In this document: positions 1 through 64,000 of the stretch, one piece after another
Layout of the letters: the number at the start of each line of letters is the position of its first letter
How positions within the stretch are numbered: the stretch's first letter is position 1
Notes under the pieces: generated by a model
What the model was told of the DNA's origin: nothing
The model's input: only the letters and a program-made list of their open reading frames with translations
The model's database searches: none
From: Escherichia coli
Lineage (GTDB): Bacteria > Pseudomonadota > Gammaproteobacteria > Enterobacterales > Enterobacteriaceae
NCBI RefSeq assembly: GCF_003334335.1
Contig: NZ_QOWQ01000013.1
Length of the DNA: 64,000 nt
Direction: 5' to 3' (one strand)
Translations under genes and position numbers: made by a program

Positions 1-672
1 CATTTTATCAATCGCAAACAGGCTCATCGCTTTTGGGTCCATCGCCTGTTCAATCGCACTCCAGCCGCCAACGTGAACAACGGCGAGAATAGCCATCAAT
101 ATAAAGCCAAAGAACAGAATTAAGGCCTGAATGGTGTCTGTCCACACTACCGCCGAATAACCGCCGATAATAACGTAAATCGCAAAAGCTAAGGCGATAA
201 TTAATTTTGCTACAGTAAGATCAATACCTGTTGCCCAGGCAAGATACATACTGCCACCTAATATATGCGCCCCCAGCCAGCCAATAGAGGCAATAAATAT
301 CATCAGGCCGACAATATTTTTAATTAAATGACTCCCGCCAGTATAATAAGATATTTCTTCACTCATGGTCATAAAACGTAATTTACGTACCGGTGCAAAC
401 AGCCACGCCACCAGTAATATACCTACGGCCCCACCGACGCCATAAAGCATTCCGGCCCAGCCATTGCTGTAGCCAAAGCCCACGGCGCCCATACTGGAAC
501 CCGTGCCAACCATCGTGGCAACGGTTGAGCCCAGCGTCAGAAACAGCGGCAACGAACGCCCGCCCAGCAGAAAATCTTCTCCGCTTTTCTGATTACGAGA
601 CACAAACCAACCAAGCCAAATCATGGCGATGGCATAAATAATAAAGCCGACTAAAAAGATATGACTGTTCAT
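1..672 (-). CDS. Sodium:solute symporter (SSS) family transporter, N-terminal part; C-terminus lies beyond window start
   Basis: Open frame on minus strand from ATG at 672 to window edge; translation MNSHIFLVGFIIYAIAMIWLGWFVSRNQKSGEDFLLGGRS... is hydrophobic with multiple TM-like segments typical of SSS permeases. Confidence 0.65.
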   Translation of the reverse strand, partial: MNSHIFLVGFIIYAIAMIWLGWFVSRNQKSGEDFLLGGRSLPLFLTLGSTVATMVGTGSSMGAVGFGYSNGWAGMLYGVGGAVGILLVAWLFAPVRKLRFMTMSEEISYYTGGSHLIKNIVGLMIFIASIGWLGAHILGGSMYLAWATGIDLTVAKLIIALAFAIYVIIGGYSAVVWTDTIQALILFFGFILMAILAVVHVGGWSAIEQAMDPKAMSLFAIDKM

Positions 673-774
673 AATTCACATCCTGCCAGTAGAGAGAGAA
701 TAAAGTAAGAGTTCCCGGAGTGCTGAATGTATTCAGCACTCAATTGCGGTCTATTTTTTTAATTCTTAAATTTA

Positions 775-1164
775 TTAGCGGGTCGCGTTATAACAGGTCA
801 CATCGACTTCAACTTTACAATCGACAACCAGATCAGCTACACAACAAATACGTGCAGGCGGATTCTCGCCAAAAAATTCTCTGAATACTTTATTAAATGA
901 CTGGAAATAGCGGGCGTCGGTCAGGATCACTTTCACGTGAACCACATCCGCCAGGCTATAACCGGCTTCAGTCATGATGTCGACACAGTTTTGGATCGCC
1001 AGTCGTGACTGTTCAACGATACCGCCTTCTACCACTTCACCGTTTTTCATGGGGGTTTGCCCGGAGACGTACAGCCAGCCGCCCGCCTCAACCGCCCTGG
1101 CAAACGGCAAATGCTGCCCGCCAGTGCCTGTTCCACCTTCCGTACCGTAACGTTTAATACTCAT
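775..1164 (-). CDS. RidA/YjgF-family reactive-intermediate deaminase-like protein
   Basis: ORF track 775..1170; AAGGAG RBS 5 nt upstream of the ATG at 1164; about 129 aa, size and composition typical of the RidA family. Confidence 0.7.
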   Translation of the reverse strand: MSIKRYGTEGGTGTGGQHLPFARAVEAGGWLYVSGQTPMKNGEVVEGGIVEQSRLAIQNCVDIMTEAGYSLADVVHVKVILTDARYFQSFNKVFREFFGENPPARICCVADLVVDCKVEVDVTCYNATR

Positions 1165-1173
1165 ATTCACTCC

Positions 1174-2625
1174 TTAATGTGAGGTCTGGCGGCGCAGGAA
1201 GCGTCCCGCACGGCCTGTAATGTGTTTATCGCGACCATAGCTCATAACGCCGTTCACCATCACCGCCTCAATGCCATCTGCCGGGCGTTTGGGATCAGAA
1301 AAGCTGGCAACATCACGAATGGTTTGTGGATCGAACAACACCAGGTCCGCAAAATAGCCGACTTTCACCAGCCCACGCTGAGGCAGACGAAAACGGCTGG
1401 CAGAAAGCCCGGTCATTTTGTGGATAGCCGTGGTCAGTGGGAATAAGCCTTCATCACGGCAATAGTGACCCAGCACGCGAGGGAAAGCGCCCCATAAACG
1501 CGGATGCGGCATGGGATCATTGGGCAGTCCGTCAGAGCCAATCATACTGACCGGATAACTCAACACTCTGCGGACGTCGCGCTCGTCCATGTTGTAATAG
1601 ATAGCCCCGGCAGGCATCAGCAACTTCGCGGCCTCCAGCATACTCATCTGCCAGTCGATGGCGATTTGTGCCAGTGTTTTCCCGGCCTGCTGCGGATGTG
1701 TTTGTGACCAGGTGATCACAATATCGAATTCGTCGGTGACTTGTTTGAGATCCAGCGTTGAAGAACTGGCCGAGTAAGGGTAGACATCGCAGCCAATTTC
1801 CTGGTGTTGACGCATTTGGTCAAAAAAGGCCAACGTTTCTTTTGTCCGCCCCCAGTTTTTCGCCCCGGCGCATTTATGGTGGGAAACCACGACAGGCACT
1901 TTGCCATGACGCCCAATACGAAACGCCTCATCCAGGGCATCGAGAATCGGTTCAAATTCAGAACGCAGATGGGTGGTATAAACGCCCTTCTCACCGGCTA
2001 ATTCTTCCGCCAGCGCCATGACTTCTTCGGTAGTCGCCTGAAATGCCGTTGCATAGGCCAGCCCGGAACTTAACCCCAGCGCCCCCTGACTCAACGCCAG
2101 ACGTAAGTCGGCACGCATAGCGGCAATTTCATCCACCGTCGCCGGGCGAAACAGGTCGTCCATATGGTTATTACGCAGCGCCGTATGACCAATCAGCGTG
2201 CCAACGTTCAGTGACGGCCTGGCTGCTTCCACTGCCTGGGCATAGCTTTCAACGGTAGGATAAATAAAGTGCTCTGCTTCCCCCAACAGATTCATCGGGT
2301 CAGGAACTTCACCTTTCATTTTCGCCGACGCCGCACTGATCCCGCAGTTACCGACAATCACCGTAGTGATCCCCTGGCTGATCTTTGGCAGATATTCCGG
2401 GATGCGAATAACGTTGATATCGTCATGGGTATGAACGTCGATAAACCCTGGTGCCAGCACCCGCCCTTCCCCGTCAATGACCTGCTGCGCCGTAACGTTA
2501 AGCGCAGGGGCAATATCGACAATCCGATCACCTGTTATTGCCACGTCACCGCGAAATTCAGGGCCGCCGCTACCGTCGATAACGGTCACATTTTTGATTA
2601 ACCAGTCAACCTGCATGTTCGTCAC
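1174..2625 (-). CDS. N-acyl-D-amino-acid deacylase (D-aminoacylase), metal-dependent amidohydrolase
   Basis: 483-aa ORF; N-terminal GFIDVHTHDD metal-binding motif and overall amidohydrolase-like sequence; GGAG RBS upstream. Confidence 0.8.
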   Translation of the reverse strand: MTNMQVDWLIKNVTVIDGSGGPEFRGDVAITGDRIVDIAPALNVTAQQVIDGEGRVLAPGFIDVHTHDDINVIRIPEYLPKISQGITTVIVGNCGISAASAKMKGEVPDPMNLLGEAEHFIYPTVESYAQAVEAARPSLNVGTLIGHTALRNNHMDDLFRPATVDEIAAMRADLRLALSQGALGLSSGLAYATAFQATTEEVMALAEELAGEKGVYTTHLRSEFEPILDALDEAFRIGRHGKVPVVVSHHKCAGAKNWGRTKETLAFFDQMRQHQEIGCDVYPYSASSSTLDLKQVTDEFDIVITWSQTHPQQAGKTLAQIAIDWQMSMLEAAKLLMPAGAIYYNMDERDVRRVLSYPVSMIGSDGLPNDPMPHPRLWGAFPRVLGHYCRDEGLFPLTTAIHKMTGLSASRFRLPQRGLVKVGYFADLVLFDPQTIRDVASFSDPKRPADGIEAVMVNGVMSYGRDKHITGRAGRFLRRQTSH

Positions 2626-2816
2626 TCCATTTCTGCAATGGTGACAAGTTAACCATTTACAAGGACGAAAAACAGTGGAAAACTACGCAAAACCCAGATG
2701 ATTTTATGATACTTTTATTCATAAATAATAAGATAAATAAACTAAATATTTATATTTCATTTAGTTACAAATGATACTCACATCCGATACGGTGAAAAAC
2801 TTAAAAGGTAAATGTT

Positions 2817-4037
2817 ATGAAATACCACTCAGAACCTCTGGTTCCCCATAAATCTGCCCTGATGCAAATGCCCGCAAATCTCCTTGCCGAAGATGTCTGT
2901 TTACCTGCCGCGATCATTAAAAAGCAGGCCCTGGAGAACAACATTACGTGGATGCAACGCTACGCTGACGCGCGCGGCGTTTCACTGGCACCGCACGGTA
3001 AAACCACCATGACGCCGTGGATTTTTCAGGCGCAGCAGGCGGCTGGTGCCTGGGCAATAGGTGTCGGTAGCGCATGGCAGGCTGGTGCGGCAATGGCGAG
3101 CGGTATTCAGCGAGTGCTGATGGTTAACCAGCTGGTCGGCAAGGCGAATATGCAGTTGATTGCCCAGTTGCAACAACATTACCCGACGGTCGATTTTATC
3201 TGCTGTATCGACAGCATTGAGAACGCCCGCGCTTTGTCTGCCTTTTTTGCCAGTCAGCAACAGACACTGAACGTGATGATTGAACTGGGTGTTCCCGGCG
3301 GGCGCTGTGGTTGCCGCTCAACGGATGCCGCACTGGCACTGGCTAAACAGGCAGCCCAATTACCGGGGTTACGCCTGCGGGGGCTTGAGTTATATGAAGG
3401 CGTTTTACACGGTGACGATCCACAACCGCAGGTAGAAGCTCTGCTGCGGGATGCCGCACAACTGGCCTGTGATATGGCAAATCTGGTTGATGGCGAGTTT
3501 ATTCTCACCGGAGCAGGCACGGTCTGGTATGACGTGGTGTGCAATATCTGGCTGGCGGCAGAAAAGCCTGATAACTGCCGCATTGTTATTCGCCCTGGCT
3601 GCTACATCACTCACGACACCGGGATCTACGACGCGGCACAACAACAGTTGCTTGCCCGTGATCCTGTGGCCTGCGATCTGGCAGGCGATCTCACATCTGC
3701 GCTGGAACTGGTCGCCATGGTGCAATCGGTGCCGGAAGCTGATCGTGCGGTGGTAAATTTTGGTAAGCGTGATTGCGCCTTCGACGCCGGACTGCCGCAA
3801 CCAGTCGCCCACTACCGCAACGGCAAATCACTGGCATTTGATCCACAGGCGATTCGCAGTACAGGTATTATGGATCAGCACTGCATGTTGCAACTGTCAG
3901 CTAATAGCGACGTGCAAGTGGGGGATATTCTGGTGTTTGGCACATCGCATCCGTGCCTGACCTTCGACAAATGGAAAACGTTGTTATTGACTGATGACGA
4001 CTACAACGTACTGGCAGAATTAGACACTCTCTTCTAA
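2817..4037 (+). CDS. PLP-dependent alanine-racemase-fold enzyme (DSD1 / D-serine dehydratase-like or D-threonine aldolase-like)
   Basis: 406-aa ORF with putative PLP lysine in APHGKT near N-terminus; divergent from the D-aminoacylase gene; followed by hairpin terminator. Confidence 0.7.
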   Translation: MKYHSEPLVPHKSALMQMPANLLAEDVCLPAAIIKKQALENNITWMQRYADARGVSLAPHGKTTMTPWIFQAQQAAGAWAIGVGSAWQAGAAMASGIQRVLMVNQLVGKANMQLIAQLQQHYPTVDFICCIDSIENARALSAFFASQQQTLNVMIELGVPGGRCGCRSTDAALALAKQAAQLPGLRLRGLELYEGVLHGDDPQPQVEALLRDAAQLACDMANLVDGEFILTGAGTVWYDVVCNIWLAAEKPDNCRIVIRPGCYITHDTGIYDAAQQQLLARDPVACDLAGDLTSALELVAMVQSVPEADRAVVNFGKRDCAFDAGLPQPVAHYRNGKSLAFDPQAIRSTGIMDQHCMLQLSANSDVQVGDILVFGTSHPCLTFDKWKTLLLTDDDYNVLAELDTLF

Positions 4038-4042
4038 GAACG

Positions 4043-4076
4043 CCCCTTCGGTTAATTATCGAAGGGGCATTTTTAT
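4043..4076 (+). terminator. Rho-independent terminator after the DSD1-like gene
   Basis: GC stem ccccttcg / cgaagggg followed by T-run cattttta. Confidence 0.6.
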
Positions 4077-4304
4077 TGTGATCTCAATCACATATCCACC
4101 CGACGAATAATTCTTGCCCAACCGCTCACCGCCATTCCTGACCGCTTACATCCCTAAAATAACCACTCAGTTATTTACCTTACTTTACGCGCGCGTAACT
4201 CTGGCAACATCACTGCAGGATAGCGGTCAATTTACCTCCTCAAACGCAACGCAAACCTAGAACGGCTTCGGCCAACTATTAATCAATACATGCCAGGTTT
4301 TACT

Positions 4305-6455
4305 ATGGATACTAAAAAGATATTCAAGCACATACCCTGGGTGATTCTCGGAATCATCGGTGCATTCTGCCTCGCGGTAGTTGCATTACGTCGGGGGGAG
4401 CACGTCAGTGCCCTGTGGATCGTGGTCGCCTCTGTGTCGGTGTATCTGGTGGCTTATCGCTACTACAGTCTGTACATCGCCCAGAAGGTGATGAAACTCG
4501 ACCCCACGCGCGCGACGCCTGCGGTTATTAACAACGACGGTCTGAACTACGTTCCGACCAACCGTTACGTGTTGTTTGGTCACCACTTCGCCGCTATCGC
4601 CGGTGCTGGTCCGCTGGTTGGTCCGGTTCTCGCCGCGCAGATGGGCTACCTGCCTGGCACGCTGTGGCTGCTGGCGGGGGTAGTGCTGGCCGGTGCAGTA
4701 CAGGACTTTATGGTACTGTTTATCTCCTCTCGCCGTAACGGCGCATCTCTCGGTGAGATGATCAAAGAAGAGATGGGACCAGTACCGGGGACTATCGCGC
4801 TGTTTGGCTGTTTCTTAATCATGATCATCATCCTTGCCGTCCTGGCGCTGATTGTGGTTAAAGCCCTGGCCGAAAGTCCGTGGGGTGTCTTCACCGTTTG
4901 CTCAACCGTACCGATTGCGCTGTTTATGGGTATCTACATGCGCTTTATTCGTCCGGGGCGTGTGGGTGAAGTCTCTGTCATTGGTATCGTGCTGCTGGTT
5001 GCCTCTATCTACTTCGGTGGCGTGATTGCTCACGATCCGTACTGGGGTCCGGCACTGACCTTTAAAGACACCACCATTACCTTCGCGCTGATTGGCTATG
5101 CGTTTGTTTCCGCACTGCTGCCAGTGTGGCTGATCCTCGCACCGCGCGACTATCTGGCAACCTTCCTGAAAATCGGCGTTATCGTCGGCCTGGCGCTGGG
5201 TATCGTGGTGTTGAACCCGGAACTGAAAATGCCTGCGATGACCCAGTACATTGACGGTACTGGCCCGCTGTGGAAAGGCGCTCTGTTCCCGTTCCTGTTC
5301 ATCACCATCGCCTGTGGTGCGGTATCTGGCTTCCACGCGCTGATCTCTTCCGGCACGACACCGAAACTGCTGGCTAACGAAACCGACGCGCGTTTCATTG
5401 GCTACGGCGCAATGCTGATGGAGTCCTTCGTGGCGATTATGGCGCTGGTTGCTGCGTCCATCATCGAACCGGGTCTTTACTTCGCGATGAATACCCCGCC
5501 TGCTGGCCTTGGCATCACCATGCCTAACCTGCATGAAATGGGTGGCGAGAACGCGCCGATCATCATGGCGCAGCTGAAAGACGTTACCGCACACGCGGCA
5601 GCGACCGTCAGCTCCTGGGGCTTCGTGATTTCGCCAGAGCAGATCCTGCAAACAGCGAAAGATATTGGTGAGCCTTCTGTCCTGAACCGTGCAGGTGGTG
5701 CGCCGACGCTGGCGGTAGGTATCGCTCACGTGTTCCACAAAGTGCTGCCGATGGCTGACATGGGCTTCTGGTATCACTTCGGTATTCTGTTCGAAGCCCT
5801 GTTCATCCTGACCGCGCTGGATGCGGGTACCCGTTCTGGCCGCTTTATGCTGCAAGACCTGCTGGGTAACTTCATCCCGTTCCTGAAAAAAACCGACTCT
5901 CTGGTTGCCGGTATCATCGGTACTGCGGGCTGTGTGGGTCTGTGGGGCTACCTGCTGTATCAGGGCGTGGTCGATCCGCTGGGCGGCGTTAAGAGCCTGT
6001 GGCCGCTGTTCGGTATCTCCAACCAGATGCTGGCAGCCGTAGCGCTGGTACTGGGCACCGTTGTGCTGATTAAGATGAAGCGCACCCAATACATCTGGGT
6101 AACTGTTGTTCCGGCTGTATGGCTGCTTATCTGCACCACCTGGGCGCTGGGCCTGAAACTGTTCAGCACCAACCCGCAGATGGAAGGCTTCTTCTACATG
6201 GCAAGCCAGTACAAAGAGAAGATTGCTAACGGTACTGACCTGACGGCACAGCAGATTGCCAACATGAACCACATCGTTGTGAACAACTACACCAACGCGG
6301 GCCTGAGTATTCTGTTCCTGATTGTGGTGTACAGCATCATCTTCTACGGTTTCAAAACCTGGCTGAAGGTGCGTAACAGCGACAAACGTACTGACAAAGA
6401 AACTCCGTACGTTCCAATCCCGGAAGGCGGCGTGAAGATCTCTTCGCACCACTAA
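4305..6455 (+). CDS. btsT: Pyruvate/H+ symporter BtsT (CstA family; YjiY)
   Basis: ORF 4290..6455; recalled K-12 N-terminus MDTKKIFKHIPWVILG gives start 4305 (716 aa); polytopic membrane protein. Confidence 0.93.
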   Translation: MDTKKIFKHIPWVILGIIGAFCLAVVALRRGEHVSALWIVVASVSVYLVAYRYYSLYIAQKVMKLDPTRATPAVINNDGLNYVPTNRYVLFGHHFAAIAGAGPLVGPVLAAQMGYLPGTLWLLAGVVLAGAVQDFMVLFISSRRNGASLGEMIKEEMGPVPGTIALFGCFLIMIIILAVLALIVVKALAESPWGVFTVCSTVPIALFMGIYMRFIRPGRVGEVSVIGIVLLVASIYFGGVIAHDPYWGPALTFKDTTITFALIGYAFVSALLPVWLILAPRDYLATFLKIGVIVGLALGIVVLNPELKMPAMTQYIDGTGPLWKGALFPFLFITIACGAVSGFHALISSGTTPKLLANETDARFIGYGAMLMESFVAIMALVAASIIEPGLYFAMNTPPAGLGITMPNLHEMGGENAPIIMAQLKDVTAHAAATVSSWGFVISPEQILQTAKDIGEPSVLNRAGGAPTLAVGIAHVFHKVLPMADMGFWYHFGILFEALFILTALDAGTRSGRFMLQDLLGNFIPFLKKTDSLVAGIIGTAGCVGLWGYLLYQGVVDPLGGVKSLWPLFGISNQMLAAVALVLGTVVLIKMKRTQYIWVTVVPAVWLLICTTWALGLKLFSTNPQMEGFFYMASQYKEKIANGTDLTAQQIANMNHIVVNNYTNAGLSILFLIVVYSIIFYGFKTWLKVRNSDKRTDKETPYVPIPEGGVKISSHH

Positions 6456-6464
6456 CCGTGTTTA

Positions 6465-6491
6465 GCCCCGCTTCGGCGGGGCTTTGTTCTT
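6465..6491 (+). terminator. Rho-independent terminator after btsT
   Basis: Stem gccccgc / gcggggc with ttcg loop, followed by tttgttctt. Confidence 0.65.
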
Positions 6492-6504
6492 ATCAGAGTG
6501 AACT

Positions 6505-6708
6505 ATGTTTGGTAACTTAGGACAGGCAAAAAAATATCTCGGCCAGGCGGCGAAGATGTTGATTGGCATTCCAGACTACGACAACTACGTCGAGCATATG
6601 AAGACCAACCATCCCGACAAGCCGTACATGAGCTATGAAGAATTCTTCCGCGAACGCCAGAACGCGCGCTACGGCGGCGATGGTAAAGGCGGTATGCGCT
6701 GTTGTTAA
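6505..6708 (+). CDS. yjiX: DUF466 small protein YjiX (CstA-associated)
   Basis: 67-aa ORF immediately downstream of btsT; sequence [33 protein letters not shown]... matches YjiX family. Confidence 0.9.
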
Positions 6709-6718
6709 TGGAGAGAGC

Positions 6719-7675
6719 ATGAACCCGATTGCAGTTACCCTACTCACCGGTTTTTTAGGCGCGGGCAAAACCACCCTGCTGCGCCATATTCTTAATGAAC
6801 AGCACGGCTACAAAATTGCCGTGATTGAAAACGAATTCGGCGAAGTCTCCGTTGATGATCAACTGATTGGCGATCGCGCCACGCAGATCAAAACGCTGAC
6901 CAACGGCTGCATCTGTTGTTCGCGCTCCAACGAGCTGGAGGACGCGCTACTCGACCTGCTGGATAATCTCGACAAGGGCAATATTCAGTTCGACCGTCTG
7001 GTCATTGAATGCACAGGCATGGCCGATCCCGGCCCGATTATTCAGACCTTTTTCTCCCATGAGATTTTATGCCAGCGTTACCTGCTGGACGGCGTGATTG
7101 CGCTGGTGGATGCGGTACATGCCGATGAGCAGATGAACCAGTTCACCATCGCCCAGTCACAGGTTGGCTACGCCGACCGTATTCTGCTGACTAAAACCGA
7201 CGTCGCAGGTGAAGCAGAAAAACTGCGCGAACGCCTGGCACGCATCAACGCCCGCGCACCGGTCTACACCGTCACCCACGGCGACATCGACCTGGGCCTG
7301 CTGTTCAACACCAACGGTTTTATGCTGGAAGAAAACGTCATCAGCACCAAACCGCGTTTCCACTTTATCGCGGATAAACAAAACGATATTTCGTCGATTG
7401 TGGTGGAACTGGATTACCCGGTAGATATCAGCGAAGTTTCCCGCGTGATGGAAAACCTGCTGCTGGAATCGGCAGATAAACTGCTGCGTTACAAAGGGAT
7501 GCTGTGGATTGACGGCGAACCTAACCGCCTGCTGTTCCAGGGCGTCCAGCGCCTCTACAGCGCCGACTGGGACAGGCCGTGGGGCGATGAAAAACCGCAT
7601 AGCACGATGGTGTTTATCGGGATTCAGCTGCCGGAGGAAGAGATTCGGGCTGCGTTTGCGGGGTTGAGGAAGTAA
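6719..7675 (+). CDS. yjiA: CobW/HypB-family GTPase, putative metal chaperone YjiA
   Basis: ORF 6635..7675; P-loop GFLGAGKTTLL; internal start MNPIAVTLL at 6719 gives 318 aa. Confidence 0.92.
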   Translation: MNPIAVTLLTGFLGAGKTTLLRHILNEQHGYKIAVIENEFGEVSVDDQLIGDRATQIKTLTNGCICCSRSNELEDALLDLLDNLDKGNIQFDRLVIECTGMADPGPIIQTFFSHEILCQRYLLDGVIALVDAVHADEQMNQFTIAQSQVGYADRILLTKTDVAGEAEKLRERLARINARAPVYTVTHGDIDLGLLFNTNGFMLEENVISTKPRFHFIADKQNDISSIVVELDYPVDISEVSRVMENLLLESADKLLRYKGMLWIDGEPNRLLFQGVQRLYSADWDRPWGDEKPHSTMVFIGIQLPEEEIRAAFAGLRK

Positions 7676-7685
7676 GGGGTTATGG

Positions 7686-7712
7686 GCCGGATAAGGCGCA
7701 GCCGCATCCGGC
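7686..7712. repeat. REP (repetitive extragenic palindrome) element
   Basis: gccggataaggcgcagccgcatccggc imperfect palindrome between convergent yjiA and mrr. Confidence 0.6.
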
Positions 7713-7720
7713 CTGATATT

Positions 7721-8635
7721 TCACTCAAAATAGTCCATATCCAGTTTCGGCACCTTCAACAAACGTGAAGAAACCCCTACTTCGTTTTCGATCATTAAGT
7801 GCACCAGGCGTTCCCCATCAACCAACACCATACCCTCAACGGATTGGGCAAAGTCACGCGCCTGAGAAGTAAATCCAGAAGTGGTAATAAACACCCCACG
7901 TTTCGCTTTTTGCCCAGCCAGTGCGCCGTAAAATGCCTGTAATTCTGGCCTGCCTACAGTATTCTGCCAACGTTTTGCCTGAACATAAACTTTCTCCAGG
8001 CCAAGTTTATCAAGCGATATCACACCATCGATGCCACCATCTCCAGTACCGCCAACACGCTGCAAATCATCACGGTGGCCGCCATACCCCAGGCGATGCA
8101 AAACATCCAGAACAATGACTTCAAAGCGCGAAGGAGAAACCTGCAATAAGTTTTCCAGAGCCTCATCAGCCACCGCATCACGAAGCTCTTTTAGCGCCTG
8201 ATCTAACCGATCGTCCGGGCTGCTCTTTGCAAGTTCTTCATGATCGGGAGAGTCGGCTTTCGGATCTAAATCGACGGCATCCGGCCGTGACTTAAGTTTG
8301 ACATTCACAAAATCGAAGGCCAGATGGTTCGTCTCCTGCTCCGTCATTGGCTGGGGATGAGACGCAACCCAGTCAAAACCCGCAGGAGTCAGGCACCATT
8401 TGCCACGCGACAAACTTTGCGACAACCCGGCACGTTTTAAACGGTCATGCGCCCAGCCTGCACGATTTTTATAAACAAGTTGTCCGCTGGTAATGACTTT
8501 CGCTCGCTGGCTGTCATCCAGTCCTAATGCATCCGCGGCAGCCTCATGAACATCACGCGCGGCTGCACCTTCCGGTTTTGTCGCCAGATAACGCAGAACA
8601 GGTTCAATAAATTTGTCATAGGTTGGAACCGTCAT
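7721..8635 (-). CDS. mrr: Mrr modification-dependent (Type IV) restriction endonuclease
   Basis: 304-aa ORF; recognised as Mrr by sequence and by position next to hsdR. Confidence 0.93.
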   Translation of the reverse strand: MTVPTYDKFIEPVLRYLATKPEGAAARDVHEAAADALGLDDSQRAKVITSGQLVYKNRAGWAHDRLKRAGLSQSLSRGKWCLTPAGFDWVASHPQPMTEQETNHLAFDFVNVKLKSRPDAVDLDPKADSPDHEELAKSSPDDRLDQALKELRDAVADEALENLLQVSPSRFEVIVLDVLHRLGYGGHRDDLQRVGGTGDGGIDGVISLDKLGLEKVYVQAKRWQNTVGRPELQAFYGALAGQKAKRGVFITTSGFTSQARDFAQSVEGMVLVDGERLVHLMIENEVGVSSRLLKVPKLDMDYFE

Positions 8636-8822
8636 AGTACATCCTTGCAGAATCAGGTAGATGTTTTTCGGCTACTATAACACTACCAAAATAGGCGAAC
8701 ACGTTAGAAATGAGTCAGTTGCTGTGACCGTGGTCATTGCCCGGAAAGGTACAGAAAGCTAAGATGAGATGTTATGGGCCTTAAATATTTGGACAGGCCC
8801 GCACAGCAATGGATTAATAACA

Positions 8823-11800
8823 ATGATGAATAAATCCAATTTTGAATTCCTGAAGGGCGTCAACGACTTCACTTATGCCATCGCCTGTGCGGCGGAAAAT
8901 AACTACCCGGATGATCCCAACACGACGCTGATTAAAATGCGTATGTTTGGCGAAGCCACAGCGAAACATCTTGGTCTGTTACTCAACATCCCCCCTTGTG
9001 AGAATCAACACGATCTCCTGCGCGAACTCGGCAAAATCGCCTTCGTTGATGACAACATCCTCTCTGTATTCCACAAATTACGCCGCATTGGTAACCAGGC
9101 GGTGCACGAATATCATAACGATCTCGACGATGCCCAGATGTGTCTGCGGCTCGGGTTCCGCCTGGCTGTCTGGTACTACCGTCTGGTCACCAAAGATTAT
9201 GACTTCCCGGTGCCGGTGTTTGTGTTGCCGGAACGTGGCAAAAACCTCTATTACCAGGAAGTGCTGACGCTAAAACAACAGCTTGAACAGCAGGCGCGAG
9301 AAAAAGCGCAGACTCAGGCAGAAGTCGAAGCGCAACAGCAGAAGCTGGTTGCCCTGAACGGCTATATCGCCATTCTGGAAGGCAAACAGCAGGAAACAGA
9401 AGCGCAAACCCAGGCTCGCCTTGCGGCGCTGGAAGCACAGCTTGCCGAGAAGAACGCGGAACTGGCAAAACAGACCGAACAGGAACGTAAGGCTTACCAC
9501 AAAGAAATTACCGATCAGGCCATCAAGCGCACACTCAACCTTAGCGAAGAAGAGAGTCGCTTCCTGATTGACGCGCAACTGCGTAAAGCAGGCTGGCAGG
9601 CCGATAGCAAAACCCTGCGCTTCTCCAAAGGCGCGCGCCCGGAACCCGGCGTCAATAAAGCCATTGCCGAATGGCCGACCGGGAAAGATGAAACGGGTAA
9701 TCAGGGCTTTGCGGATTATGTGCTGTTTGTCGGCCTCAAGCCCATCGCGGTGGTAGAGGCGAAACGTAAAAATATCGACGTTCCCGGCAAGCTCAATGAG
9801 TCGTATCGCTACAGCAAATGCTTCGATAATGGCTTCCTGCGGGAAACCTTGCTTGAGCATTACTCGCCGGATGAAGTGCATGAAGCGGTGCCGGAGTATG
9901 AAACCAGCTGGCAGGACACCAGCGGCCAACAACGGTTTAAAATCCCCTTCTGCTACTCGACCAACGGGCGCGAATACCGCGCAGCAATGAAAACTAAAAG
10001 CGGCATCTGGTATCGCGACGTGCGTGATACCCGTAATATGTCGAAAGCCTTACCCGAGTGGCATCGCCCGGAAGAGCTGCTGGAAATGCTCGGCAGTGAA
10101 CCGCAAAAACAGAATCAGTGGTTTGCCGATAACCCTGGCATGAGCGAGCTGGGCCTGCGTTATTATCAGGAAGATGCCGTCCGCGCGGTTGAAAAGGCAA
10201 TCGTCAAGGGTCAACAAGAGATCCTGCTGGCGATGGCGACCGGTACCGGTAAAACCCGTACGGCAATCGCCATGATGTTCCGCCTGATCCAGTCCCAGCG
10301 TTTTAAACGCATTCTCTTCCTTGTCGACCGCCGTTCTCTTGGCGAGCAGGCGCTGGGGGCGTTTGAAGATACGCGTATTAACGGCGACACTTTCAACAGC
10401 ATTTTCGACATTAAAGGGCTGACGGATAAATTCCCCGAAGACAGCACCAAAATTCACGTTGCCACCGTACAGTCGCTGGTGAAACGCACCCTGCAATCAG
10501 ATGAACCGATGCCGGTGGCCCGTTACGACTGTATCGTCGTCGATGAAGCGCATCGCGGCTATATTCTCGATAAAGAGCAGACCGAAGGCGAACTGCAGTT
10601 TCGCAGCCAGCTGGATTATGTCTCTGCCTACCGTCGCATTCTCGATCACTTCGATGCGGTAAAAATCGCCCTCACCGCCACCCCGGCGCTGCATACTGTG
10701 CAGATTTTCGGCGAGCCGGTTTACCGTTATACCTACCGTACCGCGGTTATCGACGGTTTTCTGATCGACCAGGATCCGCCTATTCAGATCATCACCCGCA
10801 ACGCGCAGGAGGGGGTTTATCTCTCCAAAGGCGAGCAGGTAGAGCGCATCAGCCCGCAGGGAGAAGTGATCAACGACACCCTGGAAGACGATCAGGATTT
10901 TGAGGTCGCCGACTTTAACCGTGGCCTGGTGATCCCGGCGTTTAACCGCGCCGTCTGTAACGAACTCACCAATTATCTTGACCCGACCGGGTCACAAAAA
11001 ACGCTGGTCTTCTGCGTCACTAATGCCCATGCCGATATGGTGGTGGAAGAGCTGCGTGCCGCGTTCAAGAAAAAGTATCCGCAACTGGAGCACGACGCGA
11101 TCATCAAGATCACCGGTGATGCCGATAAAGACGCGCGCAAAGTGCAGACCATGATCACCCGCTTCAATAAAGAGCGGTTGCCCAATATCGTGGTGACCGT
11201 CGACCTGCTGACGACCGGCGTCGATATTCCGTCGATCTGTAATATCGTGTTCCTGCGTAAAGTACGCAGCCGCATTCTGTACGAACAGATGAAAGGCCGC
11301 GCCACGCGCTTATGCCCGGAGGTGAATAAAACTAGCTTTAAGATTTTTGACTGTGTCGATATCTACAGCACGCTGGAGAGCGTCGACACCATGCGTCCGG
11401 TGGTGGTGCGCCCGAAGGTGGAACTGCAAACGCTGGTCAACGAAATTACCGATTCAGAAACCTATAAAATCACCGAAGCGGATGGCCGCAGTTTTGCCGA
11501 GCACAGCCATGAACAACTGGTGGCGAAGCTCCAGCGCATCATCGGCCTGGCCACGTTTAACCGTGACCGCAGCGAAACGATAGATAAACAGGTGCGTCGT
11601 CTGGATGAGCTATGCCAGGACGCGGCGGGGGTGAACTTTAACGGCTTCGCCTCGCGTCTGCGGGAAAAAGGACCGCACTGGAGCGCCGAAGTCTTTAACA
11701 AACTGCCTGGCTTTATCGCCCGTCTGGAAAAGCTGAAAACCGATATCAACAATCTGAATGATGCGCCGATCTTCCTCGATATCGACGATGAAGTGGTGAG

Positions 11801-12335
11801 TGTAAAATCGCTGTACGGTGATTACGACACACCGCAGGATTTCCTCGAAGCCTTTGACTCGCTGGTGCAACGTTCCCCGAACGCGCAACCGGCATTGCAG
11901 GCGGTGATCAATCGCCCGCGCGATCTCACCCGTAAAGGGCTGGTCGAGCTACAGGAGTGGTTTGACCGCCAGCACTTTGAGGAATCTTCCCTGCGCAAAG
12001 CATGGAAAGAGACGCGCAATGAAGATATCGCCGCCCGGCTGATTGGTCATATTCGCCGCGCTGCGGTGGGCGATGCGCTGAAACCGTTTGAGGAACGTGT
12101 CGATCACGCGCTGACGCGTATCAAGGGCGAAAACGACTGGAGCAGCGAGCAATTAAGCTGGCTCGATCGTTTAGCGCAGGCGCTGAAAGAGAAAGTGGTG
12201 CTCGACGACGATGTCTTCAAAACCGGCAACTTCCACCGTCGCGGCGGGAAGGCGATGCTGCAAAGAACCTTTGACGATAATCTCGATACCCTGCTGGGCA
12301 AATTCAGCGATTACATCTGGGACGAGCTCGCCTGA
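8823..12335 (+). CDS. hsdR: Type I restriction enzyme R subunit HsdR (EcoKI family, IA)
   Basis: ORF 8769..12335; recalled EcoKI N-terminus MMNKSNFEFLKG gives start 8823 (1170 aa); helicase motifs GTGKT and DEAH visible. Confidence 0.95.
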   Translation: MMNKSNFEFLKGVNDFTYAIACAAENNYPDDPNTTLIKMRMFGEATAKHLGLLLNIPPCENQHDLLRELGKIAFVDDNILSVFHKLRRIGNQAVHEYHNDLDDAQMCLRLGFRLAVWYYRLVTKDYDFPVPVFVLPERGKNLYYQEVLTLKQQLEQQAREKAQTQAEVEAQQQKLVALNGYIAILEGKQQETEAQTQARLAALEAQLAEKNAELAKQTEQERKAYHKEITDQAIKRTLNLSEEESRFLIDAQLRKAGWQADSKTLRFSKGARPEPGVNKAIAEWPTGKDETGNQGFADYVLFVGLKPIAVVEAKRKNIDVPGKLNESYRYSKCFDNGFLRETLLEHYSPDEVHEAVPEYETSWQDTSGQQRFKIPFCYSTNGREYRAAMKTKSGIWYRDVRDTRNMSKALPEWHRPEELLEMLGSEPQKQNQWFADNPGMSELGLRYYQEDAVRAVEKAIVKGQQEILLAMATGTGKTRTAIAMMFRLIQSQRFKRILFLVDRRSLGEQALGAFEDTRINGDTFNSIFDIKGLTDKFPEDSTKIHVATVQSLVKRTLQSDEPMPVARYDCIVVDEAHRGYILDKEQTEGELQFRSQLDYVSAYRRILDHFDAVKIALTATPALHTVQIFGEPVYRYTYRTAVIDGFLIDQDPPIQIITRNAQEGVYLSKGEQVERISPQGEVINDTLEDDQDFEVADFNRGLVIPAFNRAVCNELTNYLDPTGSQKTLVFCVTNAHADMVVEELRAAFKKKYPQLEHDAIIKITGDADKDARKVQTMITRFNKERLPNIVVTVDLLTTGVDIPSICNIVFLRKVRSRILYEQMKGRATRLCPEVNKTSFKIFDCVDIYSTLESVDTMRPVVVRPKVELQTLVNEITDSETYKITEADGRSFAEHSHEQLVAKLQRIIGLATFNRDRSETIDKQVRRLDELCQDAAGVNFNGFASRLREKGPHWSAEVFNKLPGFIARLEKLKTDINNLNDAPIFLDIDDEVVSVKSLYGDYDTPQDFLEAFDSLVQRSPNAQPALQAVINRPRDLTRKGLVELQEWFDRQHFEESSLRKAWKETRNEDIAARLIGHIRRAAVGDALKPFEERVDHALTRIKGENDWSSEQLSWLDRLAQALKEKVVLDDDVFKTGNFHRRGGKAMLQRTFDDNLDTLLGKFSDYIWDELA

Positions 12336-12366
12336 CACGGTATCATTCCCGGCAATTTCTTCTTCT

Positions 12367-12389
12367 GCGGCCCCGAACATGCGGGCCGC
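12367..12389 (+). other. GC-rich hairpin in the hsdR-hsdM intergenic region (possible hsdR terminator or Pmod element)
   Basis: gcggcccc gaacat gcgggccgc inverted repeat; no strong T-run follows. Confidence 0.35.
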
Positions 12390-12411
12390 TGCTTAATTTA
12401 CGGAACTCACA

Positions 12412-14001
12412 ATGAACAATAACGATCTGGTCGCGAAGCTGTGGAAGCTGTGCGACAACCTGCGCGATGGCGGCGTTTCCTATCAAAACTATGTCAATGA
12501 ACTCGCCTCGCTGCTGTTTTTGAAAATGTGTAAAGAGACCGGGCAGGAAGCGGAATACCTGCCGGAAGGCTACCGCTGGGATGACCTGAAATCCCGCATC
12601 GGCCAGGAGCAGTTGCAGTTCTACCGTAACCTGCTGGTACATCTGGGCGCCGACAATCAAAAGCTGGTGCAGGCGGTGTTCCAGAACGTCAACACCACCA
12701 TTACCCAGCCAAAACAGTTGACCGAACTGGTCAGCAATATGGATTCACTGGACTGGTACAACGGTGCGCACGGTAAGTCGCGCGATGACTTCGGCGATAT
12801 GTACGAAGGGTTGTTGCAGAAGAACGCGAACGAAACCAAGTCTGGCGCGGGCCAGTACTTCACCCCGCGTCCGCTGATTAAAACCATTATTCATCTGCTG
12901 AAACCGCAGCCGCGTGAAGTAGTGCAGGACCCGGCAGCAGGTACAGCGGGCTTTTTGATTGAAGCCGACCGCTACGTTAAGTCGCAAACCAATGATCTGG
13001 ACGACCTTGATGGCGACACGCAGGATTTCCAGATCCACCGCGCGTTTATCGGCCTCGAACTGGTGCCTGGCACCCGTCGTCTGGCGCTGATGAACTGCCT
13101 GCTGCACGATATTGAAGGCAACCTCGACCACGGCGGCGCAATCCGTCTGGGCAACACCCTGGGTAGCGATGGTGAAAACCTGCCAAAGGCGCATATTGTC
13201 GCCACTAACCCGCCGTTTGGCAGCGCCGCAGGCACCAACATTACCCGCACCTTTGTCCACCCGACCAGCAACAAACAGTTGTGCTTTATGCAGCATATTA
13301 TCGAAACGCTGCATCCCGGCGGTCGTGCGGCGGTGGTGGTGCCGGATAACGTGCTGTTTGAAGGCGGCAAAGGCACCGACATCCGTCGTGACCTGATGGA
13401 TAAGTGTCATCTGCACACCATTCTGCGTCTGCCGACCGGTATTTTTTACGCGCAGGGCGTGAAAACCAACGTGCTGTTCTTTACCAAAGGGACGGTGGCA
13501 AATCCGCATCAGGATAAGAACTGTACTGATGACGTGTGGGTGTATGACCTGCGGACCAATATGCCGAGCTTCGGCAAGCGCACGCCGTTTACCGACGAGC
13601 ATTTGCAGCCGTTTGAGCGCGTATATGGCGAAAACCCGCACGGCTTAAGCCCGCGCACGGAAGGGGAATGGAGTTTTAACGCCGAAGAGACGGAAGTTGC
13701 CGACAGCGAAGAGAACAAAAATACCGATCAGCATCTGGCTACCAGCCGCTGGCGCAAGTTCAGCCGCGAGTGGATCCGCACCGCGAAATCCGATTCGCTG
13801 GATATCTCCTGGTTAAAAGATAAAGACAGTATTGATGCTGACAGCCTGCCGGAGCCGGATGTATTAACGGCAGAAGCGATGGGCGAGCTGGTACAGGCAT
13901 TGGGTGAACTGGATGCGCTGATGCGTGAACTGGGGGCGAGCGATGAGGCGGATGCGCAGCGTCAATTGCTGGAAGAAGCGTTTGGTGGGGTGAAGGAATG
14001 A
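12412..14001 (+). CDS. hsdM: Type I RM N6-adenine DNA methyltransferase subunit HsdM
   Basis: 529-aa ORF; NPPF catalytic motif (ATNPPFGSAAG) and AdoMet-binding region; 4-nt ATGA overlap with hsdS. Confidence 0.95.
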   Translation: MNNNDLVAKLWKLCDNLRDGGVSYQNYVNELASLLFLKMCKETGQEAEYLPEGYRWDDLKSRIGQEQLQFYRNLLVHLGADNQKLVQAVFQNVNTTITQPKQLTELVSNMDSLDWYNGAHGKSRDDFGDMYEGLLQKNANETKSGAGQYFTPRPLIKTIIHLLKPQPREVVQDPAAGTAGFLIEADRYVKSQTNDLDDLDGDTQDFQIHRAFIGLELVPGTRRLALMNCLLHDIEGNLDHGGAIRLGNTLGSDGENLPKAHIVATNPPFGSAAGTNITRTFVHPTSNKQLCFMQHIIETLHPGGRAAVVVPDNVLFEGGKGTDIRRDLMDKCHLHTILRLPTGIFYAQGVKTNVLFFTKGTVANPHQDKNCTDDVWVYDLRTNMPSFGKRTPFTDEHLQPFERVYGENPHGLSPRTEGEWSFNAEETEVADSEENKNTDQHLATSRWRKFSREWIRTAKSDSLDISWLKDKDSIDADSLPEPDVLTAEAMGELVQALGELDALMRELGASDEADAQRQLLEEAFGGVKE

Positions 14002-15347
14002 GTGCGGGGAAATTGCCGGAGGGGTGGGTTGAAACCTACCTTTCTGAAATATGTAGTAAACCACAATATGGTTATACAACTAAGTCGAGCTTTACAGGTA
14101 ATGTAAAATTTTTAAGAACTACAGATATTACTAAAGGTACTGTGGATTGGTCCACTGTACCTTATTGTTTGCAAAATCCTGATGATATACTTAAATATCA
14201 GCTTCAAGATCGAGATATTGTTATATCCCGGGCTGGTTCCGTAGGTTTTAGTTTTTTAGTAAAAAACCCACCGAATAATGCTGTCTTTGCTTCGTACCTG
14301 ATCAGATTCAAACCTTTTGATAATATTTCAGAGCTTTACTTGAAGCGTTTTTTAGAGTCCGGCAACTATTGGGTTCAGCTTGCCTCTATGTCGGCTGGAA
14401 ATGCATTACAAAATGTAAATGCTCAAAAATTATCCACGCTTATAGTACCAATTCCTCCACTTGCCGAACAAAAAATCATCGCTGAAAAACTCGATACGCT
14501 GCTGGCGCAGGTAGAGAGCACCAAAGCACGTCTTGAGCAAATCCCACAAATCCTGAAACGTTTTCGTCAGGCGGTGCTATCTAGTGCTGTTAGCGGTAAG
14601 TTAATTGACAAAAGCTTCGAAAATAAATTAGAAAAGCTCAATTCGTTTGTATCTATAGATATTGGTAATGCGTTCAAAAGCTCAGAGTTTAGTGATGAAG
14701 GCGTTCCATTACTCCGAGGACAAAATATAGAACCCGGAGCATTACGTTGGGATGACACAAAAAAATTCCCAATAGATAAACTTCAAAAATATTCTCATTT
14801 ATTTATTAATGAGGGCGATATTATATTAGCAATGGATCGCCCAATAATATCAAGCGGGTTAAAAATAGCTAAAGCCAAAAAAAGTGATCTTCCTTGCGTT
14901 CTGGTTCAACGAGTTGCCAGATTTAAAGATTTCGAAAATCTAATTCCTGACTATCTGTATTTGTTATTGAATGATGTGTCTTTTATTAATTATATTCAAC
15001 CAAATCAGACTGGTAGCGACATTCCGCATATCAGTGGAAAACAAATTTTAAACTTTGAGTGTAATGTCCCCTCTATCCCCGAACAACGCGAAATCGTTCG
15101 CCGCGTCGAGCAACTCTTCGCCTACGCCGACACTATAGAAAAACAGGTTAACAACGCCTTAGCCCGCGTCAACAACCTGACGCAATCCATCCTGGCAAAA
15201 GCGTTCCGTGGTGAGCTCACCGCCCAGTGGCGGGCCGAAAACCCGGAATTAATCAGCGGAGAAAACAGCGCCGCCGCGTTGCTGGAGAAAATCAAAGCTG
15301 AATGCGCAGCCAGCGGGGGTAAAAAAGCCTCGAGTAAAAAATCCTGA
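13998..15347 (+). CDS. hsdS: Type I RM specificity subunit HsdS (family IA conserved regions, distinct target-recognition domains)
   Basis: 449-aa ORF; N-terminus MSAGKLPEGW as in the EcoKI family; two AT-rich variable TRDs (about 14040-14460 and 14570-15070) separated by conserved LAEQKIIAEKLD...; conserved C-terminal IPEQREIV... Confidence 0.9.
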   Translation: MSAGKLPEGWVETYLSEICSKPQYGYTTKSSFTGNVKFLRTTDITKGTVDWSTVPYCLQNPDDILKYQLQDRDIVISRAGSVGFSFLVKNPPNNAVFASYLIRFKPFDNISELYLKRFLESGNYWVQLASMSAGNALQNVNAQKLSTLIVPIPPLAEQKIIAEKLDTLLAQVESTKARLEQIPQILKRFRQAVLSSAVSGKLIDKSFENKLEKLNSFVSIDIGNAFKSSEFSDEGVPLLRGQNIEPGALRWDDTKKFPIDKLQKYSHLFINEGDIILAMDRPIISSGLKIAKAKKSDLPCVLVQRVARFKDFENLIPDYLYLLLNDVSFINYIQPNQTGSDIPHISGKQILNFECNVPSIPEQREIVRRVEQLFAYADTIEKQVNNALARVNNLTQSILAKAFRGELTAQWRAENPELISGENSAAALLEKIKAECAASGGKKASSKKS

Positions 15348-15360
15348 TCATTATTTTCTG

Positions 15361-15386
15361 GCGCACCTTTCCGGTGCGCTTTTTAT
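15361..15386 (+). terminator. Rho-independent terminator after hsdS
   Basis: gcgcacc tttcc ggtgcgc stem-loop followed by tttttatt. Confidence 0.7.
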
Positions 15387-15481
15387 TATTTTACACCAAT
15401 CATAACCCACACAAATATATTTAAATCATTCCAGAAATTGCCTATTTTATTCTATTTTTAGCTGGACTTTCCCTGTATTTA

Positions 15482-15497
15482 CTGATGATATATCCAG
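15482..15497 (+). promoter_or_regulatory. Candidate LexA (SOS) box upstream of symE
   Basis: CTG-atgatatatc-CAG fits the CTG-N10-CAG SOS-box core with AT-rich spacer, about 80 bp upstream of the symE start. Confidence 0.45.
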
Positions 15498-15539
15498 GTA
15501 TTTAGCGCGGTGCGGATGTGCGCCAACACACCCGCACCG

Positions 15540-15620
15540 CTAATCACAATCACTATTTATAGGGAATAGCAGTTATGACTGACACGCATTCTATTGCACA
15601 ACCGTTCGAAGCAGAAGTCT
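15540..15620 (-). ncRNA. symR: SymR antisense sRNA (type I antitoxin) overlapping the symE 5' end; coordinates approximate
   Basis: Inferred from the known symE/symR arrangement; exact ends cannot be set from sequence alone. Confidence 0.3.
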
Positions 15621-15916
15621 CCCCGGCAAATAACCGTCAATTAACCGTGAGTTATGCGAGTCGCTACCCGGATTACAGCCGTATTCCCGCCATCACCCTG
15701 AAAGGTCAGTGGCTGGAAACCGCCGGTTTTGCTACCGGCACGGCGGTAGATGTCAAAGTGATGGAAGGCTGTATTGTCCTCACCGCCCAACCACCTGCCG
15801 CCGAAGAGAGCGAACTGATGCAGTCACTGCGCCAGGTGTGCAAACTGTCGGCGCGTAAACAAAAGCAGGTGCAGGAATTTATTGAGGTGATTGCCGGTAA
15901 ACGAAAAGTCGCCTGA
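15575..15916 (+). CDS. symE: SymE SOS-induced toxin-like protein (AbrB/MazE fold, RNA cleavage)
   Basis: 113-aa [37 protein letters not shown]... recognised as SymE. Confidence 0.9.
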
Positions 15917-15924
15917 TACATTGA

Positions 15925-15948
15925 CCCGGTAGCGCCAGTGCTACCGGG
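15925..15948. terminator. Hairpin between convergent symE and the DUF262/DUF1524 gene (probable bidirectional terminator)
   Basis: cccggtag cgccagtg ctaccggg stem-loop with T-rich tract on the plus side. Confidence 0.5.
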
Positions 15949-15962
15949 TATTATTCGCCACG

Positions 15963-18056
15963 TTATACCAACGCGCTCTCCATCTGTTTTTCAAATGCCT
16001 GACGGATTAATCCCATAATGTAAGGAAGTTGTGCGAGGTCGCTGAAACCAATTTCTACATCGCCATTGCCCCAGCGCCCAACATTTGTCACATCTTTGGC
16101 AATACCTTTCGGATCGACCAGTTCATGAAACTGCATATTAAGCGACAATCGCAGTCGGCTTTTTTGCGGCACAACATCAACAAAGTTCGTTTCCGCTTTA
16201 AACGCAATATAGAGCTTCAATACTTCCTGCGTGATCCCTGCGTCCAGGCGCATAACTTCATCGCGAAGATGATCGAATAACTCCCGACTATGCGAACCAT
16301 CAGCAAGAAAAGGAAAATCATTCAGGCTGTAATTGGTTTTGTTTTCAGGCTTCCCCCGATAAACAGCTAAAACCTCTTCAGGAAGAGCAGGCGCTTGCCA
16401 GACCTGAATTGCAAGCTCTGCCAGACGATCGGCTCGGGCGTGAATGGCGGCTTCATCCCATTTTTCGCACTGTCCAAGACCGATATTCAAATAGAGCGGG
16501 CTATGTTTAAAGCCGTCTTCAATATCGCGTTTTTCCGCGAAAGGTCTGTCACTGTAGCGGGAGTTATAGCGCGTTAATGTGAGATTCCCCAACGTATGCA
16601 ACAGTTCTTTATGAATGCGTTGCCAGTCACTTCCCAGCTCTTCACGCCATTTAGCCGACAAATTTTCGTTCTGCGGCATAATATGTTCAATCGTAAACTC
16701 TTCCACGCGCTCTCTGCGTTTATCGTTTTCCAGTCGTCGTAACCAGTAACTGCGACTGCGGAAGTTATAGAGATCGCGAACTTTTAATTCCCGTTTAAAT
16801 TCATCATCGTTGGGGAAACGACGATATGAAGGTAGATTCAGAAAATGTACCTGAATACTTTCCAGATAATTTTCTTTATTAATGACCTTATAAAAAGTAG
16901 CAAACGTCTTGTTAAGAGAATTTGTCGGAATCGCACATACTGCACGGCGGAAAACATAAGATTCAATTAAACGAATTATGTTCAGGAAATCTTCTTGAGA
17001 CAAAACGCCATTTTTATAGTCATGATAAAGCGCCAGTAAGAAAGGATACGCCACATCGACCTTTAACTCGCGCAAATCCTGAAAAGCCGTAGCAAGCGAT
17101 TTGTCACTTTCTTTTCCCAATGCCATTGCACAGTAATACTCCGCGTAGATGTGAATATCTTCAACCAGCCGATCTACGCCTTTTTCAGCAACACTCTGGC
17201 TGCGGGCATGGAGTTTAAATGCCTCATAGACTTCATCTGTCCGAGGGATCTCCCCTGTTTTTACCGTCAGATAATGACGCATAAAACTGTCAAAATATTC
17301 GCTGTAACCTTGCTGACCAAACGCGACTTCCATTGGACGCCAGTGATCTTCATACAACCGGGTTTGATGCTCTGGTTCGAGGCCCATCAGAATAAAATTG
17401 CGCACCAGATCGGCCTGACTTAACGCCTTACCGGTGGAGTTCATACTTTCAAAAATCAGTTGCGGATTATCCTGACCACGATTAAGCGCCACATCGACAA
17501 TTAATAATTTTGCTAACCCACGACATAAGGGAATCAAATCATCCCCGAGTTTGGCAATTTGTTCATCAAAGAAAGTAAAGTTTTCCATTATTCGATGGGA
17601 ATAGTTTTCTGGCATTGGTCTTTGTTTTATTAACGCCAGCAAACTGTCTTTATCAGTCTCGGTCAGCAGTAATTTAAATCCTTTCTCGCCGGACTCATAA
17701 GGATTGAGTAAATAATAATTACGCAATTTCATTGCTGAAAAGCCATCAAAAACTTCGTCTTCGCCAAGATGACGCGATAAAGCCTCAATCAGCAACATTG
17801 CGGTCGTCAGCCTTTGTTGACCATCAATGACCAGTAACGGAGAAATACCAGAAACCTGATACAACCCCTGCTCAATATAAACAACCGAACCGATAAAATG
17901 CGCTGATATATCGTCACGCTTTCCGGCACGAATGATGTCGTCCCAAAGTTGCCGACATTGTTGTTCTGTCCATGAATAAGTCCGTTGATAAATGGGAATA
18001 ACAAACTGCTGCGAACGTTTTAAAAAATCGAGTAGGCGGGCTTCTGTAGCTTTCAT
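15963..18056 (-). CDS. DUF262 (ParB-like NTPase) + DUF1524 (HNH/His-Me finger) fusion protein; GmrSD-like putative Type IV modification-dependent restriction endonuclease
   Basis: 697-aa ORF; N-terminal DGQQR motif (LVIDGQQRLTT) typical of DUF262; C-terminal region with EHIMPQN...LGNLTL His-Me finger-like motif typical of DUF1524; extra about 140-aa C-terminal extension; sits where mcrBC lies in K-12. Confidence 0.75.
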   Translation of the reverse strand: MKATEARLLDFLKRSQQFVIPIYQRTYSWTEQQCRQLWDDIIRAGKRDDISAHFIGSVVYIEQGLYQVSGISPLLVIDGQQRLTTAMLLIEALSRHLGEDEVFDGFSAMKLRNYYLLNPYESGEKGFKLLLTETDKDSLLALIKQRPMPENYSHRIMENFTFFDEQIAKLGDDLIPLCRGLAKLLIVDVALNRGQDNPQLIFESMNSTGKALSQADLVRNFILMGLEPEHQTRLYEDHWRPMEVAFGQQGYSEYFDSFMRHYLTVKTGEIPRTDEVYEAFKLHARSQSVAEKGVDRLVEDIHIYAEYYCAMALGKESDKSLATAFQDLRELKVDVAYPFLLALYHDYKNGVLSQEDFLNIIRLIESYVFRRAVCAIPTNSLNKTFATFYKVINKENYLESIQVHFLNLPSYRRFPNDDEFKRELKVRDLYNFRSRSYWLRRLENDKRRERVEEFTIEHIMPQNENLSAKWREELGSDWQRIHKELLHTLGNLTLTRYNSRYSDRPFAEKRDIEDGFKHSPLYLNIGLGQCEKWDEAAIHARADRLAELAIQVWQAPALPEEVLAVYRGKPENKTNYSLNDFPFLADGSHSRELFDHLRDEVMRLDAGITQEVLKLYIAFKAETNFVDVVPQKSRLRLSLNMQFHELVDPKGIAKDVTNVGRWGNGDVEIGFSDLAQLPYIMGLIRQAFEKQMESALV

Positions 18057-18152
18057 TCTGACGTCTTTCCGTGAAGCGATGATTTCGCAATAATAACCAC
18101 TTCCTTGTGGAGGTTATAGAGAAATCCTGTTTATCCGCGACGAACTGCCCCC

Positions 18153-29136: not shown

Positions 29137-29976
29137 TTGAAAAAGCGCATCACCTTTATCGTTTTTCTTTGCGCCATCGTGGCGGTGAGCCTGTTTTTTG
29201 TGCAATCCTGCGTCCGTAAAAGCCAGCATGTCGCAGGGTTTCAGAATTATCAGGCCACTATCGATGGTAAAGAGATTACAGGAGTAACTAAAAATATCTC
29301 CTCACTGACCTGGTCAGCGCAGAGCAATACCTTATTTAGCACTATCAACAAACCTGCAACCATCGTTGAAATGACGACCGAGGGCGACTTGATCCGCACC
29401 ATTCCGCTCGATTTTGTTAAGGATCTCGAGACGATTGAATACATTGGTGATAATAAATTTGTCATCAGTGATGAACGTGACTACGCCATTTATGTGATTT
29501 CACTTAACGCTGAGTCGGAAGTAAGCATCCTCAAAAAAATTAAAATCCCATTGCAGGAAACACCAACTAACTGTGGCTTTGAAGGGCTGGCTTACTCCTC
29601 TCAGGACCATACCTTCTGGTTTTTTAAAGAGAAAAATCCGATAGAGGTCTACAAAGTAACCGGGCTATTGCGTAGCGATGAGTTGCATATCAGCAAAGAT
29701 AAAGCGTTGCAGCGTCAGTTTACTTTAGACGATGTTTCTGGCGCGGAATTTAACCCACAGAAAAATACGTTGCTGGTGTTGTCACATGAGTCACGCGCCC
29801 TGCAGGAAGTGACCGTGACAGGTGACGTGATCGGCGAAATGTCGTTAACCAAAGGCAAGTATGGCCTTTCACACAACATCAAGCAGGCGGAAGGGATAGC
29901 GATGGATGACAGCGGCAACATTTATATCGTTGGTGAACCGAATCTTTTTTATCGCTTTACGTCGACAAAATCATGA
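29137..29976 (+). CDS. yjiK: SdiA-regulated-domain protein YjiK (beta-propeller-like)
   Basis: 279-aa ORF with TTG start and N-terminal signal/TM segment; recognised as YjiK. Confidence 0.8.
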
Positions 29977-30046
29977 TAACAGTCTGGCAGGTTCTCCTTT
30001 TTTGTTATTAACTTGTTAACTCAAAATAATACAAACTAGGCAGAAC

Positions 30047-31225
30047 ATGAATTCGACATCGCATCCCGTAGAACGTTTTTCTTTCAGCACCGCGTTATTC
30101 GGGATGCTGGTTCTGACCTTAGGTATGGGTTTAGGCCGCTTTCTCTATACGCCGATGCTGCCAGTCATGCTGGCGGAAGGCGAGTTTTCCTTTAGCGAAC
30201 TCTCATGGATCGCCAGCGGTAACTATGCCGGGTATCTGGCGGGGAGCCTGCTGTTTTCATTCGGCGCGTTTCATTTACCCTCACGCCTGCGCCCGTTCTT
30301 GTTAGCTTCCGCTCTCGCAACCGGATTATTAATCCTCGCGATGGCGTGGCTGCCGCCGTTTCTTCTGGTTTTCATCATTCGCTTTCTGGCGGGAGTCGCC
30401 AGCGCCGGGATGTTGATTTTCGGCTCAACGCTCATCATGCAGCATACTCGTCATCCCTTTGTCCTTGCGGCGCTATTTTCTGGTGTTGGCGTCGGCATCG
30501 CTCTGGGCAATGAATATGTGCTGGCAGGCCTGCATTTTGCCCTCTCTTCACAAACGTTGTGGCAAGGTGCCGGAGCACTTTCTGCCATTATATTGCTTGC
30601 TCTGGCGCTGCTCATCCCGTCGAATAAACACGTTATCCCGCCAGCGCCATTGGCAAAAATCGCGCAACAACCCATGAGCTGGTGGTTACTGGCGATTTTG
30701 TATGGTCTGGCGGGTTTTGGTTATATCATCGTCGCCACCTACCTGCCGCTCATGGCGAAAGACGCGGGCCAGCCTGTGCTGACGGCTCACCTTTGGACAC
30801 TGGTTGGCTTGTCGATTGTCCCTGGTTGCTTTGGCTGGCTGTGGGCAGCCAAACGGTGGGGAGCATTACCTTGCCTGACCGCGAATTTGCTGGTGCAGGC
30901 GATCTGCGTGCTGTTAACCCTCGCCAGCAGCTCTCCTTTATTACTCATCATCAGCAGTATTGGTTTTGGCGGCACCTTTATGGGGACGACCTCGCTGGTG
31001 ATGACCATCGCCCGCCAGCTTAGCGTGCCGGGAAATCTCAACCTTTTGGGCTTTGTGACACTCATTTATGGTATCGGGCAAATTCTTGGCCCGGCGCTGA
31101 CCAGCATGCTCGGCAACGGAACGTCGGCCCTCGCCAGTGCCACGCTCTGCGGCGCGGCGGCGCTATTTATCGCAGCATTAATCTGCGGGATGCAAATATT
31201 CAAATTGCATACGAATGATTCTTAA
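30047..31225 (+). CDS. yjiJ: MFS-family transporter YjiJ
   Basis: 392-aa hydrophobic ORF, about 12 TM segments. Confidence 0.85.
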
Positions 31226-31435
31226 GTAATTTAACGAATTTAACTTTTCAGTACATCACGTAAAATAATTAAAACATCCTTTTTCTTTGGAGGTACTCAA
31301 CCACCGCCGTTATTAATCCTGGTTTAGCAATTCCACGGCTAACTCATTATTTCTGGTCATATTATAGTCAGGATCGCATTATATCTCCGTGCTAGAAAAA
31401 ACAAGTTTAATTCTGTTTTTTCACGGAAGGTCACT

Positions 31436-34400
31436 ATGGCTTCAACAAATGCGCATCAAATAAAAAATAATGATCAAAACTCTTTATGTGGTCTGGGTGA
31501 CAAAATACGCCGCCTGACCGCCGGAGTTTGTTTATTTACACAAATTTTTTTCCCCGTCATGGCGACGGCACAAAATGTGGTACACGCTAAGCCTCAGACG
31601 ACAGTTTCATCTCCGTCCCCTCTAATAGAAAATAATACTGTGCCTTACACGCTTGGTGCGCTGGAATCAGCGCAAAGCGTTGCTGATCGATTCGGTATTT
31701 CACTGGAGGAGCTTCGTCGTCTTAATCAGTTCCGTACTTTTGCTCGCGGCTTTGATAACGTGCGCCAGGGTGAAGAGCTGGATGTTCCGGCAACAACCTT
31801 GCAGAAAAGTCATGAGCAACAAAATGCCGTACCGCCTGCGAATGGCGAAAACACGCTGGAGAATCAAATAGCCAGCACTTCGCAGCGAGTTGGCACCCTG
31901 CTTTCACAAGATATGAATAGTGAGCAGGCCAGCGGCATGGCGCGTGGTTGGGCGTCTTCAGAAGCCTCAGGCGCGATGACTGATTGGTTAAATAACTTTG
32001 GCACTGCGAAAATCTCTCTGGGTGTGGATGAAGATTTCAGCCTGAAAAATTCGCAATTCGACTTCCTGCATCCGTGGTATGACACACCCGATTATCTGCT
32101 CTTCAGCCAGCATACCCTTCACCGAACAGACGATCGTACCCAGATCAACACCGGTTTGGGCTGGCGTCATTTCACCCCCAGCTGGATGTCAGGCATCAAC
32201 CTGTTTTTTGACCACGACCTGAGCCGCTATCACTCCCGCGCGGGGCTTGGCGCAGAATACTGGCGTGATTATCTGAAGTTGAGCAGCAACGCTTATATCG
32301 GCCTGACCGGCTGGCGTAGCGCACCGGAATTGGATAATGACTACGAAGCCCGCCCGGCCAACGGCTGGGATTTACGCGCGGAAGGCTGGTTACCAGCCTG
32401 GCCACAACTGGGTGGAAAACTGGTCTATGAACAATACTATGGTGATGAAGTGGCGCTGTTTGACAAGAATGATCGCCAAAGTAATCCCCATGCTATTACC
32501 GCGGGCCTCAACTATACCCCCTTCCCGCTTCTGACTCTCAGTGCAGAACAGCGTCAGGGGAAGCAAGGTGAAAATGACACACGTTTTGCCGTTGATCTGA
32601 CCTGGCAACCCAGCAGTTCAATGCAGAAACAGCTTAACCCGGACGAAGTGGCCGGACGGCGCAGTCTGGCCGGTAGTCGTTATGACCTGATTGATCGCAA
32701 CAACAACATCGTTCTGGAATATCGCAAGAAAGAGCTGATTCGCCTGAGTCTGCTGGATCCGGTGAAAGGAAAGTCTGGAGAAATAAAACCGCTGGTTTCC
32801 TCGATACAGACCAAATATGCCCTGAAAGGCTATAACATCGAAGCCGCTGCGCTGGAAGCTGCCGGAGGTAAAGTCAGCACGTCTGGAAAAGATATCACGG
32901 TCACGCTGCCAGGTTACCGCTTCACTAACACTCCAGAAACCGATAATACATGGTCGATAGACGTTACCGCCGAGGATGTAAAAGGGAACCTGTCACGTCA
33001 TGAACAAAGCATGGTCGTCATTCAGGCTCCGACATTAAGCCAGAAAGATTCTCTGTTATCCGTTAATCCGCTAACCGTAGCTGCAGATAAAAAATCGACG
33101 ACCACATTGACCGTTACTGCGCACGATTCCGACGGAACTCCGGTGCCGGGGCTGGCGCTGCAAACCCGCAGTGAAGGCGTTCAGGATATCACCCTGTCTG
33201 ACTGGACAGATAACGGTGATGGTAGTTACACACAGATGCTGACCGCCGGAACGACATCAGGTTCAGTAACACTGACGCCGCAAATTAACGGTGAGAGTGC
33301 GGTAAAAGAATCCATTGTCGTTAATATCGTCCCTGTTGTCTCATCCCGCGACCATTCATCAATAACAATAGATAACGTATCGTATTATGCCGGAGACGAC
33401 ATCAAGGTTAGGGTGGAACTGAAAGACGACAGCAATCAACCGGTTGCATATCAAAAAGAGGAATTGGTAAAAGCCGTTACTGTCGAAAACAGCAAACCTG
33501 GCGCCACGATTGTCTGGCACGAAGAGCAGCCTGGCGTTTATACCGCGAATTATCCGGCCCATAAGCAAGGGACAGCACTAAGGGCACAACTTAGCCTTCA
33601 CAACTGGAATGCTCCACTGCAATCGCATATTTATAACATTGAGGCAAACCAGAATAAGGCTCGCGTCGCCACATTATCAGCGACGAATAATGACGTTTAC
33701 GCCGATAAAAAGACATTTAATACCCTCACGATCAACATCACTGATGAGAGTGATAATCCCCTGACAAATCATCAGGTCACCTTTAAGAATGAAAAAGGAA
33801 GCGCGGAGTTTGTCGAACCGCCGCAGCAAAATACGGATGCATATGGTGTTGCCACAATCAACATGGTAAGTCAGGTTGCGGAAGAAAATACGATTAGCGC
33901 CACGCTGCCAAATGGTTTCTCACAACGGATAATTGCGAAATTCGTTAGCGATTCGAGTACGCCAAAATTCAAACAACTGGTTGCCGATCCAGATACCATT
34001 ATTGCTGGCAACAGCCAGGGCAGTACTCTGACCGCCACCGTCACAGACTTTCATAACAACCCATTAAAAGATATGAAAGTGAATTTTGTGGCACCTGGTG
34101 GTTCGCAACTGGACAACACGACCGCCACAACAGACCAGTCCGGTATTGTGCGAGTGCACCTGACCAGTTCAAAAGCTGGTAGCTATTCCGTCGATGCCTC
34201 GCTTGAGGCGGATAAAAATATTCACCAGTCGGTCACGATCACCGTGGTCCCAAACAGGGAACAATCGGTAATGACCTTAAATGCCGGGTCAGGCAGTGCG
34301 ATCGCTAACAATACAAATACCGTTATCCTGACAGCCAGTGTGAAAGATGTTTATGGACACCCGTTGCCGGATGAGGATGTGAAATTTACCTTGCTAGCCT

Positions 34401-36676
34401 CTATGACCGGGAACTTCACGCTAAGTAGTGAAAGCGCCCGCACCGATGCAAACGGCGATGCCGTGGTCACATTGCGTGGCACAAAAGCGGGTGAGTTTAC
34501 AGTTACGGCGACGCTGACCAGAAATAATACCGTTGCTCATCAGCAAGTCACTTTTATTGGGGATACAAACAGCGCGCAGCTCCAGCCGCTGACTGCCTCA
34601 TTAAATACCATTGTTGCGGGTAACAGTACGGGGAGTACCCTGACTGCAACGATCCTGGACGCTTACCAAAATCCGCTTAAAGACCAGCTGGTCACTTTCC
34701 AGAGTAACGATGTCACTCTAAGTGGAACAGAAGTCACCACCAATACACTGGGTCAGGCGACGGTAACAATGACCAGCAATATTGCCGGGCAACATAACGT
34801 CGTGGTGAGCCGGAAAGCGCAAGCCTCCGATAATAAAACGTTTAGTTTATCAGTGCTGCCGGATGAAAGTTCGGCGAAGGTAATAAGTATAACCGGAGCC
34901 GAAAAAACGATAACGGTTGGCGAAAACATCACGCTACGGATACTCGTCCAGGACGCGTTTAACAATGTAATAGCGGGTCAACGCGTCAGATTAAGTGCGC
35001 AGCCAACAGCTAACATTACGATAGGCGATACGGCTTACACTGATAATAACGGTTACGCGTACGTTAACCTTCTCAGCACCCAGCCTGGGGTTTATCAGGT
35101 GACGGCAACGCTGGACAATAACAGTAGTAGTAAGGTTGACGTGAATGTGGCAAATGGCAAGCTCGAGTTAACATCATCGAAGCCAGAAACCACGGTCCAT
35201 AACAGTGAAGGTATTACGCTGACCGCAACGGCGAGAAATGCTCGGGATGAATTAATGCCTGGACAAATTATCACCTTTAGCGTAACGCCTGAAGGTGCAA
35301 CGCTAAGCAATACAGGGGAAGTCCTTACTGACCAGTATGGTCAGGCCAAAGTGACGCTGACCAGTGACAAAGTGAATGTCTATACCGTTACGGCCACAAT
35401 GGGCAAAGATGTTCCCGTTCAGAGCCAGGTAACGGTTGCGGTTAAGGCAGATGCTAAAACGGCACATGTTGTGAGCGTCGTGGCCTCTCCTGACACCATC
35501 ACCGCCGACGGCGTTGATAGCAGCACCATCACTTCACGAGTAGAAGATGATTACGGATTCCCGGTTGAAGGTGTCGATGTTCGTTACGCCTTAGACACCA
35601 AAGGTCGCCCGGTAGTTAATATTCCAACTACGCGTACCGATCAGTCCGGGCAAGTCACGGCGACAATAACCAGTACATTGGCAGAAACCTTAACGGTCAA
35701 TGTGCAAGTTCCTGGTACAGCCAACCAATCCGCAACCATTACCTTGATTGCCGACACGGCGGATGAAAGTAAGTCAATTTTGAAATCCGACGTTGGCACT
35801 CTGATGGCTGACTACCAGCATAGCGCGAAACTTACGCTAACATTGCAAGACAAGTACGGTAACCCGATAGTGACGTCTGATCATCTGGAATTTGTCCAGT
35901 CAGGTCCCTTCGTGAACTTTCTCAAGTTGAGTGATATTGATTACAGCCAAAGAAATTATGGCGAGTACACCGTGACTGTCACTGGCGGAAAAGAGGGAAC
36001 AGCGACTCTCATTCCCATGCTGAACGGGGTTCATCAGGCAAACTTAAGCGTATCGCTGAATCTCATCCGCTCGATAAAAGAAATGTCCGGTCATGTCACT
36101 GCAAACAACCATACCTTCTCCACGGCTAAATTCCCGAGCGAAGGTTTTGCAGGAGCGTATTACACACTCAACAATGATAACTTTGAAGCGGGTAAAACCG
36201 TTGATGATTATATGTTTTCAAGTTCACAGAGTTGGGTGTCGGTCGATGCTTCAGGTAAGGTTTCTTTCGCAAATATCGGCGATCAAACGTCAGTCACAAT
36301 AAGCGCTGTTCCCCGACAAGGAGGTACAACCTACCAGACCTTAATTAAGCTGAAAGGCTGGTGGGTAAATAATGGAAATCAAACCAATATTTGGCTAGCT
36401 GCCAATGCGCTCTGTCATGCGAAAAATGATGGATATAATCTTCCTGGCATCACACATTTGACGTCTGGCGAAAACCAACGCACGCAGGGATCTCTCTATG
36501 GTGAATGGGGGAACGTTGGAGCGTTTTCCAGTAATTCGCAATTTACACAAGGTGCTTACTGGACAAATGAATCTGATGATTACAATAGGCATTACTATGT
36601 GCAGATGCTAACCGGTATGACCGGAAGCGACGCTGATTCCAGCCCCCAACTGACCGCCTGCCGTAAATCACTTTAA
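31436..36676 (+). CDS. Inverse autotransporter adhesin of the intimin/invasin family (LysM, beta-barrel, multiple Big domains, C-terminal lectin-like domain)
   Basis: 1746-aa ORF; N-terminal LysM-like YTLGALESAQSVADRFGISLEELRRLNQF; intimin-type beta-domain (GLGWRHF...AEYW...GLNYTP); many Ig-like repeats of about 95-100 aa (TLTATV, VTVTAT patterns); Cys-containing C-terminal domain. Confidence 0.8.
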   Translation: MASTNAHQIKNNDQNSLCGLGDKIRRLTAGVCLFTQIFFPVMATAQNVVHAKPQTTVSSPSPLIENNTVPYTLGALESAQSVADRFGISLEELRRLNQFRTFARGFDNVRQGEELDVPATTLQKSHEQQNAVPPANGENTLENQIASTSQRVGTLLSQDMNSEQASGMARGWASSEASGAMTDWLNNFGTAKISLGVDEDFSLKNSQFDFLHPWYDTPDYLLFSQHTLHRTDDRTQINTGLGWRHFTPSWMSGINLFFDHDLSRYHSRAGLGAEYWRDYLKLSSNAYIGLTGWRSAPELDNDYEARPANGWDLRAEGWLPAWPQLGGKLVYEQYYGDEVALFDKNDRQSNPHAITAGLNYTPFPLLTLSAEQRQGKQGENDTRFAVDLTWQPSSSMQKQLNPDEVAGRRSLAGSRYDLIDRNNNIVLEYRKKELIRLSLLDPVKGKSGEIKPLVSSIQTKYALKGYNIEAAALEAAGGKVSTSGKDITVTLPGYRFTNTPETDNTWSIDVTAEDVKGNLSRHEQSMVVIQAPTLSQKDSLLSVNPLTVAADKKSTTTLTVTAHDSDGTPVPGLALQTRSEGVQDITLSDWTDNGDGSYTQMLTAGTTSGSVTLTPQINGESAVKESIVVNIVPVVSSRDHSSITIDNVSYYAGDDIKVRVELKDDSNQPVAYQKEELVKAVTVENSKPGATIVWHEEQPGVYTANYPAHKQGTALRAQLSLHNWNAPLQSHIYNIEANQNKARVATLSATNNDVYADKKTFNTLTINITDESDNPLTNHQVTFKNEKGSAEFVEPPQQNTDAYGVATINMVSQVAEENTISATLPNGFSQRIIAKFVSDSSTPKFKQLVADPDTIIAGNSQGSTLTATVTDFHNNPLKDMKVNFVAPGGSQLDNTTATTDQSGIVRVHLTSSKAGSYSVDASLEADKNIHQSVTITVVPNREQSVMTLNAGSGSAIANNTNTVILTASVKDVYGHPLPDEDVKFTLLASMTGNFTLSSESARTDANGDAVVTLRGTKAGEFTVTATLTRNNTVAHQQVTFIGDTNSAQLQPLTASLNTIVAGNSTGSTLTATILDAYQNPLKDQLVTFQSNDVTLSGTEVTTNTLGQATVTMTSNIAGQHNVVVSRKAQASDNKTFSLSVLPDESSAKVISITGAEKTITVGENITLRILVQDAFNNVIAGQRVRLSAQPTANITIGDTAYTDNNGYAYVNLLSTQPGVYQVTATLDNNSSSKVDVNVANGKLELTSSKPETTVHNSEGITLTATARNARDELMPGQIITFSVTPEGATLSNTGEVLTDQYGQAKVTLTSDKVNVYTVTATMGKDVPVQSQVTVAVKADAKTAHVVSVVASPDTITADGVDSSTITSRVEDDYGFPVEGVDVRYALDTKGRPVVNIPTTRTDQSGQVTATITSTLAETLTVNVQVPGTANQSATITLIADTADESKSILKSDVGTLMADYQHSAKLTLTLQDKYGNPIVTSDHLEFVQSGPFVNFLKLSDIDYSQRNYGEYTVTVTGGKEGTATLIPMLNGVHQANLSVSLNLIRSIKEMSGHVTANNHTFSTAKFPSEGFAGAYYTLNNDNFEAGKTVDDYMFSSSQSWVSVDASGKVSFANIGDQTSVTISAVPRQGGTTYQTLIKLKGWWVNNGNQTNIWLAANALCHAKNDGYNLPGITHLTSGENQRTQGSLYGEWGNVGAFSSNSQFTQGAYWTNESDDYNRHYYVQMLTGMTGSDADSSPQLTACRKSL

Positions 36677-36745
36677 TTTTAGTAGGTTATTAAGGATACC
36701 CTTGTGCGAGGGTATCCTTTCAGACTGATAACAAACGCTACATTA

Positions 36746-36768
36746 CCTGATGCGCTGCGCTTATCAGG
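36746..36768. repeat. REP element
   Basis: cctgatgcgctgcgcttatcagg palindrome. Confidence 0.55.
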
Positions 36769-36796
36769 CCTATATAACCCCTGCAATATATTGAAT

Positions 36797-37381
36797 TTAT
36801 TGTTTTTGTACCCCAGCCGGCATGAACGGCCACTCAAGAAACTCAACAGCAACCGTTGATGTCAGCCAGACCCCGTTTTCCGCTTGCCAGAAAGGGATGC
36901 CTCGTTTCGCCATTTCCTGTGCTTTGACGGTTAAGATAACCGGCGATCCGTGTCTTGCTCCCACTTTGCGTGCCGTTGCTTCATCAGCAGAGAGATGTAC
37001 GTAGTGACGCTCACCTGCAATCAGCCCCTGTTTTTTTATCTCGTCAAGGAAACGGCTTGCCGTACCGTGGTAGAGAAACTGTGGCGGTGTTTTTTCGGCA
37101 AAGGAAATAGCGACCTGCGAAGTCGAATGCCCCTGAACCGCGCGGATGCACCTACCATCACTGGAATAACTAAAACGCTTTTTATCGCTGGTGGCAACCA
37201 CAGTATCCAGCAATGCACGGGTTAACCGCTTGCCCGCTTTTTGGGCACAAAGTATGAGCTTATCGATATCCGCCCATCCTTCACGGTCCAGTACGATACC
37301 AATCGCCTCCGGTTTGTGTCGGAGGACAAAACTTAAAAACTTGCTCGTATCCGCCAGCTCTTTTTCGTTGTACTTTGCCAT
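36797..37381 (-). CDS. kptA: RNA 2'-phosphotransferase KptA (Tpt1 family)
   Basis: ORF 36797..37483; start [25 protein letters not shown] at 37381 chosen by recalled homology. Confidence 0.85.
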
Positions 37382-37630
37382 CGCGTTTTCGTCCCTGGAT
37401 TTTCTGTTTTTATTTACTGATGTCATTGTCACTGGGTTTATGAATTTACTGCAACTCAATCCTGCGCAGAACCTTTTCCCCATAGCGTAATTTTTCCGCT
37501 ATGCAAAAAACGCATAGCCAGAAACATACTTGCATTTTCCCCATACCCACATGGCTGATAAGGTTTTTCAGCTCCAGGAATTTTCCTGGCTCAAGCAACA
37601 CACAAACACAAAAAAACAATGGGGATTGTT

Positions 37631-38314
37631 ATGACACAACAAGGGGATGCTGTAGCCGGGGAGCTGGCGACAGAAAAAGTGGGCATTAAAGGGTATCTGG
37701 CTTTTTTTCTCACCATAATCTTTTTCTCCGGTGTTTTTTCCGGGACAGACAGTTGGTGGCGCGTTTTTGATTTTTCCGTGCTGAACGGATCGTTTGGGCA
37801 ACTGCCTGGTGCGAACGGAGCCACCACCTCGTTTCGCGGCGCGGGTGGCGCGGGGGCTAAAGATGGCTTTCTCTTTGCGCTGGAGCTGGCACCGTCAGTC
37901 ATTCTCTCTCTGGGGATTATTTCAATTACCGATGGTCTTGGCGGATTACGCGCCGCGCAGCAGTTAATGACGCCAGTGCTAAAACCGTTGTTGGGCATTC
38001 CAGGGATCTGCTCGCTGGCGCTGATCGCTAACCTGCAAAACACCGATGCCGCCGCCGGTATGACCAAAGAGCTGGCGCAGGAAGGTGAAATTACCGAACG
38101 CGATAAAGTGATTTTCGCCGCATATCAAACCAGCGGTAGCGCCATTATCACCAACTACTTCTCTTCCGGCGTCGCGGTGTTTGCCTTTCTGGGCACGTCC
38201 GTAATCGTACCTTTAGCAGTCATCCTGGTGTTTAAATTTGTCGGAGCCAACATTTTGCGCGTCTGGCTTAACTTCGAAGAACGTCGCAACCCAACGCAAG
38301 GAGCGCAAGCATGA
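37631..38314 (+). CDS. yjiH: Nucleoside-recognition-domain inner-membrane protein YjiH
   Basis: ORF 37619..38314; start MTQQGDAV at 37631 gives 227 aa. Confidence 0.85.
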   Translation: MTQQGDAVAGELATEKVGIKGYLAFFLTIIFFSGVFSGTDSWWRVFDFSVLNGSFGQLPGANGATTSFRGAGGAGAKDGFLFALELAPSVILSLGIISITDGLGGLRAAQQLMTPVLKPLLGIPGICSLALIANLQNTDAAAGMTKELAQEGEITERDKVIFAAYQTSGSAIITNYFSSGVAVFAFLGTSVIVPLAVILVFKFVGANILRVWLNFEERRNPTQGAQA

Positions 38315-38772
38315 CAACTCAGGTCCGCAAAAACGTCATGGATATGTTTATCGATGGCGCGCGCCGTGGCTTTACTATCGCCACCACCAACCTGCTGCCA
38401 AACGTGGTGATGGCGTTTGTCATCATTCAGGCGCTGAAAATTACCGGCCTGCTCGACTGGGTGGGGCATATCTGTGAACCGGTAATGGCGCTGTGGGGAT
38501 TGCCAGGTGAAGCGGCAACCGTCCTTTTAGCCGCATTAATGAGTATGGGCGGCGCAGTCGGTGTTGCCGCCAGTCTGGCAACCGCTGGCGCATTAACCGG
38601 TCACGATGTCACCGTTTTACTGCCCGCGATGTATTTAATGGGCAACCCGGTGCAAAATGTCGGTCGCTGCCTGGGGACAGCCGAAGTGAATGCCAAATAT
38701 TACCCGCATATCATTACGGTCTGCGTGATTAACGCATTGCTGTCGATCTGGGTTATGCAGCTTATTGTTTAA
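38311..38772 (+). CDS. yjiG: Inner-membrane protein YjiG (SpmB-like)
   Basis: 153-aa ORF overlapping the yjiH stop by 4 nt. Confidence 0.85.
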   Translation: MTTQVRKNVMDMFIDGARRGFTIATTNLLPNVVMAFVIIQALKITGLLDWVGHICEPVMALWGLPGEAATVLLAALMSMGGAVGVAASLATAGALTGHDVTVLLPAMYLMGNPVQNVGRCLGTAEVNAKYYPHIITVCVINALLSIWVMQLIV

Positions 38773-38784
38773 CAAGGAGTTACC

Positions 38785-39957
38785 ATGATTGATTATACCG
38801 CAGCCGGTTTTACCCTGCTGCAGGGAGCGCATTTGTATGCGCCGGAAGATCGGGGAGTTTGCGATGTCCTCGTCGCTAACGGCAAAATTATCGCCGTTGC
38901 CAGTAATATCCCTTCTGACATTGTACCGGACTGCACGGTTGTCGATCTCAGCGGGCAGATCCTCTGCCCAGGTTTTATTGATCAACACGTTCATTTGATT
39001 GGCGGTGGCGGTGAAGCAGGTCCCACGACGCGCACGCCGGAAGTGGCGTTAAGTCCTCTGACGGAAGCGGGCGTCACGTCAGTGGTTGGTCTGCTGGGCA
39101 CTGACTCTATCTCTCGCCACCCGGAATCCCTGCTCGCCAAGACCCGTGCGCTCAATGAAGAAGGTATCAGCGCCTGGATGCTGACCGGCGCTTATCATGT
39201 CCCTTCCCGCACTATTACGGGTTCCGTGGAAAAAGACGTGGCGATTATCGATCGCGTGATTGGTGTGAAATGCGCCATCTCTGATCACCGTTCTGCCGCA
39301 CCGGACGTTTATCACCTGGCTAATATGGCGGCGGAATCCCGCGTTGGCGGTTTGCTCGGCGGCAAACCTGGCGTCACCGTGTTCCACATGGGCGACAGCA
39401 AAAAGGCGTTACAGCCTGTCTATGACCTGCTGGAAAACAGCGATGTGCCGATCAGCAAGCTGCTGCCGACCCACGTTAACCGCAACGTTCCGTTGTTTGA
39501 GCAGGCGCTTGAGTTTGCGCACAAAGGCGGCACTATCGACATCACCAGCAGCATTGACGAACCGGTCGCCCCTGCCGAAGGTATTGCCCGCGCCGTTCAG
39601 GCCGGTATTCCGCTGGCACGCGTCACCCTCAGCTCCGACGGCAACGGTAGCCAGCCGTTCTTCGATGACGAAGGGAATTTAACCCATATCGGTGTTGCAG
39701 GTTTTGAAACGTTGCTGGAAACCGTGCAGGTGCTGGTTAAAGACTATGATTTCAGTATCAGCGATGCCCTGCGCCCGCTCACCAGTAGCGTAGCCGGTTT
39801 CCTTAACCTGACCGGGAAAGGCGAAATTCTGCCTGGCAATGACGCAGACTTACTGGTCATGACGCCAGAATTGCGCATTGAGCAGGTATACGCTCGCGGC
39901 AAACTGATGGTCAAAGACGGCAAAGCCTGCGTGAAAGGAACGTTTGAAACGGCATAA
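38785..39957 (+). CDS. iadA: Isoaspartyl dipeptidase IadA
   Basis: 390-aa ORF; amidohydrolase HxH motif (DQHVHLIGGGGE). Confidence 0.92.
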   Translation: MIDYTAAGFTLLQGAHLYAPEDRGVCDVLVANGKIIAVASNIPSDIVPDCTVVDLSGQILCPGFIDQHVHLIGGGGEAGPTTRTPEVALSPLTEAGVTSVVGLLGTDSISRHPESLLAKTRALNEEGISAWMLTGAYHVPSRTITGSVEKDVAIIDRVIGVKCAISDHRSAAPDVYHLANMAAESRVGGLLGGKPGVTVFHMGDSKKALQPVYDLLENSDVPISKLLPTHVNRNVPLFEQALEFAHKGGTIDITSSIDEPVAPAEGIARAVQAGIPLARVTLSSDGNGSQPFFDDEGNLTHIGVAGFETLLETVQVLVKDYDFSISDALRPLTSSVAGFLNLTGKGEILPGNDADLLVMTPELRIEQVYARGKLMVKDGKACVKGTFETA

Positions 39958-40021
39958 ACGGTTGTCAGCCGCCCGAATGGACGTAGAATGCCCGCAAGGG
40001 CGGCTGACAGAGTAAAACGTA

Positions 40022-40933
40022 ATGGATGACTGTGGTGCGGTTTTGCATAATATTGAAACCAAATGGCTTTATGATTTTCTGACCCTGGAAAAATGCCGCA
40101 ACTTTTCCCAGGCGGCAGTCAGTCGCAACGTCTCGCAACCGGCATTCAGCCGCCGCATCCGTGCACTGGAACAGGCGATTGGCGTTGAATTGTTTAACCG
40201 CCAGGTGACGCCGCTGCAACTCTCGGAACAAGGGAAAATCTTCCATTCGCAGATCCGCCATCTGTTGCAACAGTTAGAAAGCAACCTTGCAGAACTCCGT
40301 GGCGGCAGCGATTACGCGCAACGTAAAATCAAGATAGCCGCTGCACACTCTCTTTCCCTCGGTCTGTTACCGTCCATTATCAGCCAGATGCCGCCGCTCT
40401 TTACCTGGGCGATTGAAGCCATTGATGTTGATGAAGCGGTCGATAAACTGCGTGAAGGGCAAAGTGACTGTATTTTTTCCTTTCACGACGAAGATTTGCT
40501 GGAAGCGCCGTTTGACCACATTCGCTTATTTGAATCTCAATTGTTCCCCGTCTGCGCAAGTGACGAACACGGAGAAGCACTGTTTACCCTCGCGCAGCCA
40601 CACTTTCCGTTACTGAATTACAGCCGCAACTCCTACATGGGGCGATTGATTAATCGCACCCTGACGCGCCACAGTGAGTTAAGTTTCAGCACCTTTTTTG
40701 TCTCTTCGATGAGCGAGCTTTTAAAGCAGGTTGCCCTCGACGGCTGTGGGATTGCCTGGCTGCCGGAGTACGCCATCCAACAAGAAATTCGCAGCGGGCA
40801 GCTCGTTGTACTGAATCGGGAAGAACTGGTGATCCCGATTCAGGCCTACGCATACCGGATGAATACCCGCATGAATCCAGTTGCCGAACGCTTCTGGCGT
40901 GAACTGCGCGAGCTGGAGATTGTGCTTAGCTGA
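40022..40933 (+). CDS. hypT: LysR-family transcriptional regulator HypT (YjiE)
   Basis: 303-aa ORF; N-terminal LysR-type HTH. Confidence 0.9.
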
Positions 40934-41318
40934 CATTCTCCAGCGTCGCACTACGCCAACCGCCATTATCCCAGACCAGATCAAACGTTAGCGGTTCATC
41001 GTCGTGGTACAGCATTATCTCAAGGCTGATCGCCAGCGTGTGGCTGTACGCTTCTTTCAAATTGACCTGCAACGCCGCAATCCGTGGCTCATGAAATAAC
41101 AGTGCAGAACGTAGCTGACGGCAATACCAGCTCTGAAGATGTTTGTCGCTCTGGTTATGCACTTGCCACTCGGGCATGCCTGAAACAAGTAATGACGGTA
41201 ATGCCGAATGAGGAGAATTAAAAAGAGTGAGGAGATCGCTGCATACCGATTTACGCAGCAATGACGTTTTATTGCCTGAAATTTCAGGTAAAACAGCCTG
41301 AAGTGATTGGCGCATCAT
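40926..41318 (-). CDS. iraD: Anti-adaptor protein IraD (RpoS stabiliser)
   Basis: ORF 40926..41327; convergent with hypT and overlapping it by 8 bp; start chosen at [15 protein letters not shown]. Confidence 0.85.
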
Positions 41319-41989
41319 TTTGCGCACTCCTGACGTTTAGCAACATATGCGGCTTGCCCTGAACACCGGGCACCACTGTATTGATGCTCATTTTCCATAG
41401 CCATTCCCTTTTGTTCATTACATCCATGTCAGTCTGAGACAGGCCTGAATCCTGTCAGCAAAGTATAAAACCTTACTTGCCTATGAATATCTACTGACTT
41501 TTCAGGAAAAAAGTCATGATTTGATAAAAATCATCAAACTCAAAAAAAAACCGCTAGTATATTCTGAATATTCCGAATAGTTACGTAGATGAAAATACTT
41601 GTCACCGCCGCTACTTAATTCCGGTGGGAAATTATTTATTTCCGCATAATCAGCCATGCATTATTTGAAACAATTAGTTTGTAAATAATATAAATTGATA
41701 ACATATCAAATACATCAAAAATACCATTCACAGGCATTATTAATATAGACATCAATATAGCAACATCAAATTCCAATTAGTAATAAGATATGCTTTTAAA
41801 TTGCATGCAAATAATTTTAAATGAGCGTTTTTTGATACTTTAGAGTGTTTCCCACCCTTTAATATCACCGTGTAGAGTTGATATCACTACAACAGAAACA
41901 TGCATGTCATTTGTTTACTTCTCTTTTTACTACAGAAAAATTTATCTATTTTTCTAAACATCAGTGAAATACTCATAAAGGTAACTATT

Positions 41990-42820
41990 ATGTCTATGCC
42001 ATTAAGCAATGCCCTTCAGAGTCAAATTATTACAGATGATCACTTCCTTCATCATCCAAAAGTCGACAATAAGTTAACATGTGAATATGAATATGCACGC
42101 ATGGATACGGAAAATATCTATCTTCTGCCTCTTACTCGTGGCAATAACCATAATTACGATGGAAAAAGCGTTGTCGAAATTAGAAAACTTGATATTAGTA
42201 AAGAGTCCTGGCCATTTAATTATGTGACAGAAACATGCAGAGAATCCGATGGTATTACAACAACAGGACGTATGCTCTATCGAAACTTGAAAATCACCTC
42301 AGCTTTAGACGAAATATATGGTGGTATATGTAAAAAGGCGCATGCTGCCACAGAGTTAGCAGAAGGATTACAACTAAATTTATTTATGAAGAGCCCTTTC
42401 GATCCTGTTGAGGACTATACAGTTCATGAAATAACATTAGGCCCTGGTTGCAATGTTCCTGGTTATGCCGGAACCACAATAGGATATATTTCAACCCTTC
42501 CAGCTTCTCAGGCAAAAAGATGGACCAATGAGCAGCCAAGGATTGATATCTATATTGATCAGATAATGACGGTAACAGGGGTAGCAAATTCTTCCGGATT
42601 CGCCCTTGCCGCATTACTTAATGCTAATATTGGGATGGGAAATGACCCAATAATTGGTATAGAAGCCTATCCAGGTACCGCGGAGATCCATGCAAAAATG
42701 GGATATAAAGTTATCCCCGGTGATGAAGATGCAAAACTCAAACGTATGACTCTGCAACCGTCATCTCTTCCAGAGCTATTTGAATTAAAAAATGGTGAAT
42801 GGAATTATATTGGTAAATAA
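41990..42820 (+). CDS. yjiC: Uncharacterised protein YjiC
   Basis: ORF 41900..42820; internal start MSMPLSNALQSQ at 41990 gives 276 aa; AT-rich gene. Confidence 0.8.
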   Translation: MSMPLSNALQSQIITDDHFLHHPKVDNKLTCEYEYARMDTENIYLLPLTRGNNHNYDGKSVVEIRKLDISKESWPFNYVTETCRESDGITTTGRMLYRNLKITSALDEIYGGICKKAHAATELAEGLQLNLFMKSPFDPVEDYTVHEITLGPGCNVPGYAGTTIGYISTLPASQAKRWTNEQPRIDIYIDQIMTVTGVANSSGFALAALLNANIGMGNDPIIGIEAYPGTAEIHAKMGYKVIPGDEDAKLKRMTLQPSSLPELFELKNGEWNYIGK

Positions 42821-42960
42821 CCACTGAGAAGAATGAGTACTAATATTCAGGTTATACAGATATTTAAACAATACCCTGTAATTTACAAAGTAATACTCAT
42901 TGCGACTTCTTAATTTAAGAAAGCGCAAGGAACGTTTACCCTTGCGCTTATCATAATAAG

Positions 42961-43734
42961 TCAGGCGTCGACTTTATCCAGCGGCCATGAATCAAACAGA
43001 TAGCCGTCAAAATAAATATCGTCAACGTTCGAGAATTCCAGCAAACGTTGTTTAACGTTTTCCAGATGCTGCCACATTGCCAGCTTCGCCGCTCGGGCAT
43101 CTTTTTTGATTAACGCGGCGAGGATCTGTTTGTGATCGCCCAACCACTCTTTGCGATACAGGCTGTCATCCAGATGGCTGTGCAACTGGATCCACATCGG
43201 ATTGTTTTCCCGCCACTGCCAGGACTGACGGAATAGCTCCACCAGCATGCTGTTATGCGTCGCTTCGGCAATGGCGAGATGAAACTGCATGTCACCACTT
43301 TCGCTGCTGCCCGGTGCGCTGGAAGCCAGTTCACGCTCTTCCAGTTGTAATGCCTGGCGCATTTTGACGATATCTTCGCGGGTAGCCTGCAGGGCGGCAA
43401 ATTCCGCGATGTTACTTTCCAGTAACTGACGCGCCTGTAACAGCTCAAAAGGACCCGCATCATTGCAGACGTTGGCATCCGGACCGTCTGTGTTCTGGCT
43501 GCCTGAGCTATCAAGAACATAGATACCGGCACCCCGACGCACTTCCACCAGCCCTTTGATCTCCAGCATGATCAGCGCTTCACGTACCACCGTCCGCGTG
43601 ACATCAAGCATTTCTGCAATTTCACGCTCCGGCGGCAGCCGTTCGCCAGGATTGTACGGCGTCTTTATGATCAGATCGCGGATCATCGCCCCGACTTCCT
43701 GGTAAGGTCTTTGCGCAGAGGTGGCAGATTTCAT
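42961..43734 (-). CDS. uxuR: GntR/FadR-family repressor UxuR
   Basis: 257-aa ORF with GntR HTH, adjacent to uxuBA. Confidence 0.92.
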   Translation of the reverse strand: MKSATSAQRPYQEVGAMIRDLIIKTPYNPGERLPPEREIAEMLDVTRTVVREALIMLEIKGLVEVRRGAGIYVLDSSGSQNTDGPDANVCNDAGPFELLQARQLLESNIAEFAALQATREDIVKMRQALQLEERELASSAPGSSESGDMQFHLAIAEATHNSMLVELFRQSWQWRENNPMWIQLHSHLDDSLYRKEWLGDHKQILAALIKKDARAAKLAMWQHLENVKQRLLEFSNVDDIYFDGYLFDSWPLDKVDA

Positions 43735-43771
43735 GGTGTTGTGTCCGTTAGATGCGGTTAATCAAATTTTT

Positions 43772-43806
43772 GCCGGATGCGGCGTGAATGCCTTATACGG
43801 CCTACA
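43772..43806. repeat. REP element
   Basis: gccggatgcggcgtgaatgccttatacggcctac. Confidence 0.55.
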
Positions 43807-43948
43807 ACGGGCAATTTTACGGCACCCGTTAATCTCAAACTATACCATTAGCACTGGAAGTTGGCACGTACAGGTGGGCAAAAAAACGAAAACTGGTCAA
43901 CCAAATATGCGTTTGATTGACCAGTAAGTCTGTAGGGTAATCAGTTAG

Positions 43949-45409
43949 TTACAGCGCAGCCACACACTCGCGCGCACCGCGTTCGCACAGCTGCTGATAT
44001 GCCGTCGTCACCGCGCCAACAAAGTCGGCATTCTGCGGCAGATCATCGGCAAAGATACCACTCAGGCCCAGCAGCGCTTTCACGCGGTCTGCGCCCTGAT
44101 ACTGCGCGTTGATCTTCTGGAACTCCGCCAGCATCGGGTCGACCACGTCAATAGCTTTACCCTGCTCATCCACGCCCTGGGTGTAACGCATCCAGCCAGC
44201 CACGCCCAGCGCCAGATGACGCCAGCTACCGCCGTTTTGCAGGTGCAGACGCACCGGATCCAGCAGACGCTGGGGTAACTTCTGGCTGCCGTCCATTGCA
44301 ATCTGCCAGGTACGGTGACGCAGAGACGGGTTGCTGAAACGCTCGATCAGCAGCGTCGCATAGGCGTTCAGGTCTGTACCTTCCGGCATCGACAGCGTTG
44401 GCGCTTGTTCCTGCATCATCAGGGCAAAGGCCGCTTTGCGATAATCCGGGTTAGTCATGGTGTCGGCAATAGTTTCATAGCCGCCGAGGTAACCGAGGTA
44501 CGCCAGGAAAGAGTGGCTGCCGTTCAGCATACGCAGCTTCATCATTTCGAACGGCACAACGTCTGCAACAAACTGTGCGCCCACTTTATCCCAGTCCGGG
44601 CGACCATTAACGAAGTTATCTTCAATTACCCACTGACGGAACGGTTCGCAGGCAATGGCGCACGGGTCGTAAACACCCAGCTGGTCAGCAATTTCCTGTA
44701 AGGTTTCTGGCGTCGCCGCCGGAACGATGCGGTCAACCATGGTGCACGGGAAGGTGACGTTCTCTTCAATCCATGCCGCCAGCTGTGGATCACGCGCCTG
44801 AGCCAGCCCCAGAACCGCGACCTTCGCCACATGACCGTTTTCACGCACGTTGTCGCAGGACATCACCGTAAACGCTTTCAGCCCTTTTTCACGACGCAGG
44901 CGCAAGGCTTCGACGATGTAACCAATCGCGGACTTCGGCGCAGTCGGGTTTTCCAGATCGTGCTTGATCAGCGGGTTATTGAGATCCAGCTGACCGCTTG
45001 CCGCATCGGCGCAATAACCTTTTTCCGTGACCGTCAGGGAGGCAATCGCCGTCTGCGGACGCGCCATCGCGTTGAGAATACCTTCACAACCGTCGATTTC
45101 CGGATGCAGGGCTTCTTTCATCGAACCGATAATTTTCAGCTCGGTGCTTTCTGCGCCTTTTTCCGCCACGGTGTATAGCAGTTGCTGTTTTTTCAGGTTT
45201 TCGATCAGCACGCGGTCGTTACCTGGCATCAGGTTAACTTCGCAGATACCCCAGTCGCTGTCGGTGCTTTCCAGCAGATGATGGGTGTACAGCGCCTGGT
45301 GCGCGCGGTGAAACGCCCCGCAACCGAGATGCACAATGCGTGATTCCAGACGAGAATGATCCCATGACGGGCGGGCAACCGGCAGATTGCTGTCAACAAT
45401 AGTAGTCAT
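43949..45409 (-). CDS. uxuB: D-mannonate oxidoreductase (fructuronate reductase) UxuB
   Basis: 486-aa ORF; Rossmann motif near N-terminus (HLGCGAFHRAHQ). Confidence 0.92.
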   Translation of the reverse strand: MTTIVDSNLPVARPSWDHSRLESRIVHLGCGAFHRAHQALYTHHLLESTDSDWGICEVNLMPGNDRVLIENLKKQQLLYTVAEKGAESTELKIIGSMKEALHPEIDGCEGILNAMARPQTAIASLTVTEKGYCADAASGQLDLNNPLIKHDLENPTAPKSAIGYIVEALRLRREKGLKAFTVMSCDNVRENGHVAKVAVLGLAQARDPQLAAWIEENVTFPCTMVDRIVPAATPETLQEIADQLGVYDPCAIACEPFRQWVIEDNFVNGRPDWDKVGAQFVADVVPFEMMKLRMLNGSHSFLAYLGYLGGYETIADTMTNPDYRKAAFALMMQEQAPTLSMPEGTDLNAYATLLIERFSNPSLRHRTWQIAMDGSQKLPQRLLDPVRLHLQNGGSWRHLALGVAGWMRYTQGVDEQGKAIDVVDPMLAEFQKINAQYQGADRVKALLGLSGIFADDLPQNADFVGAVTTAYQQLCERGARECVAAL

Positions 45410-45489
45410 CGTAAACTCCAGAATCCGTCTTCAGAGAGTGACGGCAAGGAAGAAGGAACCGGCACGGCGCGCAGCCATGCCGGTGGATA

Positions 45490-46674
45490 TTAACGGCTAA
45501 AGAAAGCGCGCTGGATCGCCAGTTCGACACCGCGAACTTCGGCCAGGCCTTTCAGACGACCAATTGCGGAGTAACCTGGGTTGGTTTTCTTCTTCAGGTC
45601 GTCCAGCATCTGATGACCGTGGTCCGGACGCATCGGGATCAGGTCTTCTTTGCCTTCCGCTTTACGACGGTGTTCTTCTTCAACAATCGCTTTCACCACT
45701 TCGTACATATCAACGTCACCGTTCAGGTGCGCCGCTTCGTGGAAGGTTTTCGGGTTATCTTCACGCATGGTGGAGCGCAGATGGGTGAAGTAAATACGCG
45801 GACCAAACTGCTTGATCATATCAACCAGATCGTTGTCAGCACGCACGCCGTAGGAACCGGTGCACATGGTAAAACCGTTCGCCATGCTGTTTACGGTATC
45901 AACCATCCACTGCATATCTTCAATGGTGGAAACAATGCGCGGCAGGCCGAGGATCGGGCGCGGCGGATCGTCCGGGTGAACAGCCATACGCACGCCAACT
46001 TCTTCGGCAACCGGAATAATGGCTTTCAGGAAGACAGCAAAGTTTTCGCGCAGTTTGGCTTTGTCGATATCTTTGTACAGCTCCAGGTGCTTACGGAACT
46101 GGTCGAGGGTGTAGCCTTCTTCCGCGCCCGGCAGACCGGCAATGATGTTACGGGTCAGACGCGCTTTGTCTTCGTCGCTCATAGTAGCGAAGCGAACAGC
46201 AGCCTGAGCAATTTCTTCTTCGGTGTAATCCGCTTCCGCGCCTGGACGCTTCAGGATATGCATTTCGAATGCAGCGAATTCGATCTGGTCGAAGCGCAGC
46301 GCTTTGGAGCCGTCCGGCAGCACGTATTCGAGGTCAGTACGGGTCCAGTCGAGCACCGGCATGAAGTTGTAGCACACGGTGCGAATGCCGCACTGCGCCA
46401 GGTTGCGCAGGGTCTGCTGATAGTTAGCGATCCACTGCTCGTAGTTGCCAGTGTGGGTTTTGATATCTTCGTGAATTGGCACGCTTTCTACGACAGACCA
46501 CACCAGGCCTGCGTCTTCAACGATCGCCTTGCGTTTGAGGATCTCTTCTACGGACCATACTTCGCCGTTCGGGATATGGTGCAGCGCGGTAACCACGCCA
46601 GTTGCGCCCGCCTGACGGACATCAGCTAAAGAAACCGGATCGTTTGGGCCGTACCAGCGCCAGGTCTGTTCCAT
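45490..46674 (-). CDS. uxuA: D-mannonate dehydratase UxuA
   Basis: ORF 45490..46710; start [16 protein letters not shown] at 46674 gives 394 aa. Confidence 0.92.
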
Positions 46675-47013
46675 GATTTTTCCTCTTTCACATAGTGGGT
46701 TCCACAGCAAAGAGACGCGGAACCCCGGAGTTGTTTAGGTATCCGGATGAACAACCAGACCGCAGCCGTGGCGTTGCATCGGATGAGATGGCGTATAAGT
46801 TCTACCTTTTGGTAAGACATGTCAACCCGAAATCTGAAATTGGTTAACCACATCACAAGAATTTTACTCTCACGGTTGTTGCTGCAAATTGCAGCAAAGG
46901 GTAATCGATGGTTATTGATCAGAGGATGTGACATTCATCGCAATAATGGTTGACCAATTTACATAACATGTCGCCCAAAATAACAACGGTTCAACCAGGT
47001 AAGGTAAAACGTT

Positions 47014-48357
47014 ATGCATGTGCTTAACATTCTCTGGGTGGTATTCGGCATTGGCCTGATGCTGGTACTGAATTTGAAGTTCAAAATCAATTCAATGGTG
47101 GCTTTGCTAGTGGCGGCGCTGTCCGTCGGGATGCTGGCGGGCATGGATTTGATGTCGCTGCTGCACACCATGAAAGCGGGCTTCGGCAACACGCTGGGGG
47201 AACTGGCGATCATCGTGGTGTTCGGTGCGGTCATCGGTAAATTGATGGTCGACTCCGGCGCGGCGCACCAGATAGCGCATACGCTGCTGGCGCGTCTCGG
47301 TCTGCGCTATGTACAGCTGTCGGTAATTATCATCGGCCTGATTTTCGGTCTGGCGATGTTCTATGAAGTGGCCTTTATCATGTTAGCGCCGCTGGTTATC
47401 GTGATTGCCGCCGAAGCTAAAATCCCGTTCCTGAAACTGGCGATCCCGGCAGTAGCAGCAGCCACTACCGCACATTCACTGTTCCCACCGCAGCCGGGTC
47501 CGGTGGCGCTGGTGAATGCTTATGGCGCAGATATGGGGATGGTTTATATCTATGGCGTCCTGGTGACGATCCCAAGTGTCATCTGCGCAGGTCTGATCCT
47601 GCCGAAGTTCCTCGGCAATCTTGAGCGCCCAACGCCATCATTCCTGAAAGCAGATCAACCGGTAGATATGAATAATCTGCCCTCTTTCGGCGTTTCGATT
47701 CTGGTGCCGCTGATCCCGGCGATCATTATGATCTCCACCACCATCGCCAATATCTGGCTGGTAAAAGATACCCCTGCGTGGGAAGTGGTTAACTTTATCG
47801 GTTCCTCGCCGATTGCAATGTTTATTGCGATGGTGGTTGCATTCGTACTCTTTGGTACCGCGCGTGGTCATGACATGCAGTGGGTGATGAACGCTTTTGA
47901 AAGCGCGGTGAAGAGCATTGCAATGGTGATTCTGATCATCGGTGCGGGTGGCGTGCTGAAGCAGACCATCATCGACACCGGCATTGGTGACACCATCGGC
48001 ATGTTGATGTCCCACGGCAATATCTCGCCCTACATCATGGCATGGCTGATCACCGTACTGATTCGTCTGGCGACGGGTCAGGGTGTGGTTTCGGCGATGA
48101 CCGCTGCCGGGATTATCAGTGCAGCAATCCTTGATCCAGCAACTGGTCAGCTGGTTGGCGTGAATCCGGCGCTGCTGGTACTGGCGACGGCTGCGGGTTC
48201 CAACACCCTCACCCACATTAACGATGCCTCATTCTGGTTGTTCAAAGGTTACTTTGACCTGTCAGTAAAAGACACGTTGAAAACCTGGGGTCTGCTGGAG
48301 CTGGTCAACTCCGTGGTTGGGCTGATTATTGTTTTGATTATCAGCATGGTAGCGTAA
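47014..48357 (+). CDS. gntP: Gluconate/fructuronate transporter GntP
   Basis: 447-aa GntP-family permease ORF divergent from uxuA. Confidence 0.92.
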
Positions 48358-48367
48358 AAGAGCACCT

Positions 48368-48395
48368 GAGCCTGCCATTGGCAGGCTCTGTTCGG
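48368..48395 (+). terminator. Hairpin terminator after gntP, followed by a REP element (about 48423..48458)
   Basis: agcctgcc attg gcaggct stem-loop; downstream gccagatgcgacgctgacgcgtcttatctggcctac REP. Confidence 0.5.
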
Positions 48396-48530
48396 ATTGT
48401 CGACAAAGTGCGCTTTGTTTATGCCAGATGCGACGCTGACGCGTCTTATCTGGCCTACAGAGGGCTAACGTGCAGTTTTTTAGCTTCAGGCAATATTGCG
48501 TACCAGCATTAGCAATGCCCTGTAATTTTT

Positions 48531-49433
48531 TTATTGATAAACAAAAGTCACGCCAATAATCGATTGCACATTCCCTGCAGTCACCTGCCCTCCGGTACGT
48601 GCGTAATTTGCCGTTAATCCCAGACTTACCGCCGAAGTCCCTACTGCTCCTAACGATACCGTGTTATTCGCTGGAATAATCGTACCGTTGCGCGTCAACT
48701 GTACGCCGACGCCCTGCGCTGGTGAAAACGACGCGGTATTGGTGAAAATCGAGTTGCCCGCATCTGCGGTTGTGCCGGAGAGGTAAAACCCCAGGTTTTG
48801 GCTTTTCGCACAATAAACGGTAAGAGGAATCGGCACCGAACCGGGATAGTCCGGCAGAGTAACGGTGACATCACGAGCAGAAACATCGCAGCCGCCAGTA
48901 GGCACCACCACATCATTATTGGCGTAAATATTCCACACAAACTGGAAATCATCGCTGTTATAGTTGTTGGTCTGTCGCAAAATAAGCACGGCAATTAATG
49001 AGCCAGCTTTAATCGCCACCCCGCCCGCACTGCTCACAGGCGTCAAATAAAGCGCCACCGGCCACGGCTTATCCGTTCTCGAATTATAAACAACGCGCGG
49101 CGTTTCGCTGGTGGTAGGAAATGGATAGCTACTGCCACTATATTTTACGGTCCCGGAAAAATTAGATAACACGCCGCCATAAGCAGAGCCTCGTTGCAGT
49201 GTGACATAGTCTGTAATGGTTTCCGGGTAATCGTTATGGCAAAAGATTTGCGTCGAAAGATCTACGACCAGGTTTTGCCCCACATTCACGGCGGGCGCAA
49301 GGTTTACATAAACATTGGCGCTGCCACCGCCAATAGGGATAGCGGTGCCATTGGCGGTTTTACAGGCGAATGACCAGGCATTTACCGACCAGCCCATCAG
49401 CAGTGCAGCAAACAGGTTAATAACTCGTTTCAT
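48531..49433 (-). CDS. fimH: Type 1 fimbrial adhesin FimH (mannose-binding)
   Basis: ORF 48531..49442; start MKRVINLFAALLMGWSVNAWS gives 300 aa; FACKTANGTAIPIGGGSANVYVNLAP lectin-domain start. Confidence 0.95.
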   Translation of the reverse strand: MKRVINLFAALLMGWSVNAWSFACKTANGTAIPIGGGSANVYVNLAPAVNVGQNLVVDLSTQIFCHNDYPETITDYVTLQRGSAYGGVLSNFSGTVKYSGSSYPFPTTSETPRVVYNSRTDKPWPVALYLTPVSSAGGVAIKAGSLIAVLILRQTNNYNSDDFQFVWNIYANNDVVVPTGGCDVSARDVTVTLPDYPGSVPIPLTVYCAKSQNLGFYLSGTTADAGNSIFTNTASFSPAQGVGVQLTRNGTIIPANNTVSLGAVGTSAVSLGLTANYARTGGQVTAGNVQSIIGVTFVYQ

Positions 49434-49452
49434 TACAATCATCTCTTCGGCT

Positions 49453-49956
49453 TCAGCTGTAGGTATAGGTGATGCTAATCACTGCCTGAATGGTTCCCTG
49501 AGTGGCTCCGCCATTTACCGTCAATGCTCTGACCTGTAACGGGAAGTGCGCTGATTGTGAGGAATCATCCACCTGAACTGTTTTGGTTGCGCCAGTATTC
49601 AATGTGTTGCCACTGTCATCCTGTAGCTCTAACTGGATGTTTTGCGCGGTCCCTTGGTTTTTATAATATCCGGTACTGTCGGCTGCCCCGCTGAAGCTGG
49701 CGGTGACCCTCGACGTTCCCACCGGACAATTAGTCAACTCAAGCGCAACATCATGCCAGGCCGATGCCGCCCCGGCAGACATCAGACTGAAAGAATAAAG
49801 ATCGCCGCGATCTACCGTGGCATTGGTGGTGGAAACCGTGCACGGTTTGGCGACGACCTTACCGTTCACCGTGATGGTGACATCGGCTGCCTGTATCGTC
49901 GCACTTGCGAGCGCCAATATTGCCGCCAATACATACCCACGTTTGCACCATTTCAT
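49453..49956 (-). CDS. fimG: Type 1 fimbrial minor subunit FimG
   Basis: 167-aa pilin-like ORF within the fim operon. Confidence 0.92.
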   Translation of the reverse strand: MKWCKRGYVLAAILALASATIQAADVTITVNGKVVAKPCTVSTTNATVDRGDLYSFSLMSAGAASAWHDVALELTNCPVGTSRVTASFSGAADSTGYYKNQGTAQNIQLELQDDSGNTLNTGATKTVQVDDSSQSAHFPLQVRALTVNGGATQGTIQAVISITYTYS

Positions 49957-49968
49957 GAGCATCTCCAG

Positions 49969-50499
49969 TTACTGATATTCAAGAGTGAAGGTAGCCGTGG
50001 CATTGATATGCCCCGCAGTGACAGGCACCTGTGTCGCCATTAGCCGGGCGTAAAAATTCAGCGTATTTGGTTTACCCGGCGTCAGGGTCGTCCACGAAAT
50101 CGCGGACGATGGGGCATTAATGGGTATCTGATTTTGTTGCTCATTCAGAAGCTGTATTCCCAGTCCCGCAGCCGCTGACACCGTATTTTCAAGTGCAAGC
50201 AGGTTGGCATTGTGGCTATCTGCAACACCGGTAAACCCAACTTTTACGGCAGAAACGGCATTACCACAGGGTGACAGCAAAATACGAAATGGAACGACAG
50301 GAGTCGTCGCGCCAATGTTGTTAAATTGCTTCGCCGCGTTTTCCATCAGATCAACAGTAAAATTGGTTGATTCAGCGGCCACACTACAGCCGTTATCTCT
50401 GACATAGCCGCGGATAGTAATCGTGCTATCCGCAGCCAAAGCGTGACTTACCGCCAGCCACAAAAAAGCGCACAGAAGATAAAAAGGTTTGTTTCTCAT
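49969..50499 (-). CDS. fimF: Type 1 fimbrial minor subunit FimF
   Basis: 176-aa pilin-like ORF. Confidence 0.92.
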
Positions 50500-50508
50500 C
50501 ACGCCCCC

Positions 50509-53145
50509 TTAACGACATTCAGCTGATAGCTGGGTTAATAACTGCTGCTGACTCTCTGGTGGCAGTTGATAATTGGCGACACAGTGAGCATTTTCCTCTT
50601 CTCCCCATTTCACCTGAACTTTTCCCGCTAAAGGCATTCCGCTGAGGTAAACCTGACCATTATCCGCAACAATGCCGCTACTCTGGCTACTCTCTGATGT
50701 CACCATCGCCCCAAACGGCAGCGGCTTATTATTGTGGGTTAGCGTCATGAGCAGTTTTATCCCAACGCGCGCTTTAAACTCTGCTCGCACGATCGCCCCA
50801 CGGGTGGGAACAACGTTAGCGACCGCGTTATCTAAATCGACGTTATCAGCCAGGGTATTGGTATCCAGCGCTACTCTGTTCTCCCGATATTCAGTGGCAT
50901 AAGGCAGCACGGCATAACCGCGCCAGTCGGTACGCACCCCCGTCTGGTTTTCGACTTTTGCATCTTTTGCGCCAGGCGCTTTAACAAGCACCACCGTATC
51001 GTTTAACGGCTGCCCCAGCGTTACGCCATTGGCATGAGCCAGTACCCCACCGCTGACTCCGTAATAGGGCTGCTTAATATCATCGCTATGGCTGTAACCG
51101 ATGTTGGCATTGCCGTAACCACCGCGATAATTCAGCGTGGCGTAGCCTGTACTTCCGCTATTACCATCACCTCCCCCGGCGTAACCGGTTTGCACGCTAT
51201 AGCTGAGGTTGTTGTCTTCCAGCAACGTACCGTATACACCGACCAGATTGGTCATCCGACCGTTGAGATCGTGTGACATGCTGTAACTGGCACTGGCATG
51301 TCGCCACTGAGATTTACTGTCAGAACGCAGCCAGTGGCTGAAAGGAATATTGACGTTAAGCGCTAACATCTGATCCCGTCCTTTTTGCCAGGCGTTTTTC
51401 GTCAGGCTATAGCTGAGCGTCCAGTTGATATCTTCGAATGCAGTATTTAAACCAGCCTGGAATTGCTCATCGACATTACTCGTTCCCCAATAAGTTTGAT
51501 GGCTACCACTCAAATACAGTGTTGATGTGCGCCCGAGTTGCTGAGTAACGGTGAGTTGTAATTTCCCGCGTTTGTTATAAGCGAGATTGTAATAGTCGGT
51601 GAATTTCGGCTTAACCTGAATAACACCATCCTGTGTTTCGATGTTGTAGCCATTCATTCGACTGTATGTTGTATCAGCGAAATTAAAATATCCGCTGGTC
51701 GAATAACGGTAACCCACTAACTGAATATTCGTGCCTGATTCATTGAGCGATTTGTTATAGAGAAAACGCACCGATTGTCCGTCATGCTGACTGTCATCGG
51801 GAAGTGTGGAATTAGCCTGCGTCATATCCACAGACAGAGCGCCCAGTGCCCCCATGTTTTTCCCGATACCGAAATTAAACGCACGATAACGATCCGACAG
51901 TTGCGTTCCACCATATATTGTCCAGCCAGCCGGAAGGCCGTGGAGTAATGTACTCTGGAAAAAGCGGGGTTTTTCCTGCTGCGCATTTCCACTACGGTAT
52001 TCTCCTGCCGTAATGGAATAACGAGTATGCCCTTCACGTTGCAAAAGCGGGACTGACGAATAGGGTACGGTAAAGATCTGCGTGCTGCCGTCAGCCTCTT
52101 TAATCGTTACCTGCAAGTCACCACTATTACCTGCGGCATAGATATCGTTGATGGTAAAAGGCCCCGGCGGCACCGTACTATTATAAATGTCATACCCATT
52201 TTGTTTAATAGTGACCTGTGCAGTACCACGAGCAATACCGTGGATCACCGGGGCAAATCCTCTTTGGCTATCGGGTAACATATTGTCATCTGAGGCCAAT
52301 TGTGCGCCGCGAAAGTTAATACCATCGAAAATATCGCCCTGGGTATAACCATCACCCAGCGTCAGCCGGGAACGTAACGGAATTATGTCTCGCTCAAGCC
52401 AGGTATTGATATGCTGCCATTTATTTTTGCTACCTGATGAACTGTCGCTACTGTTATAACTCCAGGTGGTATTGTCGCGTAAACGCCACGCACCAATATT
52501 TAACCCACTCTGTAGGTTTAAATATGCATAATGGCTGTTACCCCCAATCCGATTCTGTACACTATTTCCGCTGAAATTATAATTGAGCAATCCGGCATTA
52601 ATACCAGGATCCCATAACTCAGGAGGAATATAACCACGCGCGCGATTACTCATAAATGCCTGAGGGATCGTCAGGTTGAGTCGCTGCTGACCAACATCCA
52701 GATGCGCAGTAGCGTCATGGATCATTGAGGTTAATGGCACGCAGGCATCATCCGCCAGCAGATTCATACCGGAGACAGAAGCCGTATTCAGCCCCATACT
52801 TGCAAGTTGCGCGCGTGTCAGGCAGGGAACAATCCCTTGTTCACTGTCGCCCGTATTAAATGTGACATCACGCGTTGCCATATAACCATTATTCAAATAG
52901 ATATCGACACGATACGTCCCTGGCGGTAATTCTTGCCCATTTTCAAAACGCGATAAATCGGCCACAGCCTGGGGATCATCCGCTAAAAAGCGCGGATTAA
53001 AATAGAGTTCGGCAGATGACAAAGGTGCCTGTGCGGCAAAAGCACAGGCGACAAAGAGCCGGACAAAAAAACCAGCCAAACGATGCTTACGAATATGCAA
53101 GCATTGTGTGTTTCGCTGGTAAAGTCTTAAATTCAGATATGACAT
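50509..53145 (-). CDS. fimD: Type 1 fimbrial outer-membrane usher FimD
   Basis: 878-aa usher ORF. Confidence 0.95.
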   Translation of the reverse strand: MSYLNLRLYQRNTQCLHIRKHRLAGFFVRLFVACAFAAQAPLSSAELYFNPRFLADDPQAVADLSRFENGQELPPGTYRVDIYLNNGYMATRDVTFNTGDSEQGIVPCLTRAQLASMGLNTASVSGMNLLADDACVPLTSMIHDATAHLDVGQQRLNLTIPQAFMSNRARGYIPPELWDPGINAGLLNYNFSGNSVQNRIGGNSHYAYLNLQSGLNIGAWRLRDNTTWSYNSSDSSSGSKNKWQHINTWLERDIIPLRSRLTLGDGYTQGDIFDGINFRGAQLASDDNMLPDSQRGFAPVIHGIARGTAQVTIKQNGYDIYNSTVPPGPFTINDIYAAGNSGDLQVTIKEADGSTQIFTVPYSSVPLLQREGHTRYSITAGEYRSGNAQQEKPRFFQSTLLHGLPAGWTIYGGTQLSDRYRAFNFGIGKNMGALGALSVDMTQANSTLPDDSQHDGQSVRFLYNKSLNESGTNIQLVGYRYSTSGYFNFADTTYSRMNGYNIETQDGVIQVKPKFTDYYNLAYNKRGKLQLTVTQQLGRTSTLYLSGSHQTYWGTSNVDEQFQAGLNTAFEDINWTLSYSLTKNAWQKGRDQMLALNVNIPFSHWLRSDSKSQWRHASASYSMSHDLNGRMTNLVGVYGTLLEDNNLSYSVQTGYAGGGDGNSGSTGYATLNYRGGYGNANIGYSHSDDIKQPYYGVSGGVLAHANGVTLGQPLNDTVVLVKAPGAKDAKVENQTGVRTDWRGYAVLPYATEYRENRVALDTNTLADNVDLDNAVANVVPTRGAIVRAEFKARVGIKLLMTLTHNNKPLPFGAMVTSESSQSSGIVADNGQVYLSGMPLAGKVQVKWGEEENAHCVANYQLPPESQQQLLTQLSAECR

Positions 53146-53211
53146 TATTCCTCCGGTTTAAAATCACCTGGCAGTCAATTCTTTTTATTCAGGCGAAAAA
53201 TTCCCCCTGCG

Positions 53212-53937
53212 TTATTCCATTACGCCCGTCATTTTGGGGGTAAGTGCGCCATAATCATTTATTGTTCGGTAAGTAATATTGCTTCCTGCATCAGAAGGCA
53301 ATTTAACCGTGCTTTCGCCCATTGGAGGCACCAATGCATTTTCAAGAACCCGGGTTCCGGCATTCAACTCTGTTACCGTCAGGTAATAGGGTGTCGGGTT
53401 AATCAGAGTCAGAGAATTCGCGCTACGACGAAATCTTAATTTTTCTGCGGCCTGATCGGGTGGCAACGCTAATTTAGCCGGGCGATAGTACAGTTTAATG
53501 CGGCTGATAATTGCGAGCTGTAGCGTATTCTCAGTCAATTTTGATTTATCCATTGACGGAATCGCTTTAACGTTCATCCAGAATAAACTTTCCCGATCCT
53601 GTGGCAATTGGTTATTTGTTGCATCAAGAATACGTAAGGTATTCTCTTTTTTTCCCTTCATCGCAAACAGAGGTGGCGTCACGATAAAACGACCATCCTT
53701 TACACCATCGGCATTTTCCACCCATGATTGAATTAAATAGGTGCTATTTTCATCATTATTTGTCACGGCAAGTTGCACTTGTTTTTGCCCTGCCGGATAA
53801 ATTACGCGAGTCGCACCTAAGGCCACTCCCGCTTCGGCGCGTCCGGCAACCATCATTGCCATGAACATCAGGATACCTGCCAGCAAGCAGAATGTTATTT
53901 CCTGCGATTTCCTTACATTGACGTTTTTATTACTCAC
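53212..53937 (-). CDS. fimC: Type 1 fimbrial periplasmic chaperone FimC
   Basis: 241-aa PapD-like chaperone ORF. Confidence 0.95.
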   Translation of the reverse strand: MSNKNVNVRKSQEITFCLLAGILMFMAMMVAGRAEAGVALGATRVIYPAGQKQVQLAVTNNDENSTYLIQSWVENADGVKDGRFIVTPPLFAMKGKKENTLRILDATNNQLPQDRESLFWMNVKAIPSMDKSKLTENTLQLAIISRIKLYYRPAKLALPPDQAAEKLRFRRSANSLTLINPTPYYLTVTELNAGTRVLENALVPPMGESTVKLPSDAGSNITYRTINDYGALTPKMTGVME

Positions 53938-53973
53938 TGTCCTGTTCCTGTTATCACATTATCTGCTGAACAA

Positions 53974-54513
53974 TTACTGATAGGTTAAAGAGAACCAGGC
54001 CTGGGCATTGGCGATGCCGCCAGTAACCCGACGCCCGGTAGCACGATATTTGGCGATGAAATGTAGCGAAGTAGAGCCTGAGTAAAGCCGTTTCCAGTTT
54101 GCTGGAGGACGATTAATCGGTACGAGGTTTCCTTCATCATCAAACAACGCTACGCCAATATTGGTGGCTATCCCTGGCCCCTCTCCCACGGAAAGCACAT
54201 CCGGATTTTTACCATCCGCGACACCGTGAAACGCCACACCCACACGTTCACTCACCACCGTGCTACATTCCCGTAAATGAATAACAAAAGGCACCGGTGC
54301 GCTATCTTCCCCTACCGCATGAAACCGGTTACTGCTGATTTGCCCCATATTGACCGTCATTTGTTTATCACCGGCTTCAATCCGGCAAGTTTCCGCAATA
54401 ATGACGCCCTGAAATTGCATATTTCCGCCGGGCAGCGTGGTGTTCCATTTATTTCCGGCCAGAGCAAACATTGGCAGCAACGACGCTAATAGAAATAATC
54501 TCTTCCTTTTCAT
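53974..54513 (-). CDS. fimI: Type 1 fimbrial protein FimI
   Basis: ORF 53974..54645; start [19 protein letters not shown] at 54513 gives 179 aa. Confidence 0.88.
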
Positions 54514-54577
54514 CGTTATTTTTATCGCACAAGGGTGGGCATCCCTGCCCGTAATGACGTCCCTGAACCTGGGTAGG

Positions 54578-55132
54578 TTATTGATACTGAACCTTGAAGG
54601 TCGCATCCGCATTAGCAGCACCCGGGGTTGCCTCGCCGATTGCATAATAACGCGCCTGGAACGGAATGGTGTTGGTACCGTTATTCAGGGTTGTTTGTGC
54701 ACTAAATGTCGCACCGTCCAGCGTCAGCTCATTTCCTGTTCTGTCCAGTATCTGCACACCAACATTTGTTGCGCTACCCGCAGCTGAACTCTGCAGAGCC
54801 AGTACTTTAGGATGAGCACTGTCAATCGCAGTCCCCAAGAAGGCAACAGCGGCTTTTGTGGCAACACTGGTATCGCAATCATTCAGCTGAATGTTAAAAC
54901 CGACAGCAGAGCTGGTTGCTCCAGTCTGCTTCAGACTAGCGGTACGAACCTGGCCCAACTGAACGGTTTGATCAACAGAGCCTGCATCAACTGCGCAAGC
55001 GGCGTTAACAACTTCCCCTTTAAAGTGAACGGTCCCACCATTTACCGTCGTGGGTGTAGTTTCAGCCAGAGCCGCTGTAGAACTCAGGGACAGAGCCGAC
55101 AGAACAACAATTGCCAGAGTTTTAATTTTCAT
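54578..55132 (-). CDS. fimA: Type 1 fimbrial major subunit FimA
   Basis: 184-aa pilin [26 protein letters not shown]... Confidence 0.95.
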
Positions 55133-55251
55133 ACTGCTTTCCTTTCAAAAAACTATTTCTAAATCGACATGGGCAGTCGTTCCGTACACTTTGTTTTGTC
55201 AACGAGTTTGACTGCCAACACTGCACAGTTTCCCCCCAAAAGATGAAACAT

Positions 55252-55566
55252 TTGGGGCCAAAACTGTCCATATCATAAATAAGTTACGTATTTTTTCTCA
55301 AGCATAAAAATATTATAAAACGACAAAAAGCATCTAACTGTTTGATATATAAATCATTTCTCTTGTAAATTAATTTCACATCACCTCCGCTAAATGTAAA
55401 GCTAACGTTTCTGTGTCTCGAAGCAACTTCCTCATTCTTCTCTCCAAAAACCACCTCATGCAATATAAAAATCTATAAATAAAGATAACAATAGAATATC
55501 AAGCCAACAAATAAACTGAAAAAGTTTGTGCGCGATGCTTTCCTCTATGAGTCAAAATGGCCCCAA
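55252..55566. promoter_or_regulatory. fimS: fimS invertible phase-variation switch carrying the fimA promoter; appears to be in the ON orientation
   Basis: 9-bp inverted repeats ttggggcca (55252-55260) and tggccccaa (55558-55566); minus-strand TTGAGA-N18-TATGAT promoter-like hexamers near the fimA-proximal repeat, pointing toward fimA. Confidence 0.8.
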
Positions 55567-55613
55567 TTGTCTTGTATTTATTTGTTTTTTACCTTTACTA
55601 TCAATAAGTTAAA

Positions 55614-56210
55614 TTAAACCTCTTCTCTTTTTAATTTTTCGTTTATGAGATTATTTCTTTCCCATAATCCGGCAAAACGAGCAGCATTACTGGCGGTATA
55701 ACGCACAGTATGGCGAATATTTCGATGCCCGAGATAATCCTGAATTAAACGGGTATCTGCACCACGCTCCGCCAGTTCATAACCGCAAGCATGCCTTAAC
55801 ATATGAGGATGAGTCTGCGTTACGGTTCCAGCTTCAATACCGGCATCGCGAATAATGCGATAGGCCTGCTGGCGAGAAAGCCGACTCCCGCGGCGAGAAA
55901 TAAATATAGCGTCGGTCCGGTCAGCGCCTTTCCAGTTAGCACGTTCCTGGGTCCAGCGTTCCACGGCTTCACGCTCATCAAAACGTAACGGGTGAACGGT
56001 AGAAAATCCGTTCTTCAGTCGGCGAATATTTATTCGACCTTCATTAAGGTCAAGGTCCTGATAATGCAGATCAAGCAGTTCACTAATACGCATCCCATGC
56101 CGATATGCCAACAGAATAAGACAATAATCTCTGGCTCCCGTTGCCCCGTAACAAACCGCCTGCATCATGGCCTGAACTTCTTTACCGGTAAGATAACGAC
56201 GTTTACTCAC
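55614..56210 (-). CDS. fimE: Tyrosine recombinase FimE (switch ON-to-OFF)
   Basis: 198-aa ORF with tyrosine-recombinase C-terminal motifs (HMLRHACGY...LGHRNIRHTVRYT). Confidence 0.93.
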   Translation of the reverse strand: MSKRRYLTGKEVQAMMQAVCYGATGARDYCLILLAYRHGMRISELLDLHYQDLDLNEGRINIRRLKNGFSTVHPLRFDEREAVERWTQERANWKGADRTDAIFISRRGSRLSRQQAYRIIRDAGIEAGTVTQTHPHMLRHACGYELAERGADTRLIQDYLGHRNIRHTVRYTASNAARFAGLWERNNLINEKLKREEV

Positions 56211-56686
56211 AATAGTAGTACTCCTGACTGAGATATATTTGAATGAATACCTATAGGAAACCTCAATCGGTCAAAATTAGCCCAATAGATAAAAAGATAA
56301 CCACACACGAAGTGATGTGGCTATCAGTCAATTACATTAAATATCATACAAAAATAAAATATCACTGATGTGATAACATCTATTTTCATTGATTTGATTC
56401 AATATAACAATAGATTGCAGTGGATTAACTTCCAGTTGCTTAAAAAATAAAGAAAAAATGTGAAAACAGATGAATTTAAGTGATGTGTAAATTTATGAAT
56501 GATTTTGTTTATTTATTTTGAAGAACATAAACCATTGTATTTTGTATGGATGTGGTTAACTTAATGTTTATTATTATAATTAAGAATCACACTTACAATA
56601 ACATCAATTAATAAATGGTTAATCATTTTTGATATATCGTAAGAATAATGTAGTTTTTAACACCATCCCTGGTATCTCAACTATCT

Positions 56687-57289
56687 CTATAAAACAGCGT
56701 GACGCTGTCGTCCTCTGGCCCTATCCCAGATGCCGTAAAAACGCCCTGCATTGCTGGCGGTATACCAGACAGTATGACGAATATTGCGATGCCCAAGATA
56801 ATCCTGGATAAGTCGCGTATCTATTCCCATATTCGCCAAAGCAAAACCACACGAATGGCGTAACATGTGCGGATGAATCTCCAGTGACAACCCGGCATTA
56901 CCACCGGAAGTCGAGATAATATGGTAAAACTGTTGCCGAGAAAGCGGATTCCCCTTACGCGATAAAAATACCCATTCGCTCTCAGCATGCGGGTACGAAG
57001 TACGGATACTCAACCAGTTTTTTAAAGCCTGAACTTCTTTGTTCAATAGCGGGTGCGTTGTTGAAAAGCCTTTTTTTAATCGATGGATATAGATACACTT
57101 TGCCTTAAGATCAATATCCGAAATCCTCAATCGACAAATTTCACTCGCCCGGAAACCATGAATAAAACAAAGCAAAGTCAGACAATAATTACGTGCTGCA
57201 TGAGGCCCGGTATTTGCTGCTTTAAGGAGTGATTCGATTTCACTATGGGTCAGGAAGTTCCTTTTTTTGTTATCAGCCTTATTCTTCAT
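56687..57289 (-). CDS. fimB: Tyrosine recombinase FimB (bidirectional switching)
   Basis: 200-aa FimE paralogue with HMLRHSCGF...LGHRNIRHTVWYT. Confidence 0.93.
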   Translation of the reverse strand: MKNKADNKKRNFLTHSEIESLLKAANTGPHAARNYCLTLLCFIHGFRASEICRLRISDIDLKAKCIYIHRLKKGFSTTHPLLNKEVQALKNWLSIRTSYPHAESEWVFLSRKGNPLSRQQFYHIISTSGGNAGLSLEIHPHMLRHSCGFALANMGIDTRLIQDYLGHRNIRHTVWYTASNAGRFYGIWDRARGRQRHAVL

Positions 57290-58302
57290 CGTTTTCCCTT
57301 ATAATTACAGACGCGCACTAGCTGTGCTGGGTTAGCAATAATCCAACATTTTAATCCTGATTATGTTTATAAAAGCGAACGTTTGCTTAATAACTAACGT
57401 AAGTGGACCAGTTCTTCTGAGTGAACTTAAATGGAGTAGCGATAGTTACTTATAATAACTTTGCCATACAAACGCCATGCTCTTGCATGCTATGTACCTT
57501 TATATATTTATAAATCTGATACGAATCGAATAATAACCCTCATCATTAATGCAACTAATCTTATCTATATATCATGTGATATGTTCTGTAACAAGTAAAA
57601 TCAACATAAAAAATTCAGCAAAATTTAATATTCGTTCAACTAGCCGTCTCACATATGACATTATTAGTCAACTGCATTTGCCACAAAATGGCTATTTCAT
57701 GGAACGCAGTAATTTCTTAGTGGCTATTATCATGCTAATTCTTAGATCCCTAGCGATTATTCCTGCCTGGTTCGTCAGCTTAGGCCATGAGATTGTTACA
57801 TTCCCTTTTATCCTGGAGATATGGGGGAACGCAGGCGACGCTTTTTCATCTACATCCGTTGGTAACTATGGCTTTGGTCACTACGACTTAAACCTTCCTC
57901 AATCACAGCTATTCGCCGGGCGATACGGCAAACAAACTAAGTGAAACATCATCCTGAAAACACCAACATCAACAAGCCTCTCCAGATCGACATCAGGAGT
58001 GACCAGTTACAAGCCACAAACCAAGAAACATATTTCATGATGAGAATTATACTCAGCCTGATGGCGGGTAAACACTTATTTTCACCAAGCTCACTGAGTT
58101 AGCTTGCAAAGCTTTCTTTGTTTAGATTCTTAATAAATTATTTACAAAACAGATTGTTAAAAGAAAACCTTTAGTTTTTGAAGACCAATGCAAGTGTTCG
58201 TCTGGCTTCACATGGCATCTGCTTCTTAGGAAAAGATCGACATATTTTGTGACACGAATTGCAAATCTGGTTTTGTTGTATGGATTGCGTGATTTTTGAT
58301 CT

Positions 58303-58322
58303 GGTATAACAGGTATAAAGGT
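58303..58322. promoter_or_regulatory. NanR operator-like GGTATA repeats in the nanC promoter region
   Basis: ggtataacaggtataaaggt: two exact GGTATA hexamers and a third degenerate copy. Confidence 0.55.
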
Positions 58323-58742
58323 GCACCACGATAGTCAATGAGACTGGGCATCTCGTAATCTATGGCAAACATCACTTCAGTTCTTTCTCATCGGGTGATG
58401 AAAACGCACTTCAGTCTGAAAGGAATATGAAAATGAGATCAACAGACACTCTATTTTATGACTCTGGGTAAAATGGATTGAGTAAGCGATATAGCTTACG
58501 AAAATTCAAATCAATTAAACATCAGCAGAGATTTTATACTCAGGTATTTAATCTGGCCCTCTGTTTATTTAAATAATGTGGAAAGAGATTTTTCACAGGA
58601 GATATTATACAAAAAATATAAAATACAGCTACCGGTTGCCAAAGACACTATAAGCCTGGCAAAAAAATATTACACAACATAAATGCTAATTGTTTATGCG
58701 GGCTTTGTATTGCTTTCTGTATCCTACAAATGAGTGAAATTT

Positions 58743-59459
58743 ATGAAAAAGGCTAAAATACTTTCTAGCGTATTATTACTGTGCTTTTCGTCCCCATTAA
58801 TTTCTCAGGCTGCGACACTGGACGTACGTGGTGGATATCGTAGTGGAAGCCACGCCTATGAGACTCGACTCAAAGTCAGTGAGGGATGGCAAAATGGATG
58901 GTGGGCAAGCATGGAAAGTAATACCTGGAATACCATTCATGATAATAAAAAGGAAAATGCCGCACTCAATGATGTTCAGGTTGAAGTTAATTACGCGATT
59001 AAACTTGATGATCAATGGACGGTGCGCCCGGGAATGTTAACGCATTTTAGCAGCAATGGCACACGCTACGGACCCTACGTAAAACTGTCCTGGGACGCGA
59101 CAAAAGATCTTAATTTTGGCATTCGCTATCGTTACGACTGGAAAGCTTACCGACAACAAGACTTATCTGGTGATATGTCTCGTGATAACGTTCATCGTTG
59201 GGATGGATATGTCACTTACCATATTAATAGTGATTTCACCTTCGCATGGCAAACGACGCTATACAGTAAACAGAACGATTATCGCTATGCAAACCATAAG
59301 AAATGGGCGACGGAAAATGCATTTGTTCTACAATACCATATGACGCCCGATATTACGCCATACATAGAATATGACTACCTTGACCGTCAGGGTGTTTACA
59401 ACGGCAGAGATAATTTATCGGAAAACAGTTATCGCATTGGTGTGTCATTTAAACTGTAG
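58743..59459 (+). CDS. nanC: N-acetylneuraminic acid outer-membrane channel NanC (KdgM family)
   Basis: ORF 58734..59459; start MKKAKILSSVLLLCFSSPLISQA at 58743 gives 238 aa; ends in typical beta-barrel C-terminal residues. Confidence 0.9.
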   Translation: MKKAKILSSVLLLCFSSPLISQAATLDVRGGYRSGSHAYETRLKVSEGWQNGWWASMESNTWNTIHDNKKENAALNDVQVEVNYAIKLDDQWTVRPGMLTHFSSNGTRYGPYVKLSWDATKDLNFGIRYRYDWKAYRQQDLSGDMSRDNVHRWDGYVTYHINSDFTFAWQTTLYSKQNDYRYANHKKWATENAFVLQYHMTPDITPYIEYDYLDRQGVYNGRDNLSENSYRIGVSFKL

Positions 59460-59478
59460 TAGACAGGAGACAGTCACA

Positions 59479-60585
59479 ATGAATAAAACAATAACGGCGC
59501 TTACTATCATAATGGCTTCATTTGCCGCAAACGCGTCTGTATTACCGGAAACTCCTGTGCCATTTAAAAGTGGTACCGGAGCAATTGATAACGACACTGT
59601 CTACATTGGTTTAGGTAGCGCAGGTACGGCATGGTACAAGCTGGATACACAGGCCAAAGATAAAAGATGGACAGCGTTAGCTGCATTCCCTGGCGGACCG
59701 AGAGATCAAGCAACCTCTGCATTTATTGATGGCAATCTGTATGTGTTTGGCGGCATTGGCAAAAACAGCGAGGGCTTGACTCAGGTATTTAATGACGTAC
59801 ACAAATACAACCCCAAAACCAATAGCTGGGTTAAATTGATGTCGCACGCGCCGATGGGCATGGCGGGCCATGTGACTTTTGTACACAACGGCAAGGCTTA
59901 TGTTACTGGCGGTGTTAACCAGAATATCTTCAATGGCTATTTTGAAGATATCAACGAAGCTGGAAAAGATTCAACCGCTATAGATAAAATCAACGCCTAC
60001 TATTTTGACAAAAAAGCAGAAGATTATTTCTTCAATAAGTTTCTGTTGTCTTTTGATCCCTCAACACAGCAATGGAGTTACGCTGGCGAATCTCCCTGGT
60101 ACGGAACGGCTGGTGCGGCGGTTGTGAAGAAAGGTGATAAAACCTGGCTTATTAATGGCGAAGCCAAACCAGGATTGCGAACGGATGCCGTATTTGAACT
60201 TGACTTCACCGGTGATAATTTAAAATGGAATAAGCTTGATCCCGTCTCATCACCAGATGGCGTCGCTGGCGGTTTTGCGGGGATAAGCAATGATTCTCTT
60301 ATATTTGCTGGAGGGGCCGGATTCAAAGGTTCACGAGAAAATTACCAGAACGGTAAGAACTATGCGCATGAAGGCCTGAAAAAATCATATAGCGCTGATA
60401 TTCATCTTTGGTATAACGGGAAATGGGATAAATCGGGTGAATTATCGCAAGGTCGGGCCTACGGAGTATCATTGCCCTGGAATAATAGTTTATTAATTAT
60501 TGGCGGTGAAACTGCAGGCGGCAAAGCAGTGATGGATTCAGTTTTAATTTCTGTGAAGGATAATAAAGTCACAGTACAAAACTAA
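59479..60585 (+). CDS. nanM: N-acetylneuraminate mutarotase NanM (Kelch beta-propeller)
   Basis: ORF 59371..60585; start MNKTITALTIIMASFAANA at 59479 after AGGAGA RBS gives 368 aa. Confidence 0.9.
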   Translation: MNKTITALTIIMASFAANASVLPETPVPFKSGTGAIDNDTVYIGLGSAGTAWYKLDTQAKDKRWTALAAFPGGPRDQATSAFIDGNLYVFGGIGKNSEGLTQVFNDVHKYNPKTNSWVKLMSHAPMGMAGHVTFVHNGKAYVTGGVNQNIFNGYFEDINEAGKDSTAIDKINAYYFDKKAEDYFFNKFLLSFDPSTQQWSYAGESPWYGTAGAAVVKKGDKTWLINGEAKPGLRTDAVFELDFTGDNLKWNKLDPVSSPDGVAGGFAGISNDSLIFAGGAGFKGSRENYQNGKNYAHEGLKKSYSADIHLWYNGKWDKSGELSQGRAYGVSLPWNNSLLIIGGETAGGKAVMDSVLISVKDNKVTVQN

Positions 60586-60590
60586 CGCTT

Positions 60591-60614
60591 CAGGGCCCCG
60601 GTAAAGGGGCCCTG
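60591..60614 (+). terminator. GC-rich hairpin after nanM (weak terminator)
   Basis: cagggcccc ggtaaa ggggccctg stem-loop; no strong T-run. Confidence 0.4.
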
Positions 60615-60649
60615 CTATCAATTTGTCATTTCAATTACGCGAAATTTAT

Positions 60650-61630
60650 ATGAACGCAATAATATCGCCTGATTATTACTATATTCTTACCGTTGCTGGT
60701 CAGTCTAATGCCATGGCGTATGGCGAAGGACTGCCATTACCGGACAGGGAAGATGCGCCTCATCCCAGAATTAAACAATTAGCGAGATTTGCGCATACGC
60801 ATCCCGGAGGCCCGTCATGTCACTTTAACGACATTATTCCACTGACTCACTGCCCACACGATGTTCAGGATATGCAGGGTTATCACCATCCTCTGGCAAC
60901 GAATCATCAAACACAGTACGGCACCGTTGGCCAGGCACTGCATATAGCACGGAAATTACTGCCCTTTATTCCTGATAATGCAGGGGTTCTCATCGTTCCG
61001 TGTTGCCGTGGCGGATCGGCTTTTACCGCGGGCAGCGAAGGGACATATTCAGAACGGCACGGAGCCAGCCATGATGCTTGTCGTTGGGGAACGGATACTC
61101 CGCTATACCAGGATTTAGTCAGCAGAACGCGAGCCGCACTGGCAAAAAATCCGCATAACAAATTCCTCGGCGTATGCTGGATGCAAGGCGAATTTGACTT
61201 AATGACCAGTGACTACGCGTCACACCCTCAACACTTTAATCATATGGTTGAAGCCTTTCGTAGGGATCTAAAACAATACCATTCTCAGCTTAATAATATT
61301 ACTGACGCACCGTGGTTTTGCGGCGATACCACCTGGTACTGGAAAGAAAATTTCCCTCATGCGTATGAAGTTATTTATGGCAATTATCAAAATAATGTTT
61401 TAGCCAATATTATTTTCGTCGACTTCCAGCAACAAGGTGAAAGAGGACTGACGAACGCGCCTGATGAAGACCCGGACGATTTAAGCACGGGATATTACGG
61501 TTCAGCGTACCGGTCACCGGAGAACTGGACGACGGCACTGCGAAGCAGTCATTTCAGCACGGCAGCCCGTCGGGGGATTATTTCTGACAAGTTTGTAGAA
61601 GCAATTTTGCAGTTTTGGCGCGAAAGGTGA
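60650..61630 (+). CDS. nanS: 9-O-acetyl-N-acetylneuraminate esterase NanS (YjhS)
   Basis: ORF 60623..61630; start MNAIISPDYYYILTVAGQSNAMAYG at 60650 gives 326 aa. Confidence 0.88.
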   Translation: MNAIISPDYYYILTVAGQSNAMAYGEGLPLPDREDAPHPRIKQLARFAHTHPGGPSCHFNDIIPLTHCPHDVQDMQGYHHPLATNHQTQYGTVGQALHIARKLLPFIPDNAGVLIVPCCRGGSAFTAGSEGTYSERHGASHDACRWGTDTPLYQDLVSRTRAALAKNPHNKFLGVCWMQGEFDLMTSDYASHPQHFNHMVEAFRRDLKQYHSQLNNITDAPWFCGDTTWYWKENFPHAYEVIYGNYQNNVLANIIFVDFQQQGERGLTNAPDEDPDDLSTGYYGSAYRSPENWTTALRSSHFSTAARRGIISDKFVEAILQFWRER

Positions 61631-61637
61631 GCGTTCA

Positions 61638-64000: not shown

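Follow-up and report, generated by a model that had tools for sequence, protein, structure and literature searches.

The ong gene cluster of Pseudoalteromonas prydzensis ACAM 620 has been established by genetics and biochemistry as a system for oxidative chitin and GlcNAc1A utilisation (Jiang et al. 2022, PMC9537276); the pathway imports GlcNAc1A, removes its acetyl group and deaminates the product to 2-keto-3-deoxygluconate (PMC9537276). In Supplementary Data 3 of the same study, approximately 14 Escherichia coli strains, along with E. fergusonii, score positive for ongC, ongR, ongB, ongD and ongIT and negative for lpmo, ongOT-1, kdgK and ongA (PMC9537276). The five-gene set of E. coli is thus already known by homology, and the cluster, first put forward in a preliminary description of the locus as a putative D-amino-acid utilisation cluster, is not an unexplained one: the published record includes E. 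coli strains with precisely this gene complement.

The E. coli island described here belongs to a stretch of 64,000 nucleotides from contig NZ_QOWQ01000013.1 (RefSeq assembly GCF_003334335.1), hereafter the window, and shares five core functions with the P. prydzensis cluster: the sodium:solute symporter (SSS) OngIT, the deacetylase OngB, the PLP deaminase OngC, the RidA-family protein OngD, and an RpiR-family regulator corresponding to the repressor OngR. In contrast to P. prydzensis, the island is without TonB receptor, GH20 OngA, KdgK and LPMO; its layout is ongB-ongD-ongIT divergent from ongC instead of ongCRBD plus ongIT-kdgK-ongA; and OngB cavity position 348 holds Asn instead of Gly. 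Within and beside the E. coli island, no LPMO (AA10), TonB receptor OngOT or GH20 OngA was found, and an in-cluster KDG kinase (KdgK) or aldolase was found in none of the 194 E. coli carriers. Proteins of the homologous clusters are 44-86% identical to their E. coli counterparts. The components of the island are as follows, in window coordinates unless prefixed L001:

L001:10330-11193, just outside the window on its left side: RpiR/MurR-family regulator (ongR-like)
1-672, minus strand: ongIT-like sodium:solute symporter (SSS); the N-terminal 224 of 489 codons, with the start codon at 672 and the remainder past the window's left edge
775-1164, minus strand: ongD-like RidA-family protein, 129 aa, with a below-cut-off match to the Rid family model TIGR00004
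1174-2616, minus strand: ongB-like deacetylase, 480 aa, D-aminoacylase fold (Pfam Amidohydro_3, E 7e-41)
2617-2816, no strand: control region between the divergent ongB and ongC, containing phylogenetic footprints
2817-4037, plus strand: ongC-like fold-type III PLP deaminase, 406 aa (Pfam Ala_racemase_N and D-ser_dehydrat)
4042-4075, plus strand: intrinsic terminator 3' of ongC, whose 11-pair GC-rich stem precedes a T run; the island's right-hand boundary

The five contiguous genes (L001:10330-16037) code for the SSS transporter, the RidA protein, the D-aminoacylase-fold deacetylase, the fold-type III PLP deaminase and the RpiR/MurR regulator; in the order tsr, RpiR-family regulator, SSS, RidA, deacylase, PLP enzyme, btsT, they occupy an island of about 5.9 kb between the tsr and btsT promoters, with four of the five genes inside the window. 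All four were found where the preliminary description had placed them, that is, SSS, RidA and deacylase on the minus strand and the PLP enzyme divergent, and the regulator that it had suggested looking for further upstream is the RpiR-family gene just left of the window. Compared to K-12, the approximately 5.9 kb stand in place of 135 bp within the intergenic region between tsr and btsT, and K-12 homology starts again at position 4122 on the right flank; the K-12-private 135 bp and the island's right end have only a CRP-site-like segment in common. Carriers, defined as genomes holding at least 80% of window positions 1-4300, account for 194 of 5426 complete E. coli genomes (3.6%, or about 1 in 28), and isolates with the island come from human, poultry, bovine and wastewater sources. 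The locus was rightly called strain-specific; tsr, which the preliminary description placed at this position in K-12, is displaced and not replaced. The tsr-btsT site is a variable hotspot that holds hpa or other cargo in other strains. The GC content of the island (51%) is typical of the host, and its junctions show no insertion remnant, direct repeats, mobility genes or tRNA; an Rfam scan of window positions 1-6600 returned no RNA family, its sole match being a chance-level hit to CRISPR-DR (E 0.61).

The deacylase matches the PDB entries of Klebsiella pneumoniae KleDacyl (9g5m, 84% identity) and PpOngB (9kb1, 54% identity, gap-free), both of which outscore the classic D-aminoacylase 1m7j. 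In the alignment to PpOngB, 14 of 15 substrate or cavity residues are retained (L116, A193, Y194, E226, K254, A256, Y285, S290, S291, S292, Q298, D368, L370 and R379 in PpOngB numbering), and the sole change is from G348 to Asn342 of E. coli; the metal-site and catalytic positions H62, H64, C91, H216, H246 and D362 are invariant, and the catalytic Asp of PpOngB (Asp368) is conserved. S292 and Q298, which correspond to Ser286 and Gln292 of the E. coli enzyme, are experimentally supported determinants that distinguish GlcNAc1A deacetylases from D-aminoacylases (PMC12017989); in genuine D-aminoacylases, PpOngB position 292 is occupied by Thr, and the residue at position 298 is Leu in the AfDam type or Arg in the BbDam type (PMC12017989). 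The E. coli deacylase, with Ser286 and Gln292, does not carry this D-aminoacylase signature; the Ser and Gln lie in a small polar pocket, whereas the side-chain pocket of D-aminoacylases is hydrophobic or basic.

The PLP enzyme matches the 'D-serine deaminase' 3gwq in the PDB (E 3e-107); Vibrio ongC, whose product is 44% identical to E. coli OngC over its full length, matches this structure equally well, and by sequence the two belong to one 3gwq-like subfamily. The PLP lysine motif (PHGKT) is present, and the C-terminus has an H-x-C motif (SHPC) where the aligned D-threonine aldolase 4v15 has H-x-D (SHVD). H-x-C, by its assignment as metal ligand, is the signature of Zn-dependent D-serine dehydratases; both domains, the PLP lysine and H-x-C of the DSD1-like Zn-dependent D-serine dehydratases occur together in the E. 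coli enzyme. The characterised homologue PpOngC is a deaminase that also acts on D-Ser and D-Thr (PMC9537276). The preliminary description had left the choice between a PLP dehydratase and an aldolase; its DSD1-like family assignment holds, but an aldolase is disfavoured by the H-x-C motif and by the deaminase function of the homologue. A D-threonine or 3-hydroxyaspartate aldolase was rejected, the BhcC model reaching 106 bits against a cut-off of 690.

The RidA gene matches TIGR00004 with E 3e-23, but its 82 bits fall short of the curated threshold (106); the RidA genes of Vibrio ong clusters are 84-86% identical to it, and its 'PAR' motif stands at the expected position, with an arginine that we take to be catalytic. 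The complete transporter gene (L001:11203-12672) matches NCBIfam TIGR00813 (sss, E 3.8e-49), and the SSS proteins encoded in two Vibrio ong clusters, L051 and L076, are 67-68% identical to it. Within the control region, an alignment of nine Enterobacterales intergenic regions reveals footprints at 2646-2663, 2668-2692, 2707-2721 and 2755-2776 that are invariant or nearly so, surrounded by a variable, AT-rich spacer; an imperfect inverted repeat extends over 2734-2767. Since a scan of this region yielded sigma-70-like sites no more numerous than in shuffled sequence, only the conserved blocks are reported and no promoter is assigned.

The E. coli island probably represents the cytoplasmic core of the ong pathway for oxidised N-acetyl-hexosamine catabolism, acting on GlcNAc1A and/or its C4 epimer. 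Because the deacylase carries Ser286 and Gln292, and because homologous clusters contain kinases and aldolases for 2-keto-3-deoxy-hexonates, we infer that an N-acetylated 2-amino-2-deoxy-hexonic acid (GlcNAc1A or the C4 epimer), rather than a proteinogenic N-acyl-D-amino acid, is the most likely substrate. The OngIT-like symporter would take up a free N-acetyl-2-amino-2-deoxy-D-hexonate, namely GlcNAc1A, which arises by C1 oxidation of GlcNAc or chitin, and/or N-acetyl-D-galactosaminate, the C4 epimer of GlcNAc1A; the OngB-like metal-dependent amidohydrolase would remove the acetyl group, and the OngC-like fold-type III PLP enzyme would catalyse alpha,beta-elimination of the C3 hydroxyl and the amine to yield 2-keto-3-deoxy-hexonate and ammonia, with enamine or imine hydrolysis presumably accelerated by the OngD-like RidA protein. 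The RpiR/MurR regulator may act as repressor of the divergent ongB-ongD-ongIT and ongC units. Since neither a kinase nor an aldolase is encoded in the island, chromosomal enzymes would have to complete the breakdown of the keto-deoxy acid: KdgK and Eda for the gluco series, or DgoK and DgoA for the galacto series. Both pairs are provided by the E. coli core genome, and 5020 of 5426 E. coli genomes carry dgoK and dgoA. As LPMO, outer-membrane receptor and GH20 hexosaminidase are all missing from the island, E. coli would be a scavenger of the free monomer and not a degrader of oxidised chitin.

The identity of the hexonic acid may differ between lineages. In place of KdgK and Eda, the clusters of Klebsiella, Leclercia, Rahnella and Paraburkholderia contain dedicated genes for DgoK and a KDPGal-type DgoA; the in-cluster kinase of the closest relatives matches Pfam DGOK (E 4e-90), and the in-cluster DgoA paralogues have the residues of KDPGal-type stereoselectivity (an Ile12-type beta1 strand and Val154). 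In Klebsiella and Leclercia, the dgoK/dgoA pair sits between ongIT and ongR; it is missing in 194 of 194 E. coli carriers, and Escherichia has lost this dedicated kinase/aldolase pair. Given the Dgo-type genes of the nearest relatives, taking the substrate of this lineage to be GlcNAc1A itself may be mistaken. The cluster in its enterobacterial and Burkholderiales form, ancestral to the E. coli island, could represent an undescribed route for the breakdown of N-acetyl-D-galactosaminate (GalNAc oxidised at C1), in which deacetylation and PLP-dependent deamination would lead to 2-keto-3-deoxy-D-galactonate as substrate for the dedicated DgoK/DgoA paralogues, and the E. coli product would be processed via core dgo or kdg; we advance this possibility tentatively, at somewhat less than an even chance. 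DgoK/DgoA-type clusters go together with Asn at PpOngB position 348, and this residue (with Arg275), replacing Gly or Cys, may serve as an OngB marker; the occurrence of a Dgo-type gene pair in the clusters of relatives, together with Asn348, is the new observation here. In Pseudomonas loci, RpiR and OngB were the only genes identified, and this OngB has Gly348. A comparison of OngC residues between Dgo-type and Kdg-type clusters found only two conservative columns (V/I and L/V), and OngC is consequently regarded as carrying no epimer signal. A literature search on galactosaminate or GalNAc1A catabolism found nothing relevant. A sigma-54 regulator, which scored far below the cut-off of NCBIfam DagR, and mannose-family PTS genes lie beside one Klebsiella locus and were given no value as evidence.

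A more generic pathway, as favoured by the preliminary description, would import and deacylate N-acetyl-D-amino acids and then dehydrate D-Ser or D-Thr, yielding pyruvate or 2-oxobutyrate, while RidA would quench the enamine. PpOngC does deaminate D-Ser and D-Thr, and KleDacyl, which has been characterised solely as a biocatalyst with N-acetyl-D-amino acids as the substrates assayed (PMC12149444), is measurably active and D-specific on N-acetyl-D-Met, -Phe, -Trp and -aminobutyrate. Yet this hydrolysis is weak, with Km values of at least 19 mM (19-32 mM for N-acetyl-D-Met, -Phe and -Trp, at kcat/Km of 1.5-2.8 per min per mM); the kcat/Km of approximately 50 per M per s compares to approximately 1600 per M per s when PpOngB acts on GlcNAc1A. 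Moreover, PpOngB and two homologues were inactive on ten N-acetyl-D-amino acids, the specificity positions are Ser and Gln instead of Thr and Leu/Arg, and the hexonate kinases and aldolases of the sister clusters would serve no purpose in the catabolism of D-Ser, D-Thr or D-Met. We consider a generic D-amino-acid pathway unlikely; the chemical logic first proposed, consisting of deacylation, elimination of ammonia and RidA, carries over to the hexonic acid reading, but the D-amino-acid substrate does not, in view of Ser286/Gln292 and the sister-cluster enzymes.

The genes themselves are maintained. Between two E. coli alleles (dS 0.03-0.10), dN/dS is 0-0.055 for every gene, and between E. coli and Klebsiella 0.04-0.16; identical proteins are RefSeq-annotated in other E. 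coli genomes, and this annotation together with the low dN/dS of the E. coli alleles identifies them as real genes and not chance ORFs. All five E. coli genes are under strong purifying selection despite the loss of the kinase and aldolase. A decaying remnant, in which the five genes became non-functional after Escherichia lost the pair and most lineages are deleting them, would accord with the rarity of the island, its position in a variable hotspot and the absence, in every carrier, of the dgoK/dgoA pair kept by Klebsiella and Leclercia, but is very improbable given that every reading frame is intact and full length compared to Klebsiella, that this selection acts on each gene, that the regulatory footprints are conserved, and that KdgK/Eda as well as DgoK/DgoA are available from the core genome.

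The chief value of these results lies in annotation, since the genes are better called core genes of a pathway for oxidised amino sugars (N-acetyl-hexosaminates). Carrier strains may scavenge sugar acids released by the LPMOs or hexosamine oxidases of other organisms, or possibly by oxidative chemistry in the host's gut, which makes sugar-acid scavenging a plausible niche determinant; if the galactosaminate reading is true, approximately 4% of strains would reach an oxidised sugar acid derived from mucin or other glycans. The split between Dgo and Kdg types, if real, would give this enzyme family a second substrate, recognisable by a simple sequence marker, and would suggest a different native substrate for the Klebsiella 'D-acylase' biocatalyst. 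KleDacyl (PDB 9G5M/9GV8; PMC12149444) is encoded in the same genomic context as its E. coli counterpart, ongC | ongB ongD ongIT ... ongR adjoining lgoT, lgoR and lgoD; the Klebsiella cluster keeps dgoK-like and dgoA-like genes, whereas the E. coli island is without both. These genes link the cluster to the D-galactonate pathway of E. coli, dgoRKADT, whose DgoK and DgoA have paralogues inside the ong-like clusters of Klebsiella, Leclercia, Rahnella and Paraburkholderia; in contrast to dgoRKADT, the ong-like clusters have neither the DgoD dehydratase nor DgoT, and an amino acid sugar would instead be turned into the 2-keto-3-deoxy acid by the PLP deaminase.

The features in the window are listed here; the four genes of the island come from an open reading frame listing with translation, and domains were assigned with Pfam and NCBIfam profiles.

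Start 672, continuing past the window's left edge, minus strand: SSS transporter (ongIT-like), sss superfamily match
775-1164, minus strand: RidA-family gene (ongD-like), Rid family match
1174-2616, minus strand: amidohydrolase (ongB-like), 480 codons, Amidohydro_3 match
2817-4037, plus strand: divergent gene (ongC-like), 406 codons, Ala_racemase_N and D-ser_dehydrat matches
4042-4068: strong intrinsic terminator after ongC
Start 4290: btsT

The transporter, RidA, deacylase and divergent PLP gene calls of the preliminary description are borne out by both profile collections, and the upstream regulator that it raised is there: an RpiR/MurR gene, some 0.8 kb beyond the window's left edge. The near-identical region of E. 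coli LR-03 (99.8%) shows the order tsr, RpiR/MurR regulator, SSS, RidA, deacylase, "amino acid deaminase" and btsT. Gene spacing (9 bp for ongB-ongD, 102 bp for ongD-ongIT), with no convincing terminator found within these gaps, points to one operon of ongB, ongD and ongIT and to divergent transcription of ongC. The 200 bp ongB/ongC control region contains blocks that are invariant across nine Enterobacterales genera (2646-2663, 2668-2692, 2707-2721 and 2755-2776), candidate promoter or OngR operator elements; a promoter scan stayed at chance level. Immediately past the island terminator lies a perfect CRP-type palindrome, TGTGATCTCAATCACA (4077-4092), followed by two direct ACCGCT[C/T]A repeats (4121-4128 and 4141-4148); these are similar to the sites for cAMP-CRP and BtsR (YehT) in the btsT promoter, and the CRP-like segment has a diverged counterpart in K-12. 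Further right, the remainder of the window's left third is an ordinary-looking immigration-control region with mrr (7721-8635, minus strand) and hsdR (8769-12335, plus strand), continued in near-identical genomes by hsdM, hsdS, symE and mcrBC.

The deacylase matched two structures, K. pneumoniae "KleDacyl" (9G5M, 84% identical, E 9e-282) and Pseudoalteromonas prydzensis OngB, or PpOngB ("carbohydrate de-N-acetylated protein", 9KB1, E 6e-167), ahead of the classic D-aminoacylase 1M7J (E 3e-136). Its alignment with PpOngB is gap-free at 54% identity; the metal-site and catalytic positions are invariant, and 14 of the 15 residues given as binding 2-acetamido-2-deoxy-D-gluconate (GlcNAc1A) or lining the cavity (PMC12017989) are identical, the sole change being Gly348 to Asn342 in E. 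coli. Ser292 and Gln298 of PpOngB are kept as Ser286 and Gln292; D-aminoacylases proper have Thr at position 292 and Leu or Arg at 298, and mutating these positions cripples both enzyme classes (PMC12017989). An independent study of KleDacyl treated it as a "D-acylase" for biocatalysis; its activity is weak (Km 19-32 mM, kcat/Km 1.5-2.8 per min per mM), and the paper makes no mention of the ong pathway. Many Pseudomonas species (loci L014-L081) have an OngB-like gene with Ser292, Gln298 and Gly348, in front of which only a regulator of the RpiR family is found; OngC, OngD or OngIT homologs were not detected nearby at the thresholds used.

Identities between the E. coli proteins and those of a Vibrio ong cluster (L076) descend from OngD (86%) through OngIT (68%), OngB (61%) and OngR (54%) to OngC (44%); a second Vibrio cluster (L051) lies within 1-3 points. 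Both the E. coli and the Vibrio OngC match the same structure, 3GWQ, each at about 1e-107. OngC carries a "PHGKT" motif and a C-terminal "SHPC" where the aligned D-threonine aldolase has "SHVD", and H-x-C is the signature of Zn-dependent D-serine dehydratase; the C-terminal motif thus favours elimination over aldol cleavage.

To the preliminary description the genes had appeared strain-specific; of the 5426 complete E. coli genomes compared, only 194 contain 80% or more of window 1-4300. In alignment with K-12, homology ends 60 bp upstream of the tsr start codon and resumes at window 4122, leaving 5.9 kb in the island strain vs. 135 bp of K-12's own; functionally, the island ends on the right at about 4070, directly past the ongC terminator, and it appears to sit exactly between the control regions of btsT and tsr, leaving both undisturbed. 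The tsr-btsT intergenic site is a cargo hotspot: E. coli O145 RM9154 has an hpa (4-hydroxyphenylacetate) cluster there, and E. coli TUM9803 has the five ong genes together with a hydroxyproline-type cluster (Ldh_2, APC permease, aldehyde dehydrogenase, DHDPS, AraC, hydroxyproline-epimerase), a combination also found in Klebsiella pneumoniae (L086-L088). The 63 bp at 4059-4121 are common to the O145 hpa strain and the island strains, and occur in about 2050 genomes without the island. The ong-like cluster adjoins lgoT, lgoR and lgoD in Klebsiella, and tsr and hpa genes in Leclercia; the locus is thus syntenic across Enterobacteriaceae. Mobility genes and tRNA were not found at the island, its GC content is 51%, and it looks ancestral with repeated loss, rather than a recent mobile insertion. 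In K. pneumoniae L088, the stretch 17411-21440, a few kb from the ong-like cluster, encodes a sigma-54 activator that has PRD and EIIA-man domains (match to NCBIfam DagR far under cut-off), followed by mannose-family PTS IIA, IIB and IIC genes; this may be a further system for amino sugars or amino-sugar acids.

In Leclercia, Klebsiella, Rahnella, Cedecea, Buttiauxella and others, ongIT and ongR are separated by two added genes. One encodes a kinase of the DGOK family (Pfam E 4e-90; PDB 3R1X E 3e-92), the other an aldolase that scores 302 bits with the KDPGal-aldolase model vs. 116 bits with eda and shares 66-71% identity with E. coli DgoA; Paraburkholderia clusters carry the same pair. The in-cluster Klebsiella kinase is, by alignment, clearly divergent from the canonical DgoK of 3R1X and thus a dedicated paralogue. 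By the stereoselectivity determinants of KDPGal vs. KDPG aldolases (PMC4915726), the Dgo-type aldolases have both KDPGal-type features, the L-[IV]-A-I-L beta1 strand and Val154; the aldolase inside the Vibrio cluster has Thr at 154, as in the KDPG type, its beta1 strand falling beyond the alignment. As the PLP alpha,beta-elimination leaves C4 alone, a KDGal-specific lower pathway implies a galacto-configured substrate for Dgo-linked clusters, predicted to be N-acetyl-D-galactosaminate. OngB position 348 is Asn in all Dgo-linked sequences, which form two separate clades (neighbor-joining tree), and Gly or Cys in all Kdg-linked ones; Arg275 co-varies in the same way, and OngC gave no comparable signal between the two groups. 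The position 348 pattern is consistent with the galacto substrate.

E. coli OngB, with Asn342, is nested in the Dgo-type enterobacterial clade (neighbor-joining tree), yet in all 194 carriers the ongIT-ongR gap is 9 bp and kinase and aldolase are absent; the dedicated pair has thus been lost in Escherichia. All five genes are maintained despite this loss, with dN/dS of 0-0.055 between two E. coli alleles (dS 0.03-0.10), and 0.04-0.16 against Klebsiella. Genes dgoKA were found in 5020 of 5426 E. coli genomes, and kdgK and eda are core genes; the E. coli core genome can, by gene content, supply either lower pathway. E. coli OngIT (L001:11203-12672; set against L005, L009 and L013 on one side and L002 and L087 on the other) is 83-85% identical to Cedecea/Rahnella transporters vs. 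only 73-75% to those of Klebsiella/Leclercia; the OngB pattern is reversed (84% vs. 77-79%), and ongIT has the higher dN/dS against Klebsiella, 0.16. Together these suggest that the transporter end of the cluster is mosaic or recombined, which may be connected with the loss of dgoKA.

In P. prydzensis, the SSS transporter OngIT takes up GlcNAc1A, OngB deacetylates it, and OngC, a PLP enzyme of fold-type III, turns glucosaminate into 2-keto-3-deoxygluconate (KDG) by deamination; OngD, of the RidA family, is essential in vivo, and the genes are under the RpiR-family repressor OngR (PMC9537276). The preliminary reading of a D-amino-acid pathway was right in its chemistry and wrong in its substrate class; most likely, the island serves in scavenging a free oxidised N-acetyl-hexosamine. 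The literature search found no experiment with GlcNAc1A on any enterobacterial cluster. At the homology level the island is already known as an ong cluster: in Supplementary Data 3 of Jiang et al., about 14 E. coli strains appear under "ong cluster +", together with E. fergusonii and one Escherichia sp., all scored as having ongC, ongR, ongB, ongD and ongIT but not lpmo, ongOT-1, kdgK or ongA (PMC9537276). The distinction between Dgo and Kdg is not made in the literature, and the galacto reading is the only element that is potentially new. In its gene content, the E. coli island is exactly the five-gene core of the P. prydzensis ong cluster.

Follow-up and report, generated by a model that had tools for sequence, protein, structure and literature searches.

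The window, a 64,000-nt stretch of Escherichia coli chromosomal DNA, was matched in 5426 out of 5426 complete E. coli genomes, and the RefSeq annotation beneath its match comprised btsT, yjiX, yjiA and mrr. The region is the known E. coli btsT-yjiX-yjiA cluster; its features are collected in Table 1. A 3.8-kb query matched a RefSeq-annotated record at 99.2 %, and BtsT was 100 % identical to the protein that RefSeq annotates as btsT product in strain E7-1N7. The positions and common orientation that an earlier sequence-only reading had given for btsT and yjiX were borne out by this annotation, with a correction to the btsT start: it lies at 4305 (MDTKK..., 716 aa) and not at the upstream in-frame ATG at 4290. 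In other genera, the homologues likewise start at MDTKK/MNKNK.

Table 1. Features of the btsT-yjiX-yjiA region (positions refer to the window)
Feature	Position	Strand	Description or basis
Three direct repeats ACCGCTCA-12 nt-ACCGCTTA-13 nt-ACCACTCA	4121..4169	+	136-184 nt 5' of btsT start
btsT (formerly yjiY)	4305..6455	+	716-aa CstA-family pyruvate/H+ symporter; RefSeq annotation
Stem-loop AGCCCCGC-TTCG-GCGGGGCT and T-tract TTTGTTCTT	6464..6492	+	terminator scan, RNA fold
yjiX	6505..6708	+	67-aa DUF466/PF04328 protein, predicted soluble, ending Arg-Cys-Cys
Shine-Dalgarno GGAGAG of yjiA	6710..6715	+	directly 3' of yjiX stop; from sequence
yjiA	6719..7675	+	318-aa COG0523-family G3E GTPase; RefSeq annotation

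Compared with the NCBIfam model PRK15015 ('pyruvate/proton symporter CstA'), BtsT scored 1012 bits over residues 6-712, which falls short of the CstA equivalog cut-off (1188 bits), as a paralogue is expected to; it shared 61 % identity with K-12 CstA. Profile and orthology assign it to the CstA transporter family (TC 2.A.114), BtsT subtype. Its pyruvate/H+ symport activity in E. coli is known from the literature (PMC5847655, PMC5936718).

YjiX matched Pfam family PF04328 (Sel_put/DUF466) over model positions 2-61 of 61 (E = 3.3e-27, 94.8 bits), and profile match, motif and gene position all identified it as a DUF466 member. The DUF466 core is 60-70 aa long and displays the motif G-x-P-D-Y-D-x-Y-V-x-H...H-P...F-F-R-E-R-Q-x-A-R-Y followed by a C-terminal Cys-Cys. 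YjiX carries the family-conserved residues G21, P23, Y25, Y28, H31, H36, P37, F47, F48, R51, R55, Y56, C66 and C67, among which G21, Y25, Y28, H31, H36, F47, C66 and C67 are conserved family-wide. C66 and C67 formed the extreme C-terminus in all 80 genome loci, and about 81 of the 50 %-identity representatives listed ended in Cys-Cys, which is the majority of the representatives devoid of an obvious frameshift or truncation; in the 70-sequence DUF466 and BtsT-linker-YjiX alignments the apparent invariance of this pair is inflated, as rows were chosen for their CC ending. Both H31 and H36 were present in 51 out of 51 aligned rows.

The AF2 model of YjiX (mean pLDDT 84.5) displayed helices at residues 2-19, 25-35 and 44-56 and a low-confidence Gly-rich tail. 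These helices were amphipathic or polar, and the YjiX sequence had no hydrophobic stretch of at least 15 residues. YjiX thus lacks the transmembrane helix of membrane-embedded small subunits of the YjcH, MctB or AcrZ type, and supplementary file 2 of PMC11188072 classes it as nonTM. A PDB search returned no relative of BtsT or YjiX, and Foldseek of the YjiX model against PDB gave nothing significant (best E = 4.6, TM <=0.32). Chains of the PRDM9 zinc finger appeared in a phmmer search of PDB (E = 4e-5) and were rejected as a repeat-summed coincidence devoid of homology, each stretch having an i-Evalue above 100; the match pairs the repeated linker 'H-x-x-T-H-x-x-E-K-P-Y' with a 13-residue stretch of YjiX. 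Although mrr/hsd genes lie nearby, neither YjiX nor YjiA was assigned to a defence system by PADLOC.

The third member of the cluster, yjiA, was absent from the sequence-only reading. Its product matched NCBIfam NF008578 over residues 1-318 of 318 with 682.5 bits, above the equivalog cut-off of 361. Ten nucleotides separate yjiX from yjiA in the window, compared with 8-13 nt in most loci of Enterobacteriaceae. A yjiA gene directly 3' of the DUF466 gene was found in 47 out of 51 BtsT-type enterobacterial loci and 14 out of 16 Pseudomonas loci, and none of the 13 CstA/YbdD-type loci, nor any distant locus with downstream DNA, had a COG0523 gene.

The hairpin between btsT and yjiX consists of an 8-bp stem (6464-6483) with seven G-C pairs and a UUCG loop, followed by TTTGTTCTT (six T in nine positions). 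When 6440-6530 was folded as RNA, the minimum-free-energy structure contained this hairpin (-29.2 kcal/mol for the whole stretch, z = -2.2), which has the sequence features of a Rho-independent terminator, i.e. a G+C-rich stem-loop and a U-rich tract. The sequence-only reading had yjiX begin 50 bp after this hairpin, which was wrong: the ATG at 6505 lies 49 nt past the stop codon of btsT (6453-6455), 21 nt past the end of the stem and 12 nt past the T-tract. Terminator-like sites as a class were not enriched in the region (four found, 3.9 expected), and Rfam gave only sub-threshold chance matches for the hairpin. Compensatory changes were observed at three out of eight pairs, with 93.8 % of cells paired, across 12 genus-level sequences that were picked because each had a hairpin. 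The spacer type of the window occurred in 4204 out of 5426 E. coli genomes; others, e.g. strain 536, have a spacer of 117 nt that contains a REP element and another hairpin.

Upstream of btsT, the repeat pattern search returned two overlapping matches where none was expected (100 shuffles). The direct repeats probably serve as binding sites of BtsR (YehT), a response regulator of the LytTR type, a naming that depends on the published YehT motif ACC[G/A]CT[C/T]A. The + strand of the 49-nt btsT-yjiX spacer was devoid of sigma-70-like promoters. In Salmonella Typhi, btsT, yjiX and yjiA are all BtsS/BtsR-dependent with graded polarity, expression dropping in yehU/yehT mutants by 6.5 (btsT), 4.0 (yjiX orthologue) and 2.3 (yjiA) log2 units (PMC3875573). 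As indirect evidence, such graded changes in the btsSR mutants fit partial read-through. The hairpin may be either a weak (leaky) intrinsic terminator or a 3'-end stabiliser.

The recurrence of the pairing with CstA-family transporters, proposed in the sequence-only reading, was confirmed: the gene immediately 5' of the DUF466 gene, in the same orientation, was of the CstA family in 79 out of 79 testable loci. This co-occurrence search used a 20-sequence DUF466 alignment as query, and the 80 loci kept came from Enterobacterales and Pseudomonas, so that the phylogenetic breadth of the pairing rests on eight single look-ups of more distant DUF466 genes. Five of these eight (L083, L084, L085, L087 and L091/92) again had a co-oriented CstA-family gene as their immediate upstream neighbour. 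The DUF466 genes of L086 and L088/89 were apart from any CstA gene, so that DUF466 can occur where the transporter does not. Pseudomonas loci had 1-27 nt between transporter and DUF466 gene and Enterobacterales loci 47-319 nt, compared with 49 nt here. The nearest neighbour of a small protein belonged to the same transporter class in 77 out of 77 cases, and the pairwise-identity matrices of small proteins and transporters correlated with r = 0.77. Two CstA-DUF466 'fusion' proteins (P0263 and P0185) turned out to be decayed loci with internal deletions and not Rosetta-stone fusions.

Among the closest known systems is CstA-YbdD of E. coli K-12 (b0598-b4512), a constitutive pyruvate uptake cassette paralogous to BtsT-YjiX, with the same gene order and strand. 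Transporters are 61 % and small proteins 73 % identical, both YbdD and YjiX end in Arg-Cys-Cys, and from their sequences the two pairs look like one duplicated cassette. They differ in control (CRP/Fis for cstA, BtsSR for btsT), in the cstA-ybdD spacer, which is 182 nt long and contains REP-like palindromes but no terminator-like site, and in the gene that follows, this being yjiA behind yjiX but hcxA, on the opposite strand and not of COG0523, behind ybdD. YbdD is genetically required for uptake through CstA (PMC5847655), a requirement that concerns YbdD itself, and a complex of YbdD with CstA was predicted (PMC11188072).

Members of the same Pfam family are the KCU-star selenoproteins (NCBIfam NF033934), DUF466 proteins of Campylobacter and Helicobacter that end in Lys-Cys-Sec, align with YjiX residues 15-67 and are also encoded beside transporters (bioRxiv 10.1101/2022.07.06.499078). 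YjiX itself was rejected as a KCU-star selenoprotein and is a Cys homologue: it scored 61.9 bits, below the cut-off of 85, and its gene ends in TGT TGT TAA with no in-frame UGA. Small proteins on which secondary transporters depend or by which they are modulated (YjcH-ActP, MctB-MctC, PftA-PftB; also AcrZ-AcrB, MgtS-MgtA and KdpF) come, like YjiX, from a short ORF next to the transporter gene and co-transcribed with it. To our knowledge, all these partners are membrane proteins with a hydrophobic helix. Unlike these, YjiX is nonTM (PMC11188072) and predicted to form a soluble three-helix domain. The analogy to transporter-adjacent small proteins was also drawn by Hwang et al. (PMC5847655).

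The sequence-only reading considered the role of the small protein still unclear, which was only half right. The literature search returned no yjiX deletion, pull-down or physical test of a BtsT-YjiX complex, but genetics of the paralogue and a predicted complex were already published. Hwang et al. (2018) reported that CstA-dependent uptake of pyruvate requires YbdD: deletion of ybdD mimics that of cstA, with raised 3-fluoropyruvate resistance and pyruvate uptake at 20 % (cstA: 13 %) of the wild type, and the ybdD cstA double mutant displays no additive effect; the authors cautioned that the ybdD phenotype could be indirect (PMC5847655). Further genetics of the family are given in bioRxiv 10.1101/072470. 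In the CstA paper of the Jung laboratory, cstA alone complements a triple transporter mutant and ybdD is never mentioned; that mutant had presumably kept its chromosomal copies of ybdD and yjiX.

In a 2024 AlphaFold-Multimer screen, which paired small proteins of E. coli 536 with the products of neighbouring genes, YjiX-BtsT obtained an ipTM+pTM of 0.849 and a pLDDT of 87.8 (PMC11188072, supplementary file 9). BtsT was the best partner tested, YjiX-YjiA reaching 0.531 and the YjiX homodimer 0.159, and a predicted CstA-YbdD complex is shown in the same work. An AF2 model of a BtsT-linker-YjiX fusion, computed here from a shallow unpaired alignment and without PAE output, reached a pLDDT of 74.7 and a pTM of 0.76. 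Its DUF466 rows were anchored by the BtsT tail and linker. Block means of YjiX were 58, 57, 70, 83, 82, 57 and 43 in this fusion versus 77, 87, 92, 97, 94, 78 and 57 alone, i.e. confidence in the YjiX part was lower in the fusion. The model thus lent no support to docking and, with neither PAE nor contacts in its output, does not speak against it either.

Taken as a whole, the evidence favours, with a probability of roughly 65 %, a reading in which btsT is driven by BtsSR and CRP, the hairpin behind it is leaky, and YjiX is an accessory or regulatory cytoplasmic subunit of BtsT. In this scheme btsT, which encodes the inducible high-affinity pyruvate/H+ symporter, is transcribed from a BtsS/BtsR- and CRP-dependent promoter. 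That the review literature names btsT as the sole BtsSR target (PMC5936718) counts against the scheme as a whole. The stable UUCG hairpin with its poor U-tract would act as a partial terminator, halting part of the transcripts after btsT while the remaining ones would read through to yjiX and yjiA, and the transporter message is proposed to be in excess over those of yjiX and yjiA as a result. YjiX would be a small soluble cytoplasmic protein of three helices with a flexible Gly-rich tail ending in Cys-Cys, which most likely docks on the cytoplasmic face of BtsT and may be needed for full pyruvate uptake. By analogy, it would serve BtsT as its paralogue YbdD appears to serve CstA; direct contact between YjiX and BtsT is suggested by the published AlphaFold-Multimer score.

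A rather unlikely reading, which refines the preferred one and does not exclude it, sees in YjiX a switch on the transporter that senses redox state or metal. The Cys-Cys pair, possibly with His31 and His36, would gate BtsT through a vicinal disulfide or a bound metal, and loading or resetting of this site would fall to YjiA, a COG0523 GTPase that has a CxCC motif. Cys/Sec exchange typically flags a redox-active residue. Mercuric reductase MerA and mammalian thioredoxin reductase have a mobile C-terminal tail that bears a dithiol or selenylsulfide, with Cys/Sec exchange among homologues, and these tails pass Hg(II) or electrons to the flavin active site of the same enzyme. This is a resemblance only, YjiX having no catalytic domain and no relation to either in sequence or fold. 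The switch is supported by the constancy of the terminal cysteines and of both histidines, by the predicted flexibility of the tail, by the absence of both His residues from the orphan DUF466 of L086, which has no CstA neighbour, and by the cstA-DUF466-COG0523 triad kept from E. coli to Pseudomonas. The sub-threshold match of YjiX to the KCU-star model and the Lys-Cys-Sec ending of its Campylobacter relatives (bioRxiv 10.1101/2022.07.06.499078) point in the same direction. Against it, the choice of CC-ending rows exaggerates the constancy of the cysteines, COG0523 is missing from the CstA/YbdD-type loci and from the distant loci with downstream DNA, deletion of yjiA leaves sensitivity to 14 chelators unchanged (PMC10763504), and YjiX-YjiA scored only 0.53 with AlphaFold-Multimer (PMC11188072).

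This last score, compared with 0.85 for YjiX-BtsT, also argues against YjiX partnering mainly YjiA, as its client, metal donor or regulator, with its place after btsT reflecting shared regulation only. The short gap, in which the Shine-Dalgarno sequence abuts the yjiX stop and suggests translational coupling, and the frequency of the triad in BtsT-type and Pseudomonas loci are in its favour. It is made very unlikely by the DUF466 genes that accompany a CstA-family gene without COG0523 (13/13 CstA-type loci, three Erwinia species, L083 and L091/92), by the lack of any case of DUF466 with COG0523 but without CstA among the loci examined, and by the ybdD phenotype, which occurs without an adjacent COG0523 gene (PMC5847655). 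Highly improbable is a role of YjiX in expression or biogenesis, e.g. as a small nucleic-acid-binding regulator of the btsT message or as a factor that helps the 18-helix membrane protein to insert or to stay stable. Wong et al. noted that structural modelling of the orthologue from Salmonella suggested a nucleic-acid-binding domain (PMC3875573), YjiX is small, basic and helical, and genetics of ybdD alone cannot tell activity from abundance (PMC5847655). The top Foldseek hits include DNA-binding domains, but none of them was significant; a C-terminal Cys-Cys or Cys-Sec is foreign to DNA-binding helix bundles, and AlphaFold-Multimer predicts direct binding of YjiX to BtsT (PMC11188072).

The pairing of btsT and yjiX is real, strongly conserved and already described, and its publication through genetics, cofitness and structure prediction makes it an ordinary finding. 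The genes btsT, yjiX and yjiA are annotated in every E. coli genome, and the finding as such matters little. Of wider consequence would be a distinctly unlikely extension, in which the invariant C-terminal Cys-Cys of DUF466 proteins (Cys-Sec in Campylobacter), carried on a flexible tail, would form together with His31 and His36 a redox- or metal-operated latch that inserts into the cytoplasmic side of CstA-family transporters and is loaded or reset by YjiA in the BtsT and Pseudomonas lineages. If true, this latch would be the first client for YjiA, a long-orphaned metallochaperone-like GTPase, and would couple the uptake of pyruvate to the cell's oxidative or metal status.

A 3.8-kb query around btsT-yjiX matched 5426 of 5426 complete E. 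coli genomes (top match 99.2 % identical), and the window is of E. coli chromosomal origin. RefSeq features beneath the top match were 'amino acid deaminase', btsT, yjiX, yjiA and mrr. The small DUF466 gene that the sequence-only reading had placed downstream of btsT, in the same orientation, was confirmed as yjiX (Pfam PF04328, Sel_put/DUF466, E = 3.3e-27); its product also matched the NCBIfam 'KCU-star selenoprotein' model, under the cut-off. The btsT start proposed at 4290 had to be moved to 4305, the former being an upstream in-frame ATG used by neither the annotation nor homologues. BtsT scored 1012 bits against the NCBIfam CstA model, which is under the CstA equivalog cut-off, as a paralogue should be. 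YjiA exceeded the cut-off of its own equivalog (682 versus 361 bits). This third gene of the cluster was absent from the sequence-only reading.

Features of the btsT cluster and its upstream region (window coordinates)
Feature	Coordinates	Strand	Description and evidence
Terminator-like hairpin, strong	4042-4068	+	11 pairs, then ATTTTTATT; directly 3' of amino-acid deaminase gene (2817-4037)
Three direct repeats	4121-4169	+	ACCGCTCA / ACCGCTTA / ACCACTCA; pattern search, consensus ACC[G/A]CT[C/T]A
btsT	4305-6455	+	716 aa; RefSeq annotation
btsT stop codon	6453-6455	+	
Stem-loop	6464-6483	+	AGCCCCGC-UUCG-GCGGGGCU, then UUUGUUCUU; terminator scan and RNA fold
yjiX	6505-6708	+	67 aa; RefSeq annotation, Pfam PF04328
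yjiA	6719-7675	+	318 aa, COG0523 GTPase; RefSeq annotation, NCBIfam equivalog

The pairing of CstA-family and DUF466 genes is real and strongly non-random. A scan of the genome collection with a DUF466 alignment gave 582 confirmed matches, of which 80 loci, from Enterobacterales and Pseudomonas, were listed. All 79 listed loci with enough upstream DNA displayed a CstA-family gene directly upstream on the same strand, so that the recurrence and co-conservation proposed earlier were borne out; all 80 small proteins ended in Cys-Cys-stop. A YjiA homologue lay directly downstream of DUF466 in 47 of 51 BtsT-type and 14 of 16 Pseudomonas loci and in none of the 13 of CstA/YbdD type among those listed. 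Two lineages thus have a conserved triad, running cstA-type gene, DUF466, COG0523 all the way from E. coli to Pseudomonas, and the third has a pair. Small-protein grouping coincided with transporter class in 77 of 77 cases and the pairwise-identity matrices of both partners were correlated (r = 0.77), which fits a cassette that was duplicated long ago as one piece and whose partners have not been exchanged since.

Individual look-ups of eight DUF466 proteins from farther afield gave five with CstA upstream, one ambiguous case and two orphans with no CstA gene nearby. One orphan (L086:5001-5198), devoid of both conserved histidines, adjoined DUF302 and DoxX genes; the other (L088:1714-1971; L089:674-931) followed a RidA (Ribonuc_L-PSP) gene and preceded a LysR regulator. 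Two metagenome proteins, P0263 (L093:1342-1965) and P0185, joined a CstA fragment to mid-DUF466 by in-frame internal deletion and were rejected as functional fusions, representing decayed cassettes. The database 'proteins' P0133, P0140, P0143 and P0206 were really frameshifted yjiX-yjiA read-throughs. In Pseudomonas sp. BN102 (L079:3923-6121) the extended cstA-type frame overran the DUF466 start and contained a stop codon, which may come from a frameshift, mark a pseudogene or have been produced by the ORF extension itself.

Given the positions of the btsT stop codon and the stem, the yjiX ATG lies 49 nt past the former and 21 nt past the latter; the 50 bp once counted from the hairpin really runs from the stop codon. 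The + strand of this spacer yielded no sigma-70-like promoter, and terminator-like sites as a class were not enriched in the region (four found, 3.9 expected). Only 10 nt, with a GGAGAG Shine-Dalgarno, separate the yjiX stop from yjiA. The hairpin directly 3' of btsT was also kept in Citrobacter, Enterobacter, Cedecea, Erwinia, Rahnella and Rouxiella, where three of its eight pairs had changed in a compensatory manner and 93.8 % of alignment cells were paired, counts biased by an alignment set picked for having a hairpin. Other genera displayed different hairpins or REP-like palindromes, and Pseudomonas spacers were 1-27 nt long without hairpin. The spacer was polymorphic even within E. coli: the 49-nt type with UUCG hairpin (6456-6504) occurred in 4204 of 5426 genomes, and E. 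coli 536 (L094:33537-33653) carried 117 nt that included a REP element, and the stem-loop directly before yjiX was another one there (AGCCCGG-ACCTT-CCGGGCT). These differences among genera, in Pseudomonas and within E. coli show the exact hairpin to be dispensable. The K-12 cstA-ybdD spacer (L001:3501-3682), in contrast to the 49-nt hairpin spacer, was 182 nt long with REP-like palindromes, and a simple scan found no terminator-like or promoter-like site in it. Deletion of the sensor gene yehU or the regulator gene yehT (btsS/btsR) in S. Typhi lowered btsT, the yjiX orthologue and yjiA by 6.5, 4.0 and 2.3 log2 units (PMC3875573), a gradation that a leaky terminator within one operon would give.

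Upstream, the hairpin after the deaminase gene implies that btsT has its own transcription start region. The direct repeats, spaced by 12-13 nt and located 136-184 nt upstream of btsT (none expected by chance), presumably are boxes for the LytTR regulator BtsR (YehT). This strain displayed amino-acid deaminase, N-acyl-D-amino-acid deacylase and RidA genes upstream of btsT (2817-4037, + strand, and upstream of it; L002:1-3038), tsr occupying that position in E. coli 536. On the other side, mrr (7721-8635) and hsdR (from 8769) belong to the adjoining 'immigration control' region. The differing upstream genes thus place the cluster at a variable junction beside mrr/hsd.

YjiX displayed no hydrophobic segment. 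Its AF2 model (70 homologues, mean pLDDT 84.5) contained helices 2-19, 25-35 and 44-56 and a Gly-rich, low-confidence C-terminal tail bearing Cys-Cys. Neither sequence nor fold search found a solved relative of YjiX, and none was found for BtsT. Residues G21, Y25, Y28, H31, H36, F47, C66 and C67 were invariant or nearly so family-wide, the figure for C66/C67 being inflated by rows chosen for a CC ending; about 81 of the unselected representatives listed ended in Cys-Cys, the remainder being mostly frameshifted or truncated. An AF2 model of a BtsT-YjiX fusion with a 15-residue linker (78 CstA-family and 50 DUF466 rows) gave pLDDT 74.7 and pTM 0.76, its YjiX part being of lower confidence than YjiX modelled alone (output without PAE). 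'The Cryptic Bacterial Microproteome' (2024) displayed an AlphaFold-Multimer CstA-YbdD complex and, testing E. coli 536 YjiX against its neighbours, scored it at 0.849 with WP_011579346.1 (BtsT), 0.531 with WP_001298065.1 (YjiA) and 0.159 with itself (PMC11188072), values that the fusion model neither strengthens nor weakens.

The pairing is an already described system, not a new one; prior work includes Price et al. Deletion of ybdD copied cstA deletion in 3-fluoropyruvate resistance, with uptake at 20 % versus 13 % of wild type and no additivity (Hwang et al. 2018, PMC5847655). Salmonella work already took 'CstA-YbdD' as the pyruvate transporter; the Jung-lab CstA paper nowhere mentioned ybdD, and no paper deleting yjiX or showing a physical complex was found in the literature consulted. 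The earlier remark that the role of the small protein is unclear is outdated as to purpose and still fair as to mechanism.

YbdD and YjiX end in Arg-Cys-Cys and Campylobacter relatives in Lys-Cys-Sec (Haft 2022 preprint, bioRxiv 10.1101/2022.07.06.499078). Such Cys/Sec exchange within DUF466 and the conserved COG0523 neighbour point to a redox or metal switch built from the Cys-Cys tail, His31 and His36 and serviced by YjiA. We consider this refinement of the subunit reading given below unlikely, and the version in which YjiA would be the obligatory loader more doubtful still. COG0523 is missing from CstA-type and distant loci, yjiA deletion had no chelator phenotype (PMC10763504) and the YjiX-YjiA multimer score was low, all of which speak against the switch. 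Roles centred on YjiA, or in expression or biogenesis, also appeared less likely than a role at the transporter. With a probability of roughly 0.65, YjiX is a putative soluble, cytoplasmic BtsT-binding subunit. The BtsSR/CRP-controlled promoter would drive btsT, read-through of the putative leaky terminator would yield yjiX expression, and YjiX, predicted by the published multimer score to bind BtsT, would by analogy with YbdD be needed for, or tune, pyruvate uptake.

Follow-up and report, generated by a model that had tools for sequence, protein, structure and literature searches.

The hsd locus described here raises the question of whether an intact Type I restriction-modification system, built on the framework of EcoKI, recognises a target other than that of EcoKI. 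The locus lies in the window, that is, the whole stretch of 64,000 nucleotides of Escherichia coli DNA that was analysed. A sequence-only reading had noted that the specificity subunit HsdS appeared to keep the conserved regions of EcoKI around two different target-recognition domains (TRDs). The locus is chromosomal and situated in the immigration control region beside mrr, with the gene order mrr-hsdR-hsdM-hsdS-symE. The following features were identified:

7721-8635, minus strand: mrr, Type IV restriction gene beside the locus (PADLOC mREase_IV, E=2e-172)
8823-12335, plus strand: hsdR, Type IA restriction/translocase subunit, 1170 aa from the K-12 start (99% identical to EcoKI HsdR)
12412-14001, plus strand: hsdM, m6A methyltransferase subunit, 529 aa (97% identical to EcoKI HsdM)
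13998-15347, plus strand: hsdS, specificity subunit, 449 aa (ORF, Pfam, NCBIfam and PADLOC)
15360-15390, plus strand: terminator-like hairpin and T-run directly past hsdS (consensus match only)
15504-15580, minus strand: symR, antisense to symE (Rfam RF01809, 94 bits)
15575-15916, plus strand: symE, downstream flank (NCBIfam SymE, 229 bits)

The same chromosomal locus, mrr-hsdR-hsdM-hsdS-symE, houses EcoKI (Type IA, AAC N6 GTGC) in E. coli K-12, and the mrr genes of the window and K-12 share 99.5% DNA identity. All three hsd ORFs are full length. HsdR matched its EcoKI counterpart at 1161 of 1170 residues and HsdM at 514 of 529, and neither contains internal stops. The catalytic motifs of both subunits are all in place: the helicase and nuclease motifs of HsdR (Walker A ATGTGKT at 472, DEAH at 574, and D298...EAK) and the AdoMet-binding and NPPF motifs of HsdM (DPAAGTAGF at 173 and NPPF at 266). 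The hsdM stop and the hsdS start overlap in ATGA, as they do in K-12. Past hsdS, the hairpin reads GGCGCACC-TTTCC-GGTGCGC, followed by TTTTATTATT, again as a consensus match only. The hsdR ORF can also run further upstream, to an ATG at 8769. Two features distinguish the surroundings from those of K-12, which carries an element of ~127 bp between hsdR and hsdM and has mcrBC downstream; the window has neither, and an intact GmrSD-type gene occupies the position of mcrBC.

The HsdS protein was divided into conserved and variable segments as follows:

13998-14027, plus strand: conserved N-terminus, aa 1-10, MSAGKLPEGW (10/10 identical to EcoKI; G+C 0.63)
14028-14447, plus strand: TRD1, aa 11-150, predicted to read the 5' half-site (21% identical to EcoKI TRD1, 17% to EcoBI; G+C 0.35)
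14448-14606, plus strand: central conserved region, aa 151-203, first helix of the coiled coil, where crossovers usually fall (89% identical to EcoKI)
14607-15065, plus strand: TRD2, aa 204-356, predicted to read the 3' half-site (24% identical to EcoKI TRD2, 20% to EcoBI; G+C 0.33)
15066-15347, plus strand: C-terminal conserved region, aa 357-449 and stop, second coiled-coil helix and tail (91% identical to EcoKI)

By these sequence comparisons, the window hsdS belongs to a Type IA (EcoKI-family) restriction-modification system. The level of identity makes it very likely that subunits of EcoKI would complement those of the window genetically or share antibody reactivity with them. Two Methylase_S domains were detected by Pfam (residues 7-183 and 213-388), and PADLOC classified the protein as Specificity_I (E=6e-137). 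In the AF2 model (pLDDT 82), the segments follow the order TRD-helix-TRD-helix, with two long helices predicted at 155-199 and 360-403, and the best fold match in the PDB is the EcoKI S subunit (2y7c). The sequence-only reading had given a length of about 464 aa for EcoKI HsdS against 449 aa here, and both figures were borne out (b4348 and the ORF, respectively), as was its view that the EcoKI framework is kept. The framework segments are 89–100% identical to those of EcoKI and equal in length, and the central and C-terminal regions align without indels. Between the framework segments, however, both TRDs have been replaced, with many indels and an identity that makes them unrelated to those of EcoKI beyond a shared fold, so that overall identity falls to 45%. 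The refuting outcome named beforehand, TRDs identical to those of EcoKI, was thus looked for by alignment and not found. On the NCBIfam model PRK09737, HsdS scored 558 bits, under the curated equivalog cut-off of 662, as is expected with divergent TRDs.

The earlier reading had also pointed to the AT-richness of the TRDs. This was correct as a description, since both are far lower in G+C than hsdM (0.56) and hsdR (0.54), but it failed as a distinguishing cue. The EcoKI TRDs are equally low in G+C (0.35 and 0.34), so AT-richness is family-wide and does not set the window allele apart; for the same reason, it was rejected as a mark of recent foreign origin.

Among the characterised Type IA alleles compared (EcoKI, EcoBI and UTI89), TRD-level identity reached 32% at best. 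In the case of EcoBI (E. coli B, TGA N8 TGCT), the central and C-terminal regions are 87% and 91% identical to those of the window, the latter without indels, whereas the TRDs diverge as listed above and the N-terminus is different and longer. The EcoUTI89I/Eco646I group (UTI89, CCA N7 CTTC) shows the same pattern, in that its HsdM and HsdR are nearly identical and its HsdS is divergent; this HsdS is 43% identical overall to that of the window. UTI89 shares the locus variant of the window, with a GmrSD-type gene adjoining symE, although this gene is split in UTI89 and intact in the window. The 32% match, between UTI89 TRD2 and window TRD1, is the sole TRD-level resemblance and is too low for half-site transfer. 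A plasmid-borne Type IC system of the EcoR124 family was also considered and rejected, as the window locus is chromosomal and its TRDs have no close copies on enterobacterial plasmids. In tblastn searches of each TRD against plasmids, the best matches reached 42–48% identity and came from other phyla, and EcoR124I HsdS gave no match by sequence to the window HsdS.

The target of a Type IA enzyme is set by its TRDs alone. Within this family, different TRDs pair with different targets (PMC3874165, Table 1; PMC8287963), and exchanging TRDs yields predictable hybrid specificities (PMC3874165). In UTI89, whose HsdS is 45.4% identical to that of EcoKI, exchanging hsdS alone changed the specificity of methylation and of restriction alike (PMC8287963). 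Since the window shares neither TRD with EcoKI, EcoBI or UTI89, the target should be other than AAC(N6)GTGC. The earlier prediction of a Type I system with non-EcoKI recognition is therefore supported by inference, from unrelated TRDs combined with near-identical HsdM and HsdR. The methyltransferase would consist of one HsdS and two HsdM, to which two HsdR would be added to form the ATP-dependent restriction enzyme. Each globular TRD (aa 11-150 and 204-356) would recognise one half-site of a bipartite target, and the two conserved helices (~155-199 and 360-403) would act as a coiled-coil spacer and dock HsdM. The enzyme is thus predicted to m6A-methylate and restrict at a bipartite site different from that of EcoKI. 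Because the helices have the same length as in EcoKI, the methylated adenines should sit 8 bp apart; Loenen's Table 1 gives a methylation interval of 8 for every Type IA enzyme it includes (PMC3874165).

The distribution of the allele suggests how it may have arisen. The exact HsdS protein is already public under a generic annotation and was found on 24 E. coli contigs, and a 98–99% identical variant with the same TRD pair occurs on 301 contigs in E. coli and also in E. marmotae. Among 5426 complete E. coli genomes, TRD1 was present in 7 and TRD2 in 2, and the pair, with 2 occurrences, is rare. At ~78–80% identity, the same pair was observed in Klebsiella and Salmonella. Its conservation at these two levels speaks for a functional protein maintained by selection. 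A close relative, the WP_044705744.1-type allele, is found in E. coli (23AR0806, on NZ_CP195434.1, and OZ547223.1) and in E. marmotae; it has the same length and locus position as the window allele, is 99% identical in amino acids in each TRD, and differs by 11 aa, mainly in the conserved framework. In that strain, unlike in the window, mcrBC lies downstream and the intergenic element is present upstream. Against an E. marmotae-type locus, the TRDs are 98–99.6% identical, while symE and gmrSD reach only ~90%.

The two TRDs are also found apart. TRD1 recurs at 100% identity in alleles of E. albertii and E. coli, where its partners include at least 7 further TRD2s; TRD2 recurs at 99–100% identity next to 8 or more different TRD1s. 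In the allele of strain 1105, DNA homology to the window stops at 14604, at the end of the central region. Each TRD occurring with several partners is the classic TRD shuffling of the EcoKI family. A protein search with TRD1 only retrieved short or partial proteins of at most 250 aa from diverse phyla at 40–80% identity, none of them characterised; these matches indicate merely that the TRD1 type is widespread. We propose that the allele arose by the shuffling typical of the family, through the conserved regions, and has moved among Escherichia species. A precedent is provided by the StySQ and StySJ hybrids of Salmonella Type IA systems, in which a crossover in the central region re-paired the TRDs and so gave rise to another bipartite specificity (PMC3874165). 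Unlike the window allele, these hybrids came from known parents and were constructed or observed in laboratory work. Taken as a whole, we consider it highly probable that the window encodes an intact Type IA system in which both TRDs have been swapped by shuffling, with a non-EcoKI specificity and an 8-bp interval.

This reading assumes that hsdMS is expressed, and the system could instead be silent or defective, for example if promoter sequence was lost along with the intergenic element or if substitutions inactivated the enzyme, and hsd-dependent methylation would then be absent. The hsdR-hsdM spacer, at 12336-12411, is only 76 bp long, lacking the ~127-bp insertion of K-12, and a simple scan of it gave no match to a sigma-70 consensus promoter. 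Such scans are insensitive, however, and the final ~70 bp 5' of hsdM are kept as in K-12. Full-length ORFs with intact catalytic motifs, an identical locus in many independent assemblies, and an HsdS conserved at 98–99% over lineages and species further make a silent system improbable. It is less probable still that the different TRDs converge on the target of EcoKI, or of another classical enzyme, and leave the methylation pattern unchanged. Unrelated-looking TRDs do occasionally share a half-site in general, and nothing in the present data points that way; both TRDs would have to converge together despite their low identity to EcoKI and many indels, and different Type IA TRDs go with different targets, as cited above. 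The exchange of EcoKI-family TRDs between strains, clear as it is, might also suggest a phase-variable or shufflon-type hsdS that switches TRDs inside a strain. We regard this as the most remote of the alternatives, given that hsdS contains neither inverted repeats nor simple-sequence tracts, that the locus has one hsdS only and no recombinase gene, and that it is identical among independent assemblies.

A different matter is whether the predicted target is new. It is quite conceivable that the allele is active and that its recognition sequence is already catalogued, for instance from PacBio data in REBASE, or readable from assigned half-sites, in which case nothing new would be specified. Public assemblies with the protein or its 98% variant are numerous, two complete genomes among them, and both TRDs recur in many other alleles from E. 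albertii, E. coli and Salmonella. Any of these may have been SMRT-sequenced. The names and literature point the other way. All clusters containing the allele or sharers of one TRD carry generic names ("restriction endonuclease subunit S") and no enzyme name. In a search confined to the full-text literature, neither TRD could be linked to a characterised enzyme or to a published methylome. Publications on the carriers 23AR0806, 1105, MS1170, MS1266 and VTB97074v tie no motif to the TRDs, and the methylome literature on E. coli, Salmonella, E. albertii and E. marmotae assigns none to either; the E. coli pan-methylome paper leaves out Type I motifs, and the Salmonella paper concerns other serovars. 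EcoDI was considered as the identity of the 443/444-aa alleles that share TRD2, but this was unsupported, as these alleles occur in raw-read assemblies only and have no UniProt name. With these points side by side, we hold it close to an even call, and propose only tentatively, that the TRD pair specifies a target unassigned to any Type I enzyme and that this pair is long-lived and was passed between E. coli and E. marmotae in the very recent past.

The window system is an intact but ordinary Type IA variant and not a new kind of system, and the allele leaves the understanding of Type I systems unchanged. Within the immigration control region, it is a further case in which TRDs have been shuffled as modules and exchanged across species. 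If the predicted specificity is true, carriers of the allele would bear a distinct set of m6A marks and would restrict DNA from most other E. coli, K-12, B and UTI89-type strains among them; this would be relevant to transforming or conjugating DNA into these strains and to the interpretation of their methylomes. If the new target and the recent crossing are also true, the allele would be a useful marker for restriction barriers among Escherichia species.

In the E. coli immigration control region, hsdS codes for the specificity subunit of a Type IA (EcoKI-family) system that appears intact; the gene layout is as follows.

Features of the hsd locus and its neighbours
7721-8635, minus strand (opposite to hsdS): mrr-like gene (ORF list)
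8769-12335, plus strand: hsdR ORF, 1188 aa, upstream of hsdS on the same strand (ORF list)
12412-14001, plus strand: hsdM ORF, 529 aa, upstream of hsdS on the same strand (ORF list)
13998-15347, plus strand: hsdS, ATG start, 449 aa, N-terminus MSAGKLPEGW (ORF list)
15360-15390: hairpin and T-run, 3' of hsdS
15504-15580, minus strand: symR antisense RNA (Rfam RF01809, 94 bits), overlapping the 5' end of symE
15575-15916, plus strand: symE, downstream of hsdS
15963-18056, minus strand: intact GmrSD-family gene, 697 aa (PF03235 GmrSD_N, PF07510 GmrSD_C, DUF5655)

The hsdR, hsdM and hsdS ORFs contain no internal stops. HsdM carries the DPAAGTAGF and NPPF motifs, while Walker A, DEAH and D...EAK nuclease motifs are present in HsdR. 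The hsdM stop and hsdS start overlap (ATGA) as in K-12, where symR likewise overlaps the 5' end of symE. The hsdR frame is open for 18 codons 5' of the K-12 start (8769-8822), with an ATG at 8769 and the K-12-equivalent start at 8823; the 1170-aa form of HsdR is the gene callers' choice on identical loci. The GmrSD-family gene, which also matches the PADLOC Orf5, HEC-06 and Type IV REase models, adjoins symE, a position occupied by mcrBC in K-12, E. coli B and strain 23AR0806. Both the window and E. marmotae-type loci carry it intact, whereas in UTI89 and NY1601 it is split or truncated. The window also has a very long ORF (31436-36676, plus strand; 1746 aa) downstream of the yji genes.

Two Methylase_S domains were detected with Pfam (aa 7-183 and 213-388), and the top PADLOC model was the Type I specificity subunit (E=6e-137). 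The NCBIfam EcoKI-type equivalog spans the protein end to end with 558 bits, under the curated cut-off of 662, as expected because the target-recognition domains (TRDs) differ. Among sequences with a solved structure, the EcoKI S subunit (2y7c, E=6e-91) is nearest. The AlphaFold2 model (mean pLDDT 82) predicts two globular domains and, separating them, two long helices (155-199 and 360-403); its top PDB fold matches are 2y7c, 1yf2, 3okg, 5ybb and the S subunit of the PacII methyltransferase-DNA complex.

By BLASTP against EcoKI, HsdM is identical at 514/529 positions and HsdR at 1161/1170, and the overall identity of HsdS is 45%. Segment identities were obtained from a three-way HsdS alignment of the window, EcoKI (b4348, K-12 MG1655 region) and EcoBI (E. 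coli B REL606), in which the conserved segments contain no indels.

Identity of window HsdS segments to EcoKI and EcoBI
N-terminus, aa 1-10: EcoKI 10/10; EcoBI 3/10
TRD1, aa 11-150: EcoKI 21%; EcoBI 17%
Central region, aa 151-203: EcoKI 89%; EcoBI 87%
TRD2, aa 204-356: EcoKI 24%; EcoBI 20%
C-terminal region, aa 357-449: EcoKI 91%; EcoBI 91%

All factual points of the sequence-only reading hold. It had described a 449-aa HsdS beginning MSAGKLPEGW, which the ORF list bears out, and had given about 464 aa for EcoKI, the exact length of b4348. Its view that the EcoKI-like central and C-terminal regions are kept, with both TRDs unlike those of EcoKI, agrees with the identities listed. It had also pointed to AT-rich TRDs. 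Their G+C is indeed low (0.35 for TRD1 and 0.33 for TRD2, versus 0.56 for hsdM and 0.54 for hsdR), but since the EcoKI TRDs are equally low (0.35 and 0.34; whole EcoBI hsdS, 0.40), this is a trait of the family and does not mark the allele.

A Type I enzyme reads its bipartite target through the two TRDs of a single S subunit. Its two M subunits methylate one adenine per half-site, its two R subunits translocate and cleave unmodified DNA, and crossing-over within the conserved helices joins TRDs in new pairs, with hybrid specificities that can be predicted (PMC3874165). For the Type IA system of UTI89, with hsdM and hsdR 99% and hsdS 45.4% identical to K-12, swapping hsdS alone switched methylation and restriction specificity (PMC8287963). 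The window shows the same pattern, with hsdM and hsdR near-identical to K-12 and hsdS at about 45%. From this pattern, the divergent TRDs and the Type I precedents, we infer, in support of the earlier interpretation, a Type I system in which HsdS would direct methylation to a bipartite m6A target other than that of EcoKI. The conserved helices are equal in length to those of EcoKI, EcoBI and UTI89 despite the N6, N8 and N7 spacers of these enzymes, so the framework cannot predict the number of Ns. All Type IA enzymes in Loenen's Table 1 (PMC3874165) share a methylation interval of 8, which would also be predicted for the window enzyme.

Against three characterised Type IA alleles (EcoKI, EcoBI and UTI89), TRD identity ranges from 17% to 32%, with window TRD1 and UTI89 TRD2 the closest pair (32%). 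Convergence on EcoKI specificity is effectively excluded by TRD identities this low to EcoKI. It is plausible, though we lean slightly against it, that the specificity is already catalogued in REBASE; no enzyme name was found on any protein cluster containing TRD1 or TRD2, and full-text literature searches returned no methylome for carrier strains or the relevant species. A phase-variable hsdS is also effectively excluded, as neither inverted repeats nor repeat tracts were found in the gene, and neither a second hsdS nor a recombinase in the locus.

The system may be silent, but this is unlikely. Between hsdR and hsdM, the spacer is short (76 bp, 12336-12411), is without the ~127-bp element of K-12 and 23AR0806, and gave no promoter in a consensus scan; however, the ~70 bp nearest hsdM show conservation, all three ORFs are intact, and HsdS is conserved across lineages and species. 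In K-12 and 23AR0806, the element sits just 3' of the hsdR stop, and its core (…CACCCCGGTCACGTACTTCTGTACGCTCCCGGGGATTCAC…) looks like a candidate ERIC/IRU repeat.

Of the 5426 complete E. coli genomes, 926 have a match to part of hsdS, corresponding to the family framework. The whole gene was found in only 2 (strain 23AR0806, OZ547223.1; 98.1% DNA identity), where the protein is WP_044705744.1, identical at 438/449 positions. Even at blastn sensitivity, TRD1 DNA was present in 7 and TRD2 DNA in 2 of these genomes, and a plasmid search with each TRD found no close copy. The exact 449-aa protein is already in a large protein collection (e.g., EGE1607866.1), solely as "restriction endonuclease subunit S"; 24 E. 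coli contigs encoding it were read, and the index places it in 60 blocks of the collection. The loci shown with it share the window layout, including GCA_012531195.1, which is 100% identical across 13.35 kb. Some exact-allele assemblies (loci L007/L008, 7525-9282) carry an ISL3-family transposase and a DUF1706 gene between hsdS and symE, an insertion absent from the window. A 98% variant occurs on 301 contigs, and further 98% variants are annotated as E. marmotae.

The modular pattern was scored segment by segment on the 120 best HsdS matches. Among these, TRD1 at 99-100% is paired with at least seven different TRD2s, for example in E. albertii alleles of 451 aa and E. coli alleles of 447, 448, 460, 466, 488, 492 and 502 aa, and TRD2 at 99-100% with eight or more different TRD1s (alleles of 427-485 aa). 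In Klebsiella pasteurii/michiganensis and Salmonella, the framework also contains the same TRD1 and TRD2 pair as the window, each TRD being ~78-80% identical.

Host background was compared over two intervals. The best match among the 5426 complete E. coli genomes was 98.8% for 40000-64000 (core genome: fim, uxu, gntP and nan genes) and 97.5% for 5-29 kb, so no complete RefSeq genome is closely related to the host lineage; an identical hsd locus does occur in draft assemblies. Compared at the DNA level with an E. marmotae-type locus, hsdS is far more similar (TRD1 98.2%, central region 98.7%, TRD2 99.6%) than symE (90.4%) or gmrSD (90.6%), which indicates that hsdS was exchanged recently between species. 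Relative to the other E. coli loci compared, mrr is 98.7-99.8%, hsdR 97-98% and hsdM 94.4-96.7% identical. The hsd locus has a known history of recombination in the older population-genetic literature, and the hsdM divergence fits it. Judged from these comparisons, the 12412-15916 region is a mosaic shaped by recombination, including exchange across species. Its HsdS allele, rare in E. coli and shared with E. marmotae, has a modular origin and a publicly available sequence, and belongs to a very well-understood family.

Follow-up and report, generated by a model that had tools for sequence, protein, structure and literature searches.

A probable symE/symR regulatory region, with a predicted LexA box and the antisense RNA SymR, downstream of the type I restriction gene hsdS in Escherichia coli

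Positions 15482–15620 of the window, as we call the whole stretch of 64,000 nucleotides of E. coli DNA analysed here, very probably hold the sequences that regulate symE/symR, a type I toxin-antitoxin-like module already known from E. coli, with control exerted at two levels. Since every element described for K-12 is present, intact and conserved, we regard the locus as an ordinary copy of a well-characterised system that was already known. The region is a textbook case of layered control of an SOS-induced protein by LexA, an antisense RNA and Lon, and has little import beyond annotation. Sequence orthology, family membership, conservation and covariation were obtained directly in this work; LexA binding, SOS induction, expression of SymR and translational repression would carry over by analogy with the experiments done in K-12, and the exact −10 hexamer and transcription start of symE, like the −35 element of symR, are predicted from the sequence.

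The genes and terminators that frame the region are the following.

8769–12335, plus strand: hsdR, an open reading frame (ORF) of the window
12412–14001, plus strand: hsdM, an ORF of the window
13998–15347, plus strand: hsdS, an ORF of the window, with symE directly downstream
15360–15390, plus strand: intrinsic terminator of the hsdRMS unit, GGCGCACC-TTTCC-GGTGCGC and then TTTTTATTATT, from the terminator scan
15575–15916, plus strand: coding sequence of symE, 113 aa, from NF010128, PF08845 and BLASTP
15925–15948, no strand assigned: GC-rich 10-bp hairpin in the convergent intergenic region between symE and the GmrSD-like gene, fold −20.2 kcal/mol, z = −4.3
15963–18056, minus strand: ORF of 697 aa, convergent with symE

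The locus is the ‘immigration control region’ of enteric bacteria, which lies between yjiA and yjiN (recent review). Elsewhere in the window, core genes share 99.3% identity with their counterparts in S88, ATCC 11775 and similar E. coli strains, which marks the DNA as part of an E. coli chromosome. A preliminary description of this DNA had placed symE immediately 3′ of hsdS, and the coordinates above bear this out. The hsd terminator, consisting of a hairpin at 15360–15380 plus a T-run, stands between hsdS and the symE promoter and is kept in K-12 and in a pig isolate. At the far end of symE, the hairpin at 15925–15948 is probably a bidirectional terminator that forms the 3′ boundary of the module, judging from its predicted fold; the terminator scan did not call it, the probable reason being that its stem runs into the T-rich tail. 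The 697-aa ORF beyond it is intact and occupies the place held by mcrBC in K-12, as is the case in many strains. It gave no match in the NCBIfam scan and is 96–98% identical to genes annotated as GmrSD/DUF262 restriction endonucleases. This GmrSD-like gene is broken by IS1 in the pig isolate and is present as two ORFs in O157:H7.

The first level of control is represented by one feature.

15480–15499, no strand assigned: predicted LexA (SOS) box, the 20-mer TACTGATGATATATCCAGGT, from a position weight matrix, orthology to K-12 and conservation

Its core, CTG-N10-CAG with an AT-rich spacer (CTGATGATATATCCAG), lies at 15482–15497 on the plus strand, which is where the 16-mer singled out in the preliminary description (ctgatgatatatccag) was located. 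The distance of about 80 bp to the symE start given there also holds, as the CAG ends 77 nt and the 20-mer 75 nt before the ATG at 15575. The bare pattern occurs 23 times in the 64-kb window as against 11.6 ± 3.7 times in shuffles, and we rejected this count as evidence because 23 matches with about 12 expected cannot discriminate the site. We used instead a symmetric matrix built from 18 LexA boxes of E. coli taken from a table in PMC3009722 and scanned both strands with it, a check that had been proposed for this site. The 20-mer scores 12.4 bits and is the top site on either strand of the window. The K-12 box (TACTGATGATATATACAGGT) scores 13.7 bits and the 18 training boxes score 12.8–28.1 bits, polB having the value of 12.8, so that the box in the window falls at the weak end of the range of published boxes, near polB and the symE box of K-12. 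The A of its CTGA half-site is absent from all 18 training boxes. A site of at least 12.4 bits turns up in 26% of random sequences of 64 kb and in 0.4% of shuffles of the 227-bp spacer between hsdS and symE. The matrix score alone is thus only modestly significant genome-wide, and the case for the box rests on orthology and conservation.

With regard to orthology, the window, K-12 and the pig isolate align without gaps across 301 bp, and the box is identical to the yjiW/symE box of K-12 at 19 of 20 positions, the exception being A to C at 15494, which turns ACAG into CCAG. The K-12 16-mer is listed as the LexA site of yjiW. On this alignment, the 20-mer is the positional ortholog of the K-12 box. 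In K-12, symE shows a 2.5-fold dependence on lexA (recent RNA-seq) and its box has a published heterology index (HI) of 7.9; the LexA site is described as overlapping the symE promoter (review). With regard to conservation, a protein-seeded scan using one genome per species gave 41 symE loci, 40 of which could be evaluated for the operator, from Escherichia, Pseudocitrobacter, Kosakonia, Pantoea, Citrobacter, Salmonella, Raoultella, Enterobacter, Chimaeribacter and other genera. In 38 of these 40 loci the best LexA-like site precedes the ATG by 73–80 nt. Across the 40, which span several genera, conservation of CTG and CAGG is 95% or higher and the spacer varies; Escherichia, Salmonella, Citrobacter, Pantoea, Kosakonia and Raoultella are among the genera in which the box is conserved. 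Orthology to the K-12 box, the published lexA dependence and this conservation across genera all point to control of symE by LexA, as had been suggested beforehand.

The same data bear on the idea that the CTG-N10-CAG sequence is a chance match with no role as an operator, symE being controlled by SymR and Lon alone. The excess of bare patterns in the window, the frequency of 12.4-bit sites in random sequence of this length and an empty promoter scan (see below) are what one would expect of such a coincidence. They have to be set against a box that is orthologous to an accepted LexA site, a CTG and a CAGG held at a set distance from the ATG in different genera, with a drifting spacer between them, and a score that very few shuffles of the intergenic spacer reach. 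We consider a chance match extremely improbable.

The substitution at 15494 deserves comment in its own right, as the operator allele used in all of the experiments, that of K-12, is the minority form in E. coli. Searched for as an exact 34-mer, the CCAG allele is found in 1,947 of 5,426 complete E. coli genomes and the K-12 form in 437, making the former about 4.5 times commoner; it is also common to E. albertii and E. whittamii. The C might weaken the operator relative to K-12, leading to leakier basal expression of symE and placing more of the load on SymR and Lon, which would be a quantitative difference between alleles within the same mechanism. In favour of a weaker operator, the matrix score drops from 13.7 bits in K-12 to 12.4 bits in the window, and a value resembling the heterology index, calculated on the 18-site matrix, rises from 7.9 to 9.4. 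However, CCAG is found in 7 of the 18 bona fide published boxes, including those of recN, dinI, uvrB and ruvA, and the prevalence of the C allele in E. coli together with its presence in E. albertii and E. whittamii argues that CCAG is the functional wild type. We therefore think a weakened operator unlikely.

Two further sequences were considered as LexA sites. A second half-site starting from CCCTGTATT (15472–15480) was rejected, having no CAG at N10 and a poor score. The second-best match to the matrix in the window, TATTGGGGATACAAACAGCG at 34555–34574 with 10.95 bits, lies inside an ORF of 1,746 aa (31436–36676) and is probably due to chance.

The position of the predicted box relative to transcription of symE depends on the following elements.

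15463–15468, plus strand: putative −35 element of symE, TGGACT, from conservation and the 17-bp spacing to TGATAT
15486–15491, plus strand: putative −10 element of symE, TGATAT, 17 bp after TGGACT and inside the LexA box
15499–15574, plus strand: 5′ untranslated leader of symE, the target of SymR; its start is predicted and approximate
15561–15565, plus strand: Shine-Dalgarno (SD) sequence of symE, AGGGA, from the sequence

The block containing the −35 element, CTGGACTT at 15462–15469, is 80–100% conserved per position across the 40 loci. An alternative −10 element, GATATA at 15487–15492, would have an 18-bp spacer and is likewise inside the box. With TGGACT and TGATAT as the hexamers, the LexA box would cover the −10 element and the likely transcription start. 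A consensus sigma-70 scan of 15300–16000 called no promoter on either strand. Both the symE and the symR promoter are weak in one hexamer and would therefore be missed at the thresholds of the scan, and their positions rest on conservation and on a published mutation. A passage in PMC7967276 gives the overlap of the SymR and symE transcripts as 76 bp, described there as the entire length of SymR, which would fit a transcription start for symE near 15498–15500. Among E. coli symE loci that stand behind different type I families, homology begins at about 15443, some 37 bp upstream of the box. With the cassette junction at this point, the symE promoter belongs to the portion that moves together with symE, and not to the hsd portion.

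The second level of control is encoded on the opposite strand.

15504–15580, minus strand: SymR, 77 nt with two hairpins, from Rfam RF01809
15593–15588, minus strand: −10 element of symR, TAGAAT, within codons 5–7 of symE and 7 nt upstream of the SymR 5′ end
15616–15611, minus strand: putative −35 element of symR, TTCTGC, 17 bp from the −10 element; TTCTGG in most relatives

The preliminary description expected SymR to run antisense across the symE start and left its ends unplaced. RF01809 matches here over its full length (model positions 1–77 of 77) with 94.3 bits against a gathering score of 61 and E = 1.7e-18, which fixes both ends by homology and, along with the intact −10 hexamer, argues for an antisense RNA where one had been expected. 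A match to the Rfam model Ref66, at 24.6 bits against a gathering score of 92, was discarded as noise. The 5′ end at 15580 lies 3 nt past the symE ATG, and the 3′ end, at 15504, comes within 4 nt of the LexA 20-mer. The RNA is complementary to the start codon (15575–15577), the SD sequence (15561–15565) and nearly the whole of the leader. Thus symR can be placed to the base in this DNA, though the RefSeq annotation of the four related E. coli loci that we inspected (L001, L002, L044 and L045) holds no symR ncRNA feature. Across the relatives, symR reaches the gathering score in 35 of 41 loci and is significant but below threshold in four more, and in every one of these 39 matching loci it ends at ATG+5.

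The promoter of symR has left its mark on the coding sequence of symE. Kawano et al. (2007, PMC1891008) described SymR as a 77-nt RNA with its promoter within the ORF and abolished it by changing CATTCT to CACTCC; the CATTCT that they mutated is intact in the window on the plus strand at 15587–15592. Third-codon positions of symE are 97–100% conserved in codons 5–8 as against 47–60% in codons 9–12, and those of codons 13–14 (xCA GAA) are 100% and 97% conserved. Such conservation of synonymous sites in codons 5–8 and 13–14 is the imprint expected of the −10 and −35 elements of symR. The putative −35, TTCTGC, is a weak match to TTGACA and was missed by the promoter scan. At the other end of the RNA, hairpin 2 is followed by no U-tract; CUAAAUACC stands there on the minus strand (15503–15480), so this is not a canonical intrinsic terminator and the formation of the SymR 3′ end is not explained by the sequence.

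The structure of SymR is itself conserved. It folds with a minimum free energy (MFE) of −40.1 kcal/mol (z = −5.9), and over 39 distinct sequences from Enterobacterales 92.3% of the pair cells hold standard pairs. Both sides have changed in 11 of the 29 pairs, including 8 of the 14 in hairpin 2; the resulting covariation score was reached by none of 500 shuffles, and controls slid along the alignment scored far lower. It could be asked whether these hairpins, in place of serving an antisense RNA, act mainly in the sense strand, that is in the leader of the symE mRNA, where they might for instance hide the ribosome binding site. Watson-Crick covariation is blind to strand, and the sense strand also beats its own shuffles (−29.5 kcal/mol, z = −4.6). 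The sense fold is nonetheless less stable than that of the antisense RNA, and of 1,127 pair cells 211 are G-U on the minus strand and become C-A on the sense strand, on which only 77.2% of the cells remain paired. The many G-U cells, with the lower pairing and stability of the sense strand, indicate that the selected structure fits an antisense RNA better than a leader. Moreover, the conserved promoter imprint in the ORF is spaced as required for minus-strand transcription beginning at 15580, and SymR was both detected and mutated away in the K-12 experiments. A main role in the sense strand is in our view distinctly unlikely, bearing in mind that the two roles are not mutually exclusive.

Taking SymR as an antisense RNA, the elements suggest the following scheme, which draws on the work in K-12. 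A LexA dimer on the operator at 15480–15499 would cover the −10 region and the start site of symE, so that symE would be transcribed only once DNA damage has triggered the RecA-stimulated self-cleavage of LexA. The promoter within the symE ORF (−10 at 15593–15588, −35 at 15616–15611) would drive transcription of SymR from 15580 to 15504. Being perfectly complementary to the start codon, the SD sequence and the leader of symE, SymR would pair with them and block ribosome binding, and this pairing would modestly lower the level of symE mRNA. In K-12, SymE rises about seven-fold when SymR is lost, and the mRNA responds less strongly (Kawano et al., 2007, PMC1891008). Lon degrades SymE in the same organism, and the controls by LexA, SymR and Lon are additive (PMC1891008).

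The closest comparison is naturally with symE/symR of K-12 itself (yjiW/ryjC; PMC1891008), which has the same order of hsdS and symE, a SymE that is 94% identical, a SymR that is likewise 77 nt long, starts and stops at equal distances from the ATG and has an identical −10 hexamer, and a LexA box in the same position with 19 of its 20 bases. The window differs from it by the single base in the box (ACAG in K-12, CCAG here), by four changes in the loop of hairpin 1 and the SD region (GGAG to GGGA), by one change through which SymR hairpin 2 has a G-C pair where K-12 shows an A-C mismatch, and by a GmrSD-like gene downstream in place of mcrBC. Among other SOS-controlled type I pairs of E. coli, tisB/istR-1 and dinQ/agrB are similar in combining repression of the toxin promoter through a LexA box with a small RNA that stops translation of the toxin. 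Their toxins are small membrane peptides, however, whereas SymE is a protein of 113 aa with an AbrB/MazE fold. Their RNAs come from genes next to that of the toxin and have limited complementarity, while SymR lies over the start codon as a true cis-antisense RNA. In hok/sok, as in symE/symR, translation of the toxin is blocked by an antisense RNA that is constitutive, encoded in cis and extends over the 5′ part of the mRNA; unlike symE/symR, hok/sok works by way of the overlapping mok frame and mRNA processing, and has no LexA operator.

The identity of the controlled protein is clear. SymE scores 229.4 bits against the NCBIfam equivalog NF010128 (cut-off 132) and matches Pfam PF08845 (SymE_toxin) at 8.5e-21, and by BLASTP 106 of its 113 residues are identical to those of K-12 SymE. 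It carries the SymE_toxin/AbrB-like domain and thereby resembles the DNA-binding proteins of the MazE/AbrB fold. What the protein does is a different matter. The annotation ‘endoribonuclease SymE’ follows the model of 2007 (Kawano et al., 2007, PMC1891008). In K-12, the toxicity of SymE and the prevention of its synthesis by the antisense RNA were shown by overexpression and with the symR promoter mutant. In the passage of PMC11894785 that reports Thompson et al. (2022), SymE lacks RNase activity, binds DNA non-specifically and condenses the nucleoid on overexpression, so that the type of toxicity is there revised from RNase to DNA binding. On that account the product controlled here may not be a classical RNase toxin, and its product name appears to lag behind the newer evidence for DNA binding.

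The restriction genes next door raise the question of whether the module has anything to do with them. The preliminary description suggested that it serves as a backup when restriction-modification is compromised. Both the alleviation of type I restriction and the induction of symE follow DNA damage, and a coupling of symE/symR to the adjacent type I system, by which the module would act when that system fails or is alleviated, could be read into the gene order. In E. coli symE follows three kinds of type I system, standing behind a type IA hsdS (the window and K-12), a type IB hsdS (O157:H7) and the hsdR of a system with M-S-R order (strain E302). A type I gene stands directly upstream in about 15–17 of the 40 species-level loci, a count that rests on tblastn with type IA Hsd queries, which misses other type I families, on NCBIfam scans of the upstream ORFs and on two annotated E. 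coli loci. More than half of the species-level loci nevertheless have no type I neighbour, and YjiA, Hcp, an RhtC-like exporter, tyrosine phenol-lyase, PspE and DdpX are among the unrelated neighbours found. In the window a terminator splits hsdS from symE, and the LexA-matrix scan found no LexA-like site upstream of hsdR or hsdM. That the neighbour is hsdS or hsdR by turns would be expected more of a shared hotspot than of a specific partnership, and genes of this sort are known to gather in this region, a defence island for which adjacency to type I genes has already been described (review). Finally, once the SOS response was induced, Kawano et al. found a symER deletion to be without phenotype. 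The suggestion of a backup thus finds no support, and we regard coupling of this kind as very unlikely.

A related conjecture takes the recurrent siting of symE/symR at the right-hand junctions of type I cassettes, which in E. coli are of three unrelated families, to reflect a functional link over and above a shared hotspot. By way of example, nucleoid-condensing SymE, induced in the SOS response, might shield unmodified chromosomal sites from the type I enzyme during the restriction alleviation that damage induces. As the end of SymR lies so close to the LexA 20-mer and has no U-tract, occupancy by LexA might, in the same conjecture, influence the ends of the symR transcript. We would give this little credence, certainly no more than the backup role; a link to restriction-modification would be interesting if true, and nothing here supports it.

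The hsdS product scores 558 bits, below the cut-off of 662 for the equivalog NF007278, and is just 42–45% identical to the HsdS proteins of K-12 and the pig isolate; among the complete E. coli genomes, none covers at least 80% of 13998–18100. This suggests that HsdS has an uncommon combination of target-recognition domains and hence a different specificity.

Several of the relatives call for separate mention. Two loci, from Franconibacter helveticus (L037) and ‘Enterobacter’ pulveris (L040), encode SymE homologs that are 58–60% identical and have much stronger LexA boxes, AGCTGTATATAATCACAGCA with 19.8 bits and AACTGTATATAATCACAGTA with 23.0 bits, about 100–109 nt upstream of symE. A search of both loci for symR gave no match even at E = 0.01, and from their sequences they look like a variant architecture with LexA control apparently without SymR. 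Two others (L005 and L008) are labelled ‘MAG: Bacillota bacterium’ and carry symE loci that resemble those of E. coli, preceded by type I restriction genes. Their SymE proteins are 92–95% identical and HsdM of L005 is 99% identical to that of the window; they are almost certainly mis-binned enterobacterial contigs. Lastly, two Citrobacter genomes each contain a pair of divergent symE/symR loci (L027 and L030 in Citrobacter sp. wls619, L025 and L033 in Citrobacter sp. On2M), the members of a pair lying 30–36 kb apart on one contig and carrying different variants of the LexA box.

Follow-up and report, generated by a model that had tools for sequence, protein, structure and literature searches.

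BrxU, Eco94GmrSD and CT596 GmrSD are NTP-stimulated His-Me finger Type IV enzymes that cut DNA carrying hmC, glc-hmC or 5mC, whereas DndI and SspE are DUF262-HNH nickases that sense host phosphorothioate rather than phage cytosine modification. PrrC, which is found with EcoPrrI, fires upon inhibition of the Type I complex. HEC-06 is an experimentally validated GmrSD-like single-gene system in which mutation of the QR or EH motif abolishes defence (Payne et al. 2024, bioRxiv 10.1101/2024.01.29.577857), and TgvAB does not need HsdR to restrict phages with hypermodified cytosines (PMC11411939). The Immigration Control Region (ICR) is the best-known defence hotspot of Escherichia coli; McrBC is carried by 6% of ICRs, and a GmrSD homolog replaces it in some of them (2025 EcoSal Plus review, PMC12707154). 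An ICR gene of this kind was listed as APECO1_2080, c5421 and UTI89_C5048 by He et al. 2015 (PMC4437046, Fig. 8), and, according to the accessible part of a 2025 Nat Commun GmrSD survey, a representative of its cluster CLS_001 was synthesised and tested (PMC12373910). In the accessible text of the latter two papers, the DUF5655 tail described below is not named and no substrate is given for the CLS_001 clade. The locus and its family are already known, and what the locus is stays unchanged by our analysis. We add a predicted fold for the tail, the conservation of the clade at 52–77% identity, its association with Type I restriction-modification (R-M) genes, and the split annotation of the gene in RefSeq.

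The stretch analysed here (hereafter, the window) comprises 64,000 nucleotides of an E. coli contig, in which the following features surround the GmrSD gene:

8769..15347, plus strand: Type IA R-M genes hsdR (8769-12335), hsdM (12412-14001) and hsdS (13998-15347), from the open reading frames
15504-15580, minus strand: symR, antisense RNA to symE
15575..15916, plus strand: symE, left cassette anchor (ORF listing, blastn)
15913..18147, no strand: cassette-specific segment in place of K-12 mcrB-mcrC-yjiV'-yjiT, GC 43.8% (blastn of the window against K-12; composition)
15924..15949, no strand: perfect inverted repeat of 10 bp around a 6-nt loop, lying where the stop codons of symE and the GmrSD gene converge
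15963..18056, minus strand: complete GmrSD-family coding sequence with DUF5655 tail, ATG start, 697 aa, single chain (ORF listing, Pfam)
18153..18332, minus strand: yjiS, right cassette anchor, co-oriented with the GmrSD gene and lying 96 bp upstream

The preliminary description had reported a single minus-strand gene of 697 aa between symE and yjiS, in the slot that holds mcrBC in K-12 and richer in AT than its flanks, and the ORF listing, blastn and base composition bear out each of these points. Homology to K-12 ended at 15912, 4 bp short of the symE end, and restarted at 18148, 5 bp past the yjiS stop codon; therefore, 2,235 bp stands in for the 7,582 bp of K-12 that contain mcrB, mcrC, yjiV' and yjiT. 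The GmrSD gene thus lies in the mcrBC slot of the ICR. The GC content of the gene was 43.6% (GC3 41%), compared with 52–56% (GC3 about 64%) in symE, yjiS, yjiR, hsdR and hsdM. Its neighbours in the window are yjiA, mrr, hsdRMS, symE, yjiS, yjiR, rpn and mdtM, where hsdR and hsdM showed homology to EcoKI at 94.6–98.2%. The gene lies 616 bp from hsdS and is convergent to hsdRMS, with symE between them.

A bidirectional hairpin terminator had also been proposed as the boundary of the gene. The hairpin at 15924-15949 is present, folding at -20.2 and -19.6 kcal/mol on the two strands (z -3.4 and -2.8, respectively), but it marks only one boundary of the gene, the 3' one, neither of its flanks carries a U-tract, and the scan did not call it as a terminator; it is possibly a transcript-end hairpin rather than a canonical intrinsic terminator. 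The promoter and terminator scan of the cassette flanks returned nothing above shuffled expectation, including no sigma-70-like promoter in the 96 bp upstream of the gene.

Because the in-frame sequence upstream of the start contains stop codons, 697 aa is the full product. The identical protein is recorded in E. coli (P0241, EHW5729125.1), and no NCBIfam model matched it. Compared with six intact E. coli alleles, dN/dS was 0.06–0.11, and each of the four parts of the gene, the tail included, gave a value of about 0.1. The ORF is intact and under purifying selection. The AF2 model of the full protein had a pLDDT of 87.6, and the following domains and motifs were located, all on the minus strand:

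17391..18032, residues 9-222: GmrSD_N / DUF262 (ParB-like NTPase), PF03235, Pfam E 9.4e-35
17970-17996: QR motif PIYQRTYSW, with Y23-Q24-R25 (translation)
17811-17825, residues 78-82: DGQQR motif (translation)
17439-17453: FxxxN motif FESMN, F202xxxN206 (translation)
16728..17375, residues about 228-443: all-helical linker from the NTPase to the nuclease domain (AF2 secondary structure, pLDDT mostly 80-96)
16416..16814, residues 415-547: GmrSD_C / DUF1524 His-Me finger nuclease domain, PF07510, Pfam E 1.5e-26
16668-16688, residues 457-463: EHIMPQN motif (translation)
16575-16589, residues 490-494: GNLTL motif (translation)
15987..16292, residues 589-690: DUF5655 domain, an alpha-beta-alpha sandwich, YdhG/YjbR-like ('double-wing', CyaY-like) (Pfam, model)
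16059-16079: conserved GRWGNGD loop of DUF5655

Both DUF262 and DUF1524 were therefore found by Pfam, the profile search on which the preliminary description had staked its reading, and the DGQQR and EHIMPQN...GNLTL motifs that it had picked out lie within them. In an alignment of 31 family sequences, D78-R82, F202, E203 and N206 of the NTPase domain were invariant and Q24 and R25 were at least 90% conserved. The His-Me finger residues of the nuclease domain are E457-H458, N491 and N498; in the same alignment, N491-L494 were invariant, and E457, H458 and N498 were at least 90% conserved. A PDB sequence search aligned the EH pair with the HNH motif of SspE and DndI, and the AF2 model placed a beta-beta-alpha element at 454-458, 492-496 and 506-511. 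In that model, the alpha-helical linker at 228-443 falls within the 200–400 residues expected of a one-chain GmrSD-family linker. Two PADLOC defence models, Orf5 (PDLC02693, 5e-223) and HEC-06 (1.7e-67), fitted residues 10-553 end to end, with the HEC-06 match spanning residues 8-555. [quoted passage not shown]

The C-terminal domain of about 140 aa that had been left unplaced proved real and corresponds to DUF5655 (PF18899, residues 589-690, E 4.4e-14). From the structural model, we confidently assign the tail a predicted YdhG/YjbR-like 'double-wing' fold, although its identity to YdhG/DUF1801, YjbR/DUF419 and T4 MotA C-terminal 'double-wing' domains is only 3–15%. A profile of 54 DUF5655 sequences gave no meaningful match to any chain among the PDB sequences. 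With a net charge of -3 and conserved residues that are mostly acidic or polar, the domain differs from a typical DNA-binding surface, and even with its double-wing fold it does not readily suggest plain DNA binding. When the tail alone was used in a word-index search, most matches were fragments of the same family. In a search for partners other than GmrSD, most ORFs of odd length with DUF5655 turned out to be GmrSD ORFs cut short, and one further ORF was a read-through chimera of hsdR and GmrSD; the apparent DUF5655/Hsd fusions are weak evidence for this reason. In PDC-S18, the hints of a PD-(D/E)XK nuclease in the N-terminal part were non-significant (HSDR_N_2 E 0.19; NucS_C E 0.32).

The gene is best explained, with good confidence, as a self-contained single-chain Type IV modification-dependent restriction nuclease, horizontally acquired as a small ICR cassette in place of mcrBC. 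We favour this reading because the Pfam domains, PADLOC models, structural matches, motif conservation, dN/dS, cassette boundaries with low GC, and defence contexts agree. By analogy with BrxU, SspE, DndI, Eco94GmrSD and HEC-06, the ParB-like DUF262 domain would bind and hydrolyse NTP through the QR, DGQQR and FxxxN motifs and thereby gate the enzyme. The helical linker may serve dimerisation and the coupling of the domains, and the DUF1524 His-Me finger (E457-H458, N491, N498) would nick or cut incoming DNA that carries a non-host modification. The DUF5655 module most likely adds a recognition or regulatory surface that could bind DNA, a ligand or a partner protein. Restriction of phages with modified cytosines by this gene would be an extrapolation from other GmrSD clades.

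The three-domain architecture (DUF262 + DUF1524 + DUF5655) was kept at full length in 80 other species at 52–77% identity, across bacterial phyla and methanogenic archaea. Genomic context was counted in the 45 species whose ortholog had 4 kb or more of DNA on each side. At least two kinds of Type I R-M genes were present within 10 kb in 27 of these species, a setting that most relatives have in common with the window gene; the ortholog was no more than 300 bp from a Type I R-M gene in 23 and was embedded in a Type I R-M operon in 15. The embedded orders were hsdM-G-hsdS-hsdR or hsdM-hsdS-G-hsdR (G, the GmrSD ortholog), often with overlapping stop and start codons. This placement is what would be expected if the protein were not an autonomous Type IV enzyme but an accessory or back-up effector dependent on the neighbouring Type I system, either sparing self DNA by host Type I m6A marks, as SspE and DndI do with phosphorothioate, or firing when the Type I complex is inhibited, with DUF5655 as the coupling or sensing domain. 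Other observations point the same way: structurally, DndI and SspE, which sense host marks, match better than BrxU; conservation across phyla and archaea is more in keeping with a conserved partner or mark than with a target in an arms race; and a few ORFs combine DUF5655 with HsdS, HsdM or HsdR domains. However, at least one of these fusions is the read-through chimera mentioned above, and in the window the gene stands outside the hsd operon, convergent to it and beyond symE. The adjacent Type I systems, moreover, belong to different families (Type IA in the window and, elsewhere, types with a 780-aa HsdM), and some relatives have no Type I neighbour, standing instead beside Mks-like genes or BREX; a single relative lies after brxL. 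TgvAB works without HsdR (PMC11411939), and HEC-06 and BrxU also act alone. Overall, dependence on Type I R-M appears unlikely.

An equally doubtful proposal is that the DUF5655-bearing clade is a functionally distinct GmrSD enzyme, whose tail would read a conserved signal (the state of a Type I complex, host m6A or a small molecule) as a PrrC- or SspE-like 'second line'. It is suggested by the identity of 52–77% from E. coli to methanogenic archaea, where other GmrSD clades share little beyond DGQQR, and by the habitual placement in Type I operons.

DNA of the gene was found in 1,404 of 5,426 complete E. coli genomes (26%), including CFT073, O157:H7, O26:H11 and O104:H4, and is commoner than McrBC (6% of ICRs, PMC12707154). 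At the DNA level, no complete RefSeq genome came closer than 2.1% divergence to the window allele, the CFT073 copy being 97.8% identical. Matches of at least 99% identity were rejected as a nearer allele; in these cases an IS1 deletion has left a remnant of 109 codons next to IS1. The window protein differs from E. coli alleles by 12–20 amino acids, which cluster at residues 350-396 and 547-601. In every sampled complete genome, RefSeq places two features under the match, and intact copies appear as a 387-aa protein plus a pseudogene. Direct translation showed 6 of the 8 sampled E. coli copies to be intact despite this annotation, and the pseudogene status implied by RefSeq was rejected on that basis. 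Protein-based defence censuses therefore miss or under-count the gene. True lesions also occur: most O157:H7 genomes carry a G5-to-G4 frameshift, HUSEC2011 has W239*, and other copies have IS1 insertions. Together with the RefSeq split and the lack of a sigma-70-like promoter upstream, these would fit a decaying or silent remnant that has no present function in the source strain; this is very unlikely given the uninterrupted 697-codon ORF of the window, the intact majority among the sampled copies, the dN/dS of about 0.1 throughout and the full-length architecture kept in other species. Least probable of all is a role outside defence, in which the ParB-like/HNH protein would, for example, help to maintain chromosomes or plasmids, repair DNA or act as a 'transport protein'. 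This reading draws on the COG3586 'predicted transport protein' label of the DUF5655 part in JGI annotations and on the place of DUF262 within the ParB superfamily but runs against an AF2 model that has no transmembrane segments, a context consistently of R-M, BREX or Mks islands, the end-to-end fit of PADLOC defence models, and an AT-rich cassette in the best-known E. coli defence hotspot (PMC12707154).

By DNA presence, the gene preferred here as a Type IV restriction nuclease is a common E. coli defence gene. Its target would bear on the choice of therapeutic phages, on cloning in and transformation of wild strains, and possibly on epigenetic tools, and the modelled fold of the DUF5655 tail can guide mutagenesis. 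If the clade were indeed functionally distinct, it would represent a 'second line' of defence coupled to Type I restriction.

Among described systems, HEC-06 is the closest tested relative by profile, with positions 12-560 of 562 aligning to residues 8-555 (E 1.7e-67). It shares the DGQQR and EHxxP motifs but has about 560 aa and no DUF5655 tail and is embedded in Hma systems, whereas the window gene lies beside Type I R-M. The best solved-structure match was DndI (9jfl; Foldseek 2.7e-16, phmmer 2e-12), followed by SspE (6jiv, 7drs; Foldseek 3e-14, phmmer 3e-6). Both have the same domain order, DGQQR and His-Me motif as the window protein, although identity is only 16–17% and neither has a DUF5655 tail; SspE/DndI-type effectors are recognised by genetic linkage to sspABCD or dndBCDE modification genes, and no dnd or ssp genes were present within about 10 kb of the window gene or beside eight inspected relatives. 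BrxU (7p9k) was matched by Foldseek (1.7e-5), with the same family architecture and defence-island location, but was not found by PDB sequence search. BrxU-type enzymes are recognised by BREX embedding and an RLFDS nucleotide-binding motif, which do not apply to the window gene, and no BREX genes lie near it. BrxU resides in BREX and the Eco94 and CT596 GmrSD on prophages; all of them are without the extra C-terminal domain and are very distantly related to the window protein, the identity to Eco94GmrSD being reported as 24% (PMC4437046). The GmrSD-like RloF of Campylobacter and TgvAB of V. cholerae VPI-2 lie in Type I R-M operons, as do the relatives found between hsdM, hsdS and hsdR. TgvAB, however, consists of two proteins, whereas the window gene is single-chain and adjacent and convergent to the hsd genes rather than embedded among them. 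The diverged ICR homologs of PMC4437046 represent this gene at an identical location, with the Rpn 'transposase', SymE, hsdS/M/R, Mrr and YjiA around it; APECO1_2080 is given there as 733 aa, which equals 697 plus 36 upstream codons, as in the annotation of strain H22. Finally, as far as the accessible part of PMC12373910 goes, the three-domain family corresponds to cluster CLS_001, since AGB79837 (P0032) belongs to both; this protein has the same three domains as the window protein and shares 74% identity with it.

The 697-aa minus-strand gene of the preliminary description was located as an ORF of 697 codons, and this is the whole product because stops interrupt the frame upstream. It lies within the E. 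coli Immigration Control Region (ICR), where the gene order is yjiA, mrr, hsdR, hsdM, hsdS, symE (with symR), GmrSD gene, yjiS, yjiR, rpn, mdtM, and yjiN. Its features and those of the compared loci (L-numbers) are as follows.

Features of the window and of other GmrSD-related loci
Window, 15963..18056, minus strand: GmrSD gene, ORF of 697 codons
Window, 15924-15949: perfect 10-bp inverted repeat inside the 46-bp gap between the convergent symE and GmrSD stops
Window, 15504-15580, minus strand: symR, SymR antitoxin RNA (Rfam RF01809, 94 bits)
Window, 13998-15347: hsdS, AT-rich (40.7% GC)
Window, 20149-21105, minus strand: Rpn-family (rpnD-like) gene, intact ORF of 318 codons
L001 (CFT073), 9001-11094; also L005, L006, and L008-L010: intact GmrSD copies with split annotation
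L004, 1501-3593, vs L005, 201-2294: G4 vs G5 alleles
L011-L013, 8001-10100: 699-aa allele class in the mrr slot
L001, 725-2377: CFT073 DUF262 protein of 550 aa in the mrr slot

Homology to K-12 stops at 15912, 4 bp inside the symE end, and restarts at 18148, 5 bp past the yjiS stop. Because the intervening 2,235 bp substitute for 7,582 bp of K-12 (mcrB, mcrC, yjiV', and yjiT), the placement in the mcrBC slot between symE and yjiS was correct. The gene was also AT-richer than its flanks, as proposed, with a GC content of 43.6% (GC3 41%) vs 52–56% (GC3 about 64%) in symE, yjiS, yjiR, hsdR, and hsdM. The bidirectional hairpin terminator was borne out in part: the inverted repeat folds at -20 kcal/mol on both strands alike, but "terminator" is not established, since the repeat lacks a U-tract and was not called in the terminator scan.

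Elsewhere in the window, the SymR RNA overlaps the symE 5' end, the same arrangement as in K-12. hsdR and hsdM are 94.6–98.2% identical to K-12, and similarity of hsdS to EcoKI hsdS is confined to both ends and a 130-bp central conserved block (14446-14575); from this divergence, the Type IA system looks like one of different, uncharacterised specificity. The rpnD-like ORF is intact, in contrast to K-12, whose rpnD carries a pseudogene annotation.

Both domains named in the preliminary description were detected using Pfam, namely, GmrSD_N/DUF262 (residues 9-222, E 9.4e-35) and GmrSD_C/DUF1524 (residues 415-547, E 1.5e-26), and translation placed the motifs quoted there, DGQQR, EHIMPQN, and GNLTL, at 78-82, 457-463, and 490-494, respectively. 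PADLOC defence models cover residues 10-553 end to end (Orf5 PDLC02693 at 5e-223), and the HEC-06 profile (562 positions) was matched nearly throughout (1.7e-67). The NCBIfam search gave no model for the protein. D78-R82, F202, E203, N206, and N491-L494 are invariant in the family alignment, and conservation reaches 90% or more at Q24, R25, E457, H458, and N498. The nearest solved structures by sequence were DndI (9jfl, 2e-12) and SspE (3e-6), and the alignments bring the DGQQR and EH motifs into register. In a full-length AlphaFold2 model, built from an alignment of 31 family members (mean pLDDT 87.6), the N-domain is mixed alpha/beta, the linker (228-443) is all-helical, the nuclease core is beta-beta-alpha, and the C-terminal domain stands apart; Foldseek against the PDB matched it to DndI (2.7e-16, TM 0.50/0.57), SspE (3e-14), and BrxU (1.7e-5). 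On these grounds, all defining sequence features of the GmrSD family are present.

The extra C-terminal domain of about 140 aa is real, but it is assignable: Pfam identifies residues 589-690 as DUF5655 (E 4.4e-14). A separate model of residues 556-697 from 54 diverse homologs (pLDDT 94.4) comprises a helix, four or five strands, and a long helix, and Foldseek with the full model also picked up YjbR and YdhG locally. Simple DNA binding is disfavoured because the domain has a net charge of -3 and conservation is highest at acidic or polar positions (D627, D648, D655, N624, N640, and Q686); K614, K620, and a GRWGNGD loop are also conserved. The domain could serve in recognition, regulation, or partner binding. 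Its close relatives are overwhelmingly GmrSD tails, and others belong to the defence candidate PDC-S18, in some cases as tandem copies; the PADLOC PDC-S18 model matches the GmrSD protein in the tail only. DUF5655 forms the C-terminus of PDC-S18 and is also found as two or three tandem copies per protein (examples of the two arrangements: P0381, P0281, P0280, and P0343); the N-terminal part of PDC-S18 gave only non-significant PD-(D/E)XK nuclease hints (E 0.19–0.32). In the literature searched, a single paper mentions DUF5655, in passing.

A protein identical to that of the window has already been recorded from E. coli (EHW5729125.1, P0241). Of 5,426 complete E. coli genomes, 1,404 contain GmrSD DNA, 1,288 of them at nearly full length; the best full-length identity is 97.9%. 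In every sampled complete genome, RefSeq/PGAP splits the matched region into a 387-aa "GmrSD ... domain-containing protein", which starts at M311, and an N-terminal pseudogene labelled "DUF262 ... incomplete". Direct translation nevertheless gave 697 uninterrupted codons in six of eight copies (CFT073, O157:H7 SS17, O26:H11, an O6:H16 ETEC, H22, and ST2747), and the split annotation of these six is therefore an artefact. The fragment proteins appear to derive from a truly frameshifted allele: most O157:H7 genomes carry a G5-to-G4 frameshift at gene nt 801-805 (codons 267-269), which breaks the gene into 293-aa and 387-aa ORFs, whereas SS17 keeps G5 and the intact ORF. The G4/G5 difference may reflect a fixed lesion, a discrepancy between assemblies, or a tract that can switch. 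The copy of O104:H4 strain HUSEC2011 has a W239* stop, and IS1 insertions interrupt some others; in a spread sample of 55 near-full-length matches, about 17 had this 1-bp deletion and two had IS1. A 109-codon 5' remnant persists where IS1 deleted the rest of the ICR. In some strains, such as 129130 (L003 3288-4327), IS1 directly follows yjiA, the whole of mrr, hsdRMS, and symE is missing together with most of the GmrSD gene, and the remnant shares 99.4% identity with the window allele. Comparison of the window allele with the six intact alleles gave a whole-gene dN/dS of 0.06–0.11, and none of the four gene parts, including the tail, exceeded 0.32; the gene evolves under purifying selection.

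E. coli also has a second allele class (699 aa, 77% identical, same three domains), which adjoins yjiA and is transcribed divergently from another Type I system, one whose HsdM has 781 aa. This opposite ICR end can also host other DUF262 genes. Three-domain proteins of about 700 aa at 70–84% identity occur in Citrobacter, Oceanimonas, Nitrincola, Halomonas, Salinivibrio, and Kiritimatiella, plasmid-borne copies in Sulfitobacter, Nostoc, Planktothrix, Picosynechococcus, and Ruegeria, and one copy in an Anaerosphaera phage record. A scan of one genome per species gave at least 593 relatives; the best 80 (80 species) are full length at 52–77% identity and include Planctomycetota, Actinomycetota, Chloroflexi, Bacillota, Cyanobacteria, and archaea (Methanosaeta 70%, Methanosarcina and Methanococcoides 65%). 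Full-length orthologs in methanogens, including Methanosarcinales, span 54–70% identity (L028, L038, L043, and L090). For a defence nuclease, this inter-domain transfer is conserved to an unusual degree. Beyond DGQQR, tested GmrSD members reportedly have "virtually no similarity" (PMC12373910); for such a family the three-domain clade is unusually conserved, which implies wide recent horizontal transfer under tight constraint.

Among eight annotated contexts, six adjoin Type I R-M genes, one directly follows brxL, and one lies beside Mks-like genes; in Kiritimatiella the order is hsdM-hsdS-gene-hsdR with 4-bp overlaps. The 80 species loci were screened using phmmer with HsdR, HsdM, and HsdS queries, and the 45 in which each flank spanned at least 4 kb were counted. 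The small query set makes the counts minima: at least 27 loci had Type I genes of two or more kinds within 10 kb, at least 23 had one within 300 bp, and at least 15 had the GmrSD gene embedded on the same strand between hsdM and hsdR, before or after hsdS. In Methanosarcina, the gene sits between hsdS and hsdR. The association itself was already known (Machnicka 2015 Table 1; RloF, PMC4619093). This embedding, the extreme conservation of the clade, and the DndI/SspE-like structure would fit a DUF5655 clade functionally coupled to Type I R-M, or one reading a conserved signal rather than phage cytosine modification. We consider this improbable, as the window gene is convergent and non-operonic, and TgvAB, HEC-06, and BrxU are autonomous; TgvAB is embedded in a V. 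cholerae Type I operon, yet HsdR is not needed for its action (PMC11411939). The interpretation as a putative Type IV GmrSD-like enzyme is supported by the profiles, motifs, and DndI, SspE, and BrxU fold matches. Overall, the window carries an intact, selected, horizontally acquired GmrSD-family gene in the ICR mcrBC slot, and we regard it as likely to encode a Type IV restriction enzyme.

Both the locus and the family membership of the gene are already known. The "other gmrSD genes ... in the ICR" of He et al. 2015 include APECO1_2080, c5421, and UTI89_C5048, the first encoding 733 aa with 24% identity to Eco94GmrSD (PMC4437046); 733 aa equals 697 plus 36 upstream codons, matching the annotation of strain H22. 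A 2025 EcoSal Plus review describes some ICRs where a GmrSD homolog takes the place of McrBC, and its table gives GmrSD in 12% and McrBC in 6% of ICRs (PMC12707154). HEC-06, the source of the end-to-end profile match, has been validated as a defence system, and its QR and EH mutants are dead (bioRxiv 10.1101/2024.01.29.577857). In a 2025 Nat Commun study that clustered enterobacterial GmrSD proteins, representatives of 15 systems were synthesised and five additional ones were active; its largest cluster, CLS_001, contains AGB79837 (P0032), which is 74% identical to the window protein and has the same architecture (PMC12373910).

Follow-up and report, generated by a model that had tools for sequence, protein, structure and literature searches.

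Genes and sequence features between yjiJ and kptA

The window analysed here is a 64,000 bp stretch of Escherichia coli DNA (contig NZ_QOWQ01000013.1 of RefSeq assembly GCF_003334335.1), and a long open reading frame (ORF), referred to below as iatD, occupies positions 31436 to 36676 on the plus strand. The ORF list and the translation give 1746 codons followed by a stop codon, which is the size reported in the initial annotation, and the ATG start is preceded, at a distance of 5 nt, by a Shine-Dalgarno sequence, GGAAGG (31425-31430). The upstream neighbour is yjiJ (30047-31225, plus strand), and kptA (36797-37381, minus strand) is found downstream in the convergent orientation. The start given for kptA follows the 585 bp RefSeq annotation of other strains; the longest ORF covers 36797-37483 on the minus strand and matches the NCBIfam RNA 2'-phosphotransferase model (E 7e-129). 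The ORF list of the window shows no antisense ORF overlapping iatD with a length of at least 80 aa, and the GC content of the gene, which ranges from 0.45 to 0.53, is near that of the adjoining core genes.

The 210 bp between yjiJ and iatD (31226-31435, read on the plus strand) are AT-rich, with a GC content of 0.434 in the segment 31000-31499, and are the putative site of the iatD promoter. A promoter scan returned a single promoter-like match in this gap (31240-31269). Over positions 31000 to 37000 the number of promoter and terminator matches was not above that obtained with shuffled sequences, and no iatD promoter or terminator is therefore claimed. The region between the convergent iatD and kptA genes (36677-36796) includes a GC-rich inverted repeat at approximately 36692-36719, which is not followed by a T-run and was not called by the terminator scan, and a palindrome, CCTGATGCGCTGCGCTTATCAGG, which is putatively REP-like by comparison with the REP consensus. 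Rfam gave no match in or beside iatD. Within the gene, Tandem Repeats Finder detected no DNA-level repeats, and variation in repeat number is thus not expected.

In E. coli K-12 MG1655, yjiJ and kptA adjoin one another, as stated in the initial annotation, and are separated by 12 bp. The segment that differs from K-12 extends from 31200 to 36829, so that approximately 5.6 kb in the window stands in place of approximately 40 bp. Base-by-base comparison revealed that homology to K-12 fades across the last 25-30 nt of yjiJ at the left border and returns at 36830, within the 3'-end of kptA, at the right border. Both flanking genes have alternative 3'-ends in the iatD-carrying and K-12 arrangements, and kptA is 585 bp in strains carrying iatD compared with 555 bp in K-12. 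No mobile-element signature was seen at the borders of the segment.

Predicted architecture of IatD

The 1746 aa product has an inverted topology in which the beta-barrel (residues 148-423) is N-terminal, and the array of Ig-like domains and the tip (residues 437-1746) are C-terminal. The initial annotation had assigned the product to the intimin/invasin family of inverse autotransporters, as a likely adhesin or invasin. The Pfam IAT_beta match together with the domain order agrees with this family, and the protein is probably an adhesin. The protein is also larger than FdeC, as had been noted, FdeC being 1,415 aa in length (PMC6714894). YeeJ (2,359 aa) and IatC (2,934 aa) both exceed IatD in length.

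Residues 1-45 (31436-31570) probably form an extended signal peptide. Inspection of the translation identified a basic KIRRL sequence, an 18-residue hydrophobic core, TAGVCLFTQIFFPVMATA, and A-T-A immediately before Q46, after which cleavage is probable. If translation began instead at M42, the following in-frame start, the signal peptide would lack its hydrophobic core. The barrel domain that follows (31877-32704) matches Pfam IAT_beta (PF11924) with an E value of 7.7e-109 over model positions 2 to 279 of 279, confirming the intimin-type beta-barrel predicted previously. Among known barrel structures, residues 185-430 match those of invasin (4e1t, E 1.1e-82) and intimin (4e1s, E 3e-68).

Between the signal peptide and the barrel is a LysM-like segment (residues ~68-117; 31637-31786), the weakest of the domains in the initial annotation. 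The Pfam LysM match is partial, covering 21 residues (79-99) with an E value of 0.058. In a phmmer search of the PDB, the best matches with a usable E value were to two LysM-containing cell-wall proteins, 4uz2, with which residues 70-103 aligned (whole-sequence E 0.0023, best-domain E 0.26), and LytE (8i2e, E 0.019). These matches are weak, and LysM-like is retained here as a description of the segment; a LysM domain is also predicted for IatD in PMC6714894. Among inverse autotransporters, a periplasmic LysM domain is a trait of the larger proteins and is not universal.

The first domain-sized unit beyond the barrel (residues ~437-535; 32744-33040, boundaries inferred) has no Pfam match of its own but is included in the span of two NCBIfam models. 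The intimin model aligns residues 152-530 with intimin positions 173-549, and the IatC N-terminal model spans residues 12-838. The unit corresponds to the first extracellular domain in intimin. It is followed by ten tandem Ig-like domains of the Big_1/Invasin_D3 type (residues 537-1536; 33044-36043). Nine of them are significant Pfam matches (residues 537-631, 745-836, 847-938, 946-1041, 1052-1135, 1149-1238, 1244-1333, 1346-1438 and 1443-1536), and the tenth (640-714) is a weak match that fits the spacing of approximately 100 residues. Together with an Invasin_D4 match further downstream, these account for the long run of Ig-like repeats described previously, and the total number of Ig-like domains in IatD is about eleven to twelve.

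The C-terminal tip consists of an Invasin D4-like Ig domain (residues ~1547-1651; 36074-36388), recognised by Pfam (Invasin_D4 at residues 1564-1624, E 7.9e-5), AlphaFold and Foldseek, and a C-type-lectin-like domain (residues ~1652-1746; 36389-36673), assigned from the structural model, Foldseek and phmmer. Pfam has no match in the last 120 residues. An exhaustive HMMER search of representative sequences with residues 1540-1746 as the query returned 274 clusters at E ≤ 0.001, from which 41 sequences were taken for alignment. With this alignment, AlphaFold produced a model of the last 207 residues with a pLDDT of 96.7 and a pTM of 0.90; a single-sequence prediction of the last 317 residues was unusable (pLDDT 30.5).

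When the tip model was compared with the PDB using Foldseek, the top match was invasin (1cwv; TM 0.82, rmsd 2.5 Å, E 1.4e-12) and the second was intimin (1f00; TM 0.67). For the last domain these were followed by snake-venom and human C-type lectin-like domains. At the sequence level, phmmer aligned the last three domains of IatD with domains D3-D5 of invasin 1cwv (E 2.3e-12). On the basis of this confident model, the fold of the tip is predicted to be nearer to D4-D5 of invasin than to intimin. Cys1660, Cys1742 and W1691 are invariant in the 41 tip relatives. The two cysteines, both located in the lectin-like domain, are expected to form a disulfide, which would correspond to that of the lectin-like domain of invasin. 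A C-terminal lectin-like cap with a conserved disulfide is typical of the subgroup comprising intimin, invasin and YeeJ. The suggestion that the Cys-containing C-terminal domain resembles the lectin-like tip of intimin and invasin is therefore upheld by a C-type-lectin-like fold with two invariant cysteines.

From the sequence and from what is established for the family, a route of export and display can be proposed. The long signal peptide would direct IatD via Sec to the periplasm, where the N-terminal barrel (residues 148-423), predicted to be 12-stranded, would enter the outer membrane via BAM and the LysM-like segment, given its weak signal, may hold the protein to peptidoglycan. The C-terminal passenger would then be threaded outward through the barrel as a hairpin and fold outside the cell into a stalk with approximately twelve Ig-like domains. 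The stalk would present an invasin D4-D5-like, disulfide-stabilised, C-type-lectin-like tip, the fold of which is predicted by modelling, and the tip, as in other members of the family, would be expected to bind a ligand.

Identity, distribution and selection

The gene EcSMS35_4876 of strain SMS-3-5 (5,241 bp) was named iatD by Goh et al. (2019, mSphere 4:e00572-19, PMC6714894). The protein encoded in the window is identical to SMS-3-5 IatD at 1719 of 1746 positions with no gaps (98.5% amino acid identity). The two share their length (5241 bp), their locus and the architecture predicted in PMC6714894, namely a signal sequence, LysM, barrel, Big1 repeats and a C-type lectin cap, and differ by 27 amino acid substitutions. 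The window allele is nearer to those of the type strain ATCC 11775 (1740 of 1746 residues identical, 99.7%, corresponding to 6 substitutions) and S88 than to that of SMS-3-5. RefSeq genomes label the gene iatD, with the product "inverse autotransporter IatD", at 97-99.6% nucleotide identity, and the order yjiJ-iatD-kptA is common to SMS-3-5, ATCC 11775, NA3664 and O157:H7.

The ORF is thus almost certainly iatD, encoding IatD, an E. coli surface protein of the type Ve (inverse) autotransporter class, with export and display as proposed above. The full-length alignment with EcSMS35_4876 and the shared locus, the two tests applied to this identification, both agree with it, and no evidence contradicting it was encountered. 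Among the results that would speak against its proposal, the initial annotation had listed identity to an adhesin characterised previously at the same locus. Since the alignment is gap-free, with 1719 of 1746 residues identical, and the locus is the same, such an adhesin exists in IatD of SMS-3-5. The gene is already named, annotated and partly characterised, and the observation is correct but ordinary.

Cloned SMS-3-5 IatD was located on the surface of K-12 strain MS427 by immunofluorescence, and its overexpression led to biofilm formation in microtitre plates and flow chambers (PMC6714894). This phenotype was obtained in a flu mutant of K-12 in which overexpression was driven by IPTG; neither autoaggregation nor binding to extracellular-matrix proteins was seen, and wild-type SMS-3-5 gave no detectable IAT proteins when grown in LB or M9 at 28, 37 or 42°C (PMC6714894). 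The only other literature found on iatD was a mention in a review.

In megablast searches of 5426 complete E. coli genomes, the whole iatD gene was detected in 639. The passenger-coding DNA alone (nt 2065-5241 of the gene) was found in 642 (~12%), in each case as one chromosomal copy at the iatD locus, and iatD is absent from the remaining ~88%. In every genome checked for position, the carrier locus was yjiJ-kptA. The gene is therefore lineage-associated, and the earlier description of it as strain-specific does not hold, as 642 of 5426 genomes carry the passenger-coding DNA.

About half of 60 carriers, sampled at even steps, have an allele with 96.8% identity to that in the window, and most of these genomes are labelled O157:H7 or O55:H7. 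In the single O157:H7 genome checked, iatD is annotated as a frameshifted pseudogene. The frameshift is due to a 1 nt insertion at nt 178, which ends the frame after the 66th codon. The O157 allele is otherwise free of stop codons, suggesting that the inactivation is recent. IS2 interrupts iatD in at least 2 further genomes, N18-04097 and SWYHX138.33gt, and these interruptions, together with the O157:H7 pseudogene, indicate that iatD is dispensable in some lineages. If all O157:H7-type alleles share the frameshift seen in the one O157:H7 genome, intact iatD would be present in roughly 6% of genomes. This estimate agrees with the published prevalence of 6% (7 of 126; PMC6714894).

The ratio of non-synonymous to synonymous substitution (dN/dS) was calculated by the Nei-Gojobori method for the window allele against those of SMS-3-5, ATCC 11775, NA3664 and O157:H7, with the inserted base removed from the last. 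Values were 0.12-0.15 (about 0.13) and were similar in the stalk and the tip, the exception being a value of 0.40 for the N-terminal third in the SMS-3-5 pair, which is based on only 7 substitutions. The length of iatD is identical in all alleles compared, and the 4 intact alleles retain the 1746-codon frame at 97-99.6% nucleotide identity. The low ratios indicate purifying selection on intact iatD alleles.

These data bear on the possibility that iatD is a cryptic, decaying gene without present function in nature, the phenotype seen on overexpression being an artefact of a large and sticky surface protein. The failure to detect native expression in SMS-3-5 (PMC6714894), the 1 nt insertion in the one O157:H7 copy checked, the IS2 interruptions and the absence of the gene from ~88% of complete genomes would all be consistent with decay. 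However, dN/dS is low in every region other than the N-terminal third of the SMS-3-5 pair, and the four intact alleles compared all retain a whole frame of constant length. For lineages in which iatD is still intact, these observations speak against a cryptic gene in decay, and the inactivation in O157 appears recent. This explanation is therefore considered unlikely.

Ligand of the tip and comparison with known systems

The similarity of the tip to invasin raises the question of whether IatD is a functional invasin, with a D4-D5-like tip that binds beta-1 integrins and drives uptake by host cells as does the invasin of Yersinia. Both the structural comparison, in which invasin D4-D5 is the closest match (TM 0.82), and the alignment with invasin D3-D5 (E 2.3e-12) would allow for this, but identity to invasin across the tip is only 24%. 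In addition, Asp911 and Asp811, the integrin-binding residues of invasin, are not conserved. Asp911 aligns with Asn1664, to which Asp1665 is adjacent, and Asp811 aligns with Ala1564, and neither column belongs to the invariant or nearly invariant set in the 41-sequence alignment. An invasin-type interaction with integrins is thus not supported by the residues at these positions. Binding of extracellular-matrix proteins by IatD was likewise not seen (PMC6714894), and a role for IatD as an integrin-dependent invasin is improbable.

The reading of the ORF as a yeeJ or iatC allele relocated to the yjiJ-kptA locus, prompted by a score of 1125.8 bits over the N-terminal 840 residues with the NCBIfam IatC N-terminal model, by ~77% identity between iatD nt 199-1994 and yeeJ, and by 48.8% identity between IatD and K-12 YeeJ over residues 20-1541, is refuted, as the IatC score is far under the 2400-bit cut-off, identity to YeeJ is below 50%, yeeJ keeps its own locus by asnT, some genomes carry iatD and the other gene at separate places, and nt 2065-5241 match the iatD locus alone, at one place per genome.

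With the ORF taken as iatD, one tentative view of its role is that the tip may recognise a specific host or environmental ligand other than integrin or Tir. On the same view, the iatD-espX6 block could be an old haplotype that is under purifying selection in some lineages (ATCC 11775, S88, SMS-3-5 and O157/O55:H7) and has been lost from K-12-like lineages, and that possibly aids colonisation by some extraintestinal strains.

The gene itself is not a discovery. What is added here is a confident model of the tip, which places D4-D5 of invasin nearer to it than intimin, the lack of conservation of the two integrin-binding aspartates of invasin, the prevalence of the gene among 5426 complete genomes, and the dN/dS evidence of purifying selection on intact alleles.

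Comparison with other inverse autotransporters sets IatD apart from each of them. Intimin (Eae of EPEC/EHEC) resembles IatD in its barrel (4e1s, E 3e-68) and in its Ig and lectin-like tip (1f00, TM 0.67). However, IatD scores 365.8 bits with the NCBIfam intimin model and does not reach the equivalog cut-off of 1400, the iatD locus is outside any LEE island with no adjoining tir, and the stalk of IatD is much longer. Invasin of Yersinia pseudotuberculosis shares the barrel fold (4e1t), the D3-D5 alignment, the tip fold (TM 0.82) and the Cys pair of the lectin domain, but has four Ig-like domains compared with about twelve in IatD, and 24% identity in the tip.

IatC (EcSMS35_4024 of SMS-3-5) has the plan of LysM, barrel, Big1 repeats and lectin domain in common with IatD (PMC6714894), and the relationship is reflected in the match of the N-terminal 840 residues of IatD to the IatC model at 1125.8 bits. 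IatD differs in scoring under the 2400-bit cut-off, and the length of IatC varies from 2,459 to 2,965 aa whereas that of iatD is constant. YeeJ of K-12 (b1978) is likewise similar in architecture, with 48.8% identity over IatD residues 20-1541, falling to ~38% in the tip and the distal part of the passenger. Among 14 mostly fragmentary matches to the C-terminal 307 aa, those nearest to the tip are fragments named YeeJ, with 47-51% identity. YeeJ, for which the current annotation of K-12 gives 2339 aa, exceeds IatD in length, contains more Ig repeats and is encoded at a locus beside asnT, and IatD is a paralogue, rather than an orthologue, of YeeJ.

espX6 and the ends of the iatD segment

Upstream of the inverse autotransporter gene iatD, a 712 aa pentapeptide-repeat protein is encoded on the forward strand (window 26745-28883) by a gene of low GC content (0.31-0.41), which contains nine copies of a 24 bp tandem repeat at 28555-28771. 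The O157:H7 orthologue of this protein is annotated in RefSeq as EspX6, a T3SS effector pentapeptide repeat protein, and the predicted products differ in length among strains (657, 697, 712 and 758 aa). K-12 lacks espX6. The gene was found in 636 of the 5426 complete E. coli genomes, and because this count nearly equals that of the genomes carrying iatD (642), espX6 and iatD are suggested to form a single haplotype block.

The genes on either side of iatD, kptA (3′-end at window 36797-36829) and yjiJ (3′-end at 31200-31225), also differ in their 3′-ends between K-12 and the strains that carry iatD. In the latter, kptA is 10 codons longer than in K-12, and the breakpoint coincides exactly with the stop codon of K-12 kptA. 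In O157:H7 strain PNUSAE146743, both iatD and the adjoining kptA are annotated as frameshifted pseudogenes (positions 1501-7449 of the locus sequence). The iatD frameshift is a 1 nt insertion at nt 178, and beyond the effect of this single insertion the reading frame contains no further stop codon.

The immigration-control region

The gene content of window 1-15443, which includes btsT, the type I restriction-modification genes hsdR, hsdM and hsdS and their neighbours, differs from that of the type strain ATCC 11775. Only 14 of the 5426 genomes carry, at a single place, at least 80% of window 1-18200, which fits high variability of the region. The SymR antitoxin sRNA (window 15504-15580, reverse strand; RF01809, 94.3 bits) is the sole Rfam match at the gathering threshold within the 64 kb window. 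Between symE/symR and yjiS, a position where ATCC 11775 has no counterpart, lies a 697 aa ORF (15963-18056, reverse strand) that strongly matches the PADLOC model Orf5 (PDLC02693, E = 5e-223), with lesser PADLOC matches to the HEC-06, type IV methyl-directed restriction enzyme and SspE models. An NCBIfam search with this ORF returned no match. The ORF is probably a defence gene.

Orientation of the fim invertible element

The fim invertible element, fimS, occupies window 55252-55566, flanked by TTGGGGCCA and TGGCCCCAA, and contains a promoter facing fimA (TTGAGA-17 nt-TATGAT). Its orientation is opposite to that in the reference assemblies of K-12 MG1655 and ATCC 11775. We take the fimA-facing orientation seen here to be phase-ON, and that of the K-12 reference to be OFF.
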